A stretch of 64,000 nt of DNA from Minisyncoccia bacterium (GTDB lineage: Bacteria; Patescibacteriota; Minisyncoccia; Moranbacterales; GCA-2747515). The notes beneath the pieces are model-generated. The model had not been told where the DNA came from. It saw only the letters and a list, made by a program, of their open reading frames with translations, and did no database searches. The position numbers were made by a program, and so were the translations under genes. Below are positions 1 through 64,000 of the stretch, piece after piece; position 1 is the stretch's first letter; each line of letters begins with the position of its first letter. The stretch spans positions 193,899 through 257,898 of the forward strand of contig JBGSQF010000013.1 in assembly GCA_041738235.1 (NCBI GenBank). Reading direction: 5' to 3'.

Positions 1-681
1 AAAAGACCCTTCCGGAGGAAAAAAATCGACATCAAGACGTTCATTCAATGCTGCAATATGAAGATCCTGTATATTGTTATTTCGAACAGCGTTCAATATC
101 TCAATAAACCGTTCGTCACTTTGGCGATAGATCTTTTGTAGTTCCATCATTTCCACATCGAACGATCGAAAGACATCTGAAGAAAAAAAGTAGGGACTTT
201 GGTATCGTGTCTTAAAGAACATTCTCTCCTCAGCGCTTGCCACCACTGGAGGCAATTGATAGAGATCGCCGATACATATGAGTTGTATCCCACCAAAGGG
301 AATATCTTTTTTATTCCGAGCCAAGCGAAGCGATCGATCTATACAATCTAGGAGGTCGGCCCGGACCATAGAGATCTCATCGATCAACAAAGCGTCAAGA
401 GCCCGAATGACCTTGATATTTTTCTTTGGTTTCTTTATCGTCTCCAGAGTTATATCAGTAGAAAAACCAAAGAAAGAGTGGATGGTCTGCCCTTGAACGT
501 TCAACGCCGCTACGCCCGTCGGCGCCAAGATCACAATACTCTTTTTTGTATGCTCACGGAAATATTGAAGGAGAGTTGATTTCCCTGTTCCTGCACGCCC
601 AGTGATAAAAACGGGCTTATTGCCCTTTTCCATCATCTCCCACGCTCGTTTGAACTCTCTATTGATCTCGATACTCTTCAT
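1..681 (-). CDS. PIF1/RecD-like superfamily-1 helicase, N-terminal part; the gene continues beyond the window start
   Basis: Minus-strand frame reads MKSIEINREF...GRAGTGKSTLLQYF (Walker A), LAPTGVAALNV..TIHSF, LLIDEISMV (Walker B) and IGDLYQLPPV. These are the AAA_30/PIF1 helicase motifs. The ORF is open to coordinate 1. Confidence 0.75.
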   Translation of the reverse strand, partial: MKSIEINREFKRAWEMMEKGNKPVFITGRAGTGKSTLLQYFREHTKKSIVILAPTGVAALNVQGQTIHSFFGFSTDITLETIKKPKKNIKVIRALDALLIDEISMVRADLLDCIDRSLRLARNKKDIPFGGIQLICIGDLYQLPPVVASAEERMFFKTRYQSPYFFSSDVFRSFDVEMMELQKIYRQSDERFIEILNAVRNNNIQDLHIAALNERLDVDFFPPEGSF

Positions 682-918
682 TTTGATTGTAATGTTCGAA
701 AGAAGGGCCTATCAGCCTGTAGTAACCTTGGATTTCGATCCCCCACCTGATCCGGCATTTTTTCTTCTTCTCCCAACTGTCCAGGCGATTCAATACCAAT
801 GCTATCATTTTGTTTTCCCTCGATACCGGTATTGTCACCGAATTGTTTTGGCATCGGTTCTCCAGATCCAAGTTGTTCTCTTTTACGCATACTTATATTT
901 ATTTTATGATTTTACCCA

Positions 919-1992
919 CTATGAATCTAATCCAACTTCCTTCATATATACCGTCTTGGTTGGGAAAGCAAACTCTATCCCCTCTCGCTCGAATGCCTCT
1001 TTAAGGCTCAAGTTGAATAGTTGCCTCACATCCATATACACATCATAGTCACTCGTTTCCACAAAATACACACATTCAAAAGATAAGGCACTCTCCTCAA
1101 AGTTTTTAAAGTGTGCTCGACCAAACGTCGTATTCTCAATGGAAGAGACGATCTCTTTCATGATCTCGGGTATCCTCTTCAACTTTTCATTCGGCGTATC
1201 ATAGGTCACACCAAATTCTTTAGAGACCCTTCGTCGTTTCATCTTTTTAAAGTTCTGTACACGTGAAGAGGTCAACTCAGAGTTAGAAATGATGATCTCC
1301 TCTCCCCCCAACGACTTTATCCGAGTCGTTTTGATACCAATACTCTTTACTGTACCGCTATGTTCACCTACAACAATGAAATCTCCCACAGAAAAAGGCT
1401 TCTCAAGATAGAGAGAGAAAGAACTAAAAAGGTCCTTGAGAATATTTTGAAGTGCGAACGCAACGGCAATACCTCCTATCCCCACCCCAGCGATCAGAGA
1501 CGTCACATCGATCCCAAGATTGGACAAAACGACCAAGGTCCCAAATACCCACACCAACCCCTTGATGATCGACCCAAGAAGCTGTACTGCGACCTTTGCA
1601 TGTGCATCTGATTTCACGCGAAATACTCCATCGGCTATAAAGTCGATCACAACACGTAACGTCACCACTATCTGATAGGTAACCAAAATGATCAACAGTG
1701 TATTAATGATCGAATGTGTGAGACCGTTCAAAGTCAATGTCCTTATTGCAATATATGCCGCTAGAAACAAAGAGAGCGGTGGACGCAATGACTCGATCAC
1801 CTGTATCACTATATTATCAATATCCGTCTTGGTCTTCTCAGAAAATCGCTTGAGACGAGTCATCAGTAGTTGTTGAGCGAGAAATAAGATGACCGCAAAT
1901 ATGATGAATGAGAGAAGTGCTTGTATATAGGCGATTGCCGTATTCCCCCAAAGTGTTGTGGTCCATCCGGACCAAAAAAGAATCTCTTCCAT
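919..1992 (-). CDS. Mechanosensitive ion channel, MscS family
   Basis: 357 aa with N-terminal TM helices, followed by a beta-domain and C-terminal region typical of small-conductance mechanosensitive channels (...VGDFIVVGEHSGTVKSIGIKTTRIKSLGGEEIIISNSEL...). Confidence 0.8.
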   Translation of the reverse strand: MEEILFWSGWTTTLWGNTAIAYIQALLSFIIFAVILFLAQQLLMTRLKRFSEKTKTDIDNIVIQVIESLRPPLSLFLAAYIAIRTLTLNGLTHSIINTLLIILVTYQIVVTLRVVIDFIADGVFRVKSDAHAKVAVQLLGSIIKGLVWVFGTLVVLSNLGIDVTSLIAGVGIGGIAVAFALQNILKDLFSSFSLYLEKPFSVGDFIVVGEHSGTVKSIGIKTTRIKSLGGEEIIISNSELTSSRVQNFKKMKRRRVSKEFGVTYDTPNEKLKRIPEIMKEIVSSIENTTFGRAHFKNFEESALSFECVYFVETSDYDVYMDVRQLFNLSLKEAFEREGIEFAFPTKTVYMKEVGLDS

Positions 1993-2012
1993 GATGCACT
2001 ATTTTTAAGAAA

Positions 2013-2489
2013 TTATCCTGCTTTTTGTAATTCCCGAACATCCGCAAGTATTTCACTTGCATGAACCTCGGGTTTTACCTTTTCGTAGATCTTAGCGATC
2101 TTTCCCTTAGGATCAACCAAAAATGACATACGCTCTACACCCATATAGGTCCGTCCCATAAACTTTTTCTCTCGCCACACCCCAAACATCTCCGCCATTT
2201 TATGGTCCTCATCTACGAGCAAAGGAAATGGCAATTGATACTTCTCCACGAATTTCTGGTGCGACTTTACGCCCTGAACGCTCACTCCTAAAACTGCGAT
2301 CTCCCCCTTCTTAAAATCCCCCCAAACATCCCGAATGGCGCATGCCTCCTTCGTACATCCAGGAGTATCATCCTTGGGATAGAAATAGACCAAGAGCCAC
2401 TTCCCTCTATAATTTCTGGGTGTTTGTCCAACGCCCTTTTCATCAAAAACGACGAATTCAGGTACTTTTTTCCCAATTTGTATAGACAT
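2013..2489 (-). CDS. bcp: Peroxiredoxin Bcp (thiol peroxidase, AhpC/TSA family)
   Basis: 158 aa containing YFYPKDDTPGCTKEAC, the peroxidatic-Cys motif of the Bcp/PrxQ subfamily. Confidence 0.85.
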   Translation of the reverse strand: MSIQIGKKVPEFVVFDEKGVGQTPRNYRGKWLLVYFYPKDDTPGCTKEACAIRDVWGDFKKGEIAVLGVSVQGVKSHQKFVEKYQLPFPLLVDEDHKMAEMFGVWREKKFMGRTYMGVERMSFLVDPKGKIAKIYEKVKPEVHASEILADVRELQKAG

Positions 2490-2523
2490 ATTTTATGAGT
2501 TATCAAATAAGATCCCCAAGTCA

Positions 2524-2964
2524 TCAAAACATTGGGTGGCGTGGGATGGATGACGACGAGTTCCCATCATCCGATCCACCATGTTTTCCCAGGGTCAAGC
2601 GATCATCATCGCGCTGTCCATACGGTCTTGCAATACCAGACTTTTTTTCTTTCTCCTCAAGATACCGATCACGTGCCTTCATAAGTCGTCGATCATCGAT
2701 CCCAAACCGTTTTGCGATACTCCTTGCCTCTTTTTTGTTTATGTGATCTCCCTCTCCATAGCGCGCCTTCGCCACAATATCTGCCATCTCATCAAACGTT
2801 ACTCCACCTTTCTTCCTATCAAGTATTTCATCACGTAGCCATCGCTTTTCGGCCATTATATCCATACCTTCTGTTCCTCGAGCAACCTTTTTCATATCCT
2901 TCTTATCTCTCCCATGTTTGAAATAATCTGTTGAAAAAACTTTTTTTGTTTTGCCAAATATCAT
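2524..2964 (-). CDS. Hypothetical protein, charged and Lys/Arg/Asp-rich
   Basis: 146-aa ORF filling a gap between flanking genes; no recognisable motif. Confidence 0.4.
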   Translation of the reverse strand: MIFGKTKKVFSTDYFKHGRDKKDMKKVARGTEGMDIMAEKRWLRDEILDRKKGGVTFDEMADIVAKARYGEGDHINKKEARSIAKRFGIDDRRLMKARDRYLEEKEKKSGIARPYGQRDDDRLTLGKHGGSDDGNSSSSIPRHPMF

Positions 2965-3001
2965 ATGTCTTCCACGTTATTTTTTATCAAACATGATCCC
3001 A

Positions 3002-4708
3002 CTATTTTCTGATCGAACTCAGATCCCTGCCCCTTTCTATAACTCCGTTTTGCTTTATTTTTAATACCGACCGCTTGTTTTTATGACCCTCATCCCTTAA
3101 GGCCCCCATATCCACGGATGCCACGCTCAAGTCTTGTCTCTCGTACACCGGAAGAAATTGATCCGTGTGTCCATGAAATATAGCGTTGATACCCTGCTTT
3201 TTTATGGCATCAATAAAGTTAAACTCATCCTTCCCCGAAAGCCCCCTCCAAAAATATTCCCGGTTATCCGTATTCAGAAAGACGTCACGCAACTGATCAA
3301 AAAAGGGACTCGGCTCCTTATTGTTCAACAACACATCTCTCAATCCCGCCTGATAATATGTATTGATACGATCAACCATCATCTTTATATCCCCCTGCTT
3401 CGTCAATGTCTCCATCATAGAAAATGTCGGATCGGTATGTGTAAACAAACTGTCATCATGCACTACAGCCAATTTGAAATTACACATCGTTTCTAACATT
3501 TCCCTCCCCCGAGAATCCCCTTGCATATTTCTGAGCACCAATTCTCTTTCTGCATTGAGTTGTTGCCAAATACGTTCCTGCTGCCCGGCGTCCAGCGTTG
3601 TGAATGCATCCAGATCAACACCGCTGAGTTGTGAAGACCCGTATCTGCATAGTTCTAATAGCCCGTAATAGTGACCCTGTCGACACGACTCAAAAGCGTC
3701 AGAACTGGCCGCCCCAATCCTACCAGAAAGAAATGAGAGAAAAAAATCTTCATGATTTCCAGAAAGTATATCGATCTCCCCCCCTTGCAACTTCGCCTCT
3801 TTGGATAATTTCGAGATCATGTCTACCGCATCCATCCCATGTGTCTGCCTATCCCCGAGAATATCTCCATGAAAAACTACTTTTCTATCACCGCCAGTCC
3901 AGCGTAAATTTCCACCCGCATCCACAGACACCACCCCCAAACTCTCCAGATTTGCCCTTAAGGCCTCGACACTCCCGAACAGATCTCCTACCGCCATCAC
4001 CTCACTTGCCCGAGGAATTTTTCTCCAGTCCATAGCTTCGGCCTCTCCGATTTTTTTGCTTTGGTCTTTTGGTTGTGGCAGATCAGGACTCAACACCCCA
4101 CCCTCTGCTGTGCCCCGTGTCTTTGTAGAAAGATCTTCTTCCTTGTGACTCACAACCCTAGATTCTTTCAGGTCCGGGGATCCTAACTCTTTCGCCTTCC
4201 GGTATTCTTGAAGAGCCAATTCATACTGAAAGTTGGTCAGAACCTCTCTATCCACATCAGATAGAGTGGGTGAAAATTTTCCTTCCGCACCTTTTTGCTG
4301 AAAATACAAAAATTCCTCACGAAGTTCTGACATTAAGAAACTATCTTCTGCAAGCAGAGATGAAATGTCACCCTCTCCTCTCACAAACCGTCCAACACGA
4401 TCACCGGACAAGGCGATCGCCCGATCCATCAATACTTTGTCATCCCCCTCCAACCCAGCGTAAAAATCATTGAACGCCTTTCTCTTTCCTTCCTCTCTTT
4501 TGATCTCTCTTCGCTGAGTTTCAGCAACGATCTCCTTTCTTTGTCTCAGAACGCTCTCTCTTTTTGCCACATCGACCGGCAAAGCATCATGCAAAAGAAA
4601 CTCCTCCACAAGCTTGCTTGGCAATCCACGCAATTTTGTTGGAATGAAGACCTCTCCTGAGGGAGAAACTTCCCTTTGTTCATGAACATCCATGTGTTTT
4701 ACTATCAC
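3002..4708 (-). CDS. PPP-family (calcineurin-like) metallophosphoesterase with a long N-terminal extension
   Basis: VVFHGDILGDRQ (GDxxDR) and LSGNHEDFF (GNHE) metal-binding motifs lie in the middle of a 568-aa protein. The N-terminal ~230 aa are charged with a coiled-coil character. Confidence 0.6.
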   Translation of the reverse strand: MIVKHMDVHEQREVSPSGEVFIPTKLRGLPSKLVEEFLLHDALPVDVAKRESVLRQRKEIVAETQRREIKREEGKRKAFNDFYAGLEGDDKVLMDRAIALSGDRVGRFVRGEGDISSLLAEDSFLMSELREEFLYFQQKGAEGKFSPTLSDVDREVLTNFQYELALQEYRKAKELGSPDLKESRVVSHKEEDLSTKTRGTAEGGVLSPDLPQPKDQSKKIGEAEAMDWRKIPRASEVMAVGDLFGSVEALRANLESLGVVSVDAGGNLRWTGGDRKVVFHGDILGDRQTHGMDAVDMISKLSKEAKLQGGEIDILSGNHEDFFLSFLSGRIGAASSDAFESCRQGHYYGLLELCRYGSSQLSGVDLDAFTTLDAGQQERIWQQLNAERELVLRNMQGDSRGREMLETMCNFKLAVVHDDSLFTHTDPTFSMMETLTKQGDIKMMVDRINTYYQAGLRDVLLNNKEPSPFFDQLRDVFLNTDNREYFWRGLSGKDEFNFIDAIKKQGINAIFHGHTDQFLPVYERQDLSVASVDMGALRDEGHKNKRSVLKIKQNGVIERGRDLSSIRK

Positions 4709-4728
4709 TTTTTAAACCCAAAAGAACA

Positions 4729-6597
4729 TCATTCCAATATTGCCTTGATCCTTCGTACTCCAGCACTGGAAGATTCTTCTTTTGTGATACGGAATTTTCC
4801 TTTTATATCAGCCGTTCTTTCAACGTGTGGACCTCCGCATAGCTCTTGAGAATAGATATTCCCCTCTCGGTCCTCAACAATATATACGTTCACCATTTCA
4901 GGATATTTCTCCCAAAAACTTCCCTCAACACCCTCAGCACGCGCCGTATCCTTCGGCATCGTAGTAATTCGAACCGAACATCCCTTGGAGATCGCCTCAT
5001 TCACATAGGCCTCCACCTCATCCAAGATCTCACGACTTACTTTTTCGGGATGCGTGAAATCAAATCGTGTTCGCTCCACTGTAATATTTGAACCAGCTTG
5101 ATGTACATGATCGCCCAGGTACTTTCGAAGCCCTGCAAGCATAAGGTGTGTCACCGTGTGAAGCATGGTCGTCTTTTCACTGTGATCAGCGAGTCCTCCT
5201 TTAAATTTCCCTGCCGACGCTGTTCGTGAAAGATCACGGTGTTTTTGAAACTCTTCTCGATACTGATCAATATTTACTTCTATACCTTTCTCCTCCGCAA
5301 GTTCTTGGGTCATCTCCATCGGAAACCCATACGTAGAGAAAAGAATAAAAGCATCACGCCCATCAACAGACCCCTTTTGGGAAACCAGTCTTTCAAACTC
5401 TCGCAATCCCTTTTGCAAGGTCTTTCGAAATTTCATCTCTTCCTCTGCCACGATCCTTTCGATATTGTTCTCCTTTTCCTTAAGAAAAAGGTATGCATCG
5501 GCGTAGTACTCCGCGATGGGCAATGTGAGATCCTTGAGTGACCCTACCGACATACCAATTGAATCAGCAAAACGAATTGCGCGACGAAGGAGTCTTCGAA
5601 GTACATATCCTCTTTCCGTGTTAGATGGTACTATTCCCTCCCCGATCATAAACACCGAACCTCGAACATGGTCAGCTACGATTCGAAAAGAACGCTTATC
5701 CTCAGCGTATTTCTTTCCAGAAAGCTGTTCCATCTTTTCAATAAGACTTCGAAAAATATCAAGGCGAAAAACATCCGACTCGTCACTTGCTGCAGCCGCA
5801 ATACGCTCGAGCCCTCCACCAAAGTCGACATTACGCTGTGGCAGTTTTTCAAACTTCCCCTCTCGCTTGATAAACTCCATAAAGACAGAGTTCCCGATCT
5901 CCATAAACCGCCCACAATCACAATTTGGATGACACTCAGCACCAAATTTCTCATCATGCAGGATGTCAGTAAATTCGTAGAATACCTCACTATCGGGTCC
6001 ACCCGGTTCTCCCTCAGGCATATTGTCCGGCACGCCCGACCGGCTCCACCAATTCTTTTTTGCTCCGTACGAGAATATCCGACCCCCCTGCATCCCCACC
6101 TTGCTTGCTCGCTCTTCTGTAAGCATTTCTCTATGTTCTGCTTCAATTCCTTTTTCCCCAAAAAGCCTCTTCCAAATTTCAATGGATTCATCATCCCTCC
6201 CTACACCACTCTTTTCATCTCCTGAAAACACCGTAACGTAGAGTCGATTTGGATCAATTTTCAATTCCTGAACCAAAAAAGTGAAAAACCAGCGAAGTTG
6301 TTCTTGTTTAAAATACTCTCCTAGAGACCAGTTCCCCAACATCTCAAAGTATGTCGTATGTCTATTATCTCCAACTTCTTCAATATCCTCAGCTCGAAAA
6401 CAGCGCTGTGAATTCACCAACCGATTCCCCTCCGGATGCGATTGTCCAAGAAGATACGGAATGAGTGGTTGCATCCCCGATCCGGTAAACAACGTCGTAG
6501 GATCATTTTCCGGAAATATCGACGATGACGGAATAACCGTATGTCCGTTTTTCTGACAATATTCCAAATATTTTTTACGTATTGCATTTAACATCAT
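4729..6597 (-). CDS. alaS: Alanine--tRNA ligase, short form lacking the C-Ala domain
   Basis: FTGSGMQP and RCFRAEDIEEVGDNRHTTYFEMLGNWS are class II AlaRS signatures. HTVTHLM...H editing-domain motifs are also present. The protein is only 622 aa. Confidence 0.9.
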   Translation of the reverse strand: MMLNAIRKKYLEYCQKNGHTVIPSSSIFPENDPTTLFTGSGMQPLIPYLLGQSHPEGNRLVNSQRCFRAEDIEEVGDNRHTTYFEMLGNWSLGEYFKQEQLRWFFTFLVQELKIDPNRLYVTVFSGDEKSGVGRDDESIEIWKRLFGEKGIEAEHREMLTEERASKVGMQGGRIFSYGAKKNWWSRSGVPDNMPEGEPGGPDSEVFYEFTDILHDEKFGAECHPNCDCGRFMEIGNSVFMEFIKREGKFEKLPQRNVDFGGGLERIAAAASDESDVFRLDIFRSLIEKMEQLSGKKYAEDKRSFRIVADHVRGSVFMIGEGIVPSNTERGYVLRRLLRRAIRFADSIGMSVGSLKDLTLPIAEYYADAYLFLKEKENNIERIVAEEEMKFRKTLQKGLREFERLVSQKGSVDGRDAFILFSTYGFPMEMTQELAEEKGIEVNIDQYREEFQKHRDLSRTASAGKFKGGLADHSEKTTMLHTVTHLMLAGLRKYLGDHVHQAGSNITVERTRFDFTHPEKVSREILDEVEAYVNEAISKGCSVRITTMPKDTARAEGVEGSFWEKYPEMVNVYIVEDREGNIYSQELCGGPHVERTADIKGKFRITKEESSSAGVRRIKAILE

Positions 6598-6635
6598 AAC
6601 TTTATAGGATCTAACAGTACAGACTTTTAATTTAT

Positions 6636-7193
6636 TTACACCGTTCTTACATCTTCTTCTTTCTTCTTTCGTATCTCCTCGATCTTTTCGTTATACTCAT
6701 CCACTACCTTCTGCAAAACATCTTTTCCCTGAAATTTCTCATCCTCTCCGAATTCTCCCGCCTCTTGTGCCTTCTGAATGGCTGACCATGCATCCTCACG
6801 GATCTTTCGAATAGCAATGCGCGCCTCTTCCGCTTTCTTCCCCACCATCTTCACGAGTTCTTCACGGCGCTCTTCGGTCAACGGAGGAAGATTCAAACGT
6901 ATCACCTGACCATCATTGGCAGGATTAAGTCCCAAGTCCGACTCACGGATCGCCGCTTCGATCTGTACCGCTGCTCCCTTATCCCAGGGAGAGATCGTTA
7001 TGGTTCGTGGCTCAGGAATATGCACCGTCGCAAGCTGTTCGATCGGCATTTTGGAACCATACATATCTACCACGATCCCATCAAGCAACGATGTGCTCGC
7101 TCGTCCTGTTCGTACTTTTGCCAACTCCTGCTTGAAATTTACTATCGTATGCTCAAATCGCTCTTTTTCTACAGAAATGTATTGTTCAAACAT
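6636..7193 (-). CDS. frr: Ribosome recycling factor
   Basis: 185 aa with a conserved RRF sequence (ISVEKERFEHTIVNFKQELAKVRTGRAS...LNLPPLTEERREEL). Confidence 0.95.
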   Translation of the reverse strand: MFEQYISVEKERFEHTIVNFKQELAKVRTGRASTSLLDGIVVDMYGSKMPIEQLATVHIPEPRTITISPWDKGAAVQIEAAIRESDLGLNPANDGQVIRLNLPPLTEERREELVKMVGKKAEEARIAIRKIREDAWSAIQKAQEAGEFGEDEKFQGKDVLQKVVDEYNEKIEEIRKKKEEDVRTV

Positions 7194-7229
7194 AAGGTTA
7201 TTTTAAGAATTATAGACCAAGAAAATTAT

Positions 7230-8354
7230 TTATTGCTTTGCCGACTCTCGAAGACCTACATAAATAATGCCTGGGTTTTTGAAGTCATGGATCATCACAC
7301 TCACAGAAGCTTTATCGGCATCAAGTTGATACGGGAACCAATTTACTCCACCATCCGTCGTTCGATAAATGGCCTGAGCGCTATTGTAGTAGATCTCACT
7401 TGAATTCTCAGGACTTACTACGACCGAGGCTATAGGAAATGCCTTGGAGCTCCCAATGATGTTTATTTCTTCCCAATTTGCACCATACCCTGAAAAACGA
7501 AAAAGTCCTTTATTCGTTCCCACGTACCCCACGCCCTGCAGTTTTCTATCAAGCGAATAAGAGTAAACTGAACCGACCACCACGTCTTTTACAGCACATT
7601 CTTTCCCTTGTACACAAGCCTTCTTTTTTTCATCAAGTGCTTTCTTCCACTCTTCCTTCATATCAACAAATGTGTTGCCACCATCTCGACTCATAAGAAG
7701 ACTGTTTTGAAACGTCATAACATACACGATACTCTCGTTAAAAGGATCTACGGAAAGTGCACGGACGGGTTTTCCAGCATTAAACTTATTTTCCCATGTC
7801 GCTCCACCGTCTTGGGTCATAATGATCACGCCAGTACTCGTTCCGGCATATACAACATCGGGCACACTTTTTTTGAGTGCCAAGGAAAGCAGTACTGTCC
7901 CGTCCGCCGGCTCCGTATAAGTTTCCTTCCAGGTTTCCCCACCATCTATGGTCTTTGCGATCTTTGCTCTTCCATTGAAGACACCTGTCACATACGCGAT
8001 ATTTGAATCAGAAGGATGTGTAGCGATCGCGTAATTCTTTTGGATCGGCACATTGACTTGCGCCCAAGTCTCCCCACCATCTTTGGTCATAAAGACCCCA
8101 CTCTCCAACGACCCGAGATAGATCTTCTTGGTATCCATATAATCCATACCCAAAGAAAGAACGTTCACTTTTGCAATGTTCTTTTTATCATCGACTTTTA
8201 CGATCGGCTTATAGGCTTGTCCCCGATCATCGGAACGTATCATTCCTCCAGTCATCGTCGAAATAGACACTTCTGTATTCCCAGTTGGTAATGTACATCC
8301 CGAAAGCAGAAACGCTACAACAAGAACAAGCCCACTTCCCACGATCTTTTTCAT
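7230..8354 (-). CDS. Lipoprotein with BNR/Asp-box (sialidase-type) repeats
   Basis: Signal peptide plus lipobox (LLSGC). There are at least five S/T-x-DGG-x-T-W repeats: TKDGGETW, TIDGGETW, TQDGGATW, SRDGGNTF and TTDGGVNW. Confidence 0.75.
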   Translation of the reverse strand: MKKIVGSGLVLVVAFLLSGCTLPTGNTEVSISTMTGGMIRSDDRGQAYKPIVKVDDKKNIAKVNVLSLGMDYMDTKKIYLGSLESGVFMTKDGGETWAQVNVPIQKNYAIATHPSDSNIAYVTGVFNGRAKIAKTIDGGETWKETYTEPADGTVLLSLALKKSVPDVVYAGTSTGVIIMTQDGGATWENKFNAGKPVRALSVDPFNESIVYVMTFQNSLLMSRDGGNTFVDMKEEWKKALDEKKKACVQGKECAVKDVVVGSVYSYSLDRKLQGVGYVGTNKGLFRFSGYGANWEEINIIGSSKAFPIASVVVSPENSSEIYYNSAQAIYRTTDGGVNWFPYQLDADKASVSVMIHDFKNPGIIYVGLRESAKQ

Positions 8355-8424
8355 AAGCGTATTGTTTTTTTACTTTTTCTTTATTATAGCATAAAAGAGC
8401 ATAAAGAAAAGCCTCTTTTCCCCA

Positions 8425-8517
8425 ATAAAAAAACGCTTTGCGCGTTGTTGTTTCCTGAAAAACTTTTGTCGGCGGGGACAAGCGGATCCTGATACTACAA
8501 GAATCCAGCTTGTCCCC
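8425..8517 (-). repeat. Box+hairpin unit X1: AATAAAAAAACGCTTTGCGCG box, then a 10-bp GC stem (GGGGACAAGC/GCTTGTCCCC) with GATACTAC in the loop
   Basis: Direct reading of the sequence. On the minus strand the order is strong hairpin, then mini-hairpin CGCGCAAAGCG plus U-run. This is a terminator-like 3' end for a minus-strand transcript. Confidence 0.5.
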
Positions 8518-8929
8518 ACTTGCTTGAGCCATCAGACCGGGTTGACGCTGACTCGGTGCGCTCCCAGAGCCTGTCGGGCGATCGTCGTGATCTTGGTCAT
8601 GCGATCAGAGTCGGGAGAGCCGTGGAGAATGACAGAAAAATGAGCACTTCCTTTCTGGTCAACCCTTCCACGGACCACCTTGTGACACCCTATCTGCGCT
8701 TAGCATAGCGCTTCGAATAGAGCGCCTTCGCTCCCGAGCTTCCCGTTTCCATTCCTGGGAACCGCCTTAAGAGTAAGTCTTGTCTTCAACTCTTGCCTCT
8801 TTTCTTGTGTCCTCCACCAGAACTCCAAGCTCCGGCTCTGGTATTGACCTGTGTATGAAATTGCCTCCCAATTTCACCTATTTTATATACCCCATTTTAA
8901 GAAAAGATGCAACATATAAATACTCAGAC

Positions 8930-9055
8930 AATAAAAAACACGCTTTGCGCGCGATCATTTTTTACCGATAAAGAATATTACTGGGCGGAGGACTCAGCGG
9001 TTGGGTTTTTATTGGTGCGATACTACGACACCACCCTCGCGCTTTGTCCTCCGCC
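8930..9055 (-). repeat. Box+hairpin unit X2, paralogous to X1: AATAAAAAACACGCTTTGCGCGCG box, then stem GGCGGAGGAC/GTCCTCCGCC with GATACTAC in the loop
   Basis: The box and the loop motif are shared with X1. X2 lies immediately 3' (minus strand) of small ORF 9061..9261. Confidence 0.5.
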
Positions 9056-9523
9056 TACCCCTACCCCTGCTTGAGGCGGCCGGTCGATCCCGGTCCCTCC
9101 CGGAAAAACTCCGGGGAGAGTTCCCGGATCGCGACTGCCGCCGCCGCGAACTCCTCCGTCCCTGGGTCGAATTGACCCTCCCGAAGGAGGTATAGCCTTA
9201 TATCCTCATCGCTCTCATGGGATTCCATTCCCGTCCCCCAAACCATTTCTGCCATTCCCATTCTCTCTTTGTCTTACCCTCCCGAGATTCGTTCCCCCTT
9301 CTCGGTCAGACCTGCCCTAGAAATCGAGGATTTCCAACCCTCGACACCCTAAAGAACTTACCCTGTAATATAACATTTATTTCAAATAAAGTCAATACCC
9401 CGACATTGACATCCATTCTCAGTATGCCACCATATGAGTTACCTATCGGAAACACCGATCCGAGGGTAAAGAATCCGCAGAATTGCGGTAAGTATTCAAC
9501 CCAAGAAACGGAGAAAAAGGAAG

Positions 9524-9982
9524 GTGAATAAAACACCTGTAGAACTGGCGAGCATGCCCCCAGAAGCATTCCACGATCACCTCCTGGGAATCCTTCAGGA
9601 AATGCTCAGCCAGAACGAAAGTGGCGACGCTCCCGACAGAGGATTTTCCAATGCCGGTATCAACGATGAGGTTGATCGTGCTGCCCTGGGGATGCATCGA
9701 GAAACAGCTCAAGGATTCAGACAGATGAAAGGTGCCAACAAGGAGGAGTGTCGGGAAGCTCTCGATCGGATCAAGCACCACCCCGCGGAGATCGAAGTTT
9801 GTCAGAGCGGACTGGATGAGGACGATGGCTGTGAAGGGATCATTAGTCGGGCCCGACTTCAAGCCTACCCAATGACAACCCTTTGCAGGAACTGCCAGGA
9901 AAGGGCGGAGCGCAAAGATCCTTCCAATGGGAGAAACCGAATCGTACATCGACCCATCCGGATAGGAATGCTCAAGACATAG
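9524..9982 (+). CDS. DksA/TraR-family C4 zinc-finger protein
   Basis: C-terminal CQSGLDEDDGCEGIISRARLQAYPMTTLCRNCQ matches CxxC-(17)-CxxC with the conserved I..RL.A.P motif of the DksA/TraR finger. The gene sits in a visibly GC-rich island. The first codon is GTG; an alternative ATG is at 9554. Confidence 0.65.
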   Translation: MNKTPVELASMPPEAFHDHLLGILQEMLSQNESGDAPDRGFSNAGINDEVDRAALGMHRETAQGFRQMKGANKEECREALDRIKHHPAEIEVCQSGLDEDDGCEGIISRARLQAYPMTTLCRNCQERAERKDPSNGRNRIVHRPIRIGMLKT

Positions 9983-10123
9983 CGCTTCCCTCGAAAATTC
10001 CATCGATAAACACGTGAGACTCAAGAGCAACAAAGATTGCCTGAACTCATGACCTAGTGTTTTTATCGATGGATATCGTAGACAGGGTTACTAGGTCCCC
10101 CGCCCGTCTACACCATCATTCAT

Positions 10124-10160
10124 GGACAGTCTTTCCCGCAGGAGCTGTCCATGTTTTTTA
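10124..10160 (+). terminator. Intrinsic terminator after the DksA/TraR gene
   Basis: GGACAG-13 nt loop-CTGTCC followed by TGTTTTTTATT. Confidence 0.45.
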
Positions 10161-10217
10161 TTCTTCAAAAAAATGCTTATGAAAAAATCTGAGACAAAAA
10201 ATATCTATCCTTCAAAC

Positions 10218-11936
10218 TCATTTCTTGTCACTTGTTGCCTGTTGTAATCCCTTGATCATTATCTGCACACTCCGTCTTCCGTTCCAAACGTTTTCCTGAA
10301 TATTGCCCACTACATCGACCACCGCACCACTTGTCCAGGTTGTTTCTCCCCCTCCAAGATGAAATCCGATCCCATCCACAAAACGCTTTTGTTCTCCGTT
10401 TGACACTTCCAAGATCATTTTGAGATGTTTTTCCCCGTTTCCCACATATCTCGTCTCACGAATGATTGCATGAGGAATACAAAACAAGGGTTCGACATTT
10501 CCGATCCCAAATGGCTCGAACTGTTTGAGAAGTCTCACGAAGTCCAATGTAAAAAAATCCAACTCCGCGACGGCGTCTACCTCTTCCTGTATTTCCCTGC
10601 CTAAGTCGCTCTCCTTCATCATTTCTGATACTTGCGCGTGAAATCGCTCATGAAACGCATCGAGATTTTCGTTTTTTATGATCATCCCCGCAGCTTGCTC
10701 ATGTCCTCCATATCGCACTAGTAAATCTCGACACGCCTCTATGGCGCGTATCACACTCACCCCGGGAATACTCCGAAATGATCCGTGACTTTCTGCTTCT
10801 CCCCGCGTAAGGATCGCCGTTGGCTTTTTGAACTCATCGGCTATGCGCCCCGCTACCAACCCTACGATCCCCAAAGGATAATGAGGTTCAGCAGAAACGA
10901 TACACTGCTTATCAATGAATTTCTCACGCACCAAGATCCGTACCTCATCAGTGATCTTTGCCGTTATCTTTTGGCGATCTTTATTATGTTTCTCCAAAGT
11001 CTGGGCAAGTTCGTGCGCACGGTCACGGTCTTTGGTCACCAAGAGTTCATGTGCCACTTTTGCATGCGCCATACGCCCGGCAGCGTTGATCCGTGGCGCA
11101 ATAGAAAATCCTATCGTTTCGGCATTGGGTAGATTTTCCTCGCCAATGCGCATACGTCCAACGGTATACAGTTCCTGCAATCCCGCTCTTCGAGTCTTTG
11201 AAAGCACAATGAGCCCATACTTCACAAGCACACGATTTTCTCCGATTATCGGCATACAGTCCGCTACCGTTCCAACCGCTACTAGATCCAATAGCCATTT
11301 TAATTGGTCTTCTTTTTCTGGCGCAAGTTTCTGATAAACACCCTGCATCACCTTGAACGCCGTTCCCGCGCCACATAGCTCACGGAAAGGATACCCTGAC
11401 TCAGGCATTTTCGGATTGATACTCACTAGTGCCGGTGGAAGCACTTTGGGAATATGGTGGTGATCGATCACTACCACGTCCATTCCGTGTTCCTTGGCCC
11501 ACAAGATCTCATCATAATTCGATATCCCACAATCCACGGTGAATACCAATGACACACCATTGTCCAAAAAATATTGCATGCCCAAAATACTCACCCCATG
11601 CCCCTCAACATTTTTGTCAGGAATATACACGAGCGCTTCAAGCCCCAATACTTCCAGCCCTTCACAAAGGATCGCTGATCCCGTAACTCCATCTGCGTCA
11701 AAATCCCCAAACACGCCTACTTTTTCTTTTTTTTGCAAAGCAACCTGGATGCGATCGACGACGTCACTCATGCCCACGAACAAAAATGGATCGTGAAGAT
11801 GTGTTTCATAATCGGGAAAGAAAAATTGATCACGCTCCTCACTCGTCAAAATACCTCTTTTTTCAAGAAGTCTTTTGACTATTGGATGCTCCAAAATACC
11901 ACTCGGTGTATTTCTCCCAGCTTTTTTAGGATCCAT
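10218..11936 (-). CDS. recJ: Single-stranded-DNA-specific exonuclease RecJ
   Basis: DHH motifs GDFDADGVTG and VIDHHH, plus DHHA1 region (GGHEQAAG). Confidence 0.9.
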   Translation of the reverse strand: MDPKKAGRNTPSGILEHPIVKRLLEKRGILTSEERDQFFFPDYETHLHDPFLFVGMSDVVDRIQVALQKKEKVGVFGDFDADGVTGSAILCEGLEVLGLEALVYIPDKNVEGHGVSILGMQYFLDNGVSLVFTVDCGISNYDEILWAKEHGMDVVVIDHHHIPKVLPPALVSINPKMPESGYPFRELCGAGTAFKVMQGVYQKLAPEKEDQLKWLLDLVAVGTVADCMPIIGENRVLVKYGLIVLSKTRRAGLQELYTVGRMRIGEENLPNAETIGFSIAPRINAAGRMAHAKVAHELLVTKDRDRAHELAQTLEKHNKDRQKITAKITDEVRILVREKFIDKQCIVSAEPHYPLGIVGLVAGRIADEFKKPTAILTRGEAESHGSFRSIPGVSVIRAIEACRDLLVRYGGHEQAAGMIIKNENLDAFHERFHAQVSEMMKESDLGREIQEEVDAVAELDFFTLDFVRLLKQFEPFGIGNVEPLFCIPHAIIRETRYVGNGEKHLKMILEVSNGEQKRFVDGIGFHLGGGETTWTSGAVVDVVGNIQENVWNGRRSVQIMIKGLQQATSDKK

Positions 11937-11978
11937 ATTCGGTGTTTTTATGCTTTGTCAGGAACTCTTCGTCACTCG

Positions 11979-12548
11979 CTAAACTTGTCTCCATCCACAA
12001 CGAGGACAAACGAATTGTGTCGTATGCACGCCCTTTGCCCCAACTTGCAGTTTTAAGATCATGGGCTCATTGCACTCGGCACATTGAAAATGTCCATTAA
12101 AGCTTAGGTCTCGAGCCAAACGTTGTGCATCGAGATTATATTTATCAAAATCCAGCGCGTATTCAGACCCTTCCGCAAATATCGCAGACACAAGGTCCAC
12201 CACCTCTCCGGGAGTCGTGAAATCACGGATAATGAATTCTTTCACCCCAAGATCATTGGCTCGCTTCCGATCTTCCTCTCGTCCAAGGTGAGAAGACATA
12301 AAAAATGGAATATTGGCCGTCAAAACATTTTTCTTAAGTGTCTCGATAAGCGTAAAACCATCCATTCGCGGCATAACAATACCCGTAAATATCACATCTG
12401 GCATTTTGGTCGTTGCCACATCCACTCCCTCAACTCCGTCGTTGGCCTCCAATACCTCAAACCCAGATTGACGAAATATATCCGCATACATCTCTCGCGT
12501 AAACACATCATCATCAACGATCAGAACCTTCCTTTTTGTTTTATTCAT
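11979..12548 (-). CDS. Stand-alone response-regulator receiver domain with a C-terminal zinc ribbon
   Basis: Start chosen at MNKTKRKVLIVDDD. The CheY-like receiver has the phospho-acceptor Asp region (VIFTGIVMPRMDG). The C-terminus CAECN...CPRCGW is a Zn ribbon and no HTH output domain is present. The upstream 29 codons of the ORF-track call overlap the ABC exporter. Confidence 0.7.
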   Translation of the reverse strand: MNKTKRKVLIVDDDVFTREMYADIFRQSGFEVLEANDGVEGVDVATTKMPDVIFTGIVMPRMDGFTLIETLKKNVLTANIPFFMSSHLGREEDRKRANDLGVKEFIIRDFTTPGEVVDLVSAIFAEGSEYALDFDKYNLDAQRLARDLSFNGHFQCAECNEPMILKLQVGAKGVHTTQFVCPRCGWRQV

Positions 12549-12598
12549 AGAACACCTCTTAAACAAATAAAATAGCCTGCGTAAAGTATACCACAAAT

Positions 12599-14365
12599 TT
12601 AATCTCCAATAAACCCGCCGGCCTGCTGCTTCCAAAATGTTGCGTATACCCCCCCTTGATCCACAAGGTCTTTATGCCTCCCCTCTTCCACTACCCTTCC
12701 ATTTTCCACAACTAAAATACGATCCATTTTTTGTATCGTGCTTAAGCGGTGCGCAATAACGATCGTCGTTCGCTCCCTCATAAGTGCATCCAATGCCTCT
12801 TGAATATACTTCTCGCTCATGCTATCCAGTGAACTGGTTGCCTCATCAAGCACTAAGATCGGAGCATCCTTGAGCATCGCTCGAGCGATCGCCACGCGTT
12901 GCCTCTCACCGCCAGAGAGCTTCACGCCCCGCTCTCCCACCAACGTATCGTATCCTTTGGGAAGACTTTCAATAAACTCATGTGCACGAGCCTGCTTGGC
13001 GACAGCAATGATCTCTTCGTCAGTTGCTCCCAACCTTCCATAGGCAATGTTTTCTCGAAGTGTTCGATGAAAAAGAAGGGGTTCTTGTGGAACATAGGAG
13101 ATGCTCCTCCGCAGATCATCCTGACGAATCCGTCGAATGTTCTGTCCATCAATAAGCACCGCTCCGCTGGACACATCCAAGAAGCGAAGGAGTATTTTTG
13201 TGATTGTGGTCTTTCCAGCGCCACTGTGCCCAACAAGCCCAACCTTCTCCCCAGGATGGATATGCAAAGAAAAGTTCTCAAATATCTTTCGATTCCCCTT
13301 TTCATAAACAAAAGACACCTCTTTAAATGCAATATCACCTTTTGTGATATGACACTCTTCAGAGCGTTTTGGATCCCGTACTGAAGGTCTCTTTTCAAAG
13401 ATCTCCACCATTTCCTTCGCATCCGAAAGGGATTTCTCGATATCCATAAGAGCGCGACCAAATCCCCATACCGCGTCGAACGTTCCAAATATATATATCT
13501 GCACAAGCATGATCGTACCCACAGATACCTGTCCTTTGCCCCAAAGGTACACTGTAAAATACATGATCCCAAACTCCAGCACGATAAATAAAGCACCCTG
13601 AATGGCTATTGAATAATTTCTCATAAGCCATGCTCTTCGACGAACACGCTCCCAAAGAGAGGTTGTTTGTTTAAAAGATCGAAGTTCCCGACTTTTTAAG
13701 CCAAACAACTTTATTGTCAACGTATTGCTCACTGTATCCGCGTATTGCGCGATAGACCGAGAGTCCATACTTGCCTCTTCAAGATCATACGGCATCTTTT
13801 TTCGAGAAAAGTATAAGGACAACCAAATAAATAAAACGATCCAGATAAAGTACAATAAACCAATGATCGGCACACTCAAAAGCAACACGATCAGTGACCC
13901 GATCGCCTGAACGGAACGAAATACAATATGCCAAAGAAAGTTATTAAACACCGAGGAAAAAGATCCAATAAATCTCTTGGTCTTCGATACCAATGATCCC
14001 GAAAAATTATCTGCGAAAAAGACATAAGATTGTTCATGCACTTTCTGAAATGCGTAATCGGCAAGATCCCGAAGAACATTACTTTCAAAAAAAACACCAA
14101 AATAATCTCCGAGACGAAACAAGACATTATAAATGATAATAGCCCCTCCCAATACCCACACCCACATAAAAATACTCGAAATAGCCTCATCACTCATAAC
14201 ACCAAGGGATGCCACATCAATTATTTCTTTGTAGATCAAGGGCACGATCGTATTGGCCAATATGCCGGCTATAACATACAACACAAAAACGGCGATCCCT
14301 GATCTTGGATATTTTCTGGCTTGTAACCAATAATACTTAAGTATGGTGCGCAGCGCTCTGTTCAC
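12599..14365 (-). CDS. ABC transporter, fused permease/ATPase exporter (MsbA-like)
   Basis: Six N-terminal TM segments plus the NBD, with Walker A GHSGAGKTT, signature LSGGERQRVAIARA and Walker B ILVLDEATS. Confidence 0.9.
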   Translation of the reverse strand: MNRALRTILKYYWLQARKYPRSGIAVFVLYVIAGILANTIVPLIYKEIIDVASLGVMSDEAISSIFMWVWVLGGAIIIYNVLFRLGDYFGVFFESNVLRDLADYAFQKVHEQSYVFFADNFSGSLVSKTKRFIGSFSSVFNNFLWHIVFRSVQAIGSLIVLLLSVPIIGLLYFIWIVLFIWLSLYFSRKKMPYDLEEASMDSRSIAQYADTVSNTLTIKLFGLKSRELRSFKQTTSLWERVRRRAWLMRNYSIAIQGALFIVLEFGIMYFTVYLWGKGQVSVGTIMLVQIYIFGTFDAVWGFGRALMDIEKSLSDAKEMVEIFEKRPSVRDPKRSEECHITKGDIAFKEVSFVYEKGNRKIFENFSLHIHPGEKVGLVGHSGAGKTTITKILLRFLDVSSGAVLIDGQNIRRIRQDDLRRSISYVPQEPLLFHRTLRENIAYGRLGATDEEIIAVAKQARAHEFIESLPKGYDTLVGERGVKLSGGERQRVAIARAMLKDAPILVLDEATSSLDSMSEKYIQEALDALMRERTTIVIAHRLSTIQKMDRILVVENGRVVEEGRHKDLVDQGGVYATFWKQQAGGFIGD

Positions 14366-14400
14366 AAAGAATCGTTAATGCCAATTTGAGTTAAAAATAT

Positions 14401-14865
14401 TCACCACGTGATCCTCTTATATCTTCCCATAAGTTCTGCCTGCTCGAGCATGTGTCCTTCGATAGCACGGAGTAGCTCTGCTTTCGAAGAATCTCTTTCG
14501 AGATCAAGGACAACATCAAGTGCATATAACCGAAAAAAATACCGATGCTCTCGATCTGGCGGACAGGGCGGTGTCCAGTCATGACGACCGCTCGTATTAA
14601 TACCAATAGTGCCAACTGGAACTCCTCCCTCAGTTATACCCTGTGTTTCAGGCGACATATTCCACACAAGCCAGTGGTTCCACATTCCATCCTCACGAAC
14701 ATACTGCGGAACATCCGGATCTTCCACAATAAGAACCAAAGATACCGCGTTCTGAGGAACACCTTCAAATACAAGCGGTGGACTGACACGCTCTCCGTCA
14801 CACGTGTATTTCGAGGGGATCCTCTCTCCGTTCTTGAATTGTGTACTCGTGATCTGCATATTCAT
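14401..14865 (-). CDS. YbhB/YbcL-family PEBP (Raf kinase inhibitor-like) protein
   Basis: The HRYFFRLYALD and DPDVP motifs are diagnostic of bacterial PEBP. Confidence 0.85.
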   Translation of the reverse strand: MNMQITSTQFKNGERIPSKYTCDGERVSPPLVFEGVPQNAVSLVLIVEDPDVPQYVREDGMWNHWLVWNMSPETQGITEGGVPVGTIGINTSGRHDWTPPCPPDREHRYFFRLYALDVVLDLERDSSKAELLRAIEGHMLEQAELMGRYKRITW

Positions 14866-14961
14866 AATTTGAAATATTGTGAACTGACCACTCGTAGTAT
14901 CTTGGATGGGTTACATAAAAAGACAATTGCCACACCACTCATTATACACTATACTCACCCT

Positions 14962-15903
14962 ATGCCCATACTTGAAATAAAAGATCTCGAAAAAAAGTAT
15001 ACCAACAGTGTACAGGCACTCAAAAATGTTACTCTTAACATCAACAAGGGAGAACTTTTTGCACTCCTTGGACCCAACGGTGCAGGAAAAACCACGCTCA
15101 TTGGTATTGTTTGTGGGACAGTTCGCAAAACAGGTGGCACGATCATGGTAGATGGACACGATGCGGAAAGTAATTGGCGTGCGGTGCGTCAACTTATCGG
15201 ATATGTTCCTCAAGAACTCACGCTCAATCCATTCGACACCGTATGGGACACTCTCTTTTATCAACGTGGCTTCTACGGACGTCCGCGAAATGATGCTCTC
15301 CTTGAAAAGATCCTCAAAGACCTTTCTCTCTGGGATAAAAGAAGATCCATGATCCGTGAACTCTCGGGGGGCATGAAACGACGCGTGCTCATCGGCAAGG
15401 CCCTCACCAATGAACCCCGGATACTTTTTCTCGATGAGCCCTCGGCAGGAGTAGATGTGGAACTCCGCAAAGGCATGTGGGATTTCGTGGGCAAACTTAA
15501 GACAGAAGGCGTAACCGTTGTTCTTACCACACACTATCTCGAAGAAGCGGAGTTACTTGCCGATCGCATCGGCATCATCCGAGAAGGAGAGCTAGCCTTT
15601 GTAGAAGAAAAACAAGCGCTTCTTCATCGATTTGGCGAAAAAACGCTCACCCTTTTTCTTGAAAAGCCCATCGACACTATCCCCCCTTCACTCAAAGGTT
15701 TTGACCTGATCCTTTCGGAAAACAAAAAAAATCTGATATATCACTACTCCAAAGGTCAAACGAACGTCACGGATCTTTTAAAAAACCTCCACAGTGAACG
15801 AATTTTCTACCAGAATATGGAAACGGCAACCAGCTCACTTGAAGACATTTTCTTACAGCTCATAGAAAAAAAGGGGGAGACCCAGAAAATCACAAATCTC
15901 TAA
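14962..15903 (+). CDS. ABC transporter ATP-binding protein
   Basis: Start set at MPILEIKDLEKKY (ATG 14962). Walker A GPNGAGKTT, signature LSGGMKRR and Walker B LFLDEPSAG are present. The upstream 139 codons of the ORF-track call have no support. Confidence 0.9.
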   Translation: MPILEIKDLEKKYTNSVQALKNVTLNINKGELFALLGPNGAGKTTLIGIVCGTVRKTGGTIMVDGHDAESNWRAVRQLIGYVPQELTLNPFDTVWDTLFYQRGFYGRPRNDALLEKILKDLSLWDKRRSMIRELSGGMKRRVLIGKALTNEPRILFLDEPSAGVDVELRKGMWDFVGKLKTEGVTVVLTTHYLEEAELLADRIGIIREGELAFVEEKQALLHRFGEKTLTLFLEKPIDTIPPSLKGFDLILSENKKNLIYHYSKGQTNVTDLLKNLHSERIFYQNMETATSSLEDIFLQLIEKKGETQKITNL

Positions 15904-15914
15904 GACTTGCCCAT

Positions 15915-16676
15915 ATGAATTGGATCGGACTCAAAATGATCATTTGGAAAGAGTTGCAACGAACGCGACAAGTCTTTTTGCAAGCCGTGCTTTCCCCATT
16001 TCTCAGCACATTTTTGTATTTTATCGTGTTTGGAACGGCTATTGGGTCACAAATTGGAACCGTATCAGGCGTTTCCTATGGGCAATTCATTGTTCCCGGA
16101 ATGATGGCTATGGCGATCGTTATGAACTCCGTACTGGCCGCATCCAGCGGGATCTATTTCTTGCGTTTTATGGGAACGATCAATGATCTACTCACCGCAC
16201 CCCTTTCTTATATAGAGATCGTTCTCGGTTTCTCCATTGCTTCAGCGGCACGCACATCACTTATCTCAGCACTGATCTACCTTACAGCCCTACTCTTCGT
16301 ACCACTTCCAATAGCGCATCCTTTTTGGTTCTTCTTTTTTCTCTTTGGAAGTGCGATGGGATTTTCTTTTTTTGGTCTTCTGCTGGGTATCTGGGCAAAG
16401 GATTTCGAGCAACTCTCCTTTGTCCCCACCATCATTATCACCCCCTTGAGCTTCTTGGGTGGGGTTTTTTATTCTCTTACGATGCTTCCCCCTCTTTGGC
16501 AAAAACTTACTCTTATCAATCCTCTCTTCTATTTGGTGGACGCCTTACGCTATAGCTTACTCGGTATCTCTTCAACATCGCTTACCATCAGTATTCTCTT
16601 TATCCTAGTGCTTTGGATAGTCCCACTGATCTTACTCAGAAAGATATTCTTGTCAGGATATAAAATACGAAATTAG
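15915..16676 (+). CDS. ABC-2 type transporter permease
   Basis: Six-TM, 253-aa protein immediately downstream of the ABC ATPase. Confidence 0.8.
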   Translation: MNWIGLKMIIWKELQRTRQVFLQAVLSPFLSTFLYFIVFGTAIGSQIGTVSGVSYGQFIVPGMMAMAIVMNSVLAASSGIYFLRFMGTINDLLTAPLSYIEIVLGFSIASAARTSLISALIYLTALLFVPLPIAHPFWFFFFLFGSAMGFSFFGLLLGIWAKDFEQLSFVPTIIITPLSFLGGVFYSLTMLPPLWQKLTLINPLFYLVDALRYSLLGISSTSLTISILFILVLWIVPLILLRKIFLSGYKIRN

Positions 16677-16699
16677 GAATGCCTTTAAAAAACTTGTCG

Positions 16700-16752
16700 A
16701 AAAATAAAACAGGCGCACCGAAGGAATCCCTTCCTTTGGCACGCCTTTTTTT
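16700..16752. terminator. Hairpin plus flanking T-runs between the ABC permease (+) and small ORF 16771..17013 (-)
   Basis: AGGCGCACC...GGCACGCCT pairs perfectly only as RNA from the minus strand (G-U wobbles). U-runs flank it on both sides. Confidence 0.4.
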
Positions 16753-16770
16753 GCATTGGGTCAGGCAGAG

Positions 16771-17013
16771 TTACTGTCTAGCCCGCTCAAAATGTCCCAG
16801 TGGTGCCGGAGGAGGAAGTCCCCCATCCCGTTCATCACCGAACAATATTTGCCCTCTGCCGGCATTTACAGCCGCCGCATCGAGCTGATTCTGAGCCCTC
16901 TTCTTGTATTCCTTTTCCTCCGTTGTTTCCTTATCAGGCTGGTTGTCGTACTGCGATGTCACCGTCTTTTCCTCCGCCCATTTGGGCATGTTGTTCCATG
17001 CGGAACTCCACAT
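16771..17013 (-). CDS. Small hypothetical protein (first gene of the small-protein array)
   Basis: 80-aa ORF with a terminator hairpin directly 3' on the minus strand. Confidence 0.35.
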   Translation of the reverse strand: MWSSAWNNMPKWAEEKTVTSQYDNQPDKETTEEKEYKKRAQNQLDAAAVNAGRGQILFGDERDGGLPPPAPLGHFERARQ

Positions 17014-17094
17014 GGACGCTTTTGTAAATATAGACCCCCTAACTGAGGTTGGCGCTCTCGCTGAGAAGCTTCTTTTTGAAAGCGCCTCACCACA

Positions 17095-17385
17095 TTAGGT
17101 CGGCCGAGCGTTTATGCGCGCTCTCTCCGCCTCGAGTCGAGCAACCCACTGGCGAAGTTGAGCATTGGTGGTTTCGAGGTCGCCAACCTGGGCCGCGAGA
17201 GTGGCATTCCTCCCCCGCTCTACAGCGAGCTCCAACGTAAGGTTCTGAACCTGCTGCTCACTGAGCGCCGAGGCACTCCCAAGCATCGCTATTTTCGTAT
17301 TTGCTTGCCCCAGTTCAGCCGCAAGGCGAGTATTTTCGGCAAGATACTTCTTTTCGTCAGGCGTCATATTTGCTCCGATTGCCAT
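17095..17385 (-). CDS. Small coiled-coil protein
   Basis: 96 aa with heptad-like LxxLxxE repeats (...LTLELAVERGRNATLAAQVGDLETTNAQLRQWVARLEAERAR). It has its own sigma70-like promoter. Confidence 0.5.
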   Translation of the reverse strand: MAIGANMTPDEKKYLAENTRLAAELGQANTKIAMLGSASALSEQQVQNLTLELAVERGRNATLAAQVGDLETTNAQLRQWVARLEAERARINARPT

Positions 17386-17424
17386 TCAAACTTATCCCAC
17401 GGGGATCCGTAGGAATACATTCTT

Positions 17425-17453
17425 ACCCTAGGTCGTTTTTTGCTTGTCGTCAA
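17425..17453 (-). promoter_or_regulatory. Sigma70-like promoter TTGACG-17-TAGGGT for gene 17095..17385
   Basis: Minus-strand read gives -35 TTGACG (17448-17453), a 17-nt spacer and -10 TAGGGT (17425-17430), about 30 nt upstream of the ATG. An almost identical copy sits at 17802-17830. Confidence 0.5.
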
Positions 17454-17455
17454 CC

Positions 17456-17517
17456 TCAAAAAAAGCGAAAACCGGCACAGTCACTGAAAAGGATCTCCCT
17501 TCCTGACCGTGCCGGTT
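17456..17517 (-). terminator. Intrinsic terminator of gene 17538..17768
   Basis: Stem AACCGGCAC/GTGCCGGTT followed on the minus strand by UUUUCGCUUUUUUU. Confidence 0.55.
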
Positions 17518-17537
17518 GATTTTCCCTGCTCTCCTAT

Positions 17538-17768
17538 TTAGGGGTCATCCCCCTCGAGACGGATCCTCCTGTTTAGCCCCCCAAGCCGTCCATTTTCCAA
17601 CTCCAACTCCCGAATTCGTTTTTGTGTTTCAGTAAGCTGGATGAGAAGGCTCGTATTTCGATCAAGAGCGTCCGAGAGCTTACTCACAAGAGCTTCGATG
17701 CGCCTCTCGTAATCATCGCGTGTATTTTTTTCATCGGTCATCACGCGTATCTCCACTTGTCCTATCAA
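17538..17768 (-). CDS. Small coiled-coil protein; the real start is probably MTDEK at 17741
   Basis: 76 aa and coiled-coil (LTETQKRIRELELENGRL). The MTDEK N-terminus resembles the MTPDEK of the neighbouring gene. Confidence 0.5.
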   Translation of the reverse strand: MIGQVEIRVMTDEKNTRDDYERRIEALVSKLSDALDRNTSLLIQLTETQKRIRELELENGRLGGLNRRIRLEGDDP

Positions 17769-17801
17769 TGTCTCGCAAGACTCTGCGAGAATACCTTTTT
17801 A

Positions 17802-17830
17802 CCCTAGGTTGTTTTATAAATATCGTCAAC
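17802..17830 (-). promoter_or_regulatory. Second copy of the TTGACG-17-TAGGGT promoter, for gene 17538..17768
   Basis: Same -35/-10 hexamers and the same 17-nt spacing as the 17425-17453 copy. Confidence 0.5.
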
Positions 17831-17835
17831 TTCAT

Positions 17836-17887
17836 AAAAAGCGAAAACCGGCACGTCGTTGGGATACTACCCATTGACCGTGCCGGC
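17836..17887 (-). terminator. Intrinsic terminator of gene 17910..18308, with an AUACUA hexaloop
   Basis: Stem CCGGCACG/CGTGCCGG with inner GGG-AUACUA-CCC, followed by a U-run (minus strand). Confidence 0.55.
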
Positions 17888-17909
17888 GTAACCGAGACGC
17901 GAGGCGAAG

Positions 17910-18308
17910 CTAAATTACATGCTCGCCCGCAACCTCATAGAAATTCCACCAACGAGTGACCCCCTCCTGAGGACGCTCGTTGTGATGGAAAACAGGGAGT
18001 TGACTCCGGAGCGCGATAACCTCGAGATGAAGACGCTCACGCTCTGCCTCTAGGTACTGAACCTCTTGGGACAGCTCTGTGTTTTCCCGCTCAAAGCGCC
18101 TGATCTTCTTGTCCTTTTCTTTCGCTTCATTTTGTAGCGCTGACACCATCCTTGTGAGACGTGCTATTTCCCCTTTGGAGCTCCCTTTTTGTTCTCCTTT
18201 GCCCTTTCCATTTACCCCGGGATCATCTCCCCAGCTCATGCTCATATCTTCTCCCTCGCCTCGTTGGGCGATTTGTTGACCAAAAACGAAACCTTTCAAA
18301 AAACCCAT
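17910..18308 (-). CDS. Small coiled-coil protein with a Gly/Lys-rich N-terminal segment
   Basis: 132 aa; ...IARLTRMVSALQNEAKEKDKKIRRFERENTELSQEVQYLEAERERLHLEVIALRSQL. A TTGACA-17-TATTGT promoter lies at 18327-18355 on the minus strand. Confidence 0.5.
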   Translation of the reverse strand: MGFLKGFVFGQQIAQRGEGEDMSMSWGDDPGVNGKGKGEQKGSSKGEIARLTRMVSALQNEAKEKDKKIRRFERENTELSQEVQYLEAERERLHLEVIALRSQLPVFHHNERPQEGVTRWWNFYEVAGEHVI

Positions 18309-18326
18309 GTTTCAGAAAGATGAAAA

Positions 18327-18355
18327 GACAATACCCTTTTTCTCGTACTTTGTCA
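18327..18355 (-). promoter_or_regulatory. Sigma70-like promoter TTGACA-17-TATTGT for gene 17910..18308
   Basis: Read on the minus strand; positioned about 20 nt upstream of the ATG at 18308. Confidence 0.45.
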
Positions 18356-18431
18356 ATGTTTAACACCTCCCGATTCCAATACAATTTTCTGAACAACTCC
18401 AGAGTCAACAATCAGATATAGTCCTTATAAC

Positions 18432-18460
18432 CTTGCCACCCTCGTCCTTTTCCCCTACAA
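18432..18460 (+). promoter_or_regulatory. Sigma70-like promoter TTGCCA-17-TACAAT for the nucleotide-sugar dehydrogenase operon
   Basis: Hexamers at 18432-18437 and 18455-18460, 30 nt upstream of ATG 18490. Confidence 0.5.
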
Positions 18461-18489
18461 TAGATACGTAACCATAATATCTTCAAAAT

Positions 18490-19770
18490 ATGCCGAAAGA
18501 AATTGTCACTGTGGTTGGATTGGGGTATGTTGGACTTCCTCTTGCGGTACTCGCCGCCAAAAAAGGTTTTACCACACAAGGACTTGAACAGAACACTGAA
18601 AAGGTAGATCTCGTTAATCGTGGAGAAAATTTCTTACAAGATGAGTTTCTTAAAGAACACTTCCAGGCCGGCATGGTAAAAGCGTCTGTAAAGCCGGCGA
18701 TACTCAAGAAGTCAGACATCATTATTGTATGCGTCCCAACGCCCGTAGACGCCCAATATAATCCCGATCTTGGACCTGTGCGTGGCGCAGTAGAAGCCAT
18801 TGCTAACAATATTACCCTTGAGAAAAAACCCCTTATTATTATCGAGTCCACGATAAACCCCGGCGTATGTGAAGAGGTGGTTGAACCCCTATTGCGAGAA
18901 GCTGGCTTCAAGGAGGGAAAACACTATGACCTCGCGCACTGCCCTGAACGCATTAACCCGGGAGATCCAAAGTGGAACGTTACGAATATCCCTCGTGTCG
19001 TAGGCGCTGCCAATCCCAAAGGACTTAAACGAGCCGTCGCTTTCTATGAAGCTATCCTCGACGCTACGGTACGCCCTATGAAGTCGCTCCGCGAGGCAGA
19101 GGCGGCCAAAGTGGTCGAAAATTCTTTCCGCGATATTAATATCGCTTTCGTCAATGAGCTCGCGCGGTCATTTGATGCCCTTGGTATCGACGTAGTAGAC
19201 GTCATAGCCGGAGCCGCAACCAAGCCCTTTGCTTTTATGCCTCACTGGCCAAGCTGTGGCGTGGGCGGACACTGCATTCCCGTCGACCCCTACTATCTTA
19301 TCGAACGAGCCAAGAAAGCCGGATTTGACCATCGATTCTTACGCACTGCGCGCATGATCAATAACGCCATGCCCAACTATACGGTCGAACTTCTTCAAGA
19401 CAAGCTCAACGACGTTGGACTTCCAATGAATGGAACAGCTGTCGGTGTTTTGGGAATTGCCTATAAAGCCAATGTGAACGACGTTCGCGAATCACCCGCC
19501 ATCCCCATTATTCGCGAGATCAAGAAACACAAGGCAACTGTTCTCACATACGATCCTTATATTCCTAAGCAGTCGACAGAGAAATCTCTCGAATCACTTC
19601 TCAAGAAATCGACAGCGTTAGTTTTGGTAACGAATCACAAGATATTCACTGATATTGACCCTCAAGTATTCCAGAAATATGGCATTAAGGTCATTATTGA
19701 TGGCAAAAACTGCCTCAACAAAACAGCTATAGAGAAGCTTGGCATCCTCTACAAAGGCATTGGCCGATAA
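18490..19770 (+). CDS. Nucleotide-sugar dehydrogenase (UDP-glucose/UDP-N-acetyl-D-mannosamine 6-dehydrogenase family)
   Basis: N-terminal Rossmann motif VVGLGYVGLPLA, catalytic Cys region (GGHCIPVDP) and a C-terminal UDP-binding domain. Confidence 0.9.
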   Translation: MPKEIVTVVGLGYVGLPLAVLAAKKGFTTQGLEQNTEKVDLVNRGENFLQDEFLKEHFQAGMVKASVKPAILKKSDIIIVCVPTPVDAQYNPDLGPVRGAVEAIANNITLEKKPLIIIESTINPGVCEEVVEPLLREAGFKEGKHYDLAHCPERINPGDPKWNVTNIPRVVGAANPKGLKRAVAFYEAILDATVRPMKSLREAEAAKVVENSFRDINIAFVNELARSFDALGIDVVDVIAGAATKPFAFMPHWPSCGVGGHCIPVDPYYLIERAKKAGFDHRFLRTARMINNAMPNYTVELLQDKLNDVGLPMNGTAVGVLGIAYKANVNDVRESPAIPIIREIKKHKATVLTYDPYIPKQSTEKSLESLLKKSTALVLVTNHKIFTDIDPQVFQKYGIKVIIDGKNCLNKTAIEKLGILYKGIGR

Positions 19771-19805
19771 TAGCAACCACCGATTTAAAAAGTAATACAC
19801 AACAT

Positions 19806-20039
19806 ATGTTTTCTCTCCTAAAACTTATTATCTGGATCGTTGGGTTTGTAATGGTCACCGCATTTGTACTGAGCTACTTTGGATACGAAGTAAATTTCAA
19901 CTATTTTAGCGAAAGTAAAGAAGAGTGCCTCAAAAGACTCGACGAATGCAAGAACAAATACATCAAGCAAGGCACTAAAAACGCAAAGTGTGATTTTAAT
20001 TGTATGAGCTCTGATCTGATCATCAAGAAAGAACAGTAA
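19806..20039 (+). CDS. Small membrane protein, hypothetical
   Basis: 77 aa with one N-terminal TM helix and a Cys-rich tail; tightly packed within the operon. Confidence 0.4.
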   Translation: MFSLLKLIIWIVGFVMVTAFVLSYFGYEVNFNYFSESKEECLKRLDECKNKYIKQGTKNAKCDFNCMSSDLIIKKEQ

Positions 20040-20059
20040 ATAAGACTCTTACACCTCCT

Positions 20060-20470
20060 ATGAAAAAAAGGATCCCTTACGTTCTCACACAAGATGACCT
20101 AAATGAGATCACTCGTCTCTTTTCCGATTACCAAGAATTTCGCCCAAAAAAATTACTCGGCCTCTCATCCCGAGACACTGAAAGCCTAGACAAGGACGCT
20201 GAGCTTCATCGACGCGCTCAAATGCTCAGTGATCATTTATCTCTATCGGGATCTCGCGAAATAAAACCACTTGCCCCACACTGGTGGATGGCCGTGCTCC
20301 GAAAGGCACGAGAAGCAGATCCCCATTTTCAGCTTCCTGTTGAAACAATAGCGCTAAGCAGCACTGAATTTTGGAAAGGTCTCATCGATATGAACAATAC
20401 CCCTCCTCACAAAGAAGACGAGAAGGATGAGCGAGATAAAACAATAGAACCATCCATTCCTTTGCGATAA
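20060..20470 (+). CDS. Hypothetical protein
   Basis: 136-aa ORF within the glycosylation operon; no recognisable motif. Confidence 0.4.
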   Translation: MKKRIPYVLTQDDLNEITRLFSDYQEFRPKKLLGLSSRDTESLDKDAELHRRAQMLSDHLSLSGSREIKPLAPHWWMAVLRKAREADPHFQLPVETIALSSTEFWKGLIDMNNTPPHKEDEKDERDKTIEPSIPLR

Positions 20471-20517
20471 ACATCAAAGAAGCCTTTTAAAAAAAGCTTA
20501 AATTCTAAACCCATCCT

Positions 20518-21468
20518 ATGAAACTGGTTATTAATATTCCCGCCTTCAATGAAGAGGTGGCCATCAGTAAAACTATACAAAGGATCGCTCGACACTACGA
20601 CGGGATCGACGAAGTAAAAGTTCATGTTATCGATGACGGATCCAAGGATAGAACAGCGGCCGTCTCCCGAGAGGCTGGTGCCGATCTCGTTTACTCACAC
20701 CCTACAAACCGCGGGATTGGAAAGACCTTCCGTACAGCGGTAGAGCAAGCACTTGAGCACGGGGCAGACATTATGGTCAATATCGATGCCGATGGACAAT
20801 TCGATCCCAATGATATCCCCAAGCTCCTTACACCCATTCTTGAAGGGCGCGCGGATATGGTAATTGCCAGCAGATTTGGTAAGCATAAAGCCAAGAACAT
20901 ACCAAGCATCAAAGATAGTCTCAATCGTTTTGCTGCCAACATCGTGAGTCGCTTTATGAAGACCAAGATCGACGATCTTACCTGTGGATTCCGAGCACTA
21001 AGTCGCGAAACAATGCTTCGCCTCAACCTCCCTGGAGACTTTACCTATACACAAGAAACGATCATTGATGCACTTGGGAAGAATCTCAAGCTTGTTTGGA
21101 TTCCCGTCACCGTCACTTATTTCGCGGACCGAAAGTCCCGCGTTGTCAAAACCGTTTGGGGGTTCGTCAGTAATAGCGCCAAGATCATCCTTAAAGCCGT
21201 CCGAGATGTACGACCGATGAAGTTCTTTGGCATCCCCGGACTGATCCTGGTCTTTTCCGCGATCGTTGTTTTTATCATATTTCTTACTTTCTACTTCCAA
21301 AACTTCGAAATAACCCCCTATCGAAACTGGCTTCTGCTTTCCATCGTTCTCTTTCTTATCGGTCTTCAGTGCTTGGTGTTTGCCCTCATTGCCGACATGA
21401 TCAAAAGCAACCGACGCCTCATGGAAGAAGTGCTCTATTCTCTCAAGAAAGAAAAGTACAATAAATAG
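20518..21468 (+). CDS. GT2 glycosyltransferase (dolichyl/polyprenyl-phosphate sugar transferase-like) with C-terminal TM helices
   Basis: NIPAFNEE...VIDDGSKD...NIDADGQFDP (DxD) GT-A fold motifs, followed by two C-terminal TM segments. Confidence 0.85.
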   Translation: MKLVINIPAFNEEVAISKTIQRIARHYDGIDEVKVHVIDDGSKDRTAAVSREAGADLVYSHPTNRGIGKTFRTAVEQALEHGADIMVNIDADGQFDPNDIPKLLTPILEGRADMVIASRFGKHKAKNIPSIKDSLNRFAANIVSRFMKTKIDDLTCGFRALSRETMLRLNLPGDFTYTQETIIDALGKNLKLVWIPVTVTYFADRKSRVVKTVWGFVSNSAKIILKAVRDVRPMKFFGIPGLILVFSAIVVFIIFLTFYFQNFEITPYRNWLLLSIVLFLIGLQCLVFALIADMIKSNRRLMEEVLYSLKKEKYNK

Positions 21469-21502
21469 ATTCCGGGTAACAAGAAATAAGAAACTATCTT
21501 TT

Positions 21503-22606
21503 ATGCGAATTCTTTTTATTTCTCGTGCTTACCCACCAATACTGGGCGGCATAGAAAACCAAAATGCGGGGATTGCAAAATACCTAAGTAAAGAAACAGA
21601 AGTTCTTACACTCGCCAATACACGCGGTAAAAAATTTTTACCTCTCTTTCTTCCCTGGGTAACTCTTCGAGCGATCTTTCTTATGCATCGATACGATGCC
21701 GTGCTTCTCGGCGATGGTGTTCTTGCGCCCGTTGGAGCACTACTCAGTATCGTCCACCCAAGGAAGAAATTTATTTCTATAATACACGGCTTAGATATTA
21801 CCTATGCTAAAAAAAGATCTCTTATGGGAAGGATCTACCGATACGTTAACATTCCCTCGCTTAAAATGCTCGATCGTCTCATTATGGTTGGCAATGAAAC
21901 CATTGAACAGGCCGTGGCGGTCGGCATCGATCGCGCTAGATGTCTCTTTATTCCTAATGGCATTGACCCTGATGCATTATACAAACATACTGAACGAGAA
22001 AGACTCGACGACCTTCTCGGAATTTCCACCAAGAACAAGAAGGTTATCCTAAGAGTTGGTCGCTATGTTCGCCATAAGGGAGTCTTGTGGTTTCTTGAGA
22101 ATGTTCTCCCAAAACTTCCCAGCGATCATATTTTTATCGCCGCGGGAGGTGTTGTTGCCAATAACACTGCCGGGGACAACAACATATATCCCTTGTGTAA
22201 AAAGGTTATACAGAAACTCCACCTCGAAAGCCGAGCCTTTCTTCTCACCAACCTTCCCCAAAAGGATCTCATAACACTTTTCAACACCTGTGACCTTTAC
22301 GTTTCGCCAAACATCCCTGTACCGGGATCACTCGAGGGGTTTGGCATCAACCTTCTTGAGGCAGCAAGTTGTGGAAAAGTCGTACTTGCTAGCAACCACG
22401 AAGGCCTCAAAGACGCCGTACATGAAGGAAAGAATGGATTCCTACTCCCACCACAAGATGCTTCTGCATGGATACAAAAAATACAAGAACTAAGCGCCAA
22501 GCCGGAGTTTCTCCACTCTTTCGGAGAGTCAGCAAAGCGTTACACCGATGAACACTTCTCTTGGAAAAAGATCACCAAAAAATATCTTGTAGCCATAAAA
22601 AAATAG
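21503..22606 (+). CDS. GT4-family (GT-B) glycosyltransferase
   Basis: C-terminal EGFGINLLEAASCGKVVLASNHEGLKDAV...GKNGFL is the GT4 E-x7-E-type motif. Confidence 0.8.
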   Translation: MRILFISRAYPPILGGIENQNAGIAKYLSKETEVLTLANTRGKKFLPLFLPWVTLRAIFLMHRYDAVLLGDGVLAPVGALLSIVHPRKKFISIIHGLDITYAKKRSLMGRIYRYVNIPSLKMLDRLIMVGNETIEQAVAVGIDRARCLFIPNGIDPDALYKHTERERLDDLLGISTKNKKVILRVGRYVRHKGVLWFLENVLPKLPSDHIFIAAGGVVANNTAGDNNIYPLCKKVIQKLHLESRAFLLTNLPQKDLITLFNTCDLYVSPNIPVPGSLEGFGINLLEAASCGKVVLASNHEGLKDAVHEGKNGFLLPPQDASAWIQKIQELSAKPEFLHSFGESAKRYTDEHFSWKKITKKYLVAIKK

Positions 22607-22627
22607 CACCGGGAGGTGCTATTTTTC
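22604..22627. terminator. Bidirectional terminator between the convergent GT4 gene and pheT
   Basis: TAGCACC-GGGA-GGTGCTA followed by TTTTTCT, with A-runs on the other side. Confidence 0.5.
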
Positions 22628-22654
22628 TCAGTACAGATTGAGTCTTCAGAGATG

Positions 22655-25048
22655 CTACATCTTAAGTTCCACACCCAGCGTGTCCAACTGCTTCAAACAT
22701 TCTTGGAACATACCTTCCACTTCATCCTTTGTAAGTGTTCTTGTGTCATCGCCAAAGACAAGGTGATAGGCAAAACTCTTCTCCCCATCTTTTTCATACA
22801 CATCAAAAAGTTCTGATCCTTTAAGGAATTTGCCAACAGATCGTTGAATCACACTGAGTACCTCAGCCGCAGAAATTGCTTTCGGTACCACGAGTGACAT
22901 ATCACGCCAAACATAGGGAAACTTCGGGAGTGGTGCGTATTTCTGTGTCGAAGGCATCGTCCCATACAACTCAGAAAGATTGGCTTCAAATAACGCCACT
23001 CTTCTTTTTACCTTCATTTCACGCAGTATGAACGGCGAGATCTCTCCTATGCGTGCAATACACTTTCCACGCGTGATGATCTGGGCACTGCGAGTCTTGT
23101 GGAAGTAGGCATCTCGTACATCCAGCTTCTGATAGGAAACTCCTTTCATCCCTAAGGAAGCAAACATTGCTTCAATACGTCCTTTGAGACATGCAAAGAC
23201 TTCATCCCCACCAGATTCTAAGGCAACGATCGCCTTAGACCCATGTACCTTTCCCACCTCACCCTTCTCGTACACTTTTCCCACTTCAAAAAATCTTACT
23301 TCATCAAAGTAACGGAGGTTTTCTTTGAGTTTTTCCAAGGCATTCGGTAGCATATTCATTCGAAATAGTTGTTGATCGGGATTCATCGGATTTTGCAAGG
23401 TAAAATGTTTCTCTTTTGGAAGTCCGAACGTCTCCGCCACTTCCGCCCTATAAAAAGAGTACGATAAAATTTCATCACACCCCACAGCGGTAAGCTCGTC
23501 TTTTATCTTCCTTTCGAACACCCTTCTCATGTTCACAGCGGGACTCTCAAGGGAAACAAGTGGTGCGACTGGAACGATCCTGTCATACCCATACAATCGT
23601 CCGATCTCTTCGATAAGGTCCTCTTGGGTATAGAGATCTCTTCGGAATGTTGGGATAGTTACACGCAGGTCAAATCGCTCACTACCACCGATCTCCTGCT
23701 GATCACCCATCGACTCTATCTGCATCCCAAGCGATCCCAATATTGAAGCAATTGTTTCTTTGGAGATACTTTCACCCAACAATTTCTCCACATAAGAAAC
23801 CTTAAGATCTATCGTCCAAGATGTCACCGGTTTAGGGTACACGTCCACGCTCGAAACGATCGTTGCCCCACATAGCGTTTGTAAAAGCTCTACTGCCCGA
23901 GAGGCTCCTATGCTGACCATATTTGGATCAATATCTCTCTCGAAGCGGTACGAGCTCTCCGTGTTCATTTTATGTCGTACACGAGATCTGCGAATGCTCA
24001 TAGCGTCAAAACAGGCTACTTCTAAGAATACATCGGCTGTTGATTCGTCCGTCCCACTATCGCGCCCACCCATTATGCCAGCAAGTGCTAATGGTTTTTC
24101 TGTATTAGCGATCACAATATCTTCCTCAGATAGCTCGATCTCACTCTCATCAAGCAATGTCATTTTCTCACCTTCTCGAGCGTTACGGATATGAATTTGT
24201 AGATCATCTACTCCCTCCTGATCATCACTTGCCACTATTTGACGAACATCAAAAGCATGGAGAGGTTGCCCTGTTTCAAGCATGACATAGTTAGTAATAT
24301 CCACTACAGCGTTTACCGAACGCATTCCACAGAGAAGAAGTCGCTCCTGCATCCATTTGGGCGAGTGACCATTTTGAACATTGGTAAGACGCACTCCCAT
24401 ATACCGACTACATTGCTCTTTCACCTCTATCTCAACATTTTCACTCTTCACCGTAGAATACTCTTTTGAAGAAAAGTTAAGATTTGTATTCTGTATCGCG
24501 CAAATTTCCCGAGCTATCCCGATATGCGCTAATGCATCGTGACCTCGACTCGAAAGGATCGAAAGTTCCAACATAGCATCTCCGGTCCCAATAATATTCG
24601 AGAAAGGAGTGCCAAGAGGAGTCTTTGGATCTAGATGTGCTATGCCGCTATGGTCTTCTCCTAATCCCAATTCATCCTCAGCACAAAGCATCCCATGCGA
24701 TGTTTCCCCCCGAATAGCAGACTCTTTGATCGTCATCCCATTAGGAAGCGTGGTGCCCACCGTTGCCACCGGCACCACATCTCCAGGTGCAATATTCTTT
24801 GCACCACAGACAATGTTTAGGATCTCCTTTTCTTCCGGATCTATTGTGACCTTTGTCAATGAGAGCTTGTCAGCGTTAGGATGTGGAGCTACCTCTAAAA
24901 TCTTTCCTGCCACCACGCCCTGTGAGATCGACGACGACTCTTCCAATGAATCTACCTCAAAACTATAGCGCGTAAAAAGCTCCGCCATCTCTTTTGGCAA
25001 AAGTTGCGTCCCCGCCAGTTCGTTAAGCCAGTTGACTGAATATTTCAT
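22655..25048 (-). CDS. pheT: Phenylalanine--tRNA ligase beta subunit
   Basis: 797 aa with N-terminal tRNA-binding domain, B3/B4 and B5 domains and the C-terminal FDX-ACB region. It lies immediately downstream of pheS. Confidence 0.9.
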   Translation of the reverse strand: MKYSVNWLNELAGTQLLPKEMAELFTRYSFEVDSLEESSSISQGVVAGKILEVAPHPNADKLSLTKVTIDPEEKEILNIVCGAKNIAPGDVVPVATVGTTLPNGMTIKESAIRGETSHGMLCAEDELGLGEDHSGIAHLDPKTPLGTPFSNIIGTGDAMLELSILSSRGHDALAHIGIAREICAIQNTNLNFSSKEYSTVKSENVEIEVKEQCSRYMGVRLTNVQNGHSPKWMQERLLLCGMRSVNAVVDITNYVMLETGQPLHAFDVRQIVASDDQEGVDDLQIHIRNAREGEKMTLLDESEIELSEEDIVIANTEKPLALAGIMGGRDSGTDESTADVFLEVACFDAMSIRRSRVRHKMNTESSYRFERDIDPNMVSIGASRAVELLQTLCGATIVSSVDVYPKPVTSWTIDLKVSYVEKLLGESISKETIASILGSLGMQIESMGDQQEIGGSERFDLRVTIPTFRRDLYTQEDLIEEIGRLYGYDRIVPVAPLVSLESPAVNMRRVFERKIKDELTAVGCDEILSYSFYRAEVAETFGLPKEKHFTLQNPMNPDQQLFRMNMLPNALEKLKENLRYFDEVRFFEVGKVYEKGEVGKVHGSKAIVALESGGDEVFACLKGRIEAMFASLGMKGVSYQKLDVRDAYFHKTRSAQIITRGKCIARIGEISPFILREMKVKRRVALFEANLSELYGTMPSTQKYAPLPKFPYVWRDMSLVVPKAISAAEVLSVIQRSVGKFLKGSELFDVYEKDGEKSFAYHLVFGDDTRTLTKDEVEGMFQECLKQLDTLGVELKM

Positions 25049-25049
25049 A

Positions 25050-26129
25050 TTAAAACTGTCTAATAAATCTCAGATTCCCACTGTGAAATAACCGAATATC
25101 GTCGATCTTATATTTCATCATCGCGAGTCGCTCCACGCCAAATCCCCAAGCAAATCCTTGATAACGATTTCGCTTATATCCCGCAGCTACAAACACGTTT
25201 TGGTTGACCATTCCAGCTCCTCCGATCTCCAACCATCCGGTTTGCTTACAAGAACTACACTTTTCTCCCCCACACACCATGCAACTAATATCAAATTCAA
25301 AACTCGGCTCCGTAAAAGGAAAAAAACTCGGTCGAATTCTTACCTTCGTTTCCCGTCCAAAAAATCTTGAAAAAAACTCCTCACCCACATACTTGAAATT
25401 TGCCACATTGACATCGTCTCCCACCATCAGTGCTTCAAATTGGTGAAACGTATGTTCATGTGAGGCGTCGGTGGCTTCATTACGAAAACATTTCCCCGGA
25501 ACAATAATACGAAATGGCGGGGTGTGTGATTGCATATAATGCACCTGCACCGGCGAAGTGTGCGGACGAAGCGCTAACCTTTCCCCATTCTCATTCTTAT
25601 CCGAAAGCCAAAAAGTATCCCAAGCATCACGTGCTGGATGATTGGCAGGAACATTTAAAACATCGAAATTATACAACTCTGTCTCTATCTCTGTCCCATC
25701 AGCGACATCGAACCCCATTGAGGAAAAAATACCTTCTATGTCACGGAGTACATGCGTGATCGGGTGCAAGTGTCCGATCTCAACCTTCTTCCCCGGAAGT
25801 GTCACATCGATCCGCTCACCCTCCCAATCAAAGTCTCCTTGCTCGATCTGAGCCTTTCGATCATCCAGTGCGAACAGAATATCATTTTTTACTGCCTGTA
25901 CTTGTGGCCCAAATTCTCGACGCTCTTCAGGACTCATCGACCCCAAAGACTTCAGCACTTCCGTCAGTGCCGATCTCCGACCCAAGAATTTCGCTCGAGC
26001 ACTTTCTAAAGCATCCAAAGTATCGACTTCAGAGATCGCCTGTATCGCTTCAGTTTTGATCACTTCGATATTTTTATTCATAGAACTATCGTAACAGATA
26101 TTTATTCGTTTGCAAAGAGGACAAAACAA
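25050..26129 (-). CDS. pheS: Phenylalanine--tRNA ligase alpha subunit (likely start MNKNIEV at 26081)
   Basis: Class II motifs (FRNEATDASHEHTFHQFEALMVG; GWLEIGGAGMV) and adjacency to pheT. Confidence 0.9.
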   Translation of the reverse strand: MFCPLCKRINICYDSSMNKNIEVIKTEAIQAISEVDTLDALESARAKFLGRRSALTEVLKSLGSMSPEERREFGPQVQAVKNDILFALDDRKAQIEQGDFDWEGERIDVTLPGKKVEIGHLHPITHVLRDIEGIFSSMGFDVADGTEIETELYNFDVLNVPANHPARDAWDTFWLSDKNENGERLALRPHTSPVQVHYMQSHTPPFRIIVPGKCFRNEATDASHEHTFHQFEALMVGDDVNVANFKYVGEEFFSRFFGRETKVRIRPSFFPFTEPSFEFDISCMVCGGEKCSSCKQTGWLEIGGAGMVNQNVFVAAGYKRNRYQGFAWGFGVERLAMMKYKIDDIRLFHSGNLRFIRQF

Positions 26130-26170
26130 AAACGGGACCGTGTACGGCGAGTCCCGTTTGTTGTTTTTTT
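26119..26170. terminator. Hairpin AACGGGAC-12 nt-GTCCCGTT with T-runs on both sides, 3' of the RRM gene
   Basis: Seen directly in the sequence; on the minus strand it sits immediately 3' of the RRM protein gene. Confidence 0.5.
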
Positions 26171-26179
26171 GCGAAGAGT

Positions 26180-26437
26180 TTATCGTTCCTCGAGAGGACG
26201 AGCTTCATTCACAACGAGTGTTCGTCCGCCGAATTCCTTTCCGTCGAACGTCTCAATTGCCTTGTCCGCATCAGCGTCAGCCTCGAATTCTACGAATCCG
26301 AATCCACGTGATCGGTTGGTCATTCGGTCCACGATGATGCGAACCGAGGAGACAGCTCCCGCCTCAGAAAAAGCGGCCTTCAACTCCTCTTCTGTGGTGG
26401 AATAAGGAAGTCCACCAACATATAATTTCTTTGCCAT
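26180..26437 (-). CDS. RRM-type RNA-binding protein
   Basis: Start at MAKKLYVGGL (RNP-2) with RGFGFVEF (RNP-1), 85 aa. The longer ORF-track N-terminus is not supported. Confidence 0.85.
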   Translation of the reverse strand: MAKKLYVGGLPYSTTEEELKAAFSEAGAVSSVRIIVDRMTNRSRGFGFVEFEADADADKAIETFDGKEFGGRTLVVNEARPLEER

Positions 26438-26599
26438 AACAAAACATGTTTTACCGATTAATAAGCGTAAGGCCTCTTGAACGCTTACCTTCCGGGTGAA
26501 ACATGCCGTACACACGGTATCCACGCACAGAAGAAACACTTTCTTGAGAATACTTACTGCTTTACAGTATACACTATCCGACCAAAAAAGTCAATCATT

Positions 26600-27751
26600 C
26601 TATTCAAAAGGACTCCACTTATTCCTTTCTAAATAATCACTCTTCAGTCTCGCAAACACTGGCCTTAGAACATTCGAAACTTGTTGTTTCGTTAGATTTA
26701 CCTTTTGTCCAACTTCTCTAAGAGACATTCCCTCTGAATCTATATCGCTATCCCAGTCATCTCCTGTTTTTATTCCAAAATAGAGACAGACCATTTTTCT
26801 TGTTCGTTCGTTCTGGATCTTCCCTATGATGTCTTGGACATACTCCTTGAGTTGCTCAGTAAATACTTCATCCTCACCCGAATTTATATCCTGAAACGGT
26901 AAGGAAGCGTCTCGCGCTTCAGGCGGTTCAGCGCCACTTTGAAGAGAAAGATATTGAAACACACCGTAAGCATTTCTGAGGTGTTCTAGGTCCTCAGAAG
27001 TTTCCATGGGGATGCCCAATGCGTGCATCTCCTCTGCGACAGCCTCAATAAATTCTTCGTCACTTTCTGGATTACGTCCATAAAAGTCCCGAAAATGTGC
27101 AAGAGCCCTTTTATACTTCCGAATTACATGGGCGCTCTTGCTGGTCGTGGATTCCCGAATCAGGTTATCACCATGCATTTTAAGACGTTCTTGAATACGA
27201 TTGCGAATACAGACCGCGGCATATGATGGAAAAGAAATTTTTTCCTCAGGCTCATAACCTTTCAACGCCTGCAAAAGCCCCTCAGCTGCATATTGAAACA
27301 GGTCCTCCCTATCTGCTTCAGAACCCCACAAGAAAGGCCTCATCACCATCTTCAAGAGACCAATGTTTGCCAAAACTGCTTCCTGCAACTCTCTCTGACC
27401 GTTCTTGTCTTCTTTTTTTGTCAAATTATCGAGTTGCAAGAAGTGCTTTGCTCGACCCAACACACTCAGGAATCCTTCTTCCGATACCTTCTGACCATTT
27501 CGAAAAAGCTCTTTCTTCTTGATCGGCCTTTCTCCGACTAATGCTGCCGATCCATTCTTCCTACTTTTCCATACATAGGGATTTTTTTTAAAGAGTGCTA
27601 TGTCTGACCACATATAGAGAAGAGCTCCCGCTTCTTCCTGTGAAAATTTTTGCTCTCCCTCCAAGTCTTCTCCTTGATCAAAGCGTTCTTGTCTTTTTCT
27701 CAGTTCTTCTCCGATCTGAGGAGAATATGGTATATGCCCCAATTCTTTCAT
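26600..27751 (-). CDS. RNA polymerase sigma-70 family factor
   Basis: Region 2 (DLFQYAAEGLLQALKGYEPEEKISFPSYAAVCIRNRI) and region 4 HTH (MSLREVGQKVNLTKQQVSNV). It has a long N-terminal extension and an acidic insert (GDDWDSDIDSEG). Confidence 0.7.
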   Translation of the reverse strand: MKELGHIPYSPQIGEELRKRQERFDQGEDLEGEQKFSQEEAGALLYMWSDIALFKKNPYVWKSRKNGSAALVGERPIKKKELFRNGQKVSEEGFLSVLGRAKHFLQLDNLTKKEDKNGQRELQEAVLANIGLLKMVMRPFLWGSEADREDLFQYAAEGLLQALKGYEPEEKISFPSYAAVCIRNRIQERLKMHGDNLIRESTTSKSAHVIRKYKRALAHFRDFYGRNPESDEEFIEAVAEEMHALGIPMETSEDLEHLRNAYGVFQYLSLQSGAEPPEARDASLPFQDINSGEDEVFTEQLKEYVQDIIGKIQNERTRKMVCLYFGIKTGDDWDSDIDSEGMSLREVGQKVNLTKQQVSNVLRPVFARLKSDYLERNKWSPFE

Positions 27752-27762
27752 ATTGTATAAGC

Positions 27763-29889
27763 CTATCTTACAATTGCTACGCGTGCATCCAAGACCTTTC
27801 CTCCGTTCCCTTTTGAAAATATGATCAGAGGATTTATATCAGCCTCGACGATCTCCGGATGCTCCTCAAGGATTCGCGATATTCTGCCAATACTTTCTAA
27901 AAGAACCTCTTCATCCAAAAGTTCTCCACCCCGAGCACCACGGAGCAATGCTTTAGACTTGAGTTTTTCGACCATTGATATTGCATCATCCTTCGATACA
28001 GGCACAGCCCCAAAAGCCACGTCACGAAATACCTCAACATAAACACCTCCGAACCCCACCATCACCGCATGCCCCAAATTAGGATCTTTTACACTTCCTA
28101 GTATAAATTCCACGCCCTTTTCCGTGATCATTTCCGCCACAAGTATTCCATCAATATGTGCATCCGGTACGTTTTTTGCTATACGTTCCATCATCGCTTC
28201 AAATTCTTGCTCTGCCGTATCTGGAGTGACAGAAAGAGCCACTCCTCCCACATCACTCTTGTGTGCAATATCAGAAGAAAGGATCTTAAAAGCTGCTAAA
28301 CCCCCTACTGATTCAACAGCGTTACGCGCTTCTAACCCACTATGAATATTCACGCTTCGCGTCACCGAGAATCCATACGCTTCGAAAAACTCCAGCGCAT
28401 CCGAAAAGGACATATCCCCACCTTGAGTATATCTCGCAATGATCTCCTGAGCTTTACCACTCTTTTCAAAAGTAAAGTAAAGGTCATCACCCTGAGACCG
28501 TTGAGAGAGTTGAGCAAAATGATACATCATATCCAGCGAACGAATCGCTTTTTGTGGAAATCGACTTACAGGGATCTGCTCCTTGCGAAGCATTGTGATA
28601 CCTTTCTCTACATCCGTTGCACCCATGAAAACTACATAGAGCACCTTTGGGGAAGTGTGAGATAGATCAATGATCGCCTGTGCCGTTTCAGAGATTTGCG
28701 TCATTGACTGCGGTGTGAGAACAACAACCACAGAGTCCACACCCTCATCTCCCAAGAGAAGCTCCAGTGACTGACGATACCGCGAAGCATCAGCATCACC
28801 CAAAATATCGACTGGGTTATGCGAATTAGCCGCCGCAGGAAGAAAACCCTTCAGTTTCTTCTGTGTTTGCTCTGACAACTTCGCCAATTGAAGACCGCGC
28901 AAGATCACTTCATCGGTCGTGAGGACCCCAGGACCACCAGCATTCGTAAGCACCGCAACACGGTTTCCTTTTGGAAATCGTTTGGACGAAAACCCAGCTA
29001 AATATTCAAATAGATCATCAAAGTCACGGACACGAATAACACCCGCTTTTTCAAAAAGAGCATCATACACAGCATCGTTTCCGGCAATGGCGCCCGTGTG
29101 TGAAGCTGAAGCACCTGCGCCAATACTGGTAACTCCCGACTTTACAATAAGCACCGGCTTCCCACCTGCTTGAAGTTGTCGAACTGTCTCAACAAATCCT
29201 TTTGCATCGGTTAGCTGTTCCGCATACAAAACCACGATCTCCGTTTCAGGGTCATCTGCCAAAAAACGCATTAGCGCCACCTCATCGATCTGTGCTTTGT
29301 TTCCAAGACTCACGAACTTCGAGAATCCTAAGTTCATCTCTTCCGCATAGTCAAGCATAGCTGTACAAAGCGCCCCACTTTGGGACAAAAAGGCTATTGA
29401 ACCCACCCTTGGGAGACGTGTAGCAAAAGAAGCATTCATAGAAAAATGGGGGTTGATCACTCCCAAACAGTTCGGTCCCAACAGCGCAACACCGGCTGCA
29501 TCGCACATTGAACGGATCTTTTCTTCTGCTTCCACATTCCCAATTTCTCGAAAACCCGCAGAGATCACAACAACAGCAGAAACACCCTTCCCTACCGACT
29601 CGGTAACCACCTGAACAACCGCGCCTGCCGGAACTACTACGATAGAAAGATCGACCGGCTCAGGAATGTCACCGATACTTTCGTAACATTTTTTTCCATA
29701 CAATTCCGTTGCGTGGGGATTGACCGGGTACACTTCCCCTTGGAAACCCTGAGTAACCAAATTTTTCACAATGTCATTCCCAACATTCCCCTCTCGCGTG
29801 GAGGCACCGATAACAGCGATCGACCTTGGTTTAAAAAGCGCATCGTAGTTCATAGAATATTTTATTTTAGAAAAAGTTAATGCACGCAA
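27763..29889 (-). CDS. Acetyl-CoA synthetase (ADP-forming) / NDP-forming acyl-CoA synthetase, fused alpha and beta domains
   Basis: CoA-binding N-terminus (SIAVIGAS...), succinyl-CoA-synthetase-like ligase domain and a C-terminal ATP-grasp domain; 708 aa. The start is probably MNYDALF at 29853. Confidence 0.8.
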   Translation of the reverse strand: MRALTFSKIKYSMNYDALFKPRSIAVIGASTREGNVGNDIVKNLVTQGFQGEVYPVNPHATELYGKKCYESIGDIPEPVDLSIVVVPAGAVVQVVTESVGKGVSAVVVISAGFREIGNVEAEEKIRSMCDAAGVALLGPNCLGVINPHFSMNASFATRLPRVGSIAFLSQSGALCTAMLDYAEEMNLGFSKFVSLGNKAQIDEVALMRFLADDPETEIVVLYAEQLTDAKGFVETVRQLQAGGKPVLIVKSGVTSIGAGASASHTGAIAGNDAVYDALFEKAGVIRVRDFDDLFEYLAGFSSKRFPKGNRVAVLTNAGGPGVLTTDEVILRGLQLAKLSEQTQKKLKGFLPAAANSHNPVDILGDADASRYRQSLELLLGDEGVDSVVVVLTPQSMTQISETAQAIIDLSHTSPKVLYVVFMGATDVEKGITMLRKEQIPVSRFPQKAIRSLDMMYHFAQLSQRSQGDDLYFTFEKSGKAQEIIARYTQGGDMSFSDALEFFEAYGFSVTRSVNIHSGLEARNAVESVGGLAAFKILSSDIAHKSDVGGVALSVTPDTAEQEFEAMMERIAKNVPDAHIDGILVAEMITEKGVEFILGSVKDPNLGHAVMVGFGGVYVEVFRDVAFGAVPVSKDDAISMVEKLKSKALLRGARGGELLDEEVLLESIGRISRILEEHPEIVEADINPLIIFSKGNGGKVLDARVAIVR

Positions 29890-29928
29890 CCCGATCAGTG
29901 CCTTCTGATCAAAATACCTCCGACCACA

Positions 29929-31566
29929 TCACATCTTCTCAGGAACGCTCACCCCACATAAATCCAATGTCTCAGCAAGAGCCGTTTTGACAGCCACGAC
30001 CAATGCCAATCGTGCAGAAGCGATCCTTAGATCCTTTTCCCCAGTAATATGACATTCCGCATAGAACGAATGGAAAAGGTCTGCCAGCTCACGCCCGTAT
30101 TGCGGGATCCGATGCGTTTCATAGGTATCAGCCACAACCTCTATAAGATCAGGAAAAGCTCTTAATTTTCGAAGAAGCGCTTTTTCTTTTGGATGCACCA
30201 AAGTTGAAAAGTCTTTTTCCTCCATCCTCAATCCCTTTTCTTTTGCCTTTCGCATAATACTTGCCATTCTTGCGTGCGCATATTGTACATAATATACGGG
30301 GTTTTTCTCAGATCGCTCCAACGCTAGATCGATATCGAAATTAATATGCGATGTAGCCGAATAAGAAATAAACCCAAAACGCACCGCATCTCTTCCCACT
30401 TCCTCAATAAGGTCATCCAAGGCAAAATACGTCCCCTTGCGTTTTGACATCTTCACCTCTTTTCCATCGCGCATCACTCGAACAAATTGTGTAAGGATCG
30501 TCTTGTAAGATCCTTCCTGTTTTTCCAATATTTTTTCCACAAATACTTTCATTTCCTTTGCCTCGCTGTGATGATCGGCACCGAGAACGGTGATGAGTCG
30601 ATCAAACCCTCGATCAAATTTATCCTTATGGTATGCAAAGTCAGCCAGACGATAGGTATAACGTCCATCTGTTTTCACTAATACACGATCTTTGTCATCT
30701 CCAAATTCCGTCGATCGGTACCATTGAGCCCCTTCTTTTTCGTAGACCAACCCTTTACCCTTTAAAAACGAAAGAACCGCCTCAACCTTCCCATCAGTAT
30801 GCAAGCTCTTCTCAGAGAAGAATCGGTCAAAAGAAATACCAAGTCGTTCACAGGTTGGCTGAATGTCCTCCTTAAGGATCTTCTCCGCAGCCCAGAATCC
30901 CACCTCTCGCGGATCCGTTGGTTCTGCCGGTCTTTGCTTGGCAAGTTCATCAATATACGCCCCGGAGTACTGTTTTTCTTCATCTCCCAGAATAGAATGT
31001 CCCAATATCTTTACTTGATTACCAAAATCGTTGACATAGAATTCGCTCCACACTTTATAGCCTGCTTTTTTGAGAACCTCCGCCAATACACTTCCGATCG
31101 GTCCTCCTCGAGCATTCCCCAAATGAATGGGCCCCGTAGGATTGGAAGATATATATTCCAGAAGAACTTTCTGGCCTTTTCCTACTTGAGATCCCCCAAA
31201 CTGTTCCTGCTCCTGAAGCACTTGAGAAATGATATTTTGTAATGAAGTAGCTGTGCTATAGATATTCACATATCCAGGCATGACCGCCTCTACATGATCG
31301 ATCTGTTCTCCCCGCAAAACTGAGGCGATCTCACGGGCGATCTCGATAGGTGCTTTGTGCAGTTTTTTTGATAACAAAAAGGCCACGTTGGTAGTGTAAT
31401 CCCCCATCGCTTCCTCAGGCGGATACTCTACCAAAATGTCCTCCGATGAGATGTCCCACCCAAGGCCCTGAATAGCGTCAAAAATGGTCTGCTGTATATA
31501 TTGCTTCATATTCCGCAGTATATCTGTTTTCCTTGAAAAAATCAAAATTACCCCCATTAAAAACAA
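29929..31566 (-). CDS. argS: Arginine--tRNA ligase (start probably MKQYIQQ at 31509)
   Basis: HIGH-region equivalent PTGPIHLGNARG, KMSKRKG (KMSK) motif and the DALR anticodon-binding C-terminus. Confidence 0.9.
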   Translation of the reverse strand: MFLMGVILIFSRKTDILRNMKQYIQQTIFDAIQGLGWDISSEDILVEYPPEEAMGDYTTNVAFLLSKKLHKAPIEIAREIASVLRGEQIDHVEAVMPGYVNIYSTATSLQNIISQVLQEQEQFGGSQVGKGQKVLLEYISSNPTGPIHLGNARGGPIGSVLAEVLKKAGYKVWSEFYVNDFGNQVKILGHSILGDEEKQYSGAYIDELAKQRPAEPTDPREVGFWAAEKILKEDIQPTCERLGISFDRFFSEKSLHTDGKVEAVLSFLKGKGLVYEKEGAQWYRSTEFGDDKDRVLVKTDGRYTYRLADFAYHKDKFDRGFDRLITVLGADHHSEAKEMKVFVEKILEKQEGSYKTILTQFVRVMRDGKEVKMSKRKGTYFALDDLIEEVGRDAVRFGFISYSATSHINFDIDLALERSEKNPVYYVQYAHARMASIMRKAKEKGLRMEEKDFSTLVHPKEKALLRKLRAFPDLIEVVADTYETHRIPQYGRELADLFHSFYAECHITGEKDLRIASARLALVVAVKTALAETLDLCGVSVPEKM

Positions 31567-31599
31567 AGACCCGCCGAAGCAGATCTCTGCCGGTAGGGT

Positions 31600-32058
31600 T
31601 TACCTCACTATCTCAAATCCTTCTCTTCGAACATCTTTCTTCAACTCTGCGGTAAGGACCTCTCCACCCGGAACAAACAGCTTCTTTTTCCCGGAAAGAT
31701 ATAGATGCGATACCCAGATACCATTCACAAGAGCGCACTTCGTCCACCCTTGAACCCGTGGATGCAAAAGACCTCCCTCCATTGCTTCCCATATTTGTAA
31801 GATTCCCCGAGTAAACGAAGTTCCAGTAGAAATATAATCCAGAACATGTCTTACCCTGTCCGGACGATGCCGCTCCTCTCCATCTCCTTTAAGCCATTCG
31901 CATCGAAATCCCTTGCATGATTCTGGACGAGACTGATATATTTGGCAACCCTGTCCAGGAATACAGTGGGGACACCATTTCCCAACCGGTTTATCAAGCT
32001 CGCAAATCTTATGCGTCTTGCAGCATGCGGTACACGGGCCACATGTTCGAATCATCAC
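31600..32058 (-). CDS. YkgJ-family CxxCxxCC cysteine-cluster protein
   Basis: N-terminal CGPCTACC...CPHC...C..F.C matches the putative Zn/Fe-chelating CxxCxxCC domain. Confidence 0.55.
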   Translation of the reverse strand: MMIRTCGPCTACCKTHKICELDKPVGKWCPHCIPGQGCQIYQSRPESCKGFRCEWLKGDGEERHRPDRVRHVLDYISTGTSFTRGILQIWEAMEGGLLHPRVQGWTKCALVNGIWVSHLYLSGKKKLFVPGGEVLTAELKKDVRREGFEIVR

Positions 32059-32181
32059 GTGCTTACTCCTCTAAGGAACTGAATGTATTCATCGTAACAT
32101 TAGACCCACATATGTCAAAACATACTCAATTGAAAAGATTCTCTTTTCAAAACGTATCAATAAGTAGAATACCTCGGTATC

Positions 32182-32210
32182 TTGCCACATTTTAAATATT
32201 CCTCTATAAT
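32182..32210 (+). promoter_or_regulatory. Sigma70-like promoter TTGCCA-17-TATAAT ending 8 nt before ATG 32219; the transcript is likely leaderless or nearly so
   Basis: -35 at 32182-32187 and -10 at 32205-32210; no room for a Shine-Dalgarno sequence. Confidence 0.45.
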
Positions 32211-32218
32211 AAAATCAA

Positions 32219-33019
32219 ATGACAACTCTAAAATATAAAAATAAAAGTATGTCGGATGAAACCACACAGACAGGAGAGTTGAGCCAAGATCAGGCAATGA
32301 AGATGCAGTCACTCCGCGAAATGATCTCCAACGCCGAAAAGACCATCCAAGGTGCCAAGGCGATGCTTTTGCAATTGGAGGGGAAAAAGAAGGCGGGACG
32401 CCGTCGAAAAATGGAGGAAGATGAAGATGGTGGGACGATCGTACAAGGAACCTTTGACGGTCAGATTATGCTTGGATCCGACGGAAAACAGTATCCCGTA
32501 CCAGCAAACTACGCATCAAAATCGAAACTTGTTGAAGGTGATCTCTTGAAACTCCACATTACGCCGGAAGGATCCTTTATTTACAAACAAATTGGTCCGG
32601 TAGAACGAAAACATGCTCTTGGTATTGTCACCCAGGACGAAGGTGGAAACTATATTGTGATCGCCGACGGGAAACCTTACCGCATACTCCTTGCTTCCAT
32701 CACCTACTTTAAAGCTCAACCAGGCGATGAAGCGGCAATAGTCACCTCGCGTGATATCGATAGCCACTGGGCATCCCTTGAAAACATCGTACAAAAAGCA
32801 AAGTACGGTGCTGAAGACCTCTCTTCATTGGGAAGCATAAAGACGAAGCAAGCCGCCCCGAATTCGCAAAAAATCATAGACGACCCCCAAGAAACTCAGG
32901 AAGAGGATGAAGAGGATGACGAAAATTCTGAAGATCTTTTGGAGGAGTGGCGTGCCGATATCGAGGCCATAGAAAAAGAGATTGCCGAAAGCGAGAAACA
33001 AAAGACACCAGCGGAATAA
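32219..33019 (+). CDS. Hypothetical protein with a strongly acidic C-terminal tail
   Basis: 266-aa ORF; the C-terminus is rich in DEEDEEDDENSEDLLEEW. Confidence 0.45.
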   Translation: MTTLKYKNKSMSDETTQTGELSQDQAMKMQSLREMISNAEKTIQGAKAMLLQLEGKKKAGRRRKMEEDEDGGTIVQGTFDGQIMLGSDGKQYPVPANYASKSKLVEGDLLKLHITPEGSFIYKQIGPVERKHALGIVTQDEGGNYIVIADGKPYRILLASITYFKAQPGDEAAIVTSRDIDSHWASLENIVQKAKYGAEDLSSLGSIKTKQAAPNSQKIIDDPQETQEEDEEDDENSEDLLEEWRADIEAIEKEIAESEKQKTPAE

Positions 33020-33032
33020 TCACACTAATTAA

Positions 33033-33701
33033 ATGTCTTTCTCTCCCTCGGAAGAAGGGAGAGAATCTTTATGGAACGGTATGAACACACAAAAAAGTTC
33101 CGCCTCTCTTACTTCTCGAGACCTCGTATTCGGAGCGATCAATGGTGCGGTATTCGGTCTCATGGCATCATTCGTAGCCAAAAATCTTGGGCACACTCTT
33201 AGTCCGGTCATTTCATTTCTTGGATTTTCAATACTAGCCGTGGTTGGTATCTATATTGGATATCTTCTCTCAAAGGTCAAGCCCTTTTTCTTCCAACTTG
33301 CCAAATTTGCCGCTGTTGGAGCCGCTAATTTTTCCATTGACTTTGGAGTATACAATCTCCTCATTCTCTTCACTCAGGTCAACACGGGACTCGGTATCGA
33401 CCTCTTTAAAGGGATCTCGTTCCTCGCTGCAGTGACCAACAGCTACTTTTGGAACAAACACTGGTCATTCTCCAAGGAAGACTCGAACTCATCCGAGAAA
33501 GAGTTTGTACTGTTTCTTACTGTGAGCGTCATAGGAGCTGTGCTCAGCATCGGCATGGTACATGTCCTTGTAAACATCATCGGAAGCCCCGCCTCTAACA
33601 TCTCTGCCAATATGTGGGCCAACATCGCGAATATCGCAGCAACGCTTGTGGTACTCATGTGGAACTTTCTCGGGTATAAGTACATCGTGTTCAAGAAGTA
33701 A
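33033..33701 (+). CDS. GtrA-family membrane protein (polysaccharide-synthesis/flippase-associated)
   Basis: Four TM helices with the GtrA-like motif FAAVGAANFSIDFGVYNLL. Confidence 0.75.
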   Translation: MSFSPSEEGRESLWNGMNTQKSSASLTSRDLVFGAINGAVFGLMASFVAKNLGHTLSPVISFLGFSILAVVGIYIGYLLSKVKPFFFQLAKFAAVGAANFSIDFGVYNLLILFTQVNTGLGIDLFKGISFLAAVTNSYFWNKHWSFSKEDSNSSEKEFVLFLTVSVIGAVLSIGMVHVLVNIIGSPASNISANMWANIANIAATLVVLMWNFLGYKYIVFKK

Positions 33702-33716
33702 CTTTCTTCCTCTTCG

Positions 33717-33750
33717 CAAAACCCCTTCTTATTTGAAGGGGTTTTGTTAT
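33717..33750 (+). terminator. Intrinsic terminator after the GtrA-family gene
   Basis: CAAAACCCC-12 nt-GGGGTTTTG followed by TTAT. Confidence 0.55.
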
Positions 33751-33864
33751 AGAACCTTTTGCACCCCAATACAAAACACCTTTCTCTTTCCTTAAAAATC
33801 GGCTATACTATACTTCGTCATGACTTAGTAGACTAGGTGAACCTATAAACTTTACGGACATCTT

Positions 33865-35490
33865 ATGGAAACACTCTACCGAAAATACCGTCCCAAGAAC
33901 TTTTCTGAGGTAGAAGGACAAACACACATCGTTAAAACCCTCAAAAATACTATAACAGCCGGACGAATAGGTCACGCCTACCTTTTTACCGGACCCCGAG
34001 GAACAGGAAAGACCACCATTGCTCGAATATTCTCCCTTGCGCTCAACTGTCTCAAACCAAAGAATGGCGACCCCTGTGGCAAATGCACCAGTTGCCTCAA
34101 GATCCTTAAGGGATCCTCTCTCAGCATCATAGAGATCGACGCTGCTTCCCATACCGGAGTAGACAATATTCGACAACTGCGTGAAGAAGCGATCCTTCCA
34201 CCACTCGATGGCGCACGCTACAAGGTCTACATCATCGACGAAGTGCATATGCTTTCCAAAGGTGCCTTTAACGCACTGCTCAAGATACTCGAAGAACCAC
34301 CCAAGCACATCATATTCATTCTCGCCACCACCGAAATACAAAAGGTCCCCGAGACCATTATATCTCGCTGTCAACGATATGACTTTGGTCGACTCCCTCT
34401 CGGAAACATCATCGACAAACTTTCTCGCATCGCCAAAGAAGAAAAGGTAAAGCTCGATCCGGAAGTATTGGAGATGGTGGCTGTGGCTTCAGCGGGAGGT
34501 ATGCGAGATGCAGAATCCCTCCTCTCTCAACTCTTTTCAGCCAACGATAAAGACATCTCCGCAAAGGAAGCAGAAGAGATCCTTGGTTTTTCCCATCGTC
34601 ATACTGTTCGTGCCTTCATTGACGCCCTCGTCGAAAACAATATACTTCAAGCGCTCCGCTACATCGAAGAAGCATCAGAGAACGGATACAATCTCGACCA
34701 CTTCGTAGAAACTCTGCTGTACCAATTAAGACGAATGCTTTTTCTTCGCGTCTCACCCGATATGCAAAATGATCTCAAAAATGAAATGACCAAAGAAGAA
34801 CTCACCAAGGTGCTTGAGCAGATCAAGCCTCTCTCGCTCTCTTGGATCGTTCGTGCCATTGATACCTTCCTTGCGGCACGTATCTCCATGCGATCCTCTT
34901 TTCTCCCTCAGATCCCTCTCGAAACAGCTGTGGTAAAGATCCTCGATACAGCGTCTACCACAACACCTCCTCCCACTCCTCCCGCTAACAACACACAACC
35001 AAAAACGCAACCCACTTCCGCACCTCAAAAAGAGAATGTTCCAACAACAAAACTTGCTCAAGAGGTCAAGGTCGATACCCCCAAGATATCGAATGCTGAA
35101 GATACCCCTTCCCCATCTTCTCCATCTGAAGAAGATCTTCCAGAGCCTTCCAGATCGCCCCAACGAGCCTCATTTTCCCTCGAGGAGGTCTTTACCATAT
35201 GGCAACAGTGCCTTGACCAAACAAAGGAAAAAAATGCACTCCTTGGAACATTTTTACGCAATAGTAGCGTGACCAAAACAGAAGGAAACTCGGTGTTCAT
35301 TACCACCTCCAGTGAATTCTACAAAAGCGCTCTCGAGAAACAAGAAAATCGTTTGACAATAGAGACTATTCTAGGTATCCTTTTAAACACTCGTGTTTCT
35401 ATTCACATCAGTATTGGAGTTCCTGAGGCAGAAAAACCGGATCCACTCATCCAAAATGTCATAGAGGCATTTAGAAATGCGATCGGATAA
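33865..35490 (+). CDS. dnaX: DNA polymerase III subunit gamma/tau
   Basis: AAA+ clamp-loader motifs GPRGTGKTT and DEVHMLS, a Zn module CxxC..C..C, SRC and a Pro/Thr-rich linker. Confidence 0.95.
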   Translation: METLYRKYRPKNFSEVEGQTHIVKTLKNTITAGRIGHAYLFTGPRGTGKTTIARIFSLALNCLKPKNGDPCGKCTSCLKILKGSSLSIIEIDAASHTGVDNIRQLREEAILPPLDGARYKVYIIDEVHMLSKGAFNALLKILEEPPKHIIFILATTEIQKVPETIISRCQRYDFGRLPLGNIIDKLSRIAKEEKVKLDPEVLEMVAVASAGGMRDAESLLSQLFSANDKDISAKEAEEILGFSHRHTVRAFIDALVENNILQALRYIEEASENGYNLDHFVETLLYQLRRMLFLRVSPDMQNDLKNEMTKEELTKVLEQIKPLSLSWIVRAIDTFLAARISMRSSFLPQIPLETAVVKILDTASTTTPPPTPPANNTQPKTQPTSAPQKENVPTTKLAQEVKVDTPKISNAEDTPSPSSPSEEDLPEPSRSPQRASFSLEEVFTIWQQCLDQTKEKNALLGTFLRNSSVTKTEGNSVFITTSSEFYKSALEKQENRLTIETILGILLNTRVSIHISIGVPEAEKPDPLIQNVIEAFRNAIG

Positions 35491-35561
35491 AGATAGAACG
35501 ATCCCTTCCCCTGTATTTCCCATTATAGGAAGGTTTGTTGTTGTTCAGGGATCAATAAAAT

Positions 35562-35633
35562 TGGGGCGTAGCCAAGCGGTAAGGCAGGGGCCTTTGAAGC
35601 CCCCATGCGTAGGTTCGAATCCTACCGCCCCAG
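35562..35633 (+). tRNA. tRNA-Gln (anticodon UUG)
   Basis: The cloverleaf aligns position-by-position with E. coli tRNA-Gln: U1-A72, D-arm GCCAAGCGGTAAGGC, anticodon loop CUUUGAA and T-arm GTAGGTTCGAATCCTAC. No CCA is encoded. Confidence 0.85.
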
Positions 35634-35640
35634 CTAACAA

Positions 35641-35676
35641 AATATTCCACCCTTCTTGGGTGGAATATTTTTGTTT
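35641..35676 (+). terminator. Intrinsic terminator after tRNA-Gln
   Basis: 12-bp stem AATATTCCACCC/GGGTGGAATATT with a 5-nt loop and a T-run. Confidence 0.65.
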
Positions 35677-35869
35677 AGACACAGTAGGATTTGAACGGGA
35701 GGGGATCGGGGAACGGAAGCTCCCCGTCGGGGGTGACCAAGTCTATCTGTTCTAATAAATAGATGAGGACAAGAGGACGGAAGCCTTATTGAAGCGAAGC
35801 GTGTGAGATTCCTACCGCTCTAGTACCCTACTAAAAATACCCCTATAAAGCCATTTTTTTGTTACGTGC

Positions 35870-36415
35870 TTGACAATGAGTATAAAATATGCTATACTCT
35901 CATGTTACAGTACAGTTCTTTACAAGGATGTCATTGCTAATTCTTCCTATATCGAAGGGTATTGGGCTGGAAAAGTTGGAGAGAATTGGCAAGCTCTTAT
36001 CCAAGCCTCCTACTTCTCCCTGGGTTACCTCAACAGCACCAGGGACGCCGACACCATCCAGATTAAGAGTCGACTGCAGTACACAGGGTGGATGGTTCGA
36101 CCTTTCGTTGATGTTCGAGGGCAATACTTTCTCCCCACCGGGGAGGCAGGTGTTGCCTATTCCGCCTTCGGTGCTGAATGGAGTACTGAGACCCGCCTCG
36201 GGACACTCTCTCTATCGGGACTGACAGCATATGACTCAACGCCGTTTCTCCCCAACCATGCCTGGCTCGGAGAGGTCGATGCCGGCCTCTGGCATTCCTT
36301 GGGCAAAAATACTCAAGTTGGCGCTTGGGGGAAGTGGATCACTCCCCTCTCCAGCTTCAATAGCGAAGAACGTGGAGGCCTTGTCGCCGGGATCGGATTC
36401 AAGCATGTTTTCTAA
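35870..36415 (+). CDS. Hypothetical protein with an outer-membrane-barrel-like C-terminus (…GIGFKHVF)
   Basis: 181-aa ORF in a compositionally distinct stretch just 3' of the tRNA. It has alternating hydrophobic residues and a terminal aromatic Phe. The start is uncertain and no signal peptide is apparent. Confidence 0.3.
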   Translation: MTMSIKYAILSCYSTVLYKDVIANSSYIEGYWAGKVGENWQALIQASYFSLGYLNSTRDADTIQIKSRLQYTGWMVRPFVDVRGQYFLPTGEAGVAYSAFGAEWSTETRLGTLSLSGLTAYDSTPFLPNHAWLGEVDAGLWHSLGKNTQVGAWGKWITPLSSFNSEERGGLVAGIGFKHVF

Positions 36416-36759
36416 CTAATGATGGGGATGTACAAGGACGTGCACTCCTCCAGAAGGATCTTTCAGGATAAGAAAGATCTTCGATCAGCAAGGAAGCTCA
36501 ACATATCTATGTTGGGCTTTTAAAATTCTTAGATTTGCTTACGGTGTGCAAGATATGAGTTCCATATCATCCCCTATTCGTATAGCTTCATAAAAAAATA
36601 GCCCAGAAGAGCTATTTTTTATTTTTTTTCAATGAATACAGGTAGCTAGAATACAGATGGCTACTGAGCCCCTACCCTCTCGCCGTCAAGGTCGCTCGGG
36701 GACCCGCTCTCTTGGCTGTGAGTGTCATGCATTACAGATATCGGAGCTAGAACCTCAAT

Positions 36760-37264
36760 TTAAAACATTCTCAAATGTTTTACCAAGAAAGCATCATTCT
36801 GCGCGTGGGCTGTTGGAATATGAATAATGGGAAGATTGGCATTTTTGTATACTTTATCTACAAATTCGTCTCGTTTCCTTCTCCAATAATTTCTATGTGA
36901 TTCCCCATCCAATTCTATGGCAACGAGAGGGAAAGAAGTTTTCCGATCGCACAAAAGAAAGTCAACGTGCTTGGATTGTATCTTGTTTCGTAAAACGGCC
37001 TTTGTACTTTGGCTTTGATTTTGTACAACACTAAAAATATCCCAAAGGCGCACTTTCGAAAGAACGACGTATTTATCCCCCACAACGCGTGTGATCGATC
37101 GTATCGTAAAATTTTCTTTCCGAATGGTTAAACAGTGCTCGTATCACATACATTGGCTCGGTCATTTCCTCTACCATCTTCCTCTGTCGTTTTTTTAGGT
37201 ATGCCCCAAACAAGACTAGAAAGAGAAAAAGTATAATGAGAACGAGCAGAAAGATGTATTGCAT
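36760..37264 (-). pseudogene. DUF2726/NERD-like nuclease-fold gene split by a frameshift at a G5 run (~37075-37083)
   Basis: The N-terminal TM segment plus ...SERKFYDTIDHTRCGG* (37073..37264) and DKYVVLSKVRLWDIF...DFLLCDRKTSFPLVAIELDGESH (36760..37083) are contiguous DUF2726 sequence in two frames. Removing one G from GGGGG fuses them. Confidence 0.55.
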
Positions 37265-37462
37265 ATTTTTTTCAATAAAAAAGATCCCACATCGGCAATA
37301 CTCTTTCTGGCACTCATGCCACTTTCGAGATATAACCAAATACATGATACCGATCGCGAGACCGTTACTATGTACTTGAATTTGAGACCATGCCCTAGCA
37401 AAAACTATGGTTTAGGCCTATAATTCAGTTGTTGGCAATATTATATCACATTCTGAAACATT

Positions 37463-38053
37463 ATGCTTGTTGTTTGCAACACAGAAAACCTAGTTCAAGA
37501 TGTGTCAAGCATTATTACTGCTTTAGCTACAATTGCGGGTGTTTTGCTTGCAATAAAAGGATTTAGCACATGGAAAGATCAATTAAAAGGAAAGACTAAC
37601 TATGAGCTTGCAAGGAGATATTTGAGGGCCGTTTACAAGGTCAGAGATGCAATAAAATTTGTCAGAAATCCTTTTATACCAGTTGAAGAAATGAATGCAA
37701 CACTACAAGAAACCGGAAAAGACCTCGGCAGTAATAACAAAGAAACAAATAGGGCTGTCTATAGTCTTCGATGGAAAAAAGTCAATGAGGCTGAGTCTGA
37801 TTTGAAAGTCGAGCTTTGGGAGGCTGAGGTGTCATGGGGAAAGAAGGCATTGTCAGTTGAAGAAGATTTTCATGATTGTATAGTAAAAATATTTGTTGCT
37901 CTAAAAATGTATCTGGATACTGGAAATGCTTACGAAAGAAAAAAAGAGGATAGAGATTTAATTTATGACATGGGAGAAGATGACAAATTTAATCAAAATG
38001 TAGAGCAGGCCATAAAGAAGATCGAGAATTACCTTGCTCCACACTTAAAATAA
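37463..38053 (+). CDS. Uncharacterised small protein with one N-terminal TM helix (AT-rich cassette gene A)
   Basis: 196 aa with a TM segment SSIITALATIAGVLLAIKGF followed by a charged helical domain. It is markedly AT-rich relative to its flanks. Confidence 0.5.
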   Translation: MLVVCNTENLVQDVSSIITALATIAGVLLAIKGFSTWKDQLKGKTNYELARRYLRAVYKVRDAIKFVRNPFIPVEEMNATLQETGKDLGSNNKETNRAVYSLRWKKVNEAESDLKVELWEAEVSWGKKALSVEEDFHDCIVKIFVALKMYLDTGNAYERKKEDRDLIYDMGEDDKFNQNVEQAIKKIENYLAPHLK

Positions 38054-38055
38054 GC

Positions 38056-38664
38056 ATGTTGCGAAAAACCCTAGTATTTTTACCGATAGTAGTCAGCATC
38101 TTTTTAGCAATCGCCTACTTTCGTTATTTTAATCGAGGAATTGATTTTTGGGATAGTATAATTGGAATATTTTTATCATTGGTCTCCGGTATACCGTTTG
38201 CACTCTGGATTGATGGCCTAATCAAAACTAAAGAAGAAAATGAAAGGATGAGGATGGATCGACTGAGGGAGAAAGATATACTCATGTTCATAAAACAAGA
38301 AATAGATTTTAATTCGAGGTTAATTTTAGATCTTCAAAATAGAGATATTAAAAATGCGAGTTTCCATCCTTTGCAAATAGAGATGTGGGAGGTTTTAAAG
38401 AGTTCAGGTGATTTAAAATTGATTTTAGATACCGAATTACTTAATAGAGTTACCTCTGCATATGATATCATTTCTAAAGTAAAGCACTTTGAAGAAAAAG
38501 CACTGGATAACTGGAATGTCAATAATAACTCGGATAACATAGGGTCAACTTGGCAAGTACAACTAAACCGAGCAAAAAATTTTTACGGTTTATTGGATAA
38601 ATCTATGGGTGAAGCAACTGGATCAATTTCAACAAGAATAAGCGAAATCGATAAAAAATTTTAA
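38056..38664 (+). CDS. Uncharacterised 2-TM membrane protein (AT-rich cassette gene B)
   Basis: 202 aa with two N-terminal TM helices and a soluble ~140-aa C-terminal domain. It is separated from gene A by 2 nt, so the two are probably operonic. Confidence 0.5.
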   Translation: MLRKTLVFLPIVVSIFLAIAYFRYFNRGIDFWDSIIGIFLSLVSGIPFALWIDGLIKTKEENERMRMDRLREKDILMFIKQEIDFNSRLILDLQNRDIKNASFHPLQIEMWEVLKSSGDLKLILDTELLNRVTSAYDIISKVKHFEEKALDNWNVNNNSDNIGSTWQVQLNRAKNFYGLLDKSMGEATGSISTRISEIDKKF

Positions 38665-38720
38665 ACCCCTAACGAGTTTAAATAGGTTCCAACTTTATCC
38701 CACAATCGCAGCACTTTATC

Positions 38721-38748
38721 AACGGCCACCATCGGCCGTTTTATATTT
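38721..38748 (+). terminator. Intrinsic terminator of the AT-rich two-gene cassette
   Basis: AACGGCC-ACCATC-GGCCGTT followed by TTATATTT. Confidence 0.5.
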
Positions 38749-38857
38749 CCATCATCCTAACACCCCCCTACTTGAGAAATAATTTTCGCACCTTTTAGTA
38801 ATATTTAATGAATATCGACATTTTTTTATACCAACATTCAGAGAATACCCTATCTCA

Positions 38858-39985
38858 ATGTATATGGAAAATGACAAAGACCAAATCATTGCCGAGGAGC
38901 TTCTAAGAACAGCCGACATTCGGATCAATGGCGATCGTCCATGGGATATTCGAGTACATGACAAACGTCTCTATGGTCGAGCAATAAGCCAAGGTTCCCT
39001 GGCGTTTGGAGAAGCCTATATGGATGGGTGGTGGGACGTCCCGAAACTCGATGAGTTCTTCGACCGGTTGTTCCGAGCCAAGATCGAAGAAAAGATACCC
39101 GAGAGTTGGCAGACTCTTCTCTGGATCGCCGAACAAAATATATTCAATCCTCAAAGAAGATCCAAAGCCTTTGAGATAGGCAAACACCACTACGATATCG
39201 GAAACGATCTCTACAGTGCGATGCTCGATGCTCGCAAGGTCTACACGTGCGGATATTGGAAAAATGCCTCCACACTTGATGAAGCACAGGAAGCCAAGCT
39301 CGATCTGGTGTGTAAAAAAGTACGACTAGAGCCGGGTCAAAAGATCCTGGATATCGGTTGCGGCTGGGGAAGTTTTGCTAAGTTTGCGGCAGAAAAGTAT
39401 GGCGTACATGTGGTGGGTATCACCGTCTCACAAGAACAGATTAAACTCGGCAAAGAGCTCTGCAGGGGTCTTCCGGTAGAACTCTACTACCAAGACTATC
39501 GAGACATTGAGGGTGAGTTCGATCACATCGTTTCACTGGGAATGTTCGAACACGTGGGACACAAGAACTACCGAACGTATATGCAGGTGGTCCGAAAACA
39601 CCTCAAAGACGACGGTCTTTTTCTTTTGCACACTATCGGGCAAGACTACTCAACGACATCGGGCGACCCGTGGATAGAAAAATACATCTTCCCCAATTCT
39701 ATGCTCCCCTCAGTAAACCAGATCGCTGAAAACATAGAGGGGTCATTTGTTCTCGAAGATTGGCATAACTTTGGTGCGGATTACGACAAGACCCTGATGA
39801 GTTGGTTTGATAACTTCAACACACATTGGAACAAACTCAAAAACGCCTACGACGATCGCTTCTATCGTATGTGGAAATATTTTCTTCTGGTATCTGCAGG
39901 AACATTTCGATCCCGCAGGCAAAGTCTCTGGCAGATCGTTCTCTCCAAAGAAGGTGTGCCCGGGGGATATGTATCGATCCGATAG
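38858..39985 (+). CDS. cfa: Cyclopropane-fatty-acyl-phospholipid synthase family SAM-dependent methyltransferase
   Basis: CFA-synthase N-terminal region, SAM motif ILDIGCGWG and C-terminal conserved region (…YMQVVRKHLKDDGLFLLHTIG…). Confidence 0.85.
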   Translation: MYMENDKDQIIAEELLRTADIRINGDRPWDIRVHDKRLYGRAISQGSLAFGEAYMDGWWDVPKLDEFFDRLFRAKIEEKIPESWQTLLWIAEQNIFNPQRRSKAFEIGKHHYDIGNDLYSAMLDARKVYTCGYWKNASTLDEAQEAKLDLVCKKVRLEPGQKILDIGCGWGSFAKFAAEKYGVHVVGITVSQEQIKLGKELCRGLPVELYYQDYRDIEGEFDHIVSLGMFEHVGHKNYRTYMQVVRKHLKDDGLFLLHTIGQDYSTTSGDPWIEKYIFPNSMLPSVNQIAENIEGSFVLEDWHNFGADYDKTLMSWFDNFNTHWNKLKNAYDDRFYRMWKYFLLVSAGTFRSRRQSLWQIVLSKEGVPGGYVSIR

Positions 39986-39993
39986 ACACGCCC

Positions 39994-40188
39994 TTAGCTC
40001 GTTCTCGTCGAGTGACTGGACCGTGGCGGCAATTGACTCACCTGCCCCACCGCATGATTTCCAGAAGAAGCAGTCTGTGCGGATGCGGCCACTGCTCCAG
40101 CATCCACCCCCTTCTTACCCCAAACCAGAAAATATATGCCGAAAGAAAAAACGGCTATACCCGCGATGATAAACAAAAATTTTTTCAT
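39994..40188 (-). CDS. Possible small membrane protein
   Basis: 64-aa ORF with an N-terminal TM helix MKKFLFIIAGIAVFSFGIYFLVWG. It overlaps a plus-strand ORF of similar size, so coding status is uncertain. Confidence 0.3.
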   Translation of the reverse strand: MKKFLFIIAGIAVFSFGIYFLVWGKKGVDAGAVAASAQTASSGNHAVGQVSQLPPRSSHSTRTS

Positions 40189-40267
40189 ACGATATTCTAA
40201 ATTATATATCTGATCAACTTCCTACATATACGCGGAAAAAATAATTCTCTTTCAAAGTTTTGCAATA

Positions 40268-40310
40268 TACAAAAAGGACCCCTTGACGGCGGTCCTTTTT
40301 GTTTTTGCCT
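40268..40310. terminator. Hairpin AAAGGACC…GGTCCTTT with T-runs on both strands
   Basis: Located 3' of the thioredoxin-fold gene (minus strand) and of the small ORF at 39994..40188. Confidence 0.5.
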
Positions 40311-40317
40311 ATATACC

Positions 40318-41394
40318 TTACTGACAAGATGCGGCTGAGGCTACGCTCCCTGAAGCCGCCTCTGTTCCATCTCCAAATCCTGGGCTTGGAACTGCCGATG
40401 ACAACGTTGCTGAACACTCTTTTGGAGGATTCGTAAATCCAGAACAAACGGTCTTTAAGATACTTGCGCTATCACGTCCCGATTCAACCAGTTGTCCGTT
40501 AATGACCAAGCTTGGTGAACCCTGTACACCATACTTCTCGTTCAGATCTTTCTGGATATTGAAAGGTGGGTATGACCCATCCTGCGCCTTCGCATTAAAG
40601 GCTTCGGTAAGACCAAATTGCTTATCAGTAGCAGAGATACATGCTGCAATTTTAGCAGTGTTTATCTTACTACTTGCGGCACATTTTACAGAATCGCTCT
40701 CTTTGTCAAAACATGCCAAATATCCAAGATATTTTGTTGGCTCCTCTTTTTGGATACAATACTGATTCATATTCTCCTTGAATTCATTCTCTCCATGCAT
40801 CACGTATGAAACGAATTTGATGTCAAACTTGATCTTTGACCCGAGGGCTTGTACAACAGGGATCATCCCCTTCTCCATCTGCGTACCGTATGGACAGTAA
40901 CTCATCACGAAGAGTTCCACCACAGGAACATCCGTCTTCTGGGTGACCTCTGTGACCGGTGCTGGACCAGTCGGTGCTTGAGCAGCGGCGTCATCCCGCT
41001 TTACCAGGTCGATCGCCTGTGGAAAGAGCTTTTTTCCATCCTTGGTCACGTAAGCGTCCACCTTTTGTTGTGCCACTGAAATGCTCATTTTGTATATACC
41101 ATCCTCTTCCGTAAAGCTATCTATCTTAAAATCAGTGCCTGGAGCTACCAAATTCTCTTTGATGAATTGTTCTGTGCTGGCCTTTACCGCCTCAGCATTC
41201 TTTTGATCTGTATTTTTTTGGTAAAAGTAAGCACCGACTCCAACAACCGCAGCCAAGAGGACTATCGCTATTCCAACAATGATACCCTCTTTATGTTTCT
41301 TCATAAACGCTTTGCATGTTGCCATTTTCTTCTTCTGGGAAACTTCTTGTGTTGAAACCCCCTCCTTTGGACTCTCTGCTTTTTGTTCCTCCAT
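40318..41394 (-). CDS. Membrane-anchored thioredoxin-fold (DsbA-like) protein with an atypical CPYG motif
   Basis: An N-terminal TM helix is followed by VELFVMSYCPYGTQ, placed as in DsbA/BdbD CxxC sites. The C-terminus is Cys-rich. Confidence 0.45.
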   Translation of the reverse strand: MEEQKAESPKEGVSTQEVSQKKKMATCKAFMKKHKEGIIVGIAIVLLAAVVGVGAYFYQKNTDQKNAEAVKASTEQFIKENLVAPGTDFKIDSFTEEDGIYKMSISVAQQKVDAYVTKDGKKLFPQAIDLVKRDDAAAQAPTGPAPVTEVTQKTDVPVVELFVMSYCPYGTQMEKGMIPVVQALGSKIKFDIKFVSYVMHGENEFKENMNQYCIQKEEPTKYLGYLACFDKESDSVKCAASSKINTAKIAACISATDKQFGLTEAFNAKAQDGSYPPFNIQKDLNEKYGVQGSPSLVINGQLVESGRDSASILKTVCSGFTNPPKECSATLSSAVPSPGFGDGTEAASGSVASAASCQ

Positions 41395-41477
41395 ACTTTT
41401 TTATAACTTGTTATTTATGAACCGCGTTCGTACAGCATATCATATTTAGAAAAAAGAACAATCTCCAGCTCAACGAT

Positions 41478-42749
41478 CTAAGGCCCATGAGATATGGCCG
41501 TTCCAGCCACAAATCCCGTTGTCCAACAAAGTTGTAAGCTATATCCACCCGATGGCCGATCAATATCCAAAACATCTCCCACTATATAAAGATTGGGATA
41601 AAGACGTGACCGCATATATTTGAAGTCCACTTCTTTGAGATCAACACCTCCACTCGTTACGATCGCTCTTTCTTCACCCAAGAGATCAATTATGCTCACG
41701 CGAAGGTCTTTACATATCCGAACAAGTTCCGCACGTTCCTTTCGAGTGACCGTAGATGAAACCTTATCAGGATGAATACCTGCAAGCTCCAAAAAGGTAG
41801 AAGCGCAAATGGGTGGAACAAATCCACTCAGTGCATTTTTCATCTGCTTGTTCTTTTGTTCATTCAGATGTGCCAGAAACTCCCTATCCAACTCCTCATA
41901 ATTCAAATGAGGAAATAGATCGATGGAAAGAGGTACTTCTCCTTCGTGGAGAAGTTCTCCGATACGTCGGCTTCTATTAAGTGCTAGCGGACCACTGAGC
42001 CCAAAATGCGTAAACAAAAGTTTTCCCTTTTTAGGCTCCTTCTTCTTGCCTTCCCGAATGACCGACAGCGTTGCCTCCGAAAAACTCGCCCCGGACATTC
42101 GGCCTATCCACTTTTCTTTGACACGTAGTGGCACCAAAGCCGGGCGTGCCATCTCTACCAAGTGTCCAATGCTCCTCAGCCACTTAAATCCATCTCCCGT
42201 CGACCCCGTTTCTGGATGAGACTTCCCGCCCGTTGCCAGAATGTAAGCATCTGCCGAGATCACTTCTCCATTTTTCCGACGAACACCTGTAATAACGCCA
42301 TTCTTTGCTTCCAATCCCATAACCTCTGCGTGAAATACTATATCCACTCTGCCCTTCTCCATATACCGTCCAAGAGCATCCCAAATAGATTGCGCATTAT
42401 CACTTGCAGGGAACACCCTCTTTTCCGCCTCCACCTTTATCGGAACATTCCATTTCTCAAAAAAGTCCAGTGTATCCTGAACACCAAATTGTGCCATTGG
42501 AGAAAAAAGGAACTTTTTAGCATCACCAAATTTGCCCAAGAATATATCCACATCAAACTCAGCATTGGTCACATTGCATCGCCCTCCTCCCGTCAAGAGA
42601 AGCTTCTTGCCTAAGGACTCATTTTTCTCCAACAGCAAAACACGTGCACCCAGTTCAGCTGCCCGCCCTGCCGACATCATTCCTGCCGGCCCACCCCCTA
42701 TAACCACAACATCGTATTTGGTCATTTGAATAAACTCATCACGTATCAA
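41478..42749 (-). CDS. HI0933/BaiN-family FAD-dependent oxidoreductase
   Basis: YDVVVIGGGPAGMMSAGRAAELGARVLLLEK FAD-binding motif and the diagnostic TGGGRCNVTN. Confidence 0.85.
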   Translation of the reverse strand: MIRDEFIQMTKYDVVVIGGGPAGMMSAGRAAELGARVLLLEKNESLGKKLLLTGGGRCNVTNAEFDVDIFLGKFGDAKKFLFSPMAQFGVQDTLDFFEKWNVPIKVEAEKRVFPASDNAQSIWDALGRYMEKGRVDIVFHAEVMGLEAKNGVITGVRRKNGEVISADAYILATGGKSHPETGSTGDGFKWLRSIGHLVEMARPALVPLRVKEKWIGRMSGASFSEATLSVIREGKKKEPKKGKLLFTHFGLSGPLALNRSRRIGELLHEGEVPLSIDLFPHLNYEELDREFLAHLNEQKNKQMKNALSGFVPPICASTFLELAGIHPDKVSSTVTRKERAELVRICKDLRVSIIDLLGEERAIVTSGGVDLKEVDFKYMRSRLYPNLYIVGDVLDIDRPSGGYSLQLCWTTGFVAGTAISHGP

Positions 42750-42780
42750 TACTTGTTATCATAAGTGCCTATAGATAAAA

Positions 42781-43356
42781 TTGCAAACCAAGAACATTTC
42801 CAGTACCATGGAGCTATGTTCTCTTACTACAACACTCGTTATGGCCACATATTCGCCAACCACAAAAGATGACCAATGCGTTTTTTGCAAGATCGTTTCC
42901 GGAGAATTTCAAACACCGGGGATATTCTGGAAAGATGACGCCTTTATGGCATTTCTCTCCATAGATCCGAATACTGAAGGATTTTCCGTCGTTGTCCCTA
43001 AAGATCACTACGGCTCCGATGTGCTCAAAATGCCTGATGATGCACTCCAAAAGTTTGTCCTTGCTGCAAAAAAGGTGGCCGAGATCCTTGAAAAACATTT
43101 TTCTAACGTAGGACGCGTAGGTCTTATTATGGAGGGAACCGGGATCGATCATGCCCACATCAAGCTCGCTCCAATGCACAAAACAGAACACCTCAAAGGT
43201 GGAAAGTGGAAACAAGCCATGAGCACGAAAGAGCTCTGGTTTGATCATTATGAAGGATGGATCGCTTCCGCCGGAGGCCCCATGGCCGATCCAGAAGAAC
43301 TGAAGCAACTCGCACAAAAGTTAAAAAAACAAAACACACAAATGCAAACACCATGA
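42781..43356 (+). CDS. HIT-family (histidine triad) hydrolase
   Basis: CVFCKI near the N-terminus and a histidine triad within GIDHAHIKL. The start may instead be the internal Met MATYSP. Confidence 0.75.
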   Translation: MQTKNISSTMELCSLTTTLVMATYSPTTKDDQCVFCKIVSGEFQTPGIFWKDDAFMAFLSIDPNTEGFSVVVPKDHYGSDVLKMPDDALQKFVLAAKKVAEILEKHFSNVGRVGLIMEGTGIDHAHIKLAPMHKTEHLKGGKWKQAMSTKELWFDHYEGWIASAGGPMADPEELKQLAQKLKKQNTQMQTP

Positions 43357-44231
43357 AAAAAGATGCTCGTTTCTATATGAATGCCGTCCGGTCGATCGCT
43401 ACAGAAACACTCTCGGACAAAAACTATACCAAGAAAGACATCGGTGGTCATATCAAAGACCTGGTAAGTCTCGACCAGAATCCGCAAAGAAAAGCCATTG
43501 CCTTCTTTTCTGTTCTCAGACATTTTATTCCTGATGAGCTTTTCCATAGGATCACAAATGGTCATTTTCAACACCAAGGAGATACCCAACTTTCTATCGA
43601 TCCAGACCTCTACTCTCTCCAAGAAGAAAGAGTTGGGGAGGGAGAACAGTGCCATGTATACAAACTCCTTTCACAAGATCCTGAAAGACCCTCACTCGTA
43701 GCAAAGTTTGAAAAAAAATGGGGAAACCTTCAATTCCTCCTTGATCGTGCAAAGAAGGTAAGATCAGAGTATGAAGAGATACGGTCTTGGTTTGAGGACA
43801 TTCCAGACTTTATCCCAGAAGAGTTCCGTTTTATTGGCAAAACTCCTTTTGGAGGAAGAAAGGGCGTGATCGTCATCCAAAAATTCTTCGGAGACTCTAC
43901 AAAAATAAAAGATCTTTTCCGTAGCGTGGATAAAGGATCATTGTTACAAACACTTCAAAACAATCCCTCTTTAGAAAAGACTTTTCGTGCGTTTGTTCAA
44001 GATACCCTCTCTCAATTAGACAAGGACGGGAGAATGATCGATATCCTTGGAAAAGATAACGTTGCCCTCATAGAAGACACTGACGGGCCACACCTCATTC
44101 TTCTCGACCCCCATGTCATTCACAACATAAACAAAGTTCCCAAGGAAATTCAAAAAGAGTTATTGGGCCATATTACCTATCTTCAAGAAATAGTAGAAGC
44201 TCTAGACACCAATAAAGACACGCGCCTATAA
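43353..44231 (+). CDS. Hypothetical protein
   Basis: Start taken at ATG 43353 (MKKDARFYMN) to avoid a 100-nt overlap with the HIT gene; 292 aa with no clear motif. Confidence 0.45.
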   Translation: MKKDARFYMNAVRSIATETLSDKNYTKKDIGGHIKDLVSLDQNPQRKAIAFFSVLRHFIPDELFHRITNGHFQHQGDTQLSIDPDLYSLQEERVGEGEQCHVYKLLSQDPERPSLVAKFEKKWGNLQFLLDRAKKVRSEYEEIRSWFEDIPDFIPEEFRFIGKTPFGGRKGVIVIQKFFGDSTKIKDLFRSVDKGSLLQTLQNNPSLEKTFRAFVQDTLSQLDKDGRMIDILGKDNVALIEDTDGPHLILLDPHVIHNINKVPKEIQKELLGHITYLQEIVEALDTNKDTRL

Positions 44232-44234
44232 AAA

Positions 44235-45113
44235 CTACTCAGAAAGAGGTCTGATCTGAGACAAGAGGAATGTATACGCTCCATCGATCTCCATTGACTT
44301 TGAGGTAAGCCCAGGCAAGCGATTGACCTCCATGAGATACGGAATGTTGGTGTCTTTATCCACAATAACATCTGACCGTGACCAAGAAAGTTTCAATGCC
44401 CTACTGCTCCGCACGGCCATTTCTCTTATCTGCGTTGGTATATCGTCAGGAGAATCGACAAATACCTCTTGAGCGCCATTACAGGTATTATTTCTGAACT
44501 CTCCCATCTGAGGATAACTCTTCTCTCCAGAAACCACCTTATCGTTGACGACCATCACTCCCCAATCATACTCATTGGGGATATACCTCTGAAAAAGATA
44601 CTTTTTATGCTTGGGAAGACTTGCTAACGCTTCAACCAAGTCCTCTTCTGTGTCCACCAATACAGATCGTGCCCCCTTTGAGCCCTTGGTATCTTTGACG
44701 ATCAGAGGATACCCACAAACTTCTCTGATCTGTTCAAGGTGTTTTTCTACTTGTTTGTAGTCGATAAAAAGTGTATCCGGGGTTCGAACACCCTGAAGCG
44801 CGAACAATAAATGATCTGTTATCTTTGAAGTGCCCTTTTCTACATAGGTACAATGGACATTATTCCATTCCAAATAGAGTTTTACGGCATATGCCAAGTC
44901 CCGAGACGTCCACGATGAAGAAAGCCACACAAAAGAAAAGTCCCTAAGGTCAACACCCCTGTGGGTGATATGAACACCCTCCTCTCGAAATTCAAATACT
45001 AGATCGGTATACTTCCCCTTCGTTAACTGAACGGGAAATGGTAATTTACTCGTTACCTGCTCTATGTTCTTTACCGCAGGTAGCACTAAAATGCGAAATT
45101 CTTTTTTATTCAT
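44235..45113 (-). CDS. ATP-grasp domain protein (RimK/GshB-like ligase)
   Basis: PLIVKDTKGSKGARSVLV and LMEVNRLPGL match ATP-grasp B- and C-subdomain motifs. Confidence 0.7.
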   Translation of the reverse strand: MNKKEFRILVLPAVKNIEQVTSKLPFPVQLTKGKYTDLVFEFREEGVHITHRGVDLRDFSFVWLSSSWTSRDLAYAVKLYLEWNNVHCTYVEKGTSKITDHLLFALQGVRTPDTLFIDYKQVEKHLEQIREVCGYPLIVKDTKGSKGARSVLVDTEEDLVEALASLPKHKKYLFQRYIPNEYDWGVMVVNDKVVSGEKSYPQMGEFRNNTCNGAQEVFVDSPDDIPTQIREMAVRSSRALKLSWSRSDVIVDKDTNIPYLMEVNRLPGLTSKSMEIDGAYTFLLSQIRPLSE

Positions 45114-45301
45114 AAGAGGTCCTTTTAAAAATAAAAACGGCCTTCAGAGGGCCCTTCATTGCCTATAACATCCGTGACACTCTCGCAACCCGAATACCGA
45201 CACGAACCCTCTACAACAAAAGACTACTCTTCTAATATACAACAAATTTGATACTTTGTAAAGCCCTTATATCATTCTTTATTCGTTCCGCCGTAGTTCC
45301 G

Positions 45302-46243
45302 TCACTTCTTAAGATACTCCTGCACTGCCTCCTCCCAAGATCTGAGAGGTTCTGTTCGGGTAGAAATAAGTACGGACTGAGACGGACGTTTGGCGGGTCG
45401 GGGAAATATCTCAGGGGAAACCGGCTCCACCGTCGCTTCGATCCCCGCGATCTCAAAAAGTTTTTTGGTCGCTTCGTACCAGGTAACAGCACCGGTGTTC
45501 ACCACGTGGTAAATACCAAAAGGAGCTGTTTCTACCAGTTCTCTGGTTTTCTTGGCCAGGTCTGGTGCATACGTAAAACAACTCTTTTCACCGTCTACAA
45601 CTTTTACCACACCCTCTGTACGAGCTTTTTCTGCGATCACATCAAAAAAACTCCGCTTTGCTCCCTCCGCTAGAGCTGGTTTCCCAAACAACTTGGAAAG
45701 TCGGATGATGTAGTGGCTTTGACACTGCTTTTCTACTTCTTGTTCACCACACAACTTTGTCTTCCCATACACCGAAAGCGGTTTGGGCATATCATATTCA
45801 CGATATCCATCAAACTCCCCACTCGGATCAAGATACGAGCATCCGGAGCAACTTGATCCACAGCATCCGGGAGCGCGACGTCCCTGTTCTCGATACTTCG
45901 GCTGCTCCCCATCAAACACGTAATCGGTCGAATAATGTACGATAGTTGATTGTAGATCATTAGCAATATCGGCAAGAAGTCCCGGAGCCACCCCATTCAG
46001 CGCCTCAGCTTTTTTCTTCTCCATTTCATCTGTTTCACAAAGGTCAACTGCATTGTAAGCGGCAGCGTTAATGATTACATCAGGCCAAAGGTCCATGACC
46101 TTCTCACGGGTCTCCTTCGCATTCGTCACATCGATATCCTCTCGATCCCATGCGGTTACAGAATACTCCCCACCCTCAGAAAAGACTCTTACCAACTCTT
46201 GCCCCAACATTCCTTTAGCACCAATGATCAGTACTGATTTCAT
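45302..46243 (-). CDS. rfbD: dTDP-4-dehydrorhamnose reductase with a Cys-rich insertion
   Basis: N-terminal ILIIGAKGMLGQEL Rossmann motif and the RmlD YxxxK region. An unusual insert GCCGSSCSGCSYLDPSGEFDGYREY is present. Confidence 0.75.
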   Translation of the reverse strand: MKSVLIIGAKGMLGQELVRVFSEGGEYSVTAWDREDIDVTNAKETREKVMDLWPDVIINAAAYNAVDLCETDEMEKKKAEALNGVAPGLLADIANDLQSTIVHYSTDYVFDGEQPKYREQGRRAPGCCGSSCSGCSYLDPSGEFDGYREYDMPKPLSVYGKTKLCGEQEVEKQCQSHYIIRLSKLFGKPALAEGAKRSFFDVIAEKARTEGVVKVVDGEKSCFTYAPDLAKKTRELVETAPFGIYHVVNTGAVTWYEATKKLFEIAGIEATVEPVSPEIFPRPAKRPSQSVLISTRTEPLRSWEEAVQEYLKK

Positions 46244-46716
46244 ATCACCATTGCTTTACGAATTATAGCCACGCTATCCACAGAATTATGAAATTTTATT
46301 TTCTCTATCCGATCGATCGAAACCCATTCTGCCTTCCTCGCATACCCTTTCTCGTACTCATCAAAACCATCCGTAGAGAGGTCTCCACTTTTATAAGAAC
46401 AAGTATAATACAAGAGAATGGTATTAAACGCTTTTTCGTGAGGAATTGCATAGTAAAAATCTTGACCACAATATACCAGATCTTTCATTAAAACATGAAA
46501 TCCTGTTTCTTCATGAAATTCCCGAATAAGCGTCTGCTCAATCGTTTCCCCTATCTCCATCCCACCCCCGGGAAAGTCATAGCCATCCCGTTGTGGAGAA
46601 AGGAGAATTTCACCATCACGAAAAAGTAACCCATACACAGAAGGTCGGAAGGTTATCTCATTTTCTGAAACTTCATGCATTTCTTCATTCCAATCCCGAC
46701 AAGAGATCATATTCAT
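46240..46716 (-). CDS. NUDIX hydrolase
   Basis: Nudix box GGGMEIGETIEQTLIREFHEETG. Confidence 0.9.
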   Translation of the reverse strand: MNMISCRDWNEEMHEVSENEITFRPSVYGLLFRDGEILLSPQRDGYDFPGGGMEIGETIEQTLIREFHEETGFHVLMKDLVYCGQDFYYAIPHEKAFNTILLYYTCSYKSGDLSTDGFDEYEKGYARKAEWVSIDRIEKIKFHNSVDSVAIIRKAMVI

Positions 46717-46733
46717 ACATAACCAAAAATCAT

Positions 46734-47417
46734 TTATCCAAATGTTCCTACGCGTATATCAGGGAATCCACCCCTACTTATATAATGCACCGTAAGATCA
46801 GGATCACCAACAAAGAAATCCGACTTATAGATCAACACGCCACCACGGGGCGAGATCACTCTCTTGATCTCTCGAGATATCTCCTCACGCATGGATACAC
46901 TCGGAAGAACCGAGACATTCATATTGGATAGAAGCACCGACACATCACTCTTATCGGGAATCCTCCTGAGAAAGGTCAGGGCATCCTCAGCAACCAAAGC
47001 TATAGGAATATTCCTATTGTGAGTACCTGCTGACTGTCTTGCCCGAAGAAAGTCGTATAACTCAACACCAACATATCCTTTAGCGTGGAACATCTCCGCA
47101 ATATCAGCCCCATAAAAATTTCCACCACTTCCAATATCTACGAGTACCTGCCCACGGAATATCTCTTTCAATTCAGCAATACCGTCCTTATCAATAGCTC
47201 CCAGATCACGTTTAAAAGTATCGTTCTTGCAGTAAAGCGGTGTCCCAATATTCTTGTTTACCTTTGGAGGATCAGTTAGTAATTCCTTGTCGGAAAGATA
47301 AGAGAGATCTCGAATTCTCGATCGGTCCATTTCTTCATCAAGTCCCGGTATACACCGTTCTGCAGGGACAAGTTTAAAACTTTCTTTCCTTTCCACCCCA
47401 GGAAATTCTATATTCAT
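46734..47417 (-). CDS. Hypothetical protein (possible Rossmann-like fold)
   Basis: 227 aa; VLVDIGSGGNFYG is weakly reminiscent of a nucleotide-binding glycine loop. Confidence 0.4.
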   Translation of the reverse strand: MNIEFPGVERKESFKLVPAERCIPGLDEEMDRSRIRDLSYLSDKELLTDPPKVNKNIGTPLYCKNDTFKRDLGAIDKDGIAELKEIFRGQVLVDIGSGGNFYGADIAEMFHAKGYVGVELYDFLRARQSAGTHNRNIPIALVAEDALTFLRRIPDKSDVSVLLSNMNVSVLPSVSMREEISREIKRVISPRGGVLIYKSDFFVGDPDLTVHYISRGGFPDIRVGTFG

Positions 47418-47461
47418 ATATGTTCTTCATCATGTCTCTACGGGCCAACGAACTCTTTTTG

Positions 47462-48172
47462 TCACATCCGTACGTACTTCTCCCACTTCGTATAAAGATC
47501 TCTTGTCGCCACGATATCCCGAACGTTGTATCTTGCGATATCCTTATACCGCTTGGACTCAAAAAGCTCCTTCACATCATCACCTGTAACACCTGCCACT
47601 TTAGGACTTTTGATGCCAAATGCTCGACACCATAAATGCAAGCTTCCCTTACGCATTACCGCCCCATAGAATGTCAATTGATCTTGAAGATCAATATGTT
47701 TTGCATCGAAGCGCTGACTTCCGAGATAACGATTGGAAAGGAAATCCTTACTAGGTCGAATACCATTGACCGCACTTCTCACTATCAAAAAAGGAAGGTC
47801 GAACCCTCGTCCATTAAATGTAACAAGCTCTGTGTACTTCGTAGCTCCATTCCAAAACCGCTGCAACATCTGTGCTTCCGTCATTTGTTCATACGTCACT
47901 CCGTCCTCTTCAAATCGTCCGTACTCTTCGCCGGGCGCTTGGAAATAGACCACCTTGGCATCTTGTTCCACGTCCAACATCCCAATGGCCACAACCTGTC
48001 CCGTCAGCGGAGAAAAACCCAATCCCTCCTTGACATCTTTGAGTTTTGCTTCATATTCTTCATCATTTCTCGATTCTCGTTCGATCCACCGGGTCAAAGA
48101 ATGCCGAGACATTTCATCAAGGTCATCAAACTTTTCTCCCACTGTTTCAATATCTAGTATAAGTGTAGACAT
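47462..48172 (-). CDS. RNase H-like 3'-5' exonuclease related to the PolB exonuclease domain (YprB-like)
   Basis: Exo I motif LILDIETVG, with downstream FNGRGFDLPF and a C-terminal Y..D motif. Confidence 0.65.
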   Translation of the reverse strand: MSTLILDIETVGEKFDDLDEMSRHSLTRWIERESRNDEEYEAKLKDVKEGLGFSPLTGQVVAIGMLDVEQDAKVVYFQAPGEEYGRFEEDGVTYEQMTEAQMLQRFWNGATKYTELVTFNGRGFDLPFLIVRSAVNGIRPSKDFLSNRYLGSQRFDAKHIDLQDQLTFYGAVMRKGSLHLWCRAFGIKSPKVAGVTGDDVKELFESKRYKDIARYNVRDIVATRDLYTKWEKYVRM

Positions 48173-48193
48173 TATTTCATGCTCTAAAAAAAG

Positions 48194-48664
48194 TTATGCC
48201 GCCATCTTGTGACCCTCCTCACTCTCTTCTCTGTGAGACTCTTCCTTGAGGTATGATTCAACTCTCGCCCAAGAAGGCTTGCCCCCCACTACCTCACTAA
48301 GGGCATCCCACGTATCCCACGATACATCACTCCTTCCGATCAACTGCTGAATAGCTTCCTTCCGCTCGTTCAAAAGCCTGGTAACATTCTCATCACGCTC
48401 GATCTCAGCTCTTATACTTTGGTAAGATTCTGGCAAGATATTTATACCATTTTTTTTCAAATACCCGGTAAGATCAGTACTACTGCAAAATCCTTCAAAC
48501 TGGACATCCCCCACATTCTTGCACAAAGGGCACTTCCCCGACTTATAGGCATCGTAAAGCTCTCTAGGCACACCAGATTCATATCCCTTGCTCCGCACAG
48601 AGGCTGTTTCCGACCGTTCTCTTGAGACATCAACGGGAAACTCTCTTATTGTCGCGCTCGTCAT
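48194..48664 (-). CDS. Hypothetical protein
   Basis: ORF trimmed to the internal Met to remove overlap with mutY; acidic C-terminus. Confidence 0.4.
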   Translation of the reverse strand: MTSATIREFPVDVSRERSETASVRSKGYESGVPRELYDAYKSGKCPLCKNVGDVQFEGFCSSTDLTGYLKKNGINILPESYQSIRAEIERDENVTRLLNERKEAIQQLIGRSDVSWDTWDALSEVVGGKPSWARVESYLKEESHREESEEGHKMAA

Positions 48665-48668
48665 ATAG

Positions 48669-49649
48669 CTAAGTATTAGTTTGTAATAAAAGTTTCCGAA
48701 CGTCTGCTTTGGTATATGTAAGGAAATCGTGCTTTCCGAGTAATATTTGAGCATTTACGAACAATACCGGAGCGCCCTCTATGTATACCTTTTTATGTGC
48801 CGGTCGAACAGATACCTTTAATCCGTATTTCTCCTCGAAATACCATTTTATACCTTCTCTCGTACTGCGTGTTTTTGATACTTGGAAGGGTCTGTAAGCA
48901 CTCTTTCCTATAGAATAGTACAATTTATGGTCTTTGTGAAGAAAAACCCATGCAGAGGCTTCCTGGGAAGAAAATTTTTCCTTTGGCCTTTTTCTTGTGA
49001 TCTCCTCCCGTCCGCCCTGTTTAAAGTATCTACAGCTCCCTCTTAGTGGACAAATCTCACACTTTGGCCTTTTTGTACAAATCAAAGAACCAAAATCCAT
49101 AATAGCGCCATTGAAATCTCTTTTATCAGCAGTGATCCTTCCTTCAAAGTCCCCCGGATCCATCTCGGCTTCTTTTGTCCCTAGAAAAAACCGCCCAAAA
49201 ACACGCTGAAAGTTCGTATCCCAGGCCAAATGATCCACATTACTCCCAAAGCTCAGTATCGCTCGAGCGGTATACTTCCCAACGCCAGGAAGACTTTCAA
49301 GTCCCTTAATATCCTGGGGAAACTTCCCTTCATGCTGCTCAACGATCGCTTGTGCCGCTCTCAGCATGTTGCGCCCTCGATTATAATAGCCCAACCCTTG
49401 ATAATATGGTAAGAATTCGTCCCACGACGCTTTGGCAAGTTTTCTCACCGTTGGAAATCGCTTCAGAAACTGAGCATAAAAACCGATCACACGATCCACC
49501 TGCGTTTGCTGGAGCATGACTTCGCTCACCCATACCTCGTATAGCGTGATCTTCTTTTTTCTCCATGGTAAGTGCTTGCGCCCTTTTTCTCGATAAAACG
49601 AGATAACCTGCTTGCCAAAAAATTCAACCCCTTTTTTCGTTATTGCCAT
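48669..49649 (-). CDS. mutY: A/G-specific adenine DNA glycosylase
   Basis: HhH-GPD motif LPGVGKYTARAIL and [4Fe-4S] loop CTKRPKCEICPLRGSC. Confidence 0.9.
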   Translation of the reverse strand: MAITKKGVEFFGKQVISFYREKGRKHLPWRKKKITLYEVWVSEVMLQQTQVDRVIGFYAQFLKRFPTVRKLAKASWDEFLPYYQGLGYYNRGRNMLRAAQAIVEQHEGKFPQDIKGLESLPGVGKYTARAILSFGSNVDHLAWDTNFQRVFGRFFLGTKEAEMDPGDFEGRITADKRDFNGAIMDFGSLICTKRPKCEICPLRGSCRYFKQGGREEITRKRPKEKFSSQEASAWVFLHKDHKLYYSIGKSAYRPFQVSKTRSTREGIKWYFEEKYGLKVSVRPAHKKVYIEGAPVLFVNAQILLGKHDFLTYTKADVRKLLLQTNT

Positions 49650-49959
49650 ATTGCCTTTTTGTGATCTTTGCCATCTTACCTGTCAGCGCTTCAGAAATAT
49701 CAATTCCCACCGTTTGTGCAATAAGCGCACACACGATTACCACATCAGCTAATTCGTCACCTAATTCACTTTGCTCTTCTAGCTTCTCTTTTCGTTGATC
49801 ATTCAGATAGGCTAAAACGGCATCTGACACCTCCCCCGTTTCCTCCGCCAGCTTCACCGTCCGCGCCAAAAGACGTTTCTCCACATCAGAGTTTCCGTAC
49901 ACGTGAGAAATGTATTCGTCCTGATCTTTGATAAATTGTAGAAATTCTTTAGTGAGCAT
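49624..49959 (-). CDS. MazG-like nucleotide pyrophosphohydrolase (small single-domain form)
   Basis: EETGEVSDAV...ELGDELADVVIV matches the MazG EExxE/D metal-binding helices. Confidence 0.75.
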   Translation of the reverse strand: MLTKEFLQFIKDQDEYISHVYGNSDVEKRLLARTVKLAEETGEVSDAVLAYLNDQRKEKLEEQSELGDELADVVIVCALIAQTVGIDISEALTGKMAKITKRQYGNNEKRG

Positions 49960-50047
49960 ATTCCCCGTTAATAATCCTAACTTTGTAAACGTTCTTCATT
50001 CTTAATTTCATCTCTCCCCGACTTTCTTACTTCCCCCTCTCTACTTT

Positions 50048-51472
50048 TTACTTTCCGCTTGTTGCTTTCAACTTCTCATTAACCCTCCACACATCCCCTG
50101 CCCCAATAGTGAGCACGATATCATTATTGCGCATTTCTTTCTGTAGGATATCAACGGCTCCGTTGATATCTCCAGCGAACTCTGCTCGACCATGGTCATA
50201 ATAATTGATCCGATCGACCAATTCTTGACTAGAAACATCCCCAGCCTGTTCACGAGCACTCGCATATATGTTCAGAAGATATACCTTGTCTGCCACAGAC
50301 AAACATTGGGAAAATTCCTCAAAAAGTGCCTTGGTACGAGAAAAGGTATGCGGTTGAAATACCGCAAGGATGCGCTTGTGCGGATACCTTGCTCTTACCC
50401 CGTTCAAAAGCGCTCGAATCTCCGATGGATGATGCGCATAGTCATCAAAGAGCAGTACCCCTCCACGTTCACCGACAGATTCAAACCGCCTTGACGTGCC
50501 TTGAAAGGTTTTGATCCCCTCTGCAACGATCACCATATCTATCTTGAGCAGATGGCACATAGCCACTACCCCTGTCGCATTTTGTATGTTGTGTTTTCCA
50601 GTAAGTGTTGTTTCAAAAACTCCCAAGTTCTTTCCTCCACATTGAACGGAAAAACTTTGCATAGTCACTGTTTCTTTTTTCTTGTCACTGGTTTCCTGCT
50701 GTCTATGTACTACTGGTCTCTGCTCAATGTGATATTCGGCATCATTTGCAAATCCGTATGTCACAAATCGCTTTCCACTTTTTTTCGCTGCCATTACCGC
50801 CTCCGCATCATCCCCACAAACAACCAAGAACCCGTGAGCAGGAAGCTTCTCGAAAAATGATCGGAATGTCTCACGATATATCTCTGCCGTAGAAAAAAAG
50901 TCCGGATGATCCCAGTCAATATTTGTAAGTATCACAGACCAAGGATTATACTCCTTAAATTTATTTTGATATTCATCTGCTTCAAAAATAAAATATATTC
51001 CCTTTCCATCCAACCCGCCGCCACCCCAATTCAAGACTCGACTCCCCACCACGGCACTAGGATCCGATCCAGCTATCTGAAGCGTATGGGCAAGCAAGGC
51101 TGTTGTAGTGGTTTTTCCGTGCGATCCACACACCGCGATCGAAAACTTCTCACGCGTAAGCATACCCAAAAATTCTGGATAGCTCATGACAGGAATGTTC
51201 TTATCTTTTGCTGCAAGAAGTTCCACATGTGACTCAGGATGATAGGCCGTAGAATATACCACCACATCTTCAGAGCCTAGAATGTGATCTGCTAAAAAAT
51301 CTTCGTGGTACGGGATCCCCGACCTTTTGAGAGACTCGTCCGTGAAGAACTTCTCTTTTGTGTCCGACCCAGACACATACACACCATGCGCCACCAAGAT
51401 CTGTGCCACCGAACTCATTCCAGAACCCTTGATACCCACGAAGTAGGCATTCTTAATATCGGATAGTTTCAT
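50048..51472 (-). CDS. murC: UDP-N-acetylmuramate--L-alanine ligase
   Basis: N-terminal YFVGIKGSGMSSVAQIL and Mur-ligase central GSHGKTTTT motif. Confidence 0.9.
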   Translation of the reverse strand: MKLSDIKNAYFVGIKGSGMSSVAQILVAHGVYVSGSDTKEKFFTDESLKRSGIPYHEDFLADHILGSEDVVVYSTAYHPESHVELLAAKDKNIPVMSYPEFLGMLTREKFSIAVCGSHGKTTTTALLAHTLQIAGSDPSAVVGSRVLNWGGGGLDGKGIYFIFEADEYQNKFKEYNPWSVILTNIDWDHPDFFSTAEIYRETFRSFFEKLPAHGFLVVCGDDAEAVMAAKKSGKRFVTYGFANDAEYHIEQRPVVHRQQETSDKKKETVTMQSFSVQCGGKNLGVFETTLTGKHNIQNATGVVAMCHLLKIDMVIVAEGIKTFQGTSRRFESVGERGGVLLFDDYAHHPSEIRALLNGVRARYPHKRILAVFQPHTFSRTKALFEEFSQCLSVADKVYLLNIYASAREQAGDVSSQELVDRINYYDHGRAEFAGDINGAVDILQKEMRNNDIVLTIGAGDVWRVNEKLKATSGK

Positions 51473-51513
51473 AGTATTCTTTTGTCTTCAACTCCTCGAA
51501 CCCAATACATTTT

Positions 51514-52632
51514 CTATTTCTTTCTGGCAGCGAGCAAAAGCACCTCATCAGCGATCATTTGAGCGGCCTGTGGATTATAAAAACGTCCCACACGTTCACG
51601 AATGCGCTCTCGTACGCCCTCATCATTGAGGATGTGCTTGATCTTTTCCAAAAAGATATGCTCGGAAAGATTGGGTTCTTCAAGAACCATTGCCGCACCT
51701 TCTTCAGCAGCAGCATACGCGTTCATCCGCTGATGATCATTGGCTGATGTTTCCAATGGTATGAGTATCGACACCTTCCTATTGGCCGCAAGTTCCGATA
51801 TGGTCGTTCCTCCAGCTCGACTGATCACAAGGTCCGCTACTGCCAAAGCAAGCCGCATTTCACCTTCATCGAGAAATGGAAATATTCTATATCGTCCAGA
51901 TCCTGCTTTTACACCCGCCCTACTTGCTGATAGATTTTTGGCTTCCTCAAAATTCCCCCTTCCCGTCTGATGAATCACCTGTGCAAATTCCAACACATCA
52001 TCTAATACAAGAGAAAACTTTTCATTGATCGCGCGTGATCCTTGACTTCCACCCAGAACCAATATCGTTGGAAGTGACTCGGTCAAATGAAAATAGTCCC
52101 TTGCCTCCTGTGGATCTCCATTTATGAGCGTCTCTCGTACCGGGATCCCCGTAGGAATTATCTTACTTTGTATGAAGTATTGTGCAGCATGTCGATAAGA
52201 AATAGCAACCTTATTACAAAACCTCCCGATCACTCTGTTGGCCGATCCCGGCATGGCATCGGTTTCATGAGTAAGGATTGGGATCCTATAGACCCAAGCA
52301 GCCAGAACCACTGGAAAGGCGACATACCCTCCTTTAGAAAAAATAGCATTCGGAAGTTCTTTAAAAAGTATTCCGAGACATTGAAACGCCCCCCATACTA
52401 CTCGGAATGGATCGAAAAAATTAGCCACTGAAAAATAGCGTCGGTATTTTCCAGTAGAAACCACATATGAACGATCTGCTTCTTTAACGATATCCTGTTC
52501 CATCTCGGATCCGGAACCGACATAGATGATCTCCAACGGATCAGCAGCACGTGCTCGAAGTGACCGCATAACCGCAAGTGCTGGATAAATATGTCCTCCT
52601 GTGCCCCCTCCAGTAACGACTATACGAAGCAT
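51514..52632 (-). CDS. murG: Undecaprenyldiphospho-muramoylpentapeptide beta-N-acetylglucosaminyltransferase
   Basis: IVVTGGGTGGHIYPALAV N-terminal motif and GT28 C-terminal domain. Confidence 0.9.
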   Translation of the reverse strand: MLRIVVTGGGTGGHIYPALAVMRSLRARAADPLEIIYVGSGSEMEQDIVKEADRSYVVSTGKYRRYFSVANFFDPFRVVWGAFQCLGILFKELPNAIFSKGGYVAFPVVLAAWVYRIPILTHETDAMPGSANRVIGRFCNKVAISYRHAAQYFIQSKIIPTGIPVRETLINGDPQEARDYFHLTESLPTILVLGGSQGSRAINEKFSLVLDDVLEFAQVIHQTGRGNFEEAKNLSASRAGVKAGSGRYRIFPFLDEGEMRLALAVADLVISRAGGTTISELAANRKVSILIPLETSANDHQRMNAYAAAEEGAAMVLEEPNLSEHIFLEKIKHILNDEGVRERIRERVGRFYNPQAAQMIADEVLLLAARKK

Positions 52633-52747
52633 ACTTACAAAAAGTTAAAAGCTTAAACTCACCAGTCTATAAAGTTAAGATACATCACTACTCCCTATTC
52701 ATTGTACTTTGTGAACTTGCTGACCTGAAAGATGTCTTAGATATTGC

Positions 52748-53884
52748 CTACTCATCCATTCTAGCGTGTCGGCTCACATTGAGCAATATCCCCATTCCAG
52801 CGAGAGAGAAAAGAATCGAAGATCCTCCATAACTAATAAGGGGGAGTGGAACCCCCGTAAGAGGAATAAGGCCAATGATCGCAGCTATATTTACAAAGGC
52901 CTGAAACACGATCCACGATGTAAGCCCAACGGCCAAAAACCTCCCAAAATCATCTGGTATCCGTGATGCCAAACGATACCCACGAAAAGCGAAGGCGAGA
53001 AACACCAACACAACCGCAAGGGCCCCGATCAGTCCCAACTCCTCCCCAATAATAGCAAATATCGAATCTCCCGCAGGCTCTGGAAGATAATTAAATTTTT
53101 GATGACTGTTTCCCAATCCTAAACCGAATATACCCCCCGATCCAACGGCGATGAGTGCTTGTTGGATCTGATATCCTTTTCCCTGCGGGTCCAAACCAGG
53201 CTGCAAAAATACCATTAAACGATTCCAGCGATACTCAGAACCACGGATCAAAAATAAAAGAAGAACCAACCCTATTCCACCCGCAGAAAAAATATGTTGA
53301 AGATTCCCCCCTCCAACAAAAAACATTGCACCCGCAACCATCACCATGATCATAAGCGTTCCCATATCAGGCTGTGCCAACAAAAGTATCCCGATAACGC
53401 CAACTACCGCAGCAAAAGGCAAAAATCCCTCTGAAAATCGAGTAATGTTTCTCGCACCCCGAGATGAAAGCCAAGCACTAAGATATAATATCATCCCTAA
53501 TTTTGCCAATTCTGAAGGCTGAAAGGAAACCGGACCAAGATTAAGCCAACGAGTCGCACCGTAAGCATTTGTTCCGATCCCAGGGATCAAAAGTACTGTA
53601 AGAAGTATAAGAGAAATAAAAAACAACGGTGTAGCAAAAGACTTTAATTTGTAATAATCAATACGCGAAAATACAAATAAAGCGACAATCCCCAAAACCA
53701 CCCCTACTATTTGACGTTTCAGAAAAAAGTAGGCATCTTCATACCGAATATCGGCATAGACGGTACCGGCACTTGCTATCATCACCACACCAAAAACGAC
53801 CAATAAGCCGATAAGCCCTAGCAGTATTGGATCCATCGGTGCAAGTTGTTTGGATTTTCTTTGTTTCATTTCTCGACTATTCAC
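52748..53884 (-). CDS. ftsW: FtsW/RodA/SpoVE-family peptidoglycan glycosyltransferase (SEDS)
   Basis: 10-TM SEDS protein adjacent to murG. Confidence 0.85.
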
Positions 53885-54626
53885 TCAACTTCTTTTCATT
53901 TCTCCACCTCTCGATTTCTTTATGATTTCCACTGAGCAGCACTTCTGGAACTTTCCACCCATTGAACTCCTCTGGACGGGTATAGTGGGGATATTCTTTT
54001 TGTATCTCTCCTGTATGAGTAGAAAGATCCCCTTCAGATCGCTCGCTCCCAAAACTTTCTTCCTTGAGAGATTCCTCGTTTCCCAAAACTCCCGGCAATA
54101 ATCGCGAAACACTGTCCACCACCACCATAGCCGGGATCTCCCCACCGGTAAGCACATACTCCCCAATGGAAAATTCTTCATCAACAATATGATCCGCCAC
54201 TCGCTCATCAACTCCTTCATACCGTCCACAGATCATAATAAGGCGTCCGTATTTCGCCAGTCTCTCAGCATCCCTCTGCGTAAACAACTTCCCCTTGGCA
54301 GAAAATAGAATAGTTCTCACATTTGTTGTTCTCTTATCAGAAAGAACGGTATTCAAGCTTTCTGCTCTTCCTCCCTGCTGACTATCGTTCATCTTCTGTT
54401 GCTTGATCATACTTACGGCGCGATGGATCGGCTCCACTTTCATTACCATCCCCGCTCCGCCCCCATAAGGAATATCATCCGTTGTTTTGTGTTTATCTGT
54501 GGCAAAGTCACGAAGGTTATGCACGACAATATCGATCTTATGTGATTCTTGTGCGCGCTTCAAAATCGACTCGCCAAAATATGAGTCGAAAATGTGAGGA
54601 AAAATGGTGATAATGTCAAACCTCAT
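53877..54626 (-). CDS. trmD: tRNA (guanine37-N1)-methyltransferase
   Basis: [10 protein letters not shown] and SPOUT-knot motifs ([13 protein letters not shown]). Confidence 0.9.
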
Positions 54627-55035
54627 ACCATCGCAAAGAATACTTGAACATGGGGATGTCCGAATTGTCGCAACGTCCCCACCGTGCTACACTTTATGTG
54701 TGTCCCTATCCTATCAGATGCGATGAATTGGGGCAAATAAAAATACCCTAACTCGGGAGCAGACCAGTGAAAAGACGTAAAAAAAAGCAAGTCGTATGCG
54801 TGGTGCCGTCATCTTCATCCGCGTTAGCGGTTAAGTATCTGCAGAGCACGCTTGATAAGGGGCACTCCGTGGAGATCCCCAGTCTCGGCATCACTCTTCA
54901 CCCTCAACGACGCAAACCTCCCACAAACTGAAAACGGCGCAGGGAAGAAGCCTCTTCCCTGCTCACTTCACAAGAGCTTTACTAGTTTGATTTTCAAAAC
55001 AAAGAGAGATCCTAAACAACACACATGTTCCCATT

Positions 55036-55491
55036 ATGAGAATCGTTATTTGCGGAAGCATCGACTTTACCCCAAAGATCAAAGAAGTTGCAGATATCTT
55101 GATTCGACAAGGACATACGGTCGACATACCTCTGACCAGTCAACGCATCATCAATGGTGAGCTTACTCTTCAAAAATTTTTAGAAGAAAAAGGTAAAAAC
55201 ACTACTTCAACTTCAAAAAATGTGATCCGCAAGATCAATGATGACGTCATCAAAAGATACTACTTAAAGATACAGGCATCCGATGCCATTCTCGTTCTTA
55301 ACGTAGAAAAAAAAGGGATAGCCCATTATATCGGTGGGAACGTCTTTCTTGAGATGGGATTTGCTCATGTGCTCAACAAAACAATCTATCTTTATAACAA
55401 GATCCCCCAAATGGCCTATACTGAAGAGATAGTAGCTATGCAACCCATAATCCTTGATGGCAACCTAAATCAAATTACAAAGGCTATATGA
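55036..55491 (+). CDS. Nucleoside 2-deoxyribosyltransferase-like / DNPH1 (Rcl)-family protein
   Basis: MRIVICGSID...ASDAILVLNVEKKGIAHYIGGNVFLEMGFAHVLNKTIYL parallels the Rcl fold motif SIYFCGSI...VGYELG. It overlaps the next gene by 4 nt. Confidence 0.55.
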   Translation: MRIVICGSIDFTPKIKEVADILIRQGHTVDIPLTSQRIINGELTLQKFLEEKGKNTTSTSKNVIRKINDDVIKRYYLKIQASDAILVLNVEKKGIAHYIGGNVFLEMGFAHVLNKTIYLYNKIPQMAYTEEIVAMQPIILDGNLNQITKAI

Positions 55492-57002
55492 AAACGCTAC
55501 TTGTTCTTCCTGTTCTGACCATGATCTCGATCGCGATCTATTCTTGTATCAGACTCTTCTTCTTTTTTACCGCAGATTACGGTTTTTGGGATAAGCTCTT
55601 TGCCATATTTCTCATACTTGGAGAGGCGTACATGATCATTCATGCTCTCGGTTTTATGATCAATGTCTTCAAGATAGATAGGCAAAAAGCAGCACCCCCG
55701 GCAAAAATCCCGGAAGGGTCACACCCAAGCGTCGCTGTCGTAGTAGCCGCAAAACATGAACCAAAAGAGGTTTTGGAGAGAACCTTTACAACACTGGCAT
55801 CAATGGACTATCCCGATTTTAACCTCTATCTATTGGACGGATCTACTGACGAAAAATACATTCAACAGGACAAGGACATTTCTCGAAGATACCACGTAAC
55901 GTATTTACATCCCAGCCAATTTCACGGAGCAAAGGCGGGTATAATAAATTTCTTCCTACAATATTCAGAAGAAAAATACATGGCAGTGTTCGATGCTGAC
56001 CAAAATCCCATGCCAGATTTTCTCAAAAAAGTAGTGGCTGTCGCTGAACAAGATGAAAATATAGCTTTCGTACAAACTCCACAATTTTACTCCAACTTGG
56101 CAGTAAGTCCTATCGCAAAGGGATCTGCTTTACAGCAAGCAGTTTTTTATGAAAGTATTTGCGAAGGAAAGAATACTAGTAATGCCATGTTTTGTTGCGG
56201 AACCAACGTGCTCTTCAGGATAAGCGCCCTGGAAAAAGTGGGTGGCTTTGTTGAGACTTCCATCACAGAAGATTTTGCCACATCAGTCAAACTCCACACC
56301 GAAGGTTTTAGGTCGGTCTATTACAATCACGCTAACGTTTTTGGTTTGGCTCCAGAAAGCCTATCAGCTTACTTTAAACAACAGTACCGATGGTCTGCAG
56401 GAACCGTAGGCGTTTTAAAAGAATTACTTTCTCGTTTTTCGAAGGACCCTGGTTCCCTTACTCTTGGTCAATGGTGGGAATACTTCTTATCATCCACCTA
56501 TTATTTTGTCGGTTGGGCATTCTTCCTACTTGTCATATGCCCACCGGTCTATCTCATATTTGATCTTCCCTCTTACTTCATCAGTCCTAAAGTATACATA
56601 TTGACATTTATGCCCTATTTCGTACTCACGCTATTCGTCTTTTATGGTATAATGAAGAAAAGAAAATATCATATCAGTGAGGTTTACAATGGGATCATTC
56701 TTGCCTCTGTGAGTTATCCGATCCTAATGCAAGCGGTCACCATGTCCTTATTGGGGAAAAAGATCACCTTCAATGTTACTCCGAAAGGCAAAACTCGAAA
56801 GATCCCTTTCCTCAAACTCTGGCCATGGACAGTTATGCTGATCATCAATGTCATAGCTGTATGCGTCGGTATATTCAAATTCCATAACAACCCTTACGCA
56901 ATAGGAGTTAACATGTTATGGTGCGTCTATCACATATTCATACTTTCCCATGTCTATTATTTAAACCACCTAAACACAAACAATAAACGCTACTCCATAT
57001 GA
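55488..57002 (+). CDS. Processive GT2 beta-glycosyltransferase, cellulose-synthase (BcsA)-like, without a PilZ domain
   Basis: All four processive-synthase motifs are present: D,D (LYLLDGSTDE), DxD (VFDADQNP), TED (SITEDFATS) and QxxRW (QQYRWSAGT). Two N-terminal and five C-terminal TM helices. Confidence 0.8.
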   Translation: MKTLLVLPVLTMISIAIYSCIRLFFFFTADYGFWDKLFAIFLILGEAYMIIHALGFMINVFKIDRQKAAPPAKIPEGSHPSVAVVVAAKHEPKEVLERTFTTLASMDYPDFNLYLLDGSTDEKYIQQDKDISRRYHVTYLHPSQFHGAKAGIINFFLQYSEEKYMAVFDADQNPMPDFLKKVVAVAEQDENIAFVQTPQFYSNLAVSPIAKGSALQQAVFYESICEGKNTSNAMFCCGTNVLFRISALEKVGGFVETSITEDFATSVKLHTEGFRSVYYNHANVFGLAPESLSAYFKQQYRWSAGTVGVLKELLSRFSKDPGSLTLGQWWEYFLSSTYYFVGWAFFLLVICPPVYLIFDLPSYFISPKVYILTFMPYFVLTLFVFYGIMKKRKYHISEVYNGIILASVSYPILMQAVTMSLLGKKITFNVTPKGKTRKIPFLKLWPWTVMLIINVIAVCVGIFKFHNNPYAIGVNMLWCVYHIFILSHVYYLNHLNTNNKRYSI

Positions 57003-57211
57003 CAAAAGAAGAAATACTCAGTAAATTAGACAAAGCGGTCATGCAAGAAGAGGAAGCGGTGCCTATTTATGCTGAGCACATATCAACCACAGCAATGTGG
57101 GCAGGCCTCTCAAATGCCGATATAGAGAAGATCAAAGATTACCTAAGAGTGCTACACGAAGAAAGTATTGGTCATGCAAAGGCCTTTGAAAAAATAAAGG
57201 AACTAATTTAA
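56999..57211 (+). CDS. Small ferritin-like protein with ExxH motifs (paralogue 1)
   Basis: 70 aa; EEEAVPIYAEH and LHEESIGHAKAF resemble diiron-ligand helices. Confidence 0.4.
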   Translation: MTKEEILSKLDKAVMQEEEAVPIYAEHISTTAMWAGLSNADIEKIKDYLRVLHEESIGHAKAFEKIKELI

Positions 57212-57215
57212 CCAT

Positions 57216-57425
57216 ATGCTCACAAAAGAAGATTTTCTCGGTTTTTGTGATCAACTCATGACCATCGAGATAGAAATGGAGCATGAAGCAATGGACCTAT
57301 TTGACCATATAGAAAACGAAGAGGCACGAAAGATACTCACAAAGATCTCGGAGGATGAGCGCCGTCATGAAGAGATCGTAAGGGACATAAAGAAAATAAT
57401 CGAAGACCATTATGCAGAAAATTAG
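57216..57425 (+). CDS. Small ferritin-like protein with ExxH motifs (paralogue 2)
   Basis: 69 aa; EMEHEAM and EDERRHEEI. Confidence 0.4.
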   Translation: MLTKEDFLGFCDQLMTIEIEMEHEAMDLFDHIENEEARKILTKISEDERRHEEIVRDIKKIIEDHYAEN

Positions 57426-58308
57426 GACAGCGGTCATCCCAGCTGGAGGACATGGTGTGAGATTCATGCCTGCATCAAAAAGCATTCCCAAAGAAATGTT
57501 CCCCATAGGAGAAAAGCCGGTTATCTACCATGTGGTTGATGAAGTAGTAAGGTCGGGCATTACTAACATTATATTCGTCGTTTCACACAATAAACAGTCC
57601 GTGGAACATTTTTTTTCTCCAAACATCGAACTGGAGGAATATCTCATGGGTCGAAAGAAGGAAGAAAAAGTAAGCGAGCTGAAAAAAATAGCTGAAATGG
57701 CTGAGTTTACCTTTGTCCATTCCAAACCCCCCTATGGAAATGGTTCCCCAATCAGTGCGGTCGAGCATCTCTTACAGGATGAACCTTTCGTGTTGGTTTG
57801 GGGAGACGAATTTGTTATAAATGGAGGAAGACCAAGAATACAACAATGCATAGAGGCTTATGAACAGATCGGAAAAACTGTTATTTCTGGATTTGAGATA
57901 AAAGATCCCAAACAAAGACAGCTGTACGGAATGGCAGAACTTAAGAACATAGATTCGCAAGACGAGACTATCCAGGAAATAATGAGGATAGTCGAAAAAC
58001 CTGATCTGGGACAAGAGCCTTCTCCTTATGCCACACATGGTGCCTATGTTCTCACACCAAAAATATTTGAAGCGCTTCACCACATCCAACCTGGAAAAAA
58101 TGGGGAATTATGGCTTACCGACATGCTCAACTATATTCAAGAGAAAGAAGGTTTGTTCACAAAGATCATCAAAGATGCAGATTATCTTGACTGTGGAAAC
58201 CCCCTCTTTTATCTACTGTCTCAGATAGATTATGCAATAAAAAGATCGGATTATAAAGATGACGTGTTTGAATATGTTAAAAAACTTGGTGCTTGCAAAA
58301 TCGATTAA
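57412..58308 (+). CDS. galU: UTP--glucose-1-phosphate uridylyltransferase (sugar-1-phosphate nucleotidyltransferase)
   Basis: AVIPAGGHGVRFMPASKSIPKEMFPI nucleotidyltransferase P-loop, typical of GalU. Confidence 0.8.
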   Translation: MQKIRTAVIPAGGHGVRFMPASKSIPKEMFPIGEKPVIYHVVDEVVRSGITNIIFVVSHNKQSVEHFFSPNIELEEYLMGRKKEEKVSELKKIAEMAEFTFVHSKPPYGNGSPISAVEHLLQDEPFVLVWGDEFVINGGRPRIQQCIEAYEQIGKTVISGFEIKDPKQRQLYGMAELKNIDSQDETIQEIMRIVEKPDLGQEPSPYATHGAYVLTPKIFEALHHIQPGKNGELWLTDMLNYIQEKEGLFTKIIKDADYLDCGNPLFYLLSQIDYAIKRSDYKDDVFEYVKKLGACKID

Positions 58309-59410
58309 GTTGACACTGTTTACCCTCTTAGGTGTTCTGTTGCTCTCTGGTGTGCTGTTCTTCTATAGTACTAGCCCCTACACAACTCGTAAGTTCGAAT
58401 TCCAATCAAATATTGGTAACTCACTAAAGGTCTTTCTTTACAATGAAAGTGCTTTTAATGATCCAATTCCAGGCTGCTGGTACGATAGTGGGGACTATAT
58501 TGTTTTTCTACACCGAAATGCCGAGACCTTTTACTACCTCTCTCTCGCATACGAACAAGCATCATCACCACAAGTCAAAGCTGATATCAAATACGTTCTA
58601 GATAGACAAAGCACCTGCATAGATGGCATGCTCAAGAGAAACTATAAACAGTTTGGTGATCAAGGGAGTCATGGTATTAACCTTCCACCGACATTCAGTT
58701 CTGCATTCTACCCAAGAAATAATTACCATATGAGACCAGGCGAAGGAAAAGATGTCTATCTTTTGTATAGCCTGTCATTTACCAACCTTGGTGATACAAA
58801 AAATGCAGCCAACTGGCTAAAGAAGGCAGAAGAGGCAGACACAAAGACCATCTCAGAGAATTGTTGTGAGGGGGGCCCTCTCTTTTTGACCCCCATGGAC
58901 TACACTGGACTTACAGGACTTTCAGGTATAGAAGATGTCAATGCGAGAGACCTCAACACTATATGGGGGGTACATTTTCCTGCCCTACTCTCAATAAAAA
59001 ACGGAGAAAAGGGAATGCTTAGCGATATGCTTTCCTCAGTAGAAGAACGGTGGACTCAACATGACTCCCCCTTCCTTTATTTGGGAGGAAACTATGATAT
59101 TGCTGGAACCATTGCCCTGGAACGTATGTATGCCAAAAAATTCAACGATCACTCTTTTGATGATCTAGCCTCCTCGCTTATACACTACCTCAAAGGCGAG
59201 AATCAGTATCACACAGACTTTACCAATTATCCATCTCCTTATCATCCTTGTGCTTTTTTTGCTAGCTGCTCTTTACCAGACACGCTTATCAATGGTGCTG
59301 ACAGCGATGGATTTGATCCAAAGAGAAACGACATATGGCGAAACACGGAAATACAGTTGTTTGGTCAAGCGGAATACGTTCTCGCCTTAGTGCTCTATAA
59401 TAATTGGTGA
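58259..59410 (+). CDS. Membrane-anchored glycoside hydrolase, GH9-like putative endoglucanase
   Basis: N-terminal TM helix; PGCWYDSGDY resembles the GH9 GGWYDAGDH signature, within a ~350-aa alpha/alpha-barrel-sized domain. Confidence 0.45.
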   Translation: MTCLNMLKNLVLAKSIKLTLFTLLGVLLLSGVLFFYSTSPYTTRKFEFQSNIGNSLKVFLYNESAFNDPIPGCWYDSGDYIVFLHRNAETFYYLSLAYEQASSPQVKADIKYVLDRQSTCIDGMLKRNYKQFGDQGSHGINLPPTFSSAFYPRNNYHMRPGEGKDVYLLYSLSFTNLGDTKNAANWLKKAEEADTKTISENCCEGGPLFLTPMDYTGLTGLSGIEDVNARDLNTIWGVHFPALLSIKNGEKGMLSDMLSSVEERWTQHDSPFLYLGGNYDIAGTIALERMYAKKFNDHSFDDLASSLIHYLKGENQYHTDFTNYPSPYHPCAFFASCSLPDTLINGADSDGFDPKRNDIWRNTEIQLFGQAEYVLALVLYNNW

Positions 59411-59450
59411 AACCATTTACACGGTCCGCTCCCCTTAAAGAAATTCCTAT

Positions 59451-59804
59451 ATGAACAACAACGAACTTCCCTCACGTCCAGAGATCCCCTTTCCTCTTCC
59501 CCGTCCAAAAGATATCGTTCTTTTAGATGGAAGATACACCCAGTGCATTATGGCAAATTCATACAGAATAGTTCTCACCTCTCTCGATCAGCAGGAGGTT
59601 GTAGAAATAGACTCCAAGGATCTTCACAAGTATACCTACGTTCCTCCAACTCGAGATCAAGTGCTCGCCAAACATCTTGTGACACAAGGAGCTATGACCC
59701 AAAAAGAGCTCAGTCTCGTCCGATGGGGATCAGAAGAAAAACAAAATCCCCATCTCAAAGGAGAGGTCACCTTCTTCGGAACCTACACAAAAAAAGACGC
59801 TTGA
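59451..59804 (+). CDS. Hypothetical protein (last gene of the operon)
   Basis: 117-aa ORF with a terminator immediately 3'. Confidence 0.4.
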   Translation: MNNNELPSRPEIPFPLPRPKDIVLLDGRYTQCIMANSYRIVLTSLDQQEVVEIDSKDLHKYTYVPPTRDQVLAKHLVTQGAMTQKELSLVRWGSEEKQNPHLKGEVTFFGTYTKKDA

Positions 59805-59810
59805 AACAAA

Positions 59811-59837
59811 AAAACAACCCCTTTCGGGGTTGTTTTC
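59811..59837. terminator. Bidirectional terminator AACCCC-TTTC-GGGGTT flanked by A- and T-runs
   Basis: Lies between the convergent gene 59451..59804 (+) and the KH-domain gene (-). Confidence 0.6.
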
Positions 59838-59853
59838 ATATCGCTTCTACAAA

Positions 59854-60243
59854 CTAGATATTGATACTATTCACGATCTCATCCACCGTCTTCTTTGGCT
59901 CTTCTGCAGCTGGCTGAGTAGCAGAAGCGGAAGTAGAAGTTGACGTGGAAGCCTCTTCACGCTCGCTCTTACGCACATGTGTCGATCCTTCCGGCTCATT
60001 GATCTTGAGATTCACTCGAGCATTGTTTCGCGCACCGATAACTCGGAGCAGTGTTCGAAGTGCTTTGGCGGTCATACCATCGCGACCAATCACCATACCC
60101 ATATCCTGTGCATGAACATCCAACGAGATTAAAACACCCATTTCATCGATCTTTCGCTCTACCTTTACTGACTCGGGATTATCAACCAACATTTTGACAA
60201 CGTATTCGATAAACTCCTTATCTGTGTATTTTTCTTCGCTCAT
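59854..60243 (-). CDS. KH-domain RNA-binding protein (KhpA/YlqC-like) with an acidic, Ser/Thr-rich tail
   Basis: VIGRDGMTAKALRTLLRVIG KH GxxG-type core. Confidence 0.8.
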   Translation of the reverse strand: MSEEKYTDKEFIEYVVKMLVDNPESVKVERKIDEMGVLISLDVHAQDMGMVIGRDGMTAKALRTLLRVIGARNNARVNLKINEPEGSTHVRKSEREEASTSTSTSASATQPAAEEPKKTVDEIVNSINI

Positions 60244-60417
60244 GGTGGTACATTACCTGATTAATATAGCGAGAAACGATCCCTTTCGGTTGACCAAACC
60301 GCGTAGCTTCTCACCATGTGTATAGTATACTAAATTTCCACTTTCCCGTCAATTCAACAAATCCCCCCTACTAACCAGATACGCTCTTCATTTTACAAAC
60401 TTTCACCATTTCCGGCA

Positions 60418-62736
60418 TTACACATCTTTTCCCTCCATATCTTCCTTCTCCAACTTTACTGAAAGAAGTTGCGACACACCATCTGTTCCCATGGTCACAC
60501 CATAAAGCACATCTGCTGCACGCATTGTTTCACGATTATGGGTAATAACGATAAACTGGGTCTTGCGAGCAAGTGTTTCCAAGATACGACTAAATCGTTC
60601 TGAGTTAGACTCATCAAGCGCCGCTTCCACCTCATCCAATACCGAGAATGGCGGTGGACTGTAAGCGATAACAGCAAAAAGAAGCGCCAAGGAAACAAGT
60701 GACCGTTCCCCTCCCGACATCATAGAAAGCGAGTGGATACGCTTCTTCGGTGGGGATACCTTAATGTCGATCCCGATCTCACGAGAAGCACTTGTGGCGG
60801 GAAGGGCCACGAGTCCCTCCTCAACATCTTCTTCCGTTTCTTCTCCTTCCTTTTCACCAGAGGGCGTCTTCTCCCTATCCAATACCACCTGTTCCAACTT
60901 TGCTTCACCACCATCAAACATCAAAGTAAAGAATTTTGAGAATTCTCGGTTAATGGATTCGAATGCTTTGGTGAACTCCTTCTCAATACGAGAATCCATC
61001 TCCTTTACGATCTTGTTCAGTGAAATGATCGTCTCCTCCAGATCTTTCAACTCGCCACTTAAGAAATCGTATCGTTCCTGTGTTTCTCGATACTCTTCCG
61101 CTACCAATGGGTCAATACCTCCGATCTGAGAAAGTGTCGTTTGAAGTCGAGATATTTTTCTCTCCACCTCAAAAGTATCAACAGAATCGGAAATATCGGG
61201 TAACGTCTGTGGGTCGACAGCCAGCACATTATGGATGTCTCGCTTCAGATCCTCCTCACGCACCTCTACCCGAGCACAAACGATCTTAGCCTCGTTCCAA
61301 CGATCCTTCACCTTCTCCGCATCCATCTGCAAAGCATGCATTTGCTTCTCGATCTCAAGGAACTCTGCATTTACCTTCTTGGCGTTCTGCGACTTCGCAA
61401 TCATTTTTTCTTCCCACTGACGAACAGCCTCTTTATGTTCAAGGATCTCTTTTTGAAATTGGTCTCGCTGAATTTCGAGTGTTGATATTCGCTCCCTAAA
61501 TCGACGCTCTTCCGCCTCAATAACAGATTGATCTCGCTTTACCTCAACTCTCGATTTTCCGCAGTTTATATGAAGACTCTCCAGAAGCGATCCTATTGCG
61601 CGCGACTCCTCTCGAAGACCGTTGAGTTCCTCTATGGACCGTATCTCCTCAAGACGTTTTGTAAGTTCCTTCTGCTTGGTGCGGATCTGATCTAGCTCTC
61701 GGCGAACGAAAACCAGGTCAACAGGAATACTATCAACCTTGCGTTGATGCCTCGATCGCTCTTTCTCCATCTCCAAACGACCTTCAATAAAAGACTGCTG
61801 TCGTTCAGCTTGAGAAAGTTTTTCACGGATCTTAGAAAGTTCATGACGAGAACCGTCGTCGTCAGTATCACCAGATGATAAAGCTTTTGCCGCAAGTTCT
61901 TTCTTTTCATAGAGCGTATCAATATCACGCTGAAAACGCATTACCTCACGCCCAGATATCATCTTCGCCTCTTCTGCCTGAGCTCGCTCGTTCTCTAAGG
62001 CGTCCCAAAGAGTCTTATAGTACTGCTGTTGGAGACTCTTCAATTCAACCTCCAACGACTCTCTCTGTTCAGCCTTCTTAGCCTGTCGTCGAAGCAAACG
62101 CAAACGTGGCTCTATCTCGTTGAGCAATTCTTGGGTACGATCCATGTGCTCCCTTGATGTGGCTAACTTTCGCAAGGCTCGTTCGCGTTTCAATTGAAAG
62201 GGCTTGACTCCTGCCGCCTCTTCTACAATAGAACGTCGCTCAAACGGATTAGCATTCAAAATTGCGTCTGACATTCCTTGATTAAGCACGCAGTGACTCT
62301 CCTTCCCGATCCCGCCAGTCGCCAACATATCTACTACATCAAGCATTCTCACCTTTGATCCGTTTATCTTGTATTCCCCCTCCCCGCTTCGATAGATCTT
62401 TCGTGAAACTGAGATCTCGGTATAAGGAACCGGAATACGTTTATCGGCATTGTCAAAAAAGAGCGTTACTTCAGCATAATTCTGCCTCGACTTTCCTTTC
62501 GATCCAGCAAATATTACATCATGTGATTTCTTCCCACGAAGACTTTTCACAGACTGCTCTCCCATTACCCAACGAATGGCGTCGGCGACATTCGATTTCC
62601 CGGACCCATTTGGTCCCACGACCGCGGTAATTCCCGTCCTTCTCCCCGTTCCTCCCGTTCCCGGAACATCAAAAACAAGCGAAGTTTTGTTCGCAAAAGA
62701 TTTAAAACCAATGAGCTCTATACGTTTGAGATACAT
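60418..62736 (-). CDS. smc: SMC-family chromosome-segregation ATPase, unusually short (772 aa)
   Basis: N-terminal Walker A VVGPNGSGKSN, C-terminal signature LSGGERSLVSLALLFA and Walker B VLDEVEAALD, with ~450 aa of coiled coil between them. It lies immediately downstream of rnc, matching the conserved rnc-smc synteny. Confidence 0.8.
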   Translation of the reverse strand: MYLKRIELIGFKSFANKTSLVFDVPGTGGTGRRTGITAVVGPNGSGKSNVADAIRWVMGEQSVKSLRGKKSHDVIFAGSKGKSRQNYAEVTLFFDNADKRIPVPYTEISVSRKIYRSGEGEYKINGSKVRMLDVVDMLATGGIGKESHCVLNQGMSDAILNANPFERRSIVEEAAGVKPFQLKRERALRKLATSREHMDRTQELLNEIEPRLRLLRRQAKKAEQRESLEVELKSLQQQYYKTLWDALENERAQAEEAKMISGREVMRFQRDIDTLYEKKELAAKALSSGDTDDDGSRHELSKIREKLSQAERQQSFIEGRLEMEKERSRHQRKVDSIPVDLVFVRRELDQIRTKQKELTKRLEEIRSIEELNGLREESRAIGSLLESLHINCGKSRVEVKRDQSVIEAEERRFRERISTLEIQRDQFQKEILEHKEAVRQWEEKMIAKSQNAKKVNAEFLEIEKQMHALQMDAEKVKDRWNEAKIVCARVEVREEDLKRDIHNVLAVDPQTLPDISDSVDTFEVERKISRLQTTLSQIGGIDPLVAEEYRETQERYDFLSGELKDLEETIISLNKIVKEMDSRIEKEFTKAFESINREFSKFFTLMFDGGEAKLEQVVLDREKTPSGEKEGEETEEDVEEGLVALPATSASREIGIDIKVSPPKKRIHSLSMMSGGERSLVSLALLFAVIAYSPPPFSVLDEVEAALDESNSERFSRILETLARKTQFIVITHNRETMRAADVLYGVTMGTDGVSQLLSVKLEKEDMEGKDV

Positions 62737-62744
62737 AGATACTA

Positions 62745-63440
62745 TTATTTATCCCATCCCTTCTTTTCCAGGGCCGCTTTCGCAGCATTCCGTTGCGCCT
62801 CTTGCTTAGAAGGACCCTCGCCGGTCGCTACCAATTCATCTCCAAGATACACCCCAACAACAAACACTCTATTATGATCCGGGCCAACCGACTCATGTTC
62901 ACGGTATGTGGGAGTTATGGACACCATCTCTTGCGCCTTCTCCTGGAAATGACTCTTGGGATCAACGAATAATTTCTTATCAAAGACTTCCCCAATATGC
63001 GTCACAATACGCCCGAGGATAAAATCCTTGGCATCCTCATACCCCTTGTCTAGATAAATAGCTCCAATGATCGCTTCGCATGCGTTAGCAAGCAAATACT
63101 CTCGAGCCCGTCCAGTATCTTTTGATTCCCCACGACTCATCATGAGATACTTTTCAACACCCAACTCGCGAGAAACTTTTGCAAGCATCTCACCCCGTAC
63201 CAACGCCGCTCGCCATGCCGTAAGTTCTCCTTCTGGATTCGGATATTGATGGAAGAGATACTCTGTTACTACCAATTCCAAAACAGCGTCTCCCAAGAAT
63301 TCAAGACGTTCATTGTGATCAAGTGCATACCCACGATGCTCATTGATGTAAGATCGATGCGTAAGAGCTGTTTCAAGCAGCCCTTGTTCCTTAAAAGAAG
63401 TTCCGAGTGCTTTCTCCAACCCTTCAAGATCCTTTTTCAT
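62745..63440 (-). CDS. rnc: Ribonuclease III
   Basis: RNase III signature ERLEFLGDAVLELVV plus a C-terminal dsRBD. Confidence 0.95.
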   Translation of the reverse strand: MKKDLEGLEKALGTSFKEQGLLETALTHRSYINEHRGYALDHNERLEFLGDAVLELVVTEYLFHQYPNPEGELTAWRAALVRGEMLAKVSRELGVEKYLMMSRGESKDTGRAREYLLANACEAIIGAIYLDKGYEDAKDFILGRIVTHIGEVFDKKLFVDPKSHFQEKAQEMVSITPTYREHESVGPDHNRVFVVGVYLGDELVATGEGPSKQEAQRNAAKAALEKKGWDK

Positions 63441-63568
63441 AAAAGGGCCAGTTCTCGTCCTTGTGCCGGAATTCCCTTAATACTTCAAGGAATATCGCCG
63501 CACAAAGAGATAACTAGATTAGTAAGTAATATCTGTAAAATAAAAAATGAACCTTGACCGTATAAACA

Positions 63569-64000
63569 TTATGACTCTGACGGACTCTTTGTTTTTTTCT
63601 TATCCTGCTTCATTGGCTCTCCCATCTGTCGATAGATCGTGCCAAGTACGCCATTGACAAAACGAGAAGAGCTTTCCCCGCCAAATGTTTTGGCCAACTC
63701 GATCGCTTCGTTGATCGCCACCTTTGGAGGCACCTCTTCATACTTGCCATATACCAGCTCATATATCCCCAAGCGCAAAACAGATCGATCTACGGTCGCT
63801 ATTTGATCGATGGGCCATTCCGGAGCACACTTTTCTATAAGCGGGTCGAGCTCAGATCGTTTTTCTGCTACACCACGAACTAATGTTCGAACAAGATCAG
63901 ATTCTTCAATACCAGGACCAAATTCGGCAATATTTGTTTCTAAATATTCTTCCAATCGATCCGGTTGAGAACCATTAAAATCCCATTCAAAGATGGTTTG
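63569..64000 (-). CDS. nusB: Transcription antitermination factor NusB (5' end beyond the window)
   Basis: NusB-like all-helical sequence (…[19 protein letters not shown]…SRFVNGVLG). The frame stays open through the window edge; the first in-window start-like codon is TTG. Confidence 0.7.

Follow-up and report, generated by a model that had tools for sequence, protein, structure and literature searches.

Bacterial aconitases have been reported as moonlighting binders of the IRP type. REP elements contain the conserved tetranucleotide GTAG, and integron attC sites are imperfect hairpins with R''/R' core sites (RYYYAAC ... GTTRRRY) at their foot; they follow promoterless cassettes and are usually accompanied by an integrase. 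In a pMV158-type origin the loop of IR-I presents TACTACG/AC in unpaired form, and repB and a direct-repeat bind locus are nearby. This 9-mer, located in a hairpin loop, is the nick sequence of pMV158 RepB (PMC1851628), and another HUH recognition sequence is the CRESS-DNA virus nonanucleotide TAGTATTAC (PMC11892606). Among IRE loops, UAGUA(C/U), which carries a U-A pair across the loop, is listed as motif 9a in the SIREs motif table (PMC12230718).

A UAGUAU hexaloop is found at the tip of three hairpins, H1, H2 and H3, in the DNA analysed here, a 64-kb stretch (the window) from an uncultured Moranbacteria-like CPR bacterium. The reading preferred here, tentatively and at a little under an even chance, is that the hairpins are lineage-specific cis-acting 3′-UTR elements whose loop would be read by a putative trans-acting factor. 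Minus-strand folding confirms the observation of an earlier note on this DNA that the three share a hexaloop closed by a G-C pair, although the position noted for H3 was one base off. Because every UAGUAU loop is closed by G-C, the word held in common is the 8-mer GUAGUAUC (GATACTAC on the plus strand). The coordinates of the hairpins and of the features around them are collected in Table 1.

Table 1. Hairpins, genes and transcription signals discussed in the text (window positions).
Feature	Position	Strand	Description
H1	8474-8517	-	44-nt hairpin; apical G-UAGUAU-C, loop 8492-8497
H2	8984-9055	-	72-nt long unbranched hairpin; apical G-UAGUAU-C, loop 9020-9025
H3	17848-17886	-	39-nt hairpin; apical G-UAGUAU-C, loop 17864-17869
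Sister terminator of H3	17470-17517	-	Duplicated, internal control; loop GAGA region
p66 (unit 1)	9061-9261	-	66-aa orphan protein gene; H2 is its 3′-UTR hairpin
Unit 1 promoter	9367-9395	-	Sigma-70-like, TTGACT-17-TATATT with extended TG; near-invariant in relative
Unit 1 small terminator	8939-8953	-	Canonical, CGCGCGCAAAGCGUG + U6; 30 nt downstream of H2
Unit 2 coding remnant	8532-8877	-	H1 is its 3′-UTR hairpin
Unit 2 promoter	8884-8912	-	Sigma-70-like, TTGCAT-17-TATATA; read from sequence; conserved in the relative (L012)
Unit 2 small terminator	8432-8446	-	Canonical, AACGCGCAAAGCGUU + U7; 27 nt downstream of H1
Coiled-coil orphan gene	17910-18308	-	Maximal ORF 132 aa; H3 is its terminator
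Coiled-coil orphan promoter	18328-18356	-	Sigma-70-like, TTGACA-17-TATTGT
PEBP-family gene	14401-14865	-	

The stems beneath the loop cannot be aligned with one another. H1 is built from helices of 10, 4 and 4 bp, with a single bulged U on the 5′ side at each of the two junctions, and folds at -28 kcal/mol (z = -5.2 in a 111-nt context). H2 coincides with an inverted repeat (I2) and folds at -39 kcal/mol; from base to tip it comprises a 10-bp base helix, two helices of 4 bp, an A-rich 3′ bulge, another 4 bp, a bulged U and a final 2 bp. H3 has helices of 8, 2 and 4 bp with a bulged G and a 2x2 internal loop. Directly below the loop, H1 therefore offers 4-5 bp and then a bulged U, H2 2 bp and then a bulged U, and H3 4 bp and then the internal loop. 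H3 has the form of an intrinsic terminator, with CCGGCACG...CGUGCCGG followed directly by UUUUCGCUUUUU. The U-run that the earlier note had placed after each hairpin, and with it the label of a terminator subtype, thus holds for H3; after H1 and H2 the U-rich stretches are weak or displaced, and neither has this form. Instead, 25-45 nt beyond each of these two lies a separate small canonical terminator, ACGCGCAAAGCGU followed by U6-7.

Each hairpin stands at the 3′ end of a promoter-to-terminator unit, and the three genes concerned are unrelated and lineage-specific. H2 begins 3 nt past the tandem in-frame stops (UAG GGG UAG) of p66, which shares 65% aa identity with its counterpart in the only close relative found (sample ERR14790927, locus L012, 3898-4092), with all indels in frame. 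Further p66 homologues were not found among 1.84 billion cluster representatives, nor did p66 match Pfam or PHROG. The ORF whose 3′ UTR contains H1 is disrupted; its homologue in the relative, at L012 3370-3714, is an intact ORF of 114 aa. The window's copy carries a frameshift of 1 nt as well as a TAA in frame; in tblastn it matches over 84 aa at 75% identity, with a change of frame and an internal stop, and the same sequence is present in an independent Logan assembly (L005). H1 itself is intact despite the disruption upstream. The coiled-coil orphan, which likely starts at 18239 or 18245 (MS(MS)WGDDPG), matched only itself among 5.8 billion proteins, and its divergent orthologue of 108 aa is located at 826-1152 of the relative's second locus, L013. 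The two islands that hold these units are related, as had been proposed, in being of the same kind: both carry small minus-strand orphan genes with their own promoters and structured UTRs, and both combine raised GC with fast protein divergence.

Recurrence of one loop on unrelated stems had been claimed to be non-random, and several lines of evidence bear this out. For the 8-mer, 0.74 occurrences are expected in the window and five are seen, a count reached in none of 100 shuffles. Of the 77 hexaloops on minus-strand local hairpins that fold at -20 kcal/mol or better, UAGUAU alone is seen three times. In simulation, the probability of some hexamer turning up three times came to 0.00025 with 25 hairpins and to 0.014 with 77. 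Different loops, for instance CUUCGG, CGAAAG and CGGGAG, cap other terminators of the window, and none of six occurrences of the 8-mer falls in a hairpin loop in about 650 kb of other loci, a set that leaves out the window's duplicate contig and the close relative.

As the earlier note's reading implied, the homologous loci in the relative keep the motif. Between the two genomes, aa identities are 90% for RecJ, 90% for a BNR protein and 97% for RRF, and island 2 coding DNA is only about 60-70% identical. All three hairpins are present, H1 and H2 in L012 (~3315-3362 and ~3818-3895) and H3 in L013 (~765-803), and their loops and apical halves are 100% identical. The perfect runs span 36 nt in H1 (8484-8519), 35 nt in H2 (9003-9037) and 26 nt in H3 (17852-17877), which rank among the longest in a 16.8 kb alignment averaging 78% nt identity. 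To judge from this alignment, conservation of the hairpins lies far above the local background. The nine substitutions within the hairpins are all structure-neutral: four sit in bulges or internal loops, one is a G-to-A change beside a bulge that is absorbed through re-pairing, and four are C-to-U changes that produce G.U pairs on the minus strand. The stem substitutions are all of this last kind, which points to RNA, and the pattern on the minus strand is of the RNA type. The relative's hairpins also fold better on the minus than on the plus strand (-23.6 vs -16.6, -42.5 vs -34.0 and -16.7 vs -15.3 kcal/mol). Identical apices beside strongly diverged coding sequence support, on the basis of two genomes, purifying selection on the UAGUAU loop. 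Island 1 is absent beside recJ in relatives whose RecJ is 71-79% identical, so the element appears to be very narrowly distributed.

Another account is that H1-H3 merely terminate transcription or block 3′ exonucleases. They would share the loop by chance or through common descent from one duplicated 3′ module, and little time since divergence, not a function of the loop, would explain why it is conserved. H3 is a canonical terminator, the small terminators after H1 and H2 are nearly identical (CGCGCAAAGCG), which hints at such a duplicated module, and only two genomes are available for comparison. Like Rho-independent terminators in general, the hairpins are GC-rich and stand at the 3′ ends of transcription units, and H3 has the canonical U-tract. 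The loops of such terminators, however, are normally unconstrained, and a duplicated sister of H3 provides an internal control. It has the same stem base (CCGGCAC...GUGCCGG) and U-tract as H3 under a different apex, and between the two genomes only its stem base and U-tract are kept, the apex having changed at ~14/45 positions. Similarly, the loop of the unit 1 small terminator has gone from GCAAA to GUGAA in the relative, while its stem gained a G.U pair. Ordinary terminator apices are thus not frozen in this lineage, whereas those of H1-H3 are unchanged. H1 and H2, without an adjacent U-tract, are dispensable for termination because separate terminators come after them. Their stems and that of H3 cannot be aligned, and common ancestry with complete turnover of the stem but retention of the 8-mer would itself imply selection on the loop. 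Given also how rarely three identical hexaloops arise in simulation, the plain terminator or stabiliser reading is judged possible but unlikely.

Alternatively, the loops could function as kissing or seed sequences, pairing with GAUACUAC sites in other transcripts, either as part of a small RNA derived from the 3′ UTR or as targets of a putative antisense RNA. An unpaired stretch at 14894-14901, in the 5′ UTR of the PEBP-family gene and ~28 nt upstream of its AUG, is perfectly complementary over 8 nt, and the complementarity grows to 10 nt with the apex of H2. The succession of hairpin, spacer and terminator at H1 and H2 is also reminiscent of small RNAs. However, one extra 8-mer is within the expectation for the window, and the copy at 55256 forms the codons R-Y-Y inside a gene, where it is conserved as coding sequence. 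The sequence upstream of H1 and of H2 shows no internal promoter, and in the relative an insertion of ~190 nt parts H1 from its terminator. RNA-RNA pairing is accordingly regarded as rather improbable.

The hairpins might instead act as DNA, serving as nick or recombination sites on extruded single strands for an HUH endonuclease (rolling-circle Rep, relaxase or transposase) or a REP/RAYT-like system. The minus-strand TAGTAT-C at the tip matches the first 6 bases of TAGTATTAC, and the plus strand of H2 at 9021-9029 reads TACTACGAC, the exact pMV158 RepB nick 9-mer. Yet the TAC of the nonanucleotide is absent, no Rep, relaxase, transposase or RAYT is encoded among the window's ~60 genes, and there are no phage or viral matches. 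The G.U-type stem substitutions of the minus strand would be A.C mismatches on the plus strand, favouring minus-strand RNA, and each site coincides exactly with the 3′ end of a transcription unit. A role at the DNA level is therefore considered very unlikely. The individual candidates were rejected as follows. For a CRESS-type origin, whose loop contains NAGTATTAC and is nicked before AC, H1-H3 provide TAGTAT only, positions 7-9 being CAG, CGC and CCC and base-paired. For a pMV158-type origin, the 9-mer is confined to H2, where the G/A nick position is paired in the stem, while H1 and H3 read TACTACAAG and TACTACCCA. REP elements are alike in being extragenic GC-rich palindromes after stop codons that can stabilise upstream mRNA, but REP copies share a stem with GTAG at its 5′ foot and come as many palindromes with a RAYT transposase gene, whereas H1-H3 have unrelated stems and GTAG in the loop. 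The feet of the hairpins (GGGGACAAGC, GGCGGAGGAC and CCGGCACG) are not attC core sites, every unit has its own promoter and the window holds no integrase.

The preferred reading, of a 3′-UTR element recognised through its loop, would work as follows. H1, H2 and H3 would be RNA stem-loops in the 3′ UTRs of three minus-strand mRNAs, H1 and H2 sitting between the stop codon and the separate small terminator and H3 also acting as intrinsic terminator for the coiled-coil orphan. The recognition determinant would be the invariant G-UAGUAU-C plus what lies directly beneath it, a few base pairs and a 5′-side bulge or internal loop. The putative trans-acting factor would most likely be an RNA-binding protein, setting transcript fate at the level of 3′-end formation or processing, stability or translation. 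That the loop is the part read, that its reader is a protein and that the outcome is post-transcriptional control are inferred. The loop is unchanged in the sister genome while the adjoining genes diverge fast, and in this respect it looks like a real RNA recognition signal. The earlier proposal of a recognised element consequently fits better than chance or plain terminators, with the reservation made above for H1 and H2. Several points weigh against it. There are only three instances, all within 64 kb, and the two genomes in which the motif was seen give no real covariation depth; the comparison of orthologues in these two does not separate constraint on the loop from constraint on the whole apex. 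The geometry below the loop varies among H1-H3 and is looser than in most protein operators. The loop is absent from three other orphan genes of island 2 and from a yteA-like gene, and is thus not a general feature of the islands.

Comparison with catalogued RNA families places H1-H3 in no Rfam family: only a tRNA and LOOT RNA are recovered from the window at gathering thresholds, and E-value-mode scans of both islands return only sub-threshold chance matches, for instance to miRNA models. The closest loop is that of the IRE, which raises the alternative that H1-H3 are IRE-like elements bound by aconitase or an IRP-type moonlighting protein. UAGUAU lies within the accepted set of CAGUGN and its SELEX variants, fitting the SELEX-derived motif 9a (PMC12230718). 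H1 allows a drawing in which the upper stem has 5 bp and one nucleotide bulges out on the 5′ side, and the UTR location is shared. The loop could, on structural reasoning, adopt an AGU pseudo-triloop with a U1-A5 cross-loop pair and a flipped-out U6, like the IRE U-A variant. The IRE, however, has an unpaired 5′-side C (C8) exactly 5 bp below the loop, whereas this position is a bulged U in H1, the bulge of H2 is again a U and lies 2 bp from the loop, and H3 has an AA/AC internal loop; the upper stem ranges from 2 to 5 bp and is not fixed. CPR bacteria generally lack the TCA cycle and aconitase, so that neither aconitase nor an IRP is expected in this host. Aconitase is absent from the window's ~60 genes, and the genes carrying H1-H3 have no iron link. 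An IRE-like element is thus extremely improbable.

The HUH Rep origins share with H1-H3 a hairpin tip of TAGTAT (minus strand) or TACTAC (plus strand), and differ in the features set out above. The MS2 and PP7 coat-protein operators, U1A hairpin II and lambda boxB have other loop sequences and belong to phage or snRNA contexts, whereas H1-H3 lie in the 3′ UTRs of chromosomal orphan genes and have no known cognate protein gene. In their design these operators are nevertheless alike, combining a conserved loop and closing pair with stems that are free to vary and, as in H1 and H2, a bulge separated from the loop by a few base pairs.

H1, H2 and H3 are minus-strand hairpins in the 3′ UTRs of orphan genes. 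Folding of the minus strand agrees with the earlier note in giving all three an unpaired UAGUAU hexaloop closed by a G-C pair. The word they share is therefore an 8-mer, GUAGUAUC (GATACTAC on the plus strand); the apical loop is the sole part common to the three hairpins, whose stems are mutually unalignable. The note had placed H3 one base off, and had described a U-run after each hairpin: H3 is indeed followed directly by a U-tract, but H1 and H2 are not. The comparison with shuffled sequence that it had proposed was run, and the window contains five copies of the loop 8-mer where 0.74 are expected, a count reached in 0 of 100 dinucleotide shuffles; the remaining two of the five copies lie outside hairpins. 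UAGUAU is also the sole hexaloop with three occurrences among the 77 found in minus-strand local hairpins of -20 kcal/mol or better. With loops drawn from the hexamer distribution of the window itself, the simulated chance of any hexaloop triple is 0.00025 for 25 hairpins and 0.014 for 77. Approximately 650 kb of other loci, leaving aside the close relative and L005 (a duplicate contig of the window), contain six copies of the 8-mer, none of which forms a hairpin loop. Loop variants with one mismatch (stem of at least 3 bp) are scattered and mostly intragenic, and none is a strong 3′-UTR hairpin. The plus-strand form, ATACTA, was also considered as a sigma-G-like or sigma-70 -10 element and rejected, as it has no suitable -35 and no plus-strand gene downstream.

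Positions of the hairpins, of the perfect runs that cover them and of the island 1 genes
Feature	Position	Strand	Details
H1	8474-8517	minus	loop 8492-8497; folding energy -28 kcal/mol
H2	8984-9055	minus	loop 9020-9025; folding energy -39 kcal/mol
H3	17848-17886	minus	loop 17864-17869; folding energy -19 kcal/mol
Perfect run over H1	8484-8519		36 nt, window vs relative
Perfect run over H2	9003-9037		35 nt, window vs relative
Perfect run over H3	17852-17877		26 nt, window vs relative
yteA-like gene	9524-9982	plus	island 1; divergent, DksA/TraR-type zinc finger
Unit 1 promoter	9395-9367	minus	island 1
Unit 1 ORF	9261-9061	minus	66 aa (p66); followed by H2
Unit 1 small terminator	8953-8939	minus	
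Unit 2 promoter	8912-8884	minus	island 1
Unit 2 coding remnant	8877-8532	minus	followed by H1
Unit 2 small terminator	8446-8432	minus	

The source bacterium belongs to the CPR and is close to Candidatus Moranbacteria, with a RecJ 46-47% identical to GTDB Moranbacteria representatives. The window is a dense housekeeping chromosome segment encoding aminoacyl-tRNA synthetases, RRF, RecJ, Mur/FtsW, SMC, RNase III and glycosyltransferases, and no Rep, relaxase, transposase or integrase gene was found within it. Both GC-rich islands (8.4-10 kb, with H1 and H2, and 16.7-18.3 kb, with H3) are clusters of small minus-strand genes rather than non-coding DNA, and every gene has a sigma-70-like promoter and structured UTRs on both the 5′ and the 3′ side. 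Island 2 comprises four small ORFs, most of them coiled-coil, the first of which (17910-18308, minus) has H3 as its intrinsic terminator. The 132-aa product of this ORF finds only itself and no homologue among 5.8 billion proteins, the yteA-like protein has a single homologue in the same set, and p66 retrieves nothing but itself among 1.84 billion cluster representatives. The small island proteins match no Pfam domain beyond generic coiled-coil noise and no PHROG family. Global paralogy of units 1 and 2 was rejected, since MAFFT shows no homology beyond the small terminator; the word CUCAAGCA, common to both units, is coding sequence in unit 1, is not kept in the relative and was likewise discarded. 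Between the islands, the longest ORF overstates an ABC ATPase gene (14545-15903, plus), whose real start is ATG 14962 (MPILEIKDLEKKY), directly preceded by a TTGCCA-17-TATACT promoter; the 139 codons before this ATG overlap an opposite-strand PEBP gene.

Only one close relative was present in the searchable collections, in Logan sample ERR14790927. One of its contigs (L012) was reached via the single homologue of the zinc-finger protein, and another (L013) via a 90%-cluster member of UDP-glucose dehydrogenase. Housekeeping proteins are 90-97% identical between window and relative, island proteins only about 65%, and nucleotide identity averages 78% across the 16.8 kb aligned. H1, H2 and H3 are all present in the relative with loops and apical stems unchanged, and the perfect runs over them are among the longest of the whole alignment. 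None of the nine substitutions within the hairpins breaks a pair: four C-to-U changes convert G-C pairs to G.U on the minus strand, a single G-to-A next to a bulge is accommodated by re-pairing, and the other four fall in bulges or internal loops. Accordingly, the relative's minus strand folds better than its plus strand for all three hairpins. This combination is the signature of a minus-strand RNA structure, not of a plus-strand or duplex DNA element.

Such substitutions also bear on a reading of the hairpins as DNA nick sites for an HUH enzyme, which is highly improbable. The loop does resemble TAGTATTAC (PMC11892606), and the exact 9-mer of pMV158 RepB, TACTACGAC (PMC1851628), occurs in the plus strand of H2. 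However, the 9-mer is missing from H1 and H3, the nick position would be base-paired, no Rep gene lies in the window, and the substitutions point to RNA.

The unit 2 ORF is disrupted in the window and intact, at 114 aa, in the relative (L012 3370-3714). With the relative as reference, the lesions are a 1-nt insertion causing a frameshift and a CAA-to-TAA in-frame stop, and the independent Logan assembly L005 has the same disrupted sequence. Despite this, the unit 2 promoter, H1 and the terminator are intact. Other elements of the islands can be compared in the same way. An AT-rich, MITE-like insertion of ~190 nt, bounded by terminal inverted repeats (GAACCTGTTCAAAATCTTT ... AAAGATTTCGAACAGATTC), lies between the relative's H1 and small terminator (L012 about 3095-3300); the window has no such insertion. 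The yteA-like gene has a 3′ UTR (9983-10165, plus) that forms three strong hairpins (z = -5.6) and includes a 38-nt run (10051-10088) identical in the relative, whose protein is only 66% identical. In island 2, the minus-strand 5′-UTR hairpins 17395-17425 and 17770-17800 (CCUACGGAUCCCCGUGGG and UCUCGCAGAGUCUUGCGAGA) are kept in L013, where their changes are compensatory or of the wobble kind (G.U to A-U, U-A to C-G), a pattern that suggests structured leaders on the island 2 orphan mRNAs.

An internal control is provided by the duplicated sister terminator of H3 (17470-17517), which has in common with it 12 nt of the 5′ foot and 19 nt of the 3′ foot with the U-tract, but carries a different apex. 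Between the two genomes, approximately 14 of 45 positions changed in this apex while the foot did not, against only 2 of 39 positions in H3. In the unit 1 small terminator, the loop changed from GCAAA to GUGAA in the relative, and other terminators in the window carry other loops. In this lineage the sequence of an apex is thus not usually under constraint, whereas in the UAGUAU hairpins it is. Together with the loop statistics, this control weakens the alternative, an unlikely one, that H1-H3 do no more than stabilise or terminate their transcripts and have the same loop by coincidence or inheritance.

The best-supported reading is that H1-H3 act in cis as 3′-UTR RNA elements, with the apical UAGUAU loop as the part that a trans-acting factor would recognize. 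Below the loop, the short helix and the 5′-side irregularity probably contribute to recognition. The reader is most likely a protein, since the motif consists of a short single-stranded loop carried by free stems; the outcome may be control of 3′-end formation, stability or translation of the orphan mRNAs. The data show that the hairpins exist, where they lie, that they are under selection and that they are RNA structures, while what reads them and to what effect is inferred. An RNA partner has also been considered, the loop kissing complementary sites in other transcripts. One such site, GAUACUAC at 14894-14901 (minus), is a perfect complement of the loop and closing pair, is predicted to be unpaired, and has 10 nt of complementarity with the H2 apex; the 5′ UTR that contains it belongs to a PEBP-family gene (14401-14865), whose AUG is ~28 nt further downstream. 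The site may be a genuine target or a coincidental match. Kissing is nonetheless rather improbable, as one extra 8-mer is within expectation, and the copy at 55256, rejected as a motif instance, is merely R-Y-Y codons within a conserved gene.

A more specific form of the protein-read element is put forward tentatively, and is itself rather doubtful: the G-UAGUAU-C hairpins would serve as operators in a small regulon, post-transcriptional and found in this CPR lineage only, in which a dedicated RNA-binding protein (RBP) recognizes an IRE-like AGU pseudo-triloop and co-regulates fast-evolving orphan small-protein genes. The loop could fold in this way via a U1-A5 pair. A candidate for the loop-reading RBP is an 85-aa RRM protein (26180-26437). 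The region spanning its gene, ~110-nt 5′ UTR and terminator (26109-26560, minus) is 97.8% identical at the nucleotide level to L013 10146-10595, against the 78% average, with perfect runs of 136, 86, 53 and 51 nt that are the longest of the whole comparison. Possible causes of this extreme conservation are an autoregulatory RNA structure or recent transfer. KhpA (59854-60243) and RNase III (62745-63440) are further candidate partners of the hairpins. Such a regulon, if true, would be a bacterial loop-specific RBP-operator system without described counterpart.

As far as seen, only two genomes, from a very narrow lineage, have the UAGUAU element. It was found in none of the GTDB species representatives, among which the best RecJ matches (46-47% identity) are all Moranbacteria. 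In five relatives whose RecJ is 71-79% identical, other genes follow recJ and hairpins of this kind are absent. JGI metagenomes yielded no close relative (best BNR-protein match 40-42% identical). IMG/VR contains no exact match to the three apex sequences; given this and insignificant PHROG matches, a phage origin was rejected. At gathering thresholds, Rfam detects only tRNA and LOOT RNA in the whole window, and E-value mode returns only chance-level matches for both islands. The LOOT RNA (RF03000; 37297-37418, minus) scores 59 bits, above its gathering score of 46. It sits within 36.4-38.7 kb, in a low-GC patch (32-38%) directly downstream of a tRNA (35562-35633) and adjoining a DUF2726 gene (36760-37083) and unannotated ORFs; the patch looks like a small integrated element.

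CPR bacteria are uncultured and have tiny genomes with many genes of no known function. To our knowledge, post-transcriptional control has scarcely been described in this group (Patescibacteria). The hairpins are of moderate interest as a handle on such control and on orphan-gene biology. A loop strictly conserved across unrelated orphan 3′ UTRs offers bait for a binding protein or partner RNA, and a search key for a co-regulated gene set in the lineage. Should the loop have no specific reader, H1-H3 would be unusually conserved mRNA-end hairpins of local interest only. The analysis also reveals the two GC-rich islands, seemingly non-coding, as clusters of fast-evolving small genes whose RNA signals are better kept than their proteins.

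Among described systems, membership in attC, REP, HUH and IRE elements was considered and rejected in every case. There is a likeness to the IRE, for which UAGUA(C/U) is an accepted loop variant (PMC12230718) and whose pseudo-triloop shape the hairpins may share. H1-H3 nevertheless lack the defining C bulge and the fixed 5-bp upper stem, and an aconitase partner was not seen in the window and is not expected in a CPR bacterium; an IRE/aconitase system is thus barely credible here. The resemblance is one of shape, not membership, and the comparison of the motif rests on two genomes. The UAGUAU hairpin is a real, selected, lineage-specific RNA motif that no described family matches, and it is familiar in kind: a conserved loop on free stems in UTRs.

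Follow-up and report, generated by a model that had tools for sequence, protein, structure and literature searches.

Between positions 16,677 and 18,430 of the 64,000-nt window (the whole stretch of DNA analysed here), the chromosome of an uncultured Candidatus Moraniibacteriota (Moranbacteria, CPR) carries about 1.75 kb of DNA that is missing from the empty site of a relative. We consider this region to be probably a lineage-specific accessory islet, composed of three autonomous minus-strand expression units at an insertion-prone intergenic site. In our best reading, the units are moron-like autonomous cassettes at an insertion hotspot, encoding small zipper proteins for which we infer a scaffold or adaptor function. 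The islet, in itself only a moderately unusual feature, is flanked by a Wzm-like ABC-2 exporter permease gene, which lies on the plus strand and is convergent with the array, and by a UDP-glucose dehydrogenase/glycosyltransferase operon, whose predicted plus-strand promoter (18433-18461) is divergent from the array promoter P4 (Table 1).

Table 1 Features of the islet, in window coordinates (fold energies are computed)
Feature	Position	Strand	Description
Accessory islet	16677..18430	both	DNA with no counterpart at the empty site in relative L093
T1	16700..16751	both	Predicted bidirectional intrinsic terminator: A tract, interrupted hairpin of about 20 bp, T tract; -25.4 kcal/mol, z -2.3; predicted end of the ORF2-ORF1 transcript (minus) and of the ABC-2 permease gene (plus); 5' part conserved at the end of sister-strain contig L092
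ORF1	16771..17013	-	80 aa maximal; 72 aa from ATG 16989 (NCBI and Logan gene calls)
ORF2-ORF1 spacer hairpin	17046..17086	-	Imperfect; -23.6 kcal/mol, z -1.5
ORF2	17095..17367	-	90 aa, start MTPDEK
Leader stem-loop, unit 2	17395..17414	-	CCUACGG-AUCC-CCGUGGG; starts about 11 nt past the -10 hexamer
Promoter P2	17425..17453	-	Predicted; TTGACG-17-TAGGGT; T tract of T2 directly before
T2, ORF3 intrinsic terminator	17457..17516	-	Predicted; CCGGCACGGUCAGG...CAGUGACUGUGCCGG + U tract; -37.7 kcal/mol, z -5.8
ORF3	17538..17741	-	67 aa, start MTDEK
Leader stem-loop, unit 3	17771..17790	-	UCUCGCAG-AGUC-UUGCGAGA
Promoter P3	17801..17829	-	Predicted; TTGACG-17-TAGGGT; 83% identical to the P2 segment
T3, ORF4 intrinsic terminator	17835..17887	-	Predicted; -27.2 kcal/mol, z -2.5; same stem sequence as T2; 87% identical to the L002 ortholog
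ORF4	17910..18245	-	111 aa from ATG 18245, after GAGGGAG Shine-Dalgarno; maximal ORF 132 aa, to 18308
5'-proximal stem-loop, ORF4 leader	18291..18321	-	Predicted fold only; whole-leader z-score about 0
Promoter P4	18328..18356	-	Predicted; TTGACA-17-TATTGT; L002 counterpart TTGACA-17-TACTGT

An earlier note on this DNA had described four minus-strand ORFs of 76-132 aa, and all four were found where it had placed them. The lengths are right for the maximal ORFs and not for the products, whose likely sizes are 72-80, 90, 67 and 111 aa. ORF2 and ORF3 start at internal ATGs behind Shine-Dalgarno sequences, the same starts as in the NCBI gene calls, and from these ATGs both proteins have the shared MT(P)DEK N-terminus that the note had pointed out. 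ORF4 probably starts at its ATG at 18245 as well, giving the 111-aa product. A Shine-Dalgarno sequence lies upstream of ORF2, ORF3 and ORF4; ORF1 has neither a Shine-Dalgarno sequence nor a promoter of its own, and from this layout it is probably co-transcribed with ORF2.

The in-frame codon log-odds of the ORFs were 0.23-0.31 bits per codon (0.23 for ORF1 and 0.26 for ORF3), compared with 0.22 on average in reference genes, and scores in all five remaining frames were negative. The orthologs of ORF2, ORF3 and ORF4 in a sister genome (L002) showed 51-56% identity, indel lengths divisible by three and dN/dS of 0.21-0.30 (ORF2: 56%, dN/dS 0.21; ORF3: 52%, dN 0.48 and dS saturated; ORF4 against its ortholog P0127: 51%, dN/dS 0.30). 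For ORF1 no ortholog could be compared, since the sister-strain assembly has a gap here, with contigs that end inside T1 (L092) and inside ORF2 (L002). These codon and ortholog comparisons show that the array ORFs are protein-coding and under purifying selection, orthologs having been compared for ORF2, ORF3 and ORF4. The adjacent UDP-glucose dehydrogenase is 95% identical to its L002 counterpart with dN of 0.024, and the non-synonymous evolution of the array ORFs is 14-20 times faster than that of this neighbouring housekeeping gene. The many stable hairpins and the orphan status of the ORFs might suggest that the ORFs are spurious and the region is a structured non-coding RNA, the refuting case named in the note; we find this scarcely credible, considering the dN/dS values and in-frame indels, the codon scores equal to those of real genes in one frame only, the three Shine-Dalgarno sequences, the heptads and a-position Asn residues kept between orthologs (see below), and the lack of any Rfam match in 16400-18700, even at E of 1 or below.

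By sequence-based prediction, the four ORFs form three transcription units, namely ORF4, ORF3 and ORF2 plus ORF1, and the number is three and not four because the last two ORFs share one unit. Each ORF had been thought to be monocistronic, which could not be upheld: ORF2 has no terminator, ORF1 has no promoter, and the hairpin in the 81-nt spacer between them is not a terminator because it lacks a U tract. The units are built in the order of a sigma-70-type promoter, a 5'-proximal leader stem-loop, a Shine-Dalgarno sequence, a short ORF and a long GC-rich intrinsic terminator, and the promoter (TTGAC-N16/17-TA...T) sits immediately behind the T tract of the previous terminator. Three long GC-rich hairpins followed by a U tract, with computed energies of -25 to -38 kcal/mol, are the predicted intrinsic terminators and agree with the three hairpin terminators reported previously near these positions; the three promoters reported with them (TTGACG-17-TAGGGT twice and TTGACA-17-TATTGT once) are also present, at most one base from the coordinates given. 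A generic promoter scan found four sites compared with 3.2 expected from shuffles, which is no enrichment, and missed the TAGGGT sites. TAGGGT matches the -10 consensus at three of six positions, and the other candidate promoters of the genome have TATACT. It is conservation, not the generic scan, that supports the predicted TAGGGT promoters. The promoter and leader of ORF4 are not of the type common to units 2 and 3.

The regulatory module of units 2 and 3 consists of a terminator hairpin, a T tract, a TTGAC-16/17-TAG(G/A)GT promoter and a leader stem-loop. Its 19-nt core occurs twice, against 0.00 occurrences expected, and a second genome has kept the module, with covarying positions. The modules of unit 2, unit 3 and the single cassette of another relative (L099) are mutually homologous, and TTGAC and TAG.GT are invariant across five cassettes from three genomes. 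Conservation is higher in the module than in the coding DNA: identity between orthologs is 77% for the modules and 54-64% for the coding sequence, and synonymous sites are saturated. Compensatory base changes were found in both hairpins. Within the module stems, 96% of 100 cells pair and 11 pairs have changed on both sides, counts that come from only 4-5 related sequences, with the array carried by only two genomes; none of 500 shuffles reached the observed level of pairing, and slid controls gave 38-48%. The T2 terminator stem covaries among four copies, and in the leader helix of the five cassettes all 39 cells (100%) pair, six of the eight pairs are compensatory, and several are G-U pairs. 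The note had also called the two TAGGGT promoters nearly identical, which is correct within the window; unit 3 of the sister genome has TTGACA-16-TAGAGT as its promoter, so this near-identity is lineage-specific. When the DNA pattern of the terminator-promoter junction was searched for in metagenomes, all six matches were chance ones in unrelated contexts.

Co-oriented small ORFs parted by a conserved imperfect inverted repeat, in a number that varies between genomes, might also be expected of an integron-like cassette array, with the inter-ORF hairpins serving as attC-type recombination sites. The chance of this is minimal in our judgement. The hairpins have no R''/R' cores (RYYYAAC...GTTRRRY) and are followed by T tracts, as in intrinsic terminators; each cassette has its own promoter; the G-U pairs in the stems argue for selection at the RNA level; and no integrase was present among 49 window ORFs scanned with Pfam (13 of them matchless) or among the Pfam-labelled genes of the related loci.

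As to the encoded proteins, ORF2 was predicted by AF2 from its single sequence to form one uninterrupted helix (residues 3-86, pLDDT 94.8) that spans about 12 heptads, its d positions taken by Leu and three of its a positions by conserved Asn. The ORF3 product is a leucine zipper of about eight heptads with a conserved C-terminal motif, NRRIxLxGD.P. The ORF4 product has a zipper helix in its centre (residues 23-81, AF2 pLDDT >90) between tails with pLDDT <50. Its N-tail is disordered, rich in Gly and Lys, and includes the conserved motif WGDDPG, and its C-tail has the conserved motif VAG.H.I at the end. Orthologs agree in their heptad pattern and in the a-positions occupied by Asn. Continuous heptads with Leu at d, hydrophobic residues or Asn at a, and a helix, as expected of a leucine zipper, were thus found in ORF2, ORF3 and ORF4 and not in ORF1, whose product is of low complexity without any heptad segment, acidic/Lys-rich and then Gly/Pro-rich. 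The statement that all four are predicted coiled coils accordingly holds for the three zippers and fails for ORF1. The idea of secreted proteins found no support either, as neither a signal peptide nor a hydrophobic segment or membrane anchor is visible in the array protein sequences. A structural or scaffold role would be the most plausible one for the array products.

With their size, single-helix zipper build and absence of other domains, the zippers could be lineage-specific counterparts of ZapB-like cytoskeletal or division factors; alternatively, the neighbouring Wzm/Wzt-like ABC-2 exporter, UDP-glucose dehydrogenase and GT2/GT1 glycosyltransferases could mean that they serve envelope glycopolymer export. 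We regard this pair of proposals as very doubtful. ZapB scored 13.0 and 11.8 bits in Pfam, where its cut-off is 31.5, and dozens of unrelated coiled-coil families scored at least as well; the membrane anchor is absent; and relatives retain the flanking genes without the array, which indicates that it is dispensable for those relatives. A bZIP transcription factor was likewise rejected, since bZIP_2 scored 17.4 bits against 22.3, over the zipper only, and no basic region is visible.

Extensive searches showed that the array proteins have no recognizable sequence relatives outside one sister genome. An exhaustive HMMER search with ORF4 in 1.84 billion representatives gave two matches only, ORF4 itself and P0127, and homolog searches with ORF4 and with an ORF2 profile each returned only the query itself. 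Nothing was found with the ORF2 profile in JGI metagenomes or IMG/VR, and GenBank phages and PLSDB plasmids yielded no match. Searches of Pfam, PHROGs, PADLOC, NCBIfam and PDB sequences with the four proteins yielded nothing but generic coiled-coil matches below threshold, and among 80 Moranbacteria UDP-glucose dehydrogenase neighbourhoods there was neither a homolog nor synteny upstream of the dehydrogenase gene. The note had listed several possible identities for the array. Phasins can be set aside, as no phasin family was among the Pfam matches, even at E of 1 or below. A phage origin found no support: PHROGs, IMG/VR and GenBank phages gave empty results, and phage genes were absent among the Pfam-scanned ORFs of the window. 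Toxin/immunity, toxin-antitoxin or defence modules were rejected too: PADLOC gave coiled-coil noise only (E >0.001), NCBIfam and Pfam gave nothing above noise, and the units are predicted to be transcriptionally separate. Finally, a diversified paralogue family is not borne out by pairwise alignment, in which BLASTP E-values between array proteins were >1, the hhalign probability was 8%, and weak signals in heptad-preserving shuffles were not upheld across ortholog pairs. What the units visibly have in common is regulatory DNA only. No other small intergenic coiled-coil ORFs with both a promoter and a terminator occur in the roughly 1.02 Mb of DNA, mostly from Moranbacteria, that was surveyed.

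The same site was then compared among relatives. The array is present in the window genome and in the sister genome L002, where at least three of the genes are syntenic. In L093 the site is empty, with 98 nt from the permease stop to the dehydrogenase start; in L091 it holds a promoter only; in L099, L100 and L103 it holds a single cassette, made up of a leader of the unit-2 type and a zipper ORF of 50 aa; and in L098 it holds an IS5-like transposase. Orthologous leaders precede unrelated ORFs, of 50 aa in one lineage and 90 aa in another. A seeming second array in L099, made of small ORFs that lie upstream of the ABC ATPase, turned out to be an ABC membrane gene broken into fragments by frameshifting. 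The number of units at the site therefore varies among relatives, being 0, 1 or at least 3-4, which answers the copy-number check proposed earlier, and the description of repeated self-contained expression units of small proteins is supported.

The genomic context is that of a host chromosome. The closest relatives of the window's UDP-glucose dehydrogenase are Moraniibacteriota MAGs, and a Pfam scan of the 49 larger window ORFs gave core chromosomal families only (RecJ, AlaRS, RRF, sigma-70, ArgRS, DnaX, PheT, MurC, MurG, FtsW, SMC, RNase III and NusB) or no match (13 ORFs), without any integrase, transposase or phage gene. The array has a GC content of 51.3% against a window mean of 44.5% (sd 2.3%, 1.6-kb windows), the maximum of all 1.6-kb windows, so the block is indeed GC-richer than the flanking genes, as had been noticed. 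GC3 of the array ORFs is 0.52-0.59, compared with 0.44 +/- 0.05 in 42 reference genes; raised GC3 could alternatively mean foreign origin. GC is also raised elsewhere, in the L002 array (47.4% vs 42.4%) and the L099 cassette (47.8% vs 42.6%).

Another possibility is that each cassette was imported separately from a virus or mobile element, in the manner of phage-type 'morons', with no duplication in place. The compositional deviation of the array, of its L002 counterpart and of the L099 cassette, the variable presence among relatives with an IS element at the same site in one lineage, and the mutually unrelated ORF bodies would all agree with separate import. We nevertheless think it unlikely. 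None of the 49 Pfam-scanned window ORFs (13 matchless) belongs to phage, integrase or transposase families, the searches of phage, plasmid and viral collections and of the 1.84 billion representatives revealed no source, and array codon usage scores like that of host genes. The homologous regulatory modules of units 2, 3 and L099 make local duplication an easier explanation than repeated import, and the excess of GC has been kept over a divergence at which dS is saturated, which points to selection or amino-acid composition rather than recent import.

Returning to the accessory islet of autonomous units, we propose that the array grew in place from a single L099-type cassette. A stretch of about 375 nt, comprising the terminator, promoter, leader and first codons M-x-D-E, would have been duplicated in tandem, and the ORF bodies would afterwards have diverged or been replaced beyond recognition; because paralogy of the ORF bodies is not demonstrable, the duplication is read from the regulatory DNA and four N-terminal residues. 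In the window lineage, a short gene conversion may then have homogenised the P2 and P3 promoters, and their 83% identity is probably due to such local conversion. The leader stem-loop may act as a 5' mRNA stabiliser or a protein-binding site and not as a translational switch, because it leaves the Shine-Dalgarno sequence uncovered. Judged from sequence only, the products of ORF2, ORF3 and ORF4 would be cytoplasmic single long helices that pair as parallel leucine zippers, with the conserved a-position Asn setting register and partner choice. The terminal motifs of ORF4, WGDDPG and VAG.H.I, may bind further partners. The products would then be small scaffold or adaptor proteins, not enzymes.

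A bolder proposal, which we rate as distinctly improbable, is that the site is a persistent 'expression socket', in which the terminator-promoter-leader-hairpin-MxDE module stays, having multiplied to three units in the window genome, and the ORF behind it turns over. If this were true, the locus would be a cradle for micro-gene birth and rapid turnover in a reduced CPR genome, and its proteins would be a private heterospecific zipper set, a natural SYNZIP analogue forming a lineage-specific scaffold that is possibly tied to the episymbiotic lifestyle.

Unannotated short genes abound in the small genomes of CPR/Patescibacteria, few of which have been dissected this finely. The site offers a natural series (empty, one cassette, three-unit array, IS) for studying the gain and expansion of accessory micro-genes in a reduced genome, and the locus exemplifies regulatory DNA (promoter, leader stem-loop and terminator) that is constrained more tightly than the protein it serves. 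If active, the three compact, apparently orthogonal zippers and the set of CPR promoters and terminators would be useful parts for CPR genetics. The locus opens no long-standing question, and its proteins may be minor lineage-specific scaffolds.

Among known systems, integron arrays also have tandem co-oriented small ORFs, conserved hairpin repeats between them and a variable cassette number; unlike them, the array has a promoter per cassette and hairpins that are predicted terminators, and neither an integrase nor attC cores were found. ZapB (Pfam PF06005) is a small bacterial single-helix coiled-coil protein, which the zippers resemble in their size (67-111 aa), in being almost wholly one heptad helix and in having no signal peptide or enzymatic domain. 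They differ from it in showing no sequence relationship (13 bits against the 31.5 cut-off), in being three different proteins in one islet, in their strictly lineage-specific distribution and in the a-position Asn, typical of bZIP/GCN4-type parallel dimers. The best PDB matches were SYNZIP6 (E 1.2e-4), a coiled-coil 'protein origami' design and GCN4, reflecting the heptad pattern only and not homology. Like the bZIP/GCN4 and SYNZIP zippers, the array proteins show a seven-residue spacing of Leu at d, and Asn buried at a; unlike bZIP/GCN4, they have no basic DNA-binding region. E. coli lpp, the gene of Braun lipoprotein, encodes a tiny coiled coil; the gene is a compact monocistronic unit whose terminator is strong and whose mRNA ends are structured, and Lpp itself is trimeric and carries a lipoprotein signal peptide. 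The array likewise has very small coiled-coil genes in compact units, whereas its proteins have no signal peptide.

The parallel drawn in our best reading is with phage morons, which are autonomous promoter-gene-terminator insertions (PMC3594210). Unlike morons, the array lies outside any phage or prophage according to the Pfam and phage searches and has no phage homologs, its tandem units share a homologous regulatory module and host-like codon usage, and it has been stably inherited across a divergence at which synonymous sites are saturated. Like morons, its units have their own predicted promoter and intrinsic terminator (one unit being bicistronic) and a deviant GC content, encode small ORFs with no assigned function, and form an islet that is absent at the same position in a related genome (L093).

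Reading 16400-18700 on the minus strand, together with an ORF listing, recovered all four ORFs of the earlier note at the same coordinates (see table). Under a codon log-odds model built from 42 long window ORFs, ORF1-ORF4 scored 0.23-0.31 bits/codon in the claimed frame, against a reference-gene mean of 0.22, and negative throughout in the remaining five frames; on coding potential, failure of which that note named as a ground for refutation, the four ORFs behave as host genes do. On L002, a contig of a close relative (Logan run ERR14790927), ORF4, ORF3 and ORF2 have orthologs in a syntenic array, with protein identities of 51%, 52% and 56%, respectively. The indels between orthologs are multiples of three, and dN/dS is 0.30 for ORF4 and 0.21 for ORF2 (dS of ORF3 is saturated). 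Taken together, the dN/dS values, the in-frame indels and the codon scores indicate that the small genes are translated and constrained. The adjoining UDP-glucose dehydrogenase is 95% identical to its L002 counterpart (dN 0.024), and the array genes accumulate amino-acid changes 14-20 times faster. For ORF1 the evidence is that of codon usage only, since the contigs of the sister strain end on both sides of it. No Rfam family matched the array region even at E <= 1, and a non-coding RNA reading was ruled out by a defining feature that was tested.

Features of the window and of the corresponding site in relatives
Feature	Sequence	Position	Strand	Remarks
ORF1	window	16771-17013	minus	72 aa in public gene calls
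ORF2	window	17095-17385	minus	ATG 17367, MTPDEK..., 90 aa, from Shine-Dalgarno position and public gene calls
ORF3	window	17538-17768	minus	ATG 17741, MTDEK..., 67 aa, from Shine-Dalgarno position and public gene calls
ORF4	window	17910-18308	minus	probable start ATG 18245, MSMSWGDDPG..., 111 aa; GAGGGAG Shine-Dalgarno in front
Promoter-like sites	window	17425-17453; 17801-17829; 18328-18356
Accessory insert	window	16677-18430
Over-extended ORF	window	14545-15903	plus	452 aa
ORFs directly after dehydrogenase	window	19806-20039; 20060-20470	plus	77 and 136 aa; no Pfam family
tRNA-Gln	window	35562-35634
LOOT RNA (Rfam RF03000)	window	37297-37418	minus	59.1 bits (gathering score 46.4), full model
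Two Pfam-less ORFs	window	37463-38664		LOOT RNA immediately upstream
Module copies	L002	260-441; 670-828		promoter segments 51% identical to each other
Leader of ORF4 ortholog	L002	~1200-1400	minus	~150 nt longer than in the window, promoter (TTGACA-17-TACTGT) to start
Cassette	L099	2822-3106	minus
Transposase	L098	7895-8836	minus	IS5-like, DDE_Tnp_4, Pfam E 2.5e-24
Consensus promoter	L091	~3370-3400	minus	directed towards the permease gene's 3' end

Each of the three terminators reported earlier folds into a long GC-rich hairpin with a U tract after it (-25.4, -37.7 and -27.2 kcal/mol; z-scores -2.3, -5.8 and -2.5, respectively), and the three claimed promoter-like sites are present. A generic promoter scan showed no enrichment over shuffles and missed the TAGGGT sites, so the credibility of the promoters rests on their conservation. 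The spacer between ORF2 and ORF1 has no promoter, and its hairpin lacks a U tract, which gives three predicted transcription units for four ORFs (ORF2 with ORF1, ORF3, and ORF4) instead of the four monocistronic genes originally described.

Both intergenic regions carry a common 66-nt repeat (85% identity) plus a 12-nt 5' arm of a stem; the window has two copies of its 19-nt core, where 0.00 are expected. Alignment of the two window copies with two L002 copies resolved a module consisting of a terminator hairpin, a U/T tract, TTGAC, a 16-17 nt spacer, TAG(G/A)GT, 5-6 nt, GTAT(T/C)C, an 8-bp stem-loop, a Shine-Dalgarno sequence and the ATG. Orthologous modules are 77% identical, compared with 54-64% for the coding DNA they flank, where synonymous sites are saturated. 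Across the two hairpins, pairing holds for 96% of 100 cells and both sides have changed in 11 pairs, a level of covariation reached by none of 500 shuffles; with slid partners pairing fell to 38-48%. When a fifth sequence, the L099 cassette of a relative described below, was added for the leader stem-loop, 39 of 39 cells paired and six of the eight pairs were compensatory. Several G-U pairs in this stem-loop point to an RNA structure rather than a DNA operator. It starts ~11 nt past the -10 hexamer, roughly +4 of the predicted transcript, and leaves the Shine-Dalgarno sequence uncovered. Since 5'-terminal stem-loops are known to shield bacterial mRNAs against 5'-end-dependent decay, a stabilising or protein-binding role can be inferred by analogy for the putative leader structure.

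The promoter segment of unit 3 (ORF3) shares 83% identity with its counterpart in unit 2 (ORF2-ORF1) and only 71% with its own ortholog, while the terminator loop (87%) and leader hairpin (80%) still match the ortholog. This mosaic indicates a short gene conversion that would have made the unit 3 promoter resemble that of unit 2 in the window lineage only. Near-identity of the two promoters, as noted earlier, is thus seen in the window but limited to its lineage.

We then compared the site across relatives graded by identity of the ABC-2 permease that flanks the array. The sister strain (L002/L092; 92%) has an array in synteny that includes, at a minimum, the three orthologs and the terminator of the ORF2-ORF1 transcript. 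At 90% (L094-L097), all contigs end 121 nt past the permease stop codon with the same tail as L098 (88%), in which an IS5-like transposase follows the permease; the assembly breaks are attributed to such an element, which is likely repeated in the genome. These four Logan contigs break off at one identical base. L093 (85%) has no insert, with 98 nt from permease stop to dehydrogenase start, L099, L100 and L103 (83%) have exactly one cassette, the 282-nt spacer of L091 (82%) lacks an ORF and contains a perfect TTGACA-17-TATAAT promoter, and in L090 (79%) the downstream genes differ. The L091 promoter may be left over from a lost cassette, or may drive an antisense transcript or sRNA. Given these empty, single-cassette, IS and array states, 16677-18430 is an accessory insert at an insertion-prone site. 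Unit number differs between relatives, as the proposed copy-number check had anticipated, and the array is dispensable for relatives retaining the same flanking genes.

In the L099 cassette, TTGACG-17-TAGAGT and a leader stem-loop of the unit 2 type precede an AGGAGG Shine-Dalgarno sequence and a 50-aa zipper ORF (MNEERIRTLEKEIEDL...), with a hairpin terminator behind the ORF. Similarity of this ORF to ORF2 is below detection; no gene finder called it and it is absent from a 15-billion-protein collection, and such micro-genes are probably under-annotated in CPR genomes.

The array proteins stand outside every known protein family. A word-indexed search of 5.8 billion proteins with ORF4 returned only itself, an exhaustive HMMER search of 1.84 billion cluster representatives added only the L002 ortholog, and a profile search with ORF2 retrieved only itself. 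JGI metagenomes, IMG/VR, GenBank phages and plasmids yielded no array homologs. Six matches to the DNA pattern of the module were all attributed to chance. The source organism belongs to Candidatus Moraniibacteriota, and the closest species-representative match of its dehydrogenase is 69% identical. None of 80 Moranbacteria dehydrogenase neighbourhoods held an array homolog, and upstream of the gene the nearest two showed no synteny with the window. Across ~1.02 Mb, mostly of Moranbacteria, small intergenic coiled-coil ORFs with promoter and terminator were confined to these arrays and the L099 cassette.

AlphaFold2 predicted ORF2 as one helix (residues 3-86, pLDDT 94.8) and ORF4 as a helix at residues 23-81 (pLDDT above 90) between disordered tails. 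A register scan found about 12, 8 and 9 unbroken heptads in ORF2, ORF3 and ORF4, mostly with Leu at d and with recurring Asn at a that is retained in orthologs, and no coiled-coil segment in ORF1; the claim that all four are coiled coils therefore holds for three. The closest sequences in the PDB belong to zippers, either designed or classical (SYNZIP6, a coiled-coil origami design, GCN4 and Maf), which reflects the heptad pattern without implying homology. The ORF4 orthologs share terminal WGDDPG and VAG.H.I (N- and C-terminal, respectively) and the ORF3 orthologs NRRIxLxGD.P, which look like putative short binding motifs. We infer that ORF2, ORF3 and ORF4 may form zippers in the cytoplasm and act as scaffolds or adaptors, with pairing specificity set by their Asn a-layers.

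Several suggested identities failed. Sequence inspection detected no signal peptide or hydrophobic stretch in any of the four proteins, which speaks against secretion. A diversified paralogue family is not demonstrable for the three zippers: BLASTP E-values exceed 1, hhalign probability is 8%, and under heptad-position-preserving shuffles a few pairs reach z 3-4 while the counterpart ortholog pairs fall short. Phasin and toxin/immunity readings each failed on a tested defining feature, as did bZIP and integron readings.

The array is GC-richer than its surroundings, as first noted (51.3% against 44.5% for the window), and is the highest-GC 1.6-kb stretch of the whole 64 kb; third codon positions are also raised (0.52-0.59 against 0.44 +/- 0.05). 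Pfam scans of 49 of the larger window ORFs assigned 36 to core chromosomal functions (among them MscS, AhpC, AlaRS, RRF, RecJ, response regulator, ABC transporters, PEBP, UDP-glucose dehydrogenase, glycosyltransferases, PheT, sigma-70, ArgRS, DnaX, MurC, MurG, FtsW, TrmD, SMC, RNase III and NusB) and 13 to no family, with no integrase, transposase or phage gene among the matches. With no prophage setting among these ORFs and no phage-database match, the suggested phage derivation was not borne out. Elsewhere in the window, the ABC ATPase domain of the over-extended ORF begins at about residue 159, its first ~140 codons overlap an opposite-strand PEBP gene, and relatives' versions are 305-314 aa. 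In place of the 77- and 136-aa ORFs several relatives have similar-sized genes and one a 23S_rRNA_IVP-family protein.

The array is real, well defined and no artefact, and the earlier description was largely correct. The modules of unit 2, unit 3 and the L099 cassette are homologous, the copies in units 2 and 3 lie 376 nt apart, and both units begin with M-T-(P)-D-E. The shared modules and first residues favour growth in place, by which a single cassette would have become an array through tandem duplication, followed by rapid divergence or replacement of the ORF bodies; against the same evidence, independent import of the cassettes appears unlikely. The chief interest is evolutionary, namely a possible "expression socket" that is conserved while the expressed ORF turns over fast, with the site found empty, with a single cassette, with three or more units in an array, or with an IS element. 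The closest comparison is the moron of phage genomics, a term for added genes that bring their own promoter and terminator and differ from their neighbours in GC content (PMC3594210). The array lacks the phage or prophage location that defines morons, and no donor is detectable; however, its units are likewise added genes with their own predicted promoter and terminator and a GC content unlike their neighbours. Rather than being categorically new, the array is a variant of the autonomous small-gene cassette that lies in a chromosome, has expanded in tandem and encodes orphan leucine zippers.

Follow-up and report, generated by a model that had tools for sequence, protein, structure and literature searches.

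What lies directly 3' of the tRNA-Gln gene in this genome? Sequence at 35634-36760 combines short fragments of the tRNA T-arm, GC-rich hairpins and an open reading frame (ORF) with a barrel-like C-terminus. We analysed this locus within a 64-kb stretch of DNA (the window); all coordinates are positions in the window. We consider it likely that site-specific insertions have repeatedly targeted the 3' end of tRNA-Gln in a Moranbacteria-related lineage, and that 35634-36760 is the decayed residue of such events, comprising a mini-insert of ~190 bp and a 5'-deleted barrel pseudogene.

The window encodes housekeeping and peptidoglycan genes, including pheST, argS, alaS, murC, murG, ftsW, recJ, smc and rnc. 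In a large protein collection, the nearest named relatives of its dnaX product belong to Candidatus Moranbacteria or to the 'Patescibacteria group' (46-49% identity). The best dnaX match among GTDB species genomes is 40% identical, and none of these genomes is close; a search for sequences exactly matching the window dnaX returned no record. Seven metagenomic relatives encode dnaX products with 60-87% identity to that of the window. The named dnaX relatives and the gene content thus support the CPR-like host proposed in a preliminary description of this DNA. CPR bacteria have been described as belonging to a monoderm clade from which porins were lost (bioRxiv 10.1101/2021.05.31.446380). Our ORF scan took in most window ORFs of 150 aa or more (~38 ORFs) and revealed no outer-membrane biogenesis genes and no integrase or recombinase Pfam family.

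Copies of the tRNA-Gln 3' end

The tRNA-Gln gene is intact and is followed by an intrinsic terminator (Table 1). Two pieces of tRNA-derived sequence lie beyond this terminator, one in each orientation, as the preliminary description had recognised. The inverted piece (GTAGGATTTGAAC at 35684-35696) forms a 13-nt inverted repeat with the T-arm (92% complementary). The direct piece begins with GATTCCTACCGC (35807-35818), and a repeat search places it in a 17-nt direct repeat of the tRNA 3' end (35617-35633/35807-35823, 82% identity, spacing 190).

Single matches of such quality over 9-13 nt occur ~22 times in the window. We scored every window position against the last 26 nt of the tRNA, using 15- and 18-nt scoring. 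On the minus strand, no other position in the 64 kb matches as well as the inverted piece (13/15), and the direct piece is a joint-best plus-strand match (14/18), tied with two other loci in the window. Because both top-ranked matches fall no more than 200 nt from the tRNA, together they exceed chance.

The inverted copy is also the outer arm of a long hairpin (35613-35696) that is centred on the terminator and has a minimum free energy of -40.4 kcal/mol (z -6.95). The filler between the repeats is not alignable between lineages and contains the previously noted GC-rich hairpin (CGGGGA-ACGGAAGC-TCCCCG at ~35709-35728). We rejected 35678-35826 and 36600-36749 as candidate structured RNAs, as their folds are no more stable than those of shuffled sequence (z -0.01 and +0.36, respectively). 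Rfam searches at E<=10 over 35400-37000 returned the tRNA only.

These features would be explained by a mini-insert of ~190 bp that entered directly 3' of the tRNA and supplied it with a new 3' end, together with a strong terminator and an inverted copy of the T-arm. The previous tRNA 3' end would have been pushed to its present position at 35807-35823, and this displaced copy and its own terminator would since have decayed. The ~190-bp unit would resemble an integrase-less remnant of an integrative element. We infer that a tyrosine-type integrase made the insertions and that events followed this order.

Table 1. Features at and downstream of tRNA-Gln in the 64-kb window.
Feature	Position	Strand	Basis
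tRNA-Gln, anticodon UUG; candidate insertion target	35562..35634	+	ARAGORN; Rfam 67.9 bits; relatives
Intrinsic terminator, 14-bp perfect stem (35639-35652/35658-35671), then T-run	35639..35678	+	
Inverted tRNA T-arm copy, 12/13 complementary to 35613-35625	35684..35696	+	
GC-rich filler between repeats, poorly conserved	35697..35806	.	Alignments; fold; Rfam
Decayed direct repeat of tRNA 3' end, 14/17; position of putative attR scar	35807..35823	+	
Block homologous to L001 20-79: decayed second-terminator tail (GCCATTTTTTTGTT) and sigma-70 promoter	35849..35908	+	
Deletion junction, ~40 nt versus ~340 nt in L001	35909..35948	+	
Remnant coding region of predicted 12-stranded beta-barrel gene, equivalent to P0002 residues 89-242	35949..36415	+	
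Barrel-cassette terminator, hairpin 36497-36516 and T-run	36487..36527	+	Conserved with L001 964-1004
DUF2726 gene, split by apparent +1 frameshift	36760..37264	-	Pfam E = 5.7e-23; frame analysis
LOOT RNA (Rfam RF03000), full length, model positions 1-121	37297..37418	-	59.1 bits versus gathering score 46.4
Two AT-rich ORFs, 196 and 202 aa, GC 32-37%	37463..38664	+	

The same site in related lineages

The linkage of dnaX to tRNA-Gln is kept in all seven related lineages examined, in which the tRNA is a UUG or CUG isoacceptor. The sequence 3' of the tRNA is different in every relative (including L084, L085, L086, L088 and L096). In the closest relative, L084 (dnaX 87% identical in amino acids; 80% nucleotide identity over 2.6 kb), similarity to the window is gone 6 nt past the tRNA. 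In L096, a GIY-YIG gene lies directly 3' of the tRNA.

Two relatives carry sharp versions of the repeats. In L097 (dnaX 60% identical), the tRNA end carries a perfect 25-nt repeat (CGAATCCCTCTTCCCCAGCAACAAA) whose second copy lies 219 nt downstream. A terminator follows each copy, and the tRNA end recurs in inverted form just past the first terminator. In L086 (dnaX 62% identical), a perfect 19-nt repeat is located 1227 nt from the tRNA and a Bax1-I gene lies between the copies. In L086, the displaced tRNA 3' end is followed by a terminator that is ~85% identical to that of the window, with one compensatory change. Past the terminator, L086 contains a block (GGNTTYGAACGGG) that matches window positions 35688-35702. 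The inverted copies in L086 and L097 match each lineage's own tRNA.

These perfect repeats of each lineage's own tRNA-Gln 3' end strengthen the earlier reading of the window fragments as attachment-site scars. The fragments appear to be an eroded version of an arrangement that relatives retain in sharp form. Together with the varied sequence 3' of the tRNA, the L097 and L086 repeats suggest that tRNA-Gln is a recurrent insertion site in the Moranbacteria-related clade, in a comparison that does not separate recurrent insertion from a shared ancient insertion because the lineages cannot be aligned across the middle of the 190-bp unit. We also searched viral contigs for the tRNA 3' end as a candidate attP, and all 13 exact matches are complete tRNA-Gln genes.

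The second tRNA-like piece could instead derive from a tandem duplicate of the tRNA-Gln gene that has decayed in situ. Its weak similarity to the tRNA may reach back to the anticodon loop (35783-35818; GCCTTATTGAAG versus GCCTTTGAAG), giving a gapped alignment to the 3' end with a score of 20 (background 13.4 +/- 2.0; equalled in 15 of 1488 windows). The presence of either a UUG or a CUG isoacceptor in relatives would also fit a history of tRNA duplication. We nevertheless regard this origin as quite improbable. The L097 repeat begins exactly in the T-loop, is perfect over its 25 nt and has no tRNA similarity upstream, which is the pattern of site-specific recombination. In addition, 1.2 kb of cargo separates the copies in L086, and no second tRNA is recognised at the locus by ARAGORN or by the Rfam tRNA model.

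A functional reading of the locus, in which 35.68-35.83 kb is a small structured RNA whose ends mimic or pair with the tRNA T-arm, or in which the truncated ORF encodes a functional short protein, seems hardly credible. An RNA of this kind could draw on GTAGGA (in 35684-35696) and TCCTAC (in 35807-35823), which can pair across ~120 nt, and it would accommodate inverted copies that track the tRNA sequence of each lineage. The absence of a stable fold or Rfam match and the unconserved middle argue against it, and we retain insertion at the tRNA 3' end as the preferred explanation of these fragments.

A truncated beta-barrel gene and its family

The ORF at 35870-36415 has a TTG start, encodes 181 aa and ends in GIGFKHVF, the C-terminus that the preliminary description had likened to a barrel signature. 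A word-based search of 5.8 billion proteins returned only the ORF itself and one close homologue, P0002. The self-matches correspond to two Logan contigs (L002 and L003) that are 100% identical to the window. P0002 contains 242 aa, is 71% identical to the ORF product and is encoded on a 1.1-kb contig (L001). It begins MQRATLFALSLLVLLATSAVSANG, which reads as a Sec-type signal peptide, and its 88 N-terminal residues are without counterpart in the window.

We identified 44 relatives (clusters) in a HMMER search with P0002 against 1.84 billion representatives. Apart from the window copy, family members are 231-333 aa in length, with all but one between 231 and 267 aa, and the window copy is the sole short member. 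A hydrophobic leader of the signal-peptide type is also present in other members, as judged by visual inspection of the alignment. Most of the 36 aligned members have F or W at the last or penultimate position, while a few end in Y, I or A. A C-terminal aromatic residue is the signal recognised by the BAM assembly machine.

An AlphaFold2 model of P0002, built from a 36-sequence alignment, has 12 long strands and a signal helix at residues 2-15 (pLDDT 91.7, pTM 0.82). Foldseek searches of the PDB with this model returned outer-membrane barrels only, including NanC, KdgM, Tsx, OmpG, FapF, general porins, FadL and autotransporter barrel domains. Searches of PDB sequences with the family profile matched no chain. 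Full-length P0002 is thus confidently modelled as a 12-stranded porin-like barrel.

The window and L001 share homologous DNA upstream of, within and downstream of the coding region. The upstream block aligns with a score of 31, compared with 18.1 +/- 2.2 for shuffled sequences, and this score is equalled by none of 300 shuffles and none of 399 genomic windows. It includes a predicted promoter with TTGACA at 35870-35875, a 17-nt spacer and a TGcTATACT -10 element at 35893-35898 (scan 11/12). The remnant coding region has 69% nucleotide identity to L001 and a GC content of 54%. The terminator that follows carries a compensatory A-T to G-C change relative to L001. Between the promoter and the remnant, the ~340 nt of L001 that are reduced in the window contain the 5' UTR, a GGAGG ribosome-binding site, the ATG, the signal peptide and the first 87-88 codons. 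A tblastn search with P0002 residues 1-88 found no match in the window; we accordingly rejected a frameshifted barrel N-terminus upstream of the ORF.

As the promoter, coding region and terminator are all homologous to L001, the difference corresponds to an internal deletion of ~300 nt, a conclusion drawn from a single comparison because the one close homologue lies on a 1.1-kb contig. The element next to the mini-insert would thus have been a promoter-gene-terminator cassette for a Sec-exported 12-stranded porin-like beta-barrel, and the deletion would have cost it the ribosome-binding site, the start codon, the signal peptide and the first strands.

The first 26 residues of the window copy are unrelated to P0002 and its signal peptide is absent. 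Part of strand 4 and strands 5-12 are retained, and strands 1-3 are missing. The TTG and ATG starts of the ORF lie inside or upstream of the promoter -35 box and are without a Shine-Dalgarno motif. As the product would be neither exportable nor able to close a barrel, the ORF appears to be a 5'-deleted remnant, a pseudogene rather than a working gene, for which residual expression or function is possible. The earlier assignment of this ORF to beta-barrel proteins therefore stands as regards its family and fails as regards an intact gene, which would have a signal peptide, a ribosome-binding site and the first strands.

The remnant is still open over 181 codons behind a near-consensus promoter, which probably still fires. 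An open frame and a strong upstream promoter are what the functional short protein considered above would call for. The position of its starts, the missing Shine-Dalgarno motif and signal peptide and the loss of strands 1-3 and part of strand 4 argue against such a protein and favour the pseudogene.

The dN/dS ratio between the window and L001 is 0.06 (NG86) to 0.14 (YN00). These low values suggest that purifying selection acted on the gene during most of its history and that the deletion is recent relative to the divergence of the two copies. The corresponding dN is 0.18, and dnaX of the window and L085 differ with a dN of 0.14. Divergence of the barrel cassette is thus similar to that of housekeeping genes, suggesting a long-term resident rather than a recent arrival.

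Several observations place the barrel family in CPR-type genomes. The closest subfamily is found on Patescibacteria-type contigs. One of these, L091, holds an intact member (P0004) 4.5 kb from a TypA gene whose product is 76-79% identical to Moranbacteria/Patescibacteria TypA, and the adjacency of the barrel and OTCase genes in L091 is repeated in an independent JGI assembly. L001 comes from the same sample as L085, the relative of the window mentioned above. The barrel gene has a GC content of 54-57% in the window, in L001 and in L091, within DNA of 41-45% GC. More distant members occur on L094 (40% GC contig) and L095 (56% GC contig), where gene composition matches the surroundings. In JGI metagenomes the family was identified on the P0004 contig only, and none was found in IMG/VR viral contigs. 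We found no report of porin-type barrels in CPR in the literature.

These observations raise the speculative possibility, to which we give limited credence, that a small Moranbacteria-related CPR lineage, regarded as single-membraned, encodes Sec-exported, 12-stranded porin-type barrels under purifying selection, with the C-terminal aromatic signature of BAM-assembled outer-membrane proteins. Such barrels might serve an unrecognised outer barrier or might be placed in a host bacterium's outer membrane, giving access to the host's contents, and the window copy would represent one lineage that is losing the gene. Separately and equally tentatively, the module of tRNA 3' end, terminator and inverted tRNA copy could be the functional end of a tiny undescribed mobile element that targets tRNA genes.

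Intact porin-type genes in related CPR are at odds with the presumed absence of an outer membrane. If the barrels are truly CPR-encoded and functional, they would provide a concrete starting point for understanding how such epibionts construct their envelope or draw on their hosts. The family itself, of ~245 aa, unannotated and with a predicted porin fold, is rare, as its 44 clusters among 1.84 billion representatives indicate. The CPR-borne barrel family is a lead worth following. The window locus is best viewed as an ordinary decayed hotspot, and annotation of its ORF as a working gene for an outer-membrane protein should be avoided.

Extent of the extra DNA and comparison with known systems

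Downstream of the barrel remnant, the window contains a DUF2726 gene, a LOOT RNA and two AT-rich ORFs (Table 1). The apparent DUF2726 frameshift falls in a five-base G run of the coding strand (CCCCC on the plus strand, ~37076-37080). DUF2726 is presumably of the PD-(D/E)XK type, with a nuclease fold. The LOOT RNA lies upstream of DUF2726 and in the same orientation, its end 33 nt from the start of that gene, and the locus thus places a LOOT RNA in a CPR-type genome beside a nuclease-fold gene. Both AT-rich ORFs have N-terminal hydrophobic, possibly membrane-spanning segments and match no Pfam family. When the AT-rich ORFs and DUF2726 were submitted to PADLOC, the only result was a weak KwaA match for the second AT-rich ORF (E = 0.0026).

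L097 has 130 nt in place of window positions 35.85-42.75 kb. Synteny resumes at a HIT gene (42781) and continues through RmlD, NUDIX, exonuclease and HhH-GPD genes at 45.3-49.6 kb. The window thus contains ~6.9 kb of extra DNA relative to L097, including cfa, a 358-aa gene and an HI0933-like gene, in a comparison that is unpolarised in that it has no outgroup. We found no direct repeat above chance that bounds either a 3-kb or a 7-kb block in the window. Two right-end candidates were set aside. One (42678-42695, 13/18) lies within the region of the HI0933-like gene that encodes a GGGPAG FAD-binding motif and was treated as a coincidence. The other, near 38751 (11/15 by eye), is at chance level, with matches as good at 97 plus-strand positions of the window.

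The preliminary description had proposed a mosaic island of ~3 kb at tRNA-Gln, with cfa as the native flank. That the whole of 35.6-38.8 kb is one recently integrated island of this kind is unlikely. Its composition is indeed mosaic, with a GC content of 55-57% at 36.0-36.45 kb and 32-37% at 37.5-38.7 kb (window mean 44.5%), similarity to the closest relative breaks right at the tRNA, the block is missing at the L097 site, and DUF2726 and the weak KwaA match are content of a defence or mobile type. The GC-rich and AT-rich parts, however, point to separate origins, and the barrel cassette is as diverged from L001 as dnaX is between relatives and has evolved under purifying selection. The att-like repeats bracket only ~190 bp, the scanned ORFs include no integrase, and the best right-end candidate near 38.75 kb is at chance. 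The DNA that is extra relative to L097 extends to ~42.75 kb and takes in cfa, the proposed native flank. Given the lack of an integrase and of a right-end repeat above chance and the opposite compositional biases, the locus appears to reflect piecemeal gain and decay at a hotspot rather than a single 3-kb island.

The proposed mini-insert shares several features with integrative elements at tRNA sites and with their integrase-less remnants of the cis-mobilisable type. These include an insertion point at the 3' end of a tRNA gene that is left intact, a distal direct repeat of that 3' segment, tandem accretion and differing cargo at the same site in relatives. It differs from them in the absence of an integrase from the scanned ORFs, in a bracketed unit of only ~190 bp and in the inverted tRNA-end copy that lies right after the terminator in three lineages.

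The barrel family resembles Gcw_chp (Pfam accession PF09694), which we take to be a predicted outer-membrane beta-barrel family equivalent to TIGR02001, in size (~245 aa), signal peptide, all-beta barrel and C-terminal aromatic residue. PF09694 matches 13 of the 36 family members weakly (best E = 3.4e-7), whereas P0002 and the window copy have no Pfam or NCBIfam match even at E<=10. On the basis of these weak matches, the family appears to be a divergent branch of the uncharacterised Gcw_chp barrels. Among barrels of known structure, the small 12-stranded porins KdgM and NanC, and also Tsx, OmpG and FapF, share the fold of P0002 with a Foldseek probability of 1.00. Target-normalised TM-scores of the P0002 model are 0.73 to KdgM (4pr7, rmsd 3.9) and 0.65 to NanC (2wjq), and sequence identity of P0002 to KdgM/NanC, Tsx, OmpG and FapF is only 8-12%.

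The DUF2726 gene and its neighbours

Two overlapping ORFs of 90 and 107 amino acids make up the split DUF2726 gene. The split is due to one additional G in a five-G run (coding strand); with four Gs instead of five, the frame is continuous (...DHTRCGDKYVVLSKV...). The gene could genuinely be a pseudogene, the G run could be prone to slippage, or the assembly could contain an error here. DUF2726 starts 33 nt downstream of the end of a full-length LOOT RNA on the same strand, a placement that would fit a role for the RNA as a 5' leader. We also note that the setting of LOOT RNA in the window is a Moranbacteria-like genome. The hairpin between DUF2726 and the remnant of a porin-type beta-barrel gene looks like a bidirectional terminator.

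Neither of two AT-rich ORFs that lie next to each other was assigned to a Pfam family. Both have N-terminal hydrophobic segments, which are possibly membrane-spanning, and the second shows a weak match (E = 0.0026) to the Kiwa defence protein KwaA.

Features at the tRNA-Gln hotspot and in related contigs (L001 and L091 carry intact barrel genes; L086 and L096 are relatives sharing the dnaX-tRNA-Gln pair)
Feature	Location	Strand	Details
LOOT RNA, full-length	window 37297-37418	-	Rfam RF03000, 59.1 bits (gathering score 46.4)
DUF2726 gene, split	window 36760-37345	-	G run at ~37076-37080
Hairpin, A/T-flanked	window 36593-36620		AAAAAATAGC...GCTATTTTTT; between barrel remnant and DUF2726
AT-rich ORFs, neighbouring	window 37463-38664	+	196 and 202 aa; GC 32-37%
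Barrel genes, closest subfamily	window 35949-36415; L001 159-887; L091 574-1326
Direct repeat, ~120 nt	L091 1-120 and 261-380		upstream of intact barrel gene P0004
Reverse transcriptase	L086 13345-14798	-	3' of tRNA-Gln; best PADLOC model RT_VI, E = 3.1e-31
GIY-YIG endonuclease gene	L096 1707-2081		starts within or just past tRNA-Gln 3' end

GC content of the barrel genes

Barrel genes of the closest subfamily have 54-57% GC, versus 41-45% in their genomes, and third-codon-position GC reaches 58-62% in the window and L001 copies. Synonymous sites are saturated between these two copies, yet high GC persists in both. Either something maintains the GC-richness, or the genes derive from a GC-rich donor pool.

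A tRNA-end match in the window, and repeats and cargo in relatives

The tRNA 3' end is matched at 13 of 18 positions at window 42678-42695, the right border of the block absent from the relative L097. This match lies within the stretch of an HI0933-like gene that encodes the GGGPAG FAD-binding motif; it is therefore probably a coincidence, and we do not count it as a right-end repeat. In L086, perfect 19-nt tRNA-end repeats flank an insert of 1.2 kb that carries a Bax1-I gene. The L086 reverse transcriptase, which has an HTH protein gene upstream, may be a type VI retron-type enzyme, as its RT_VI model match suggests.
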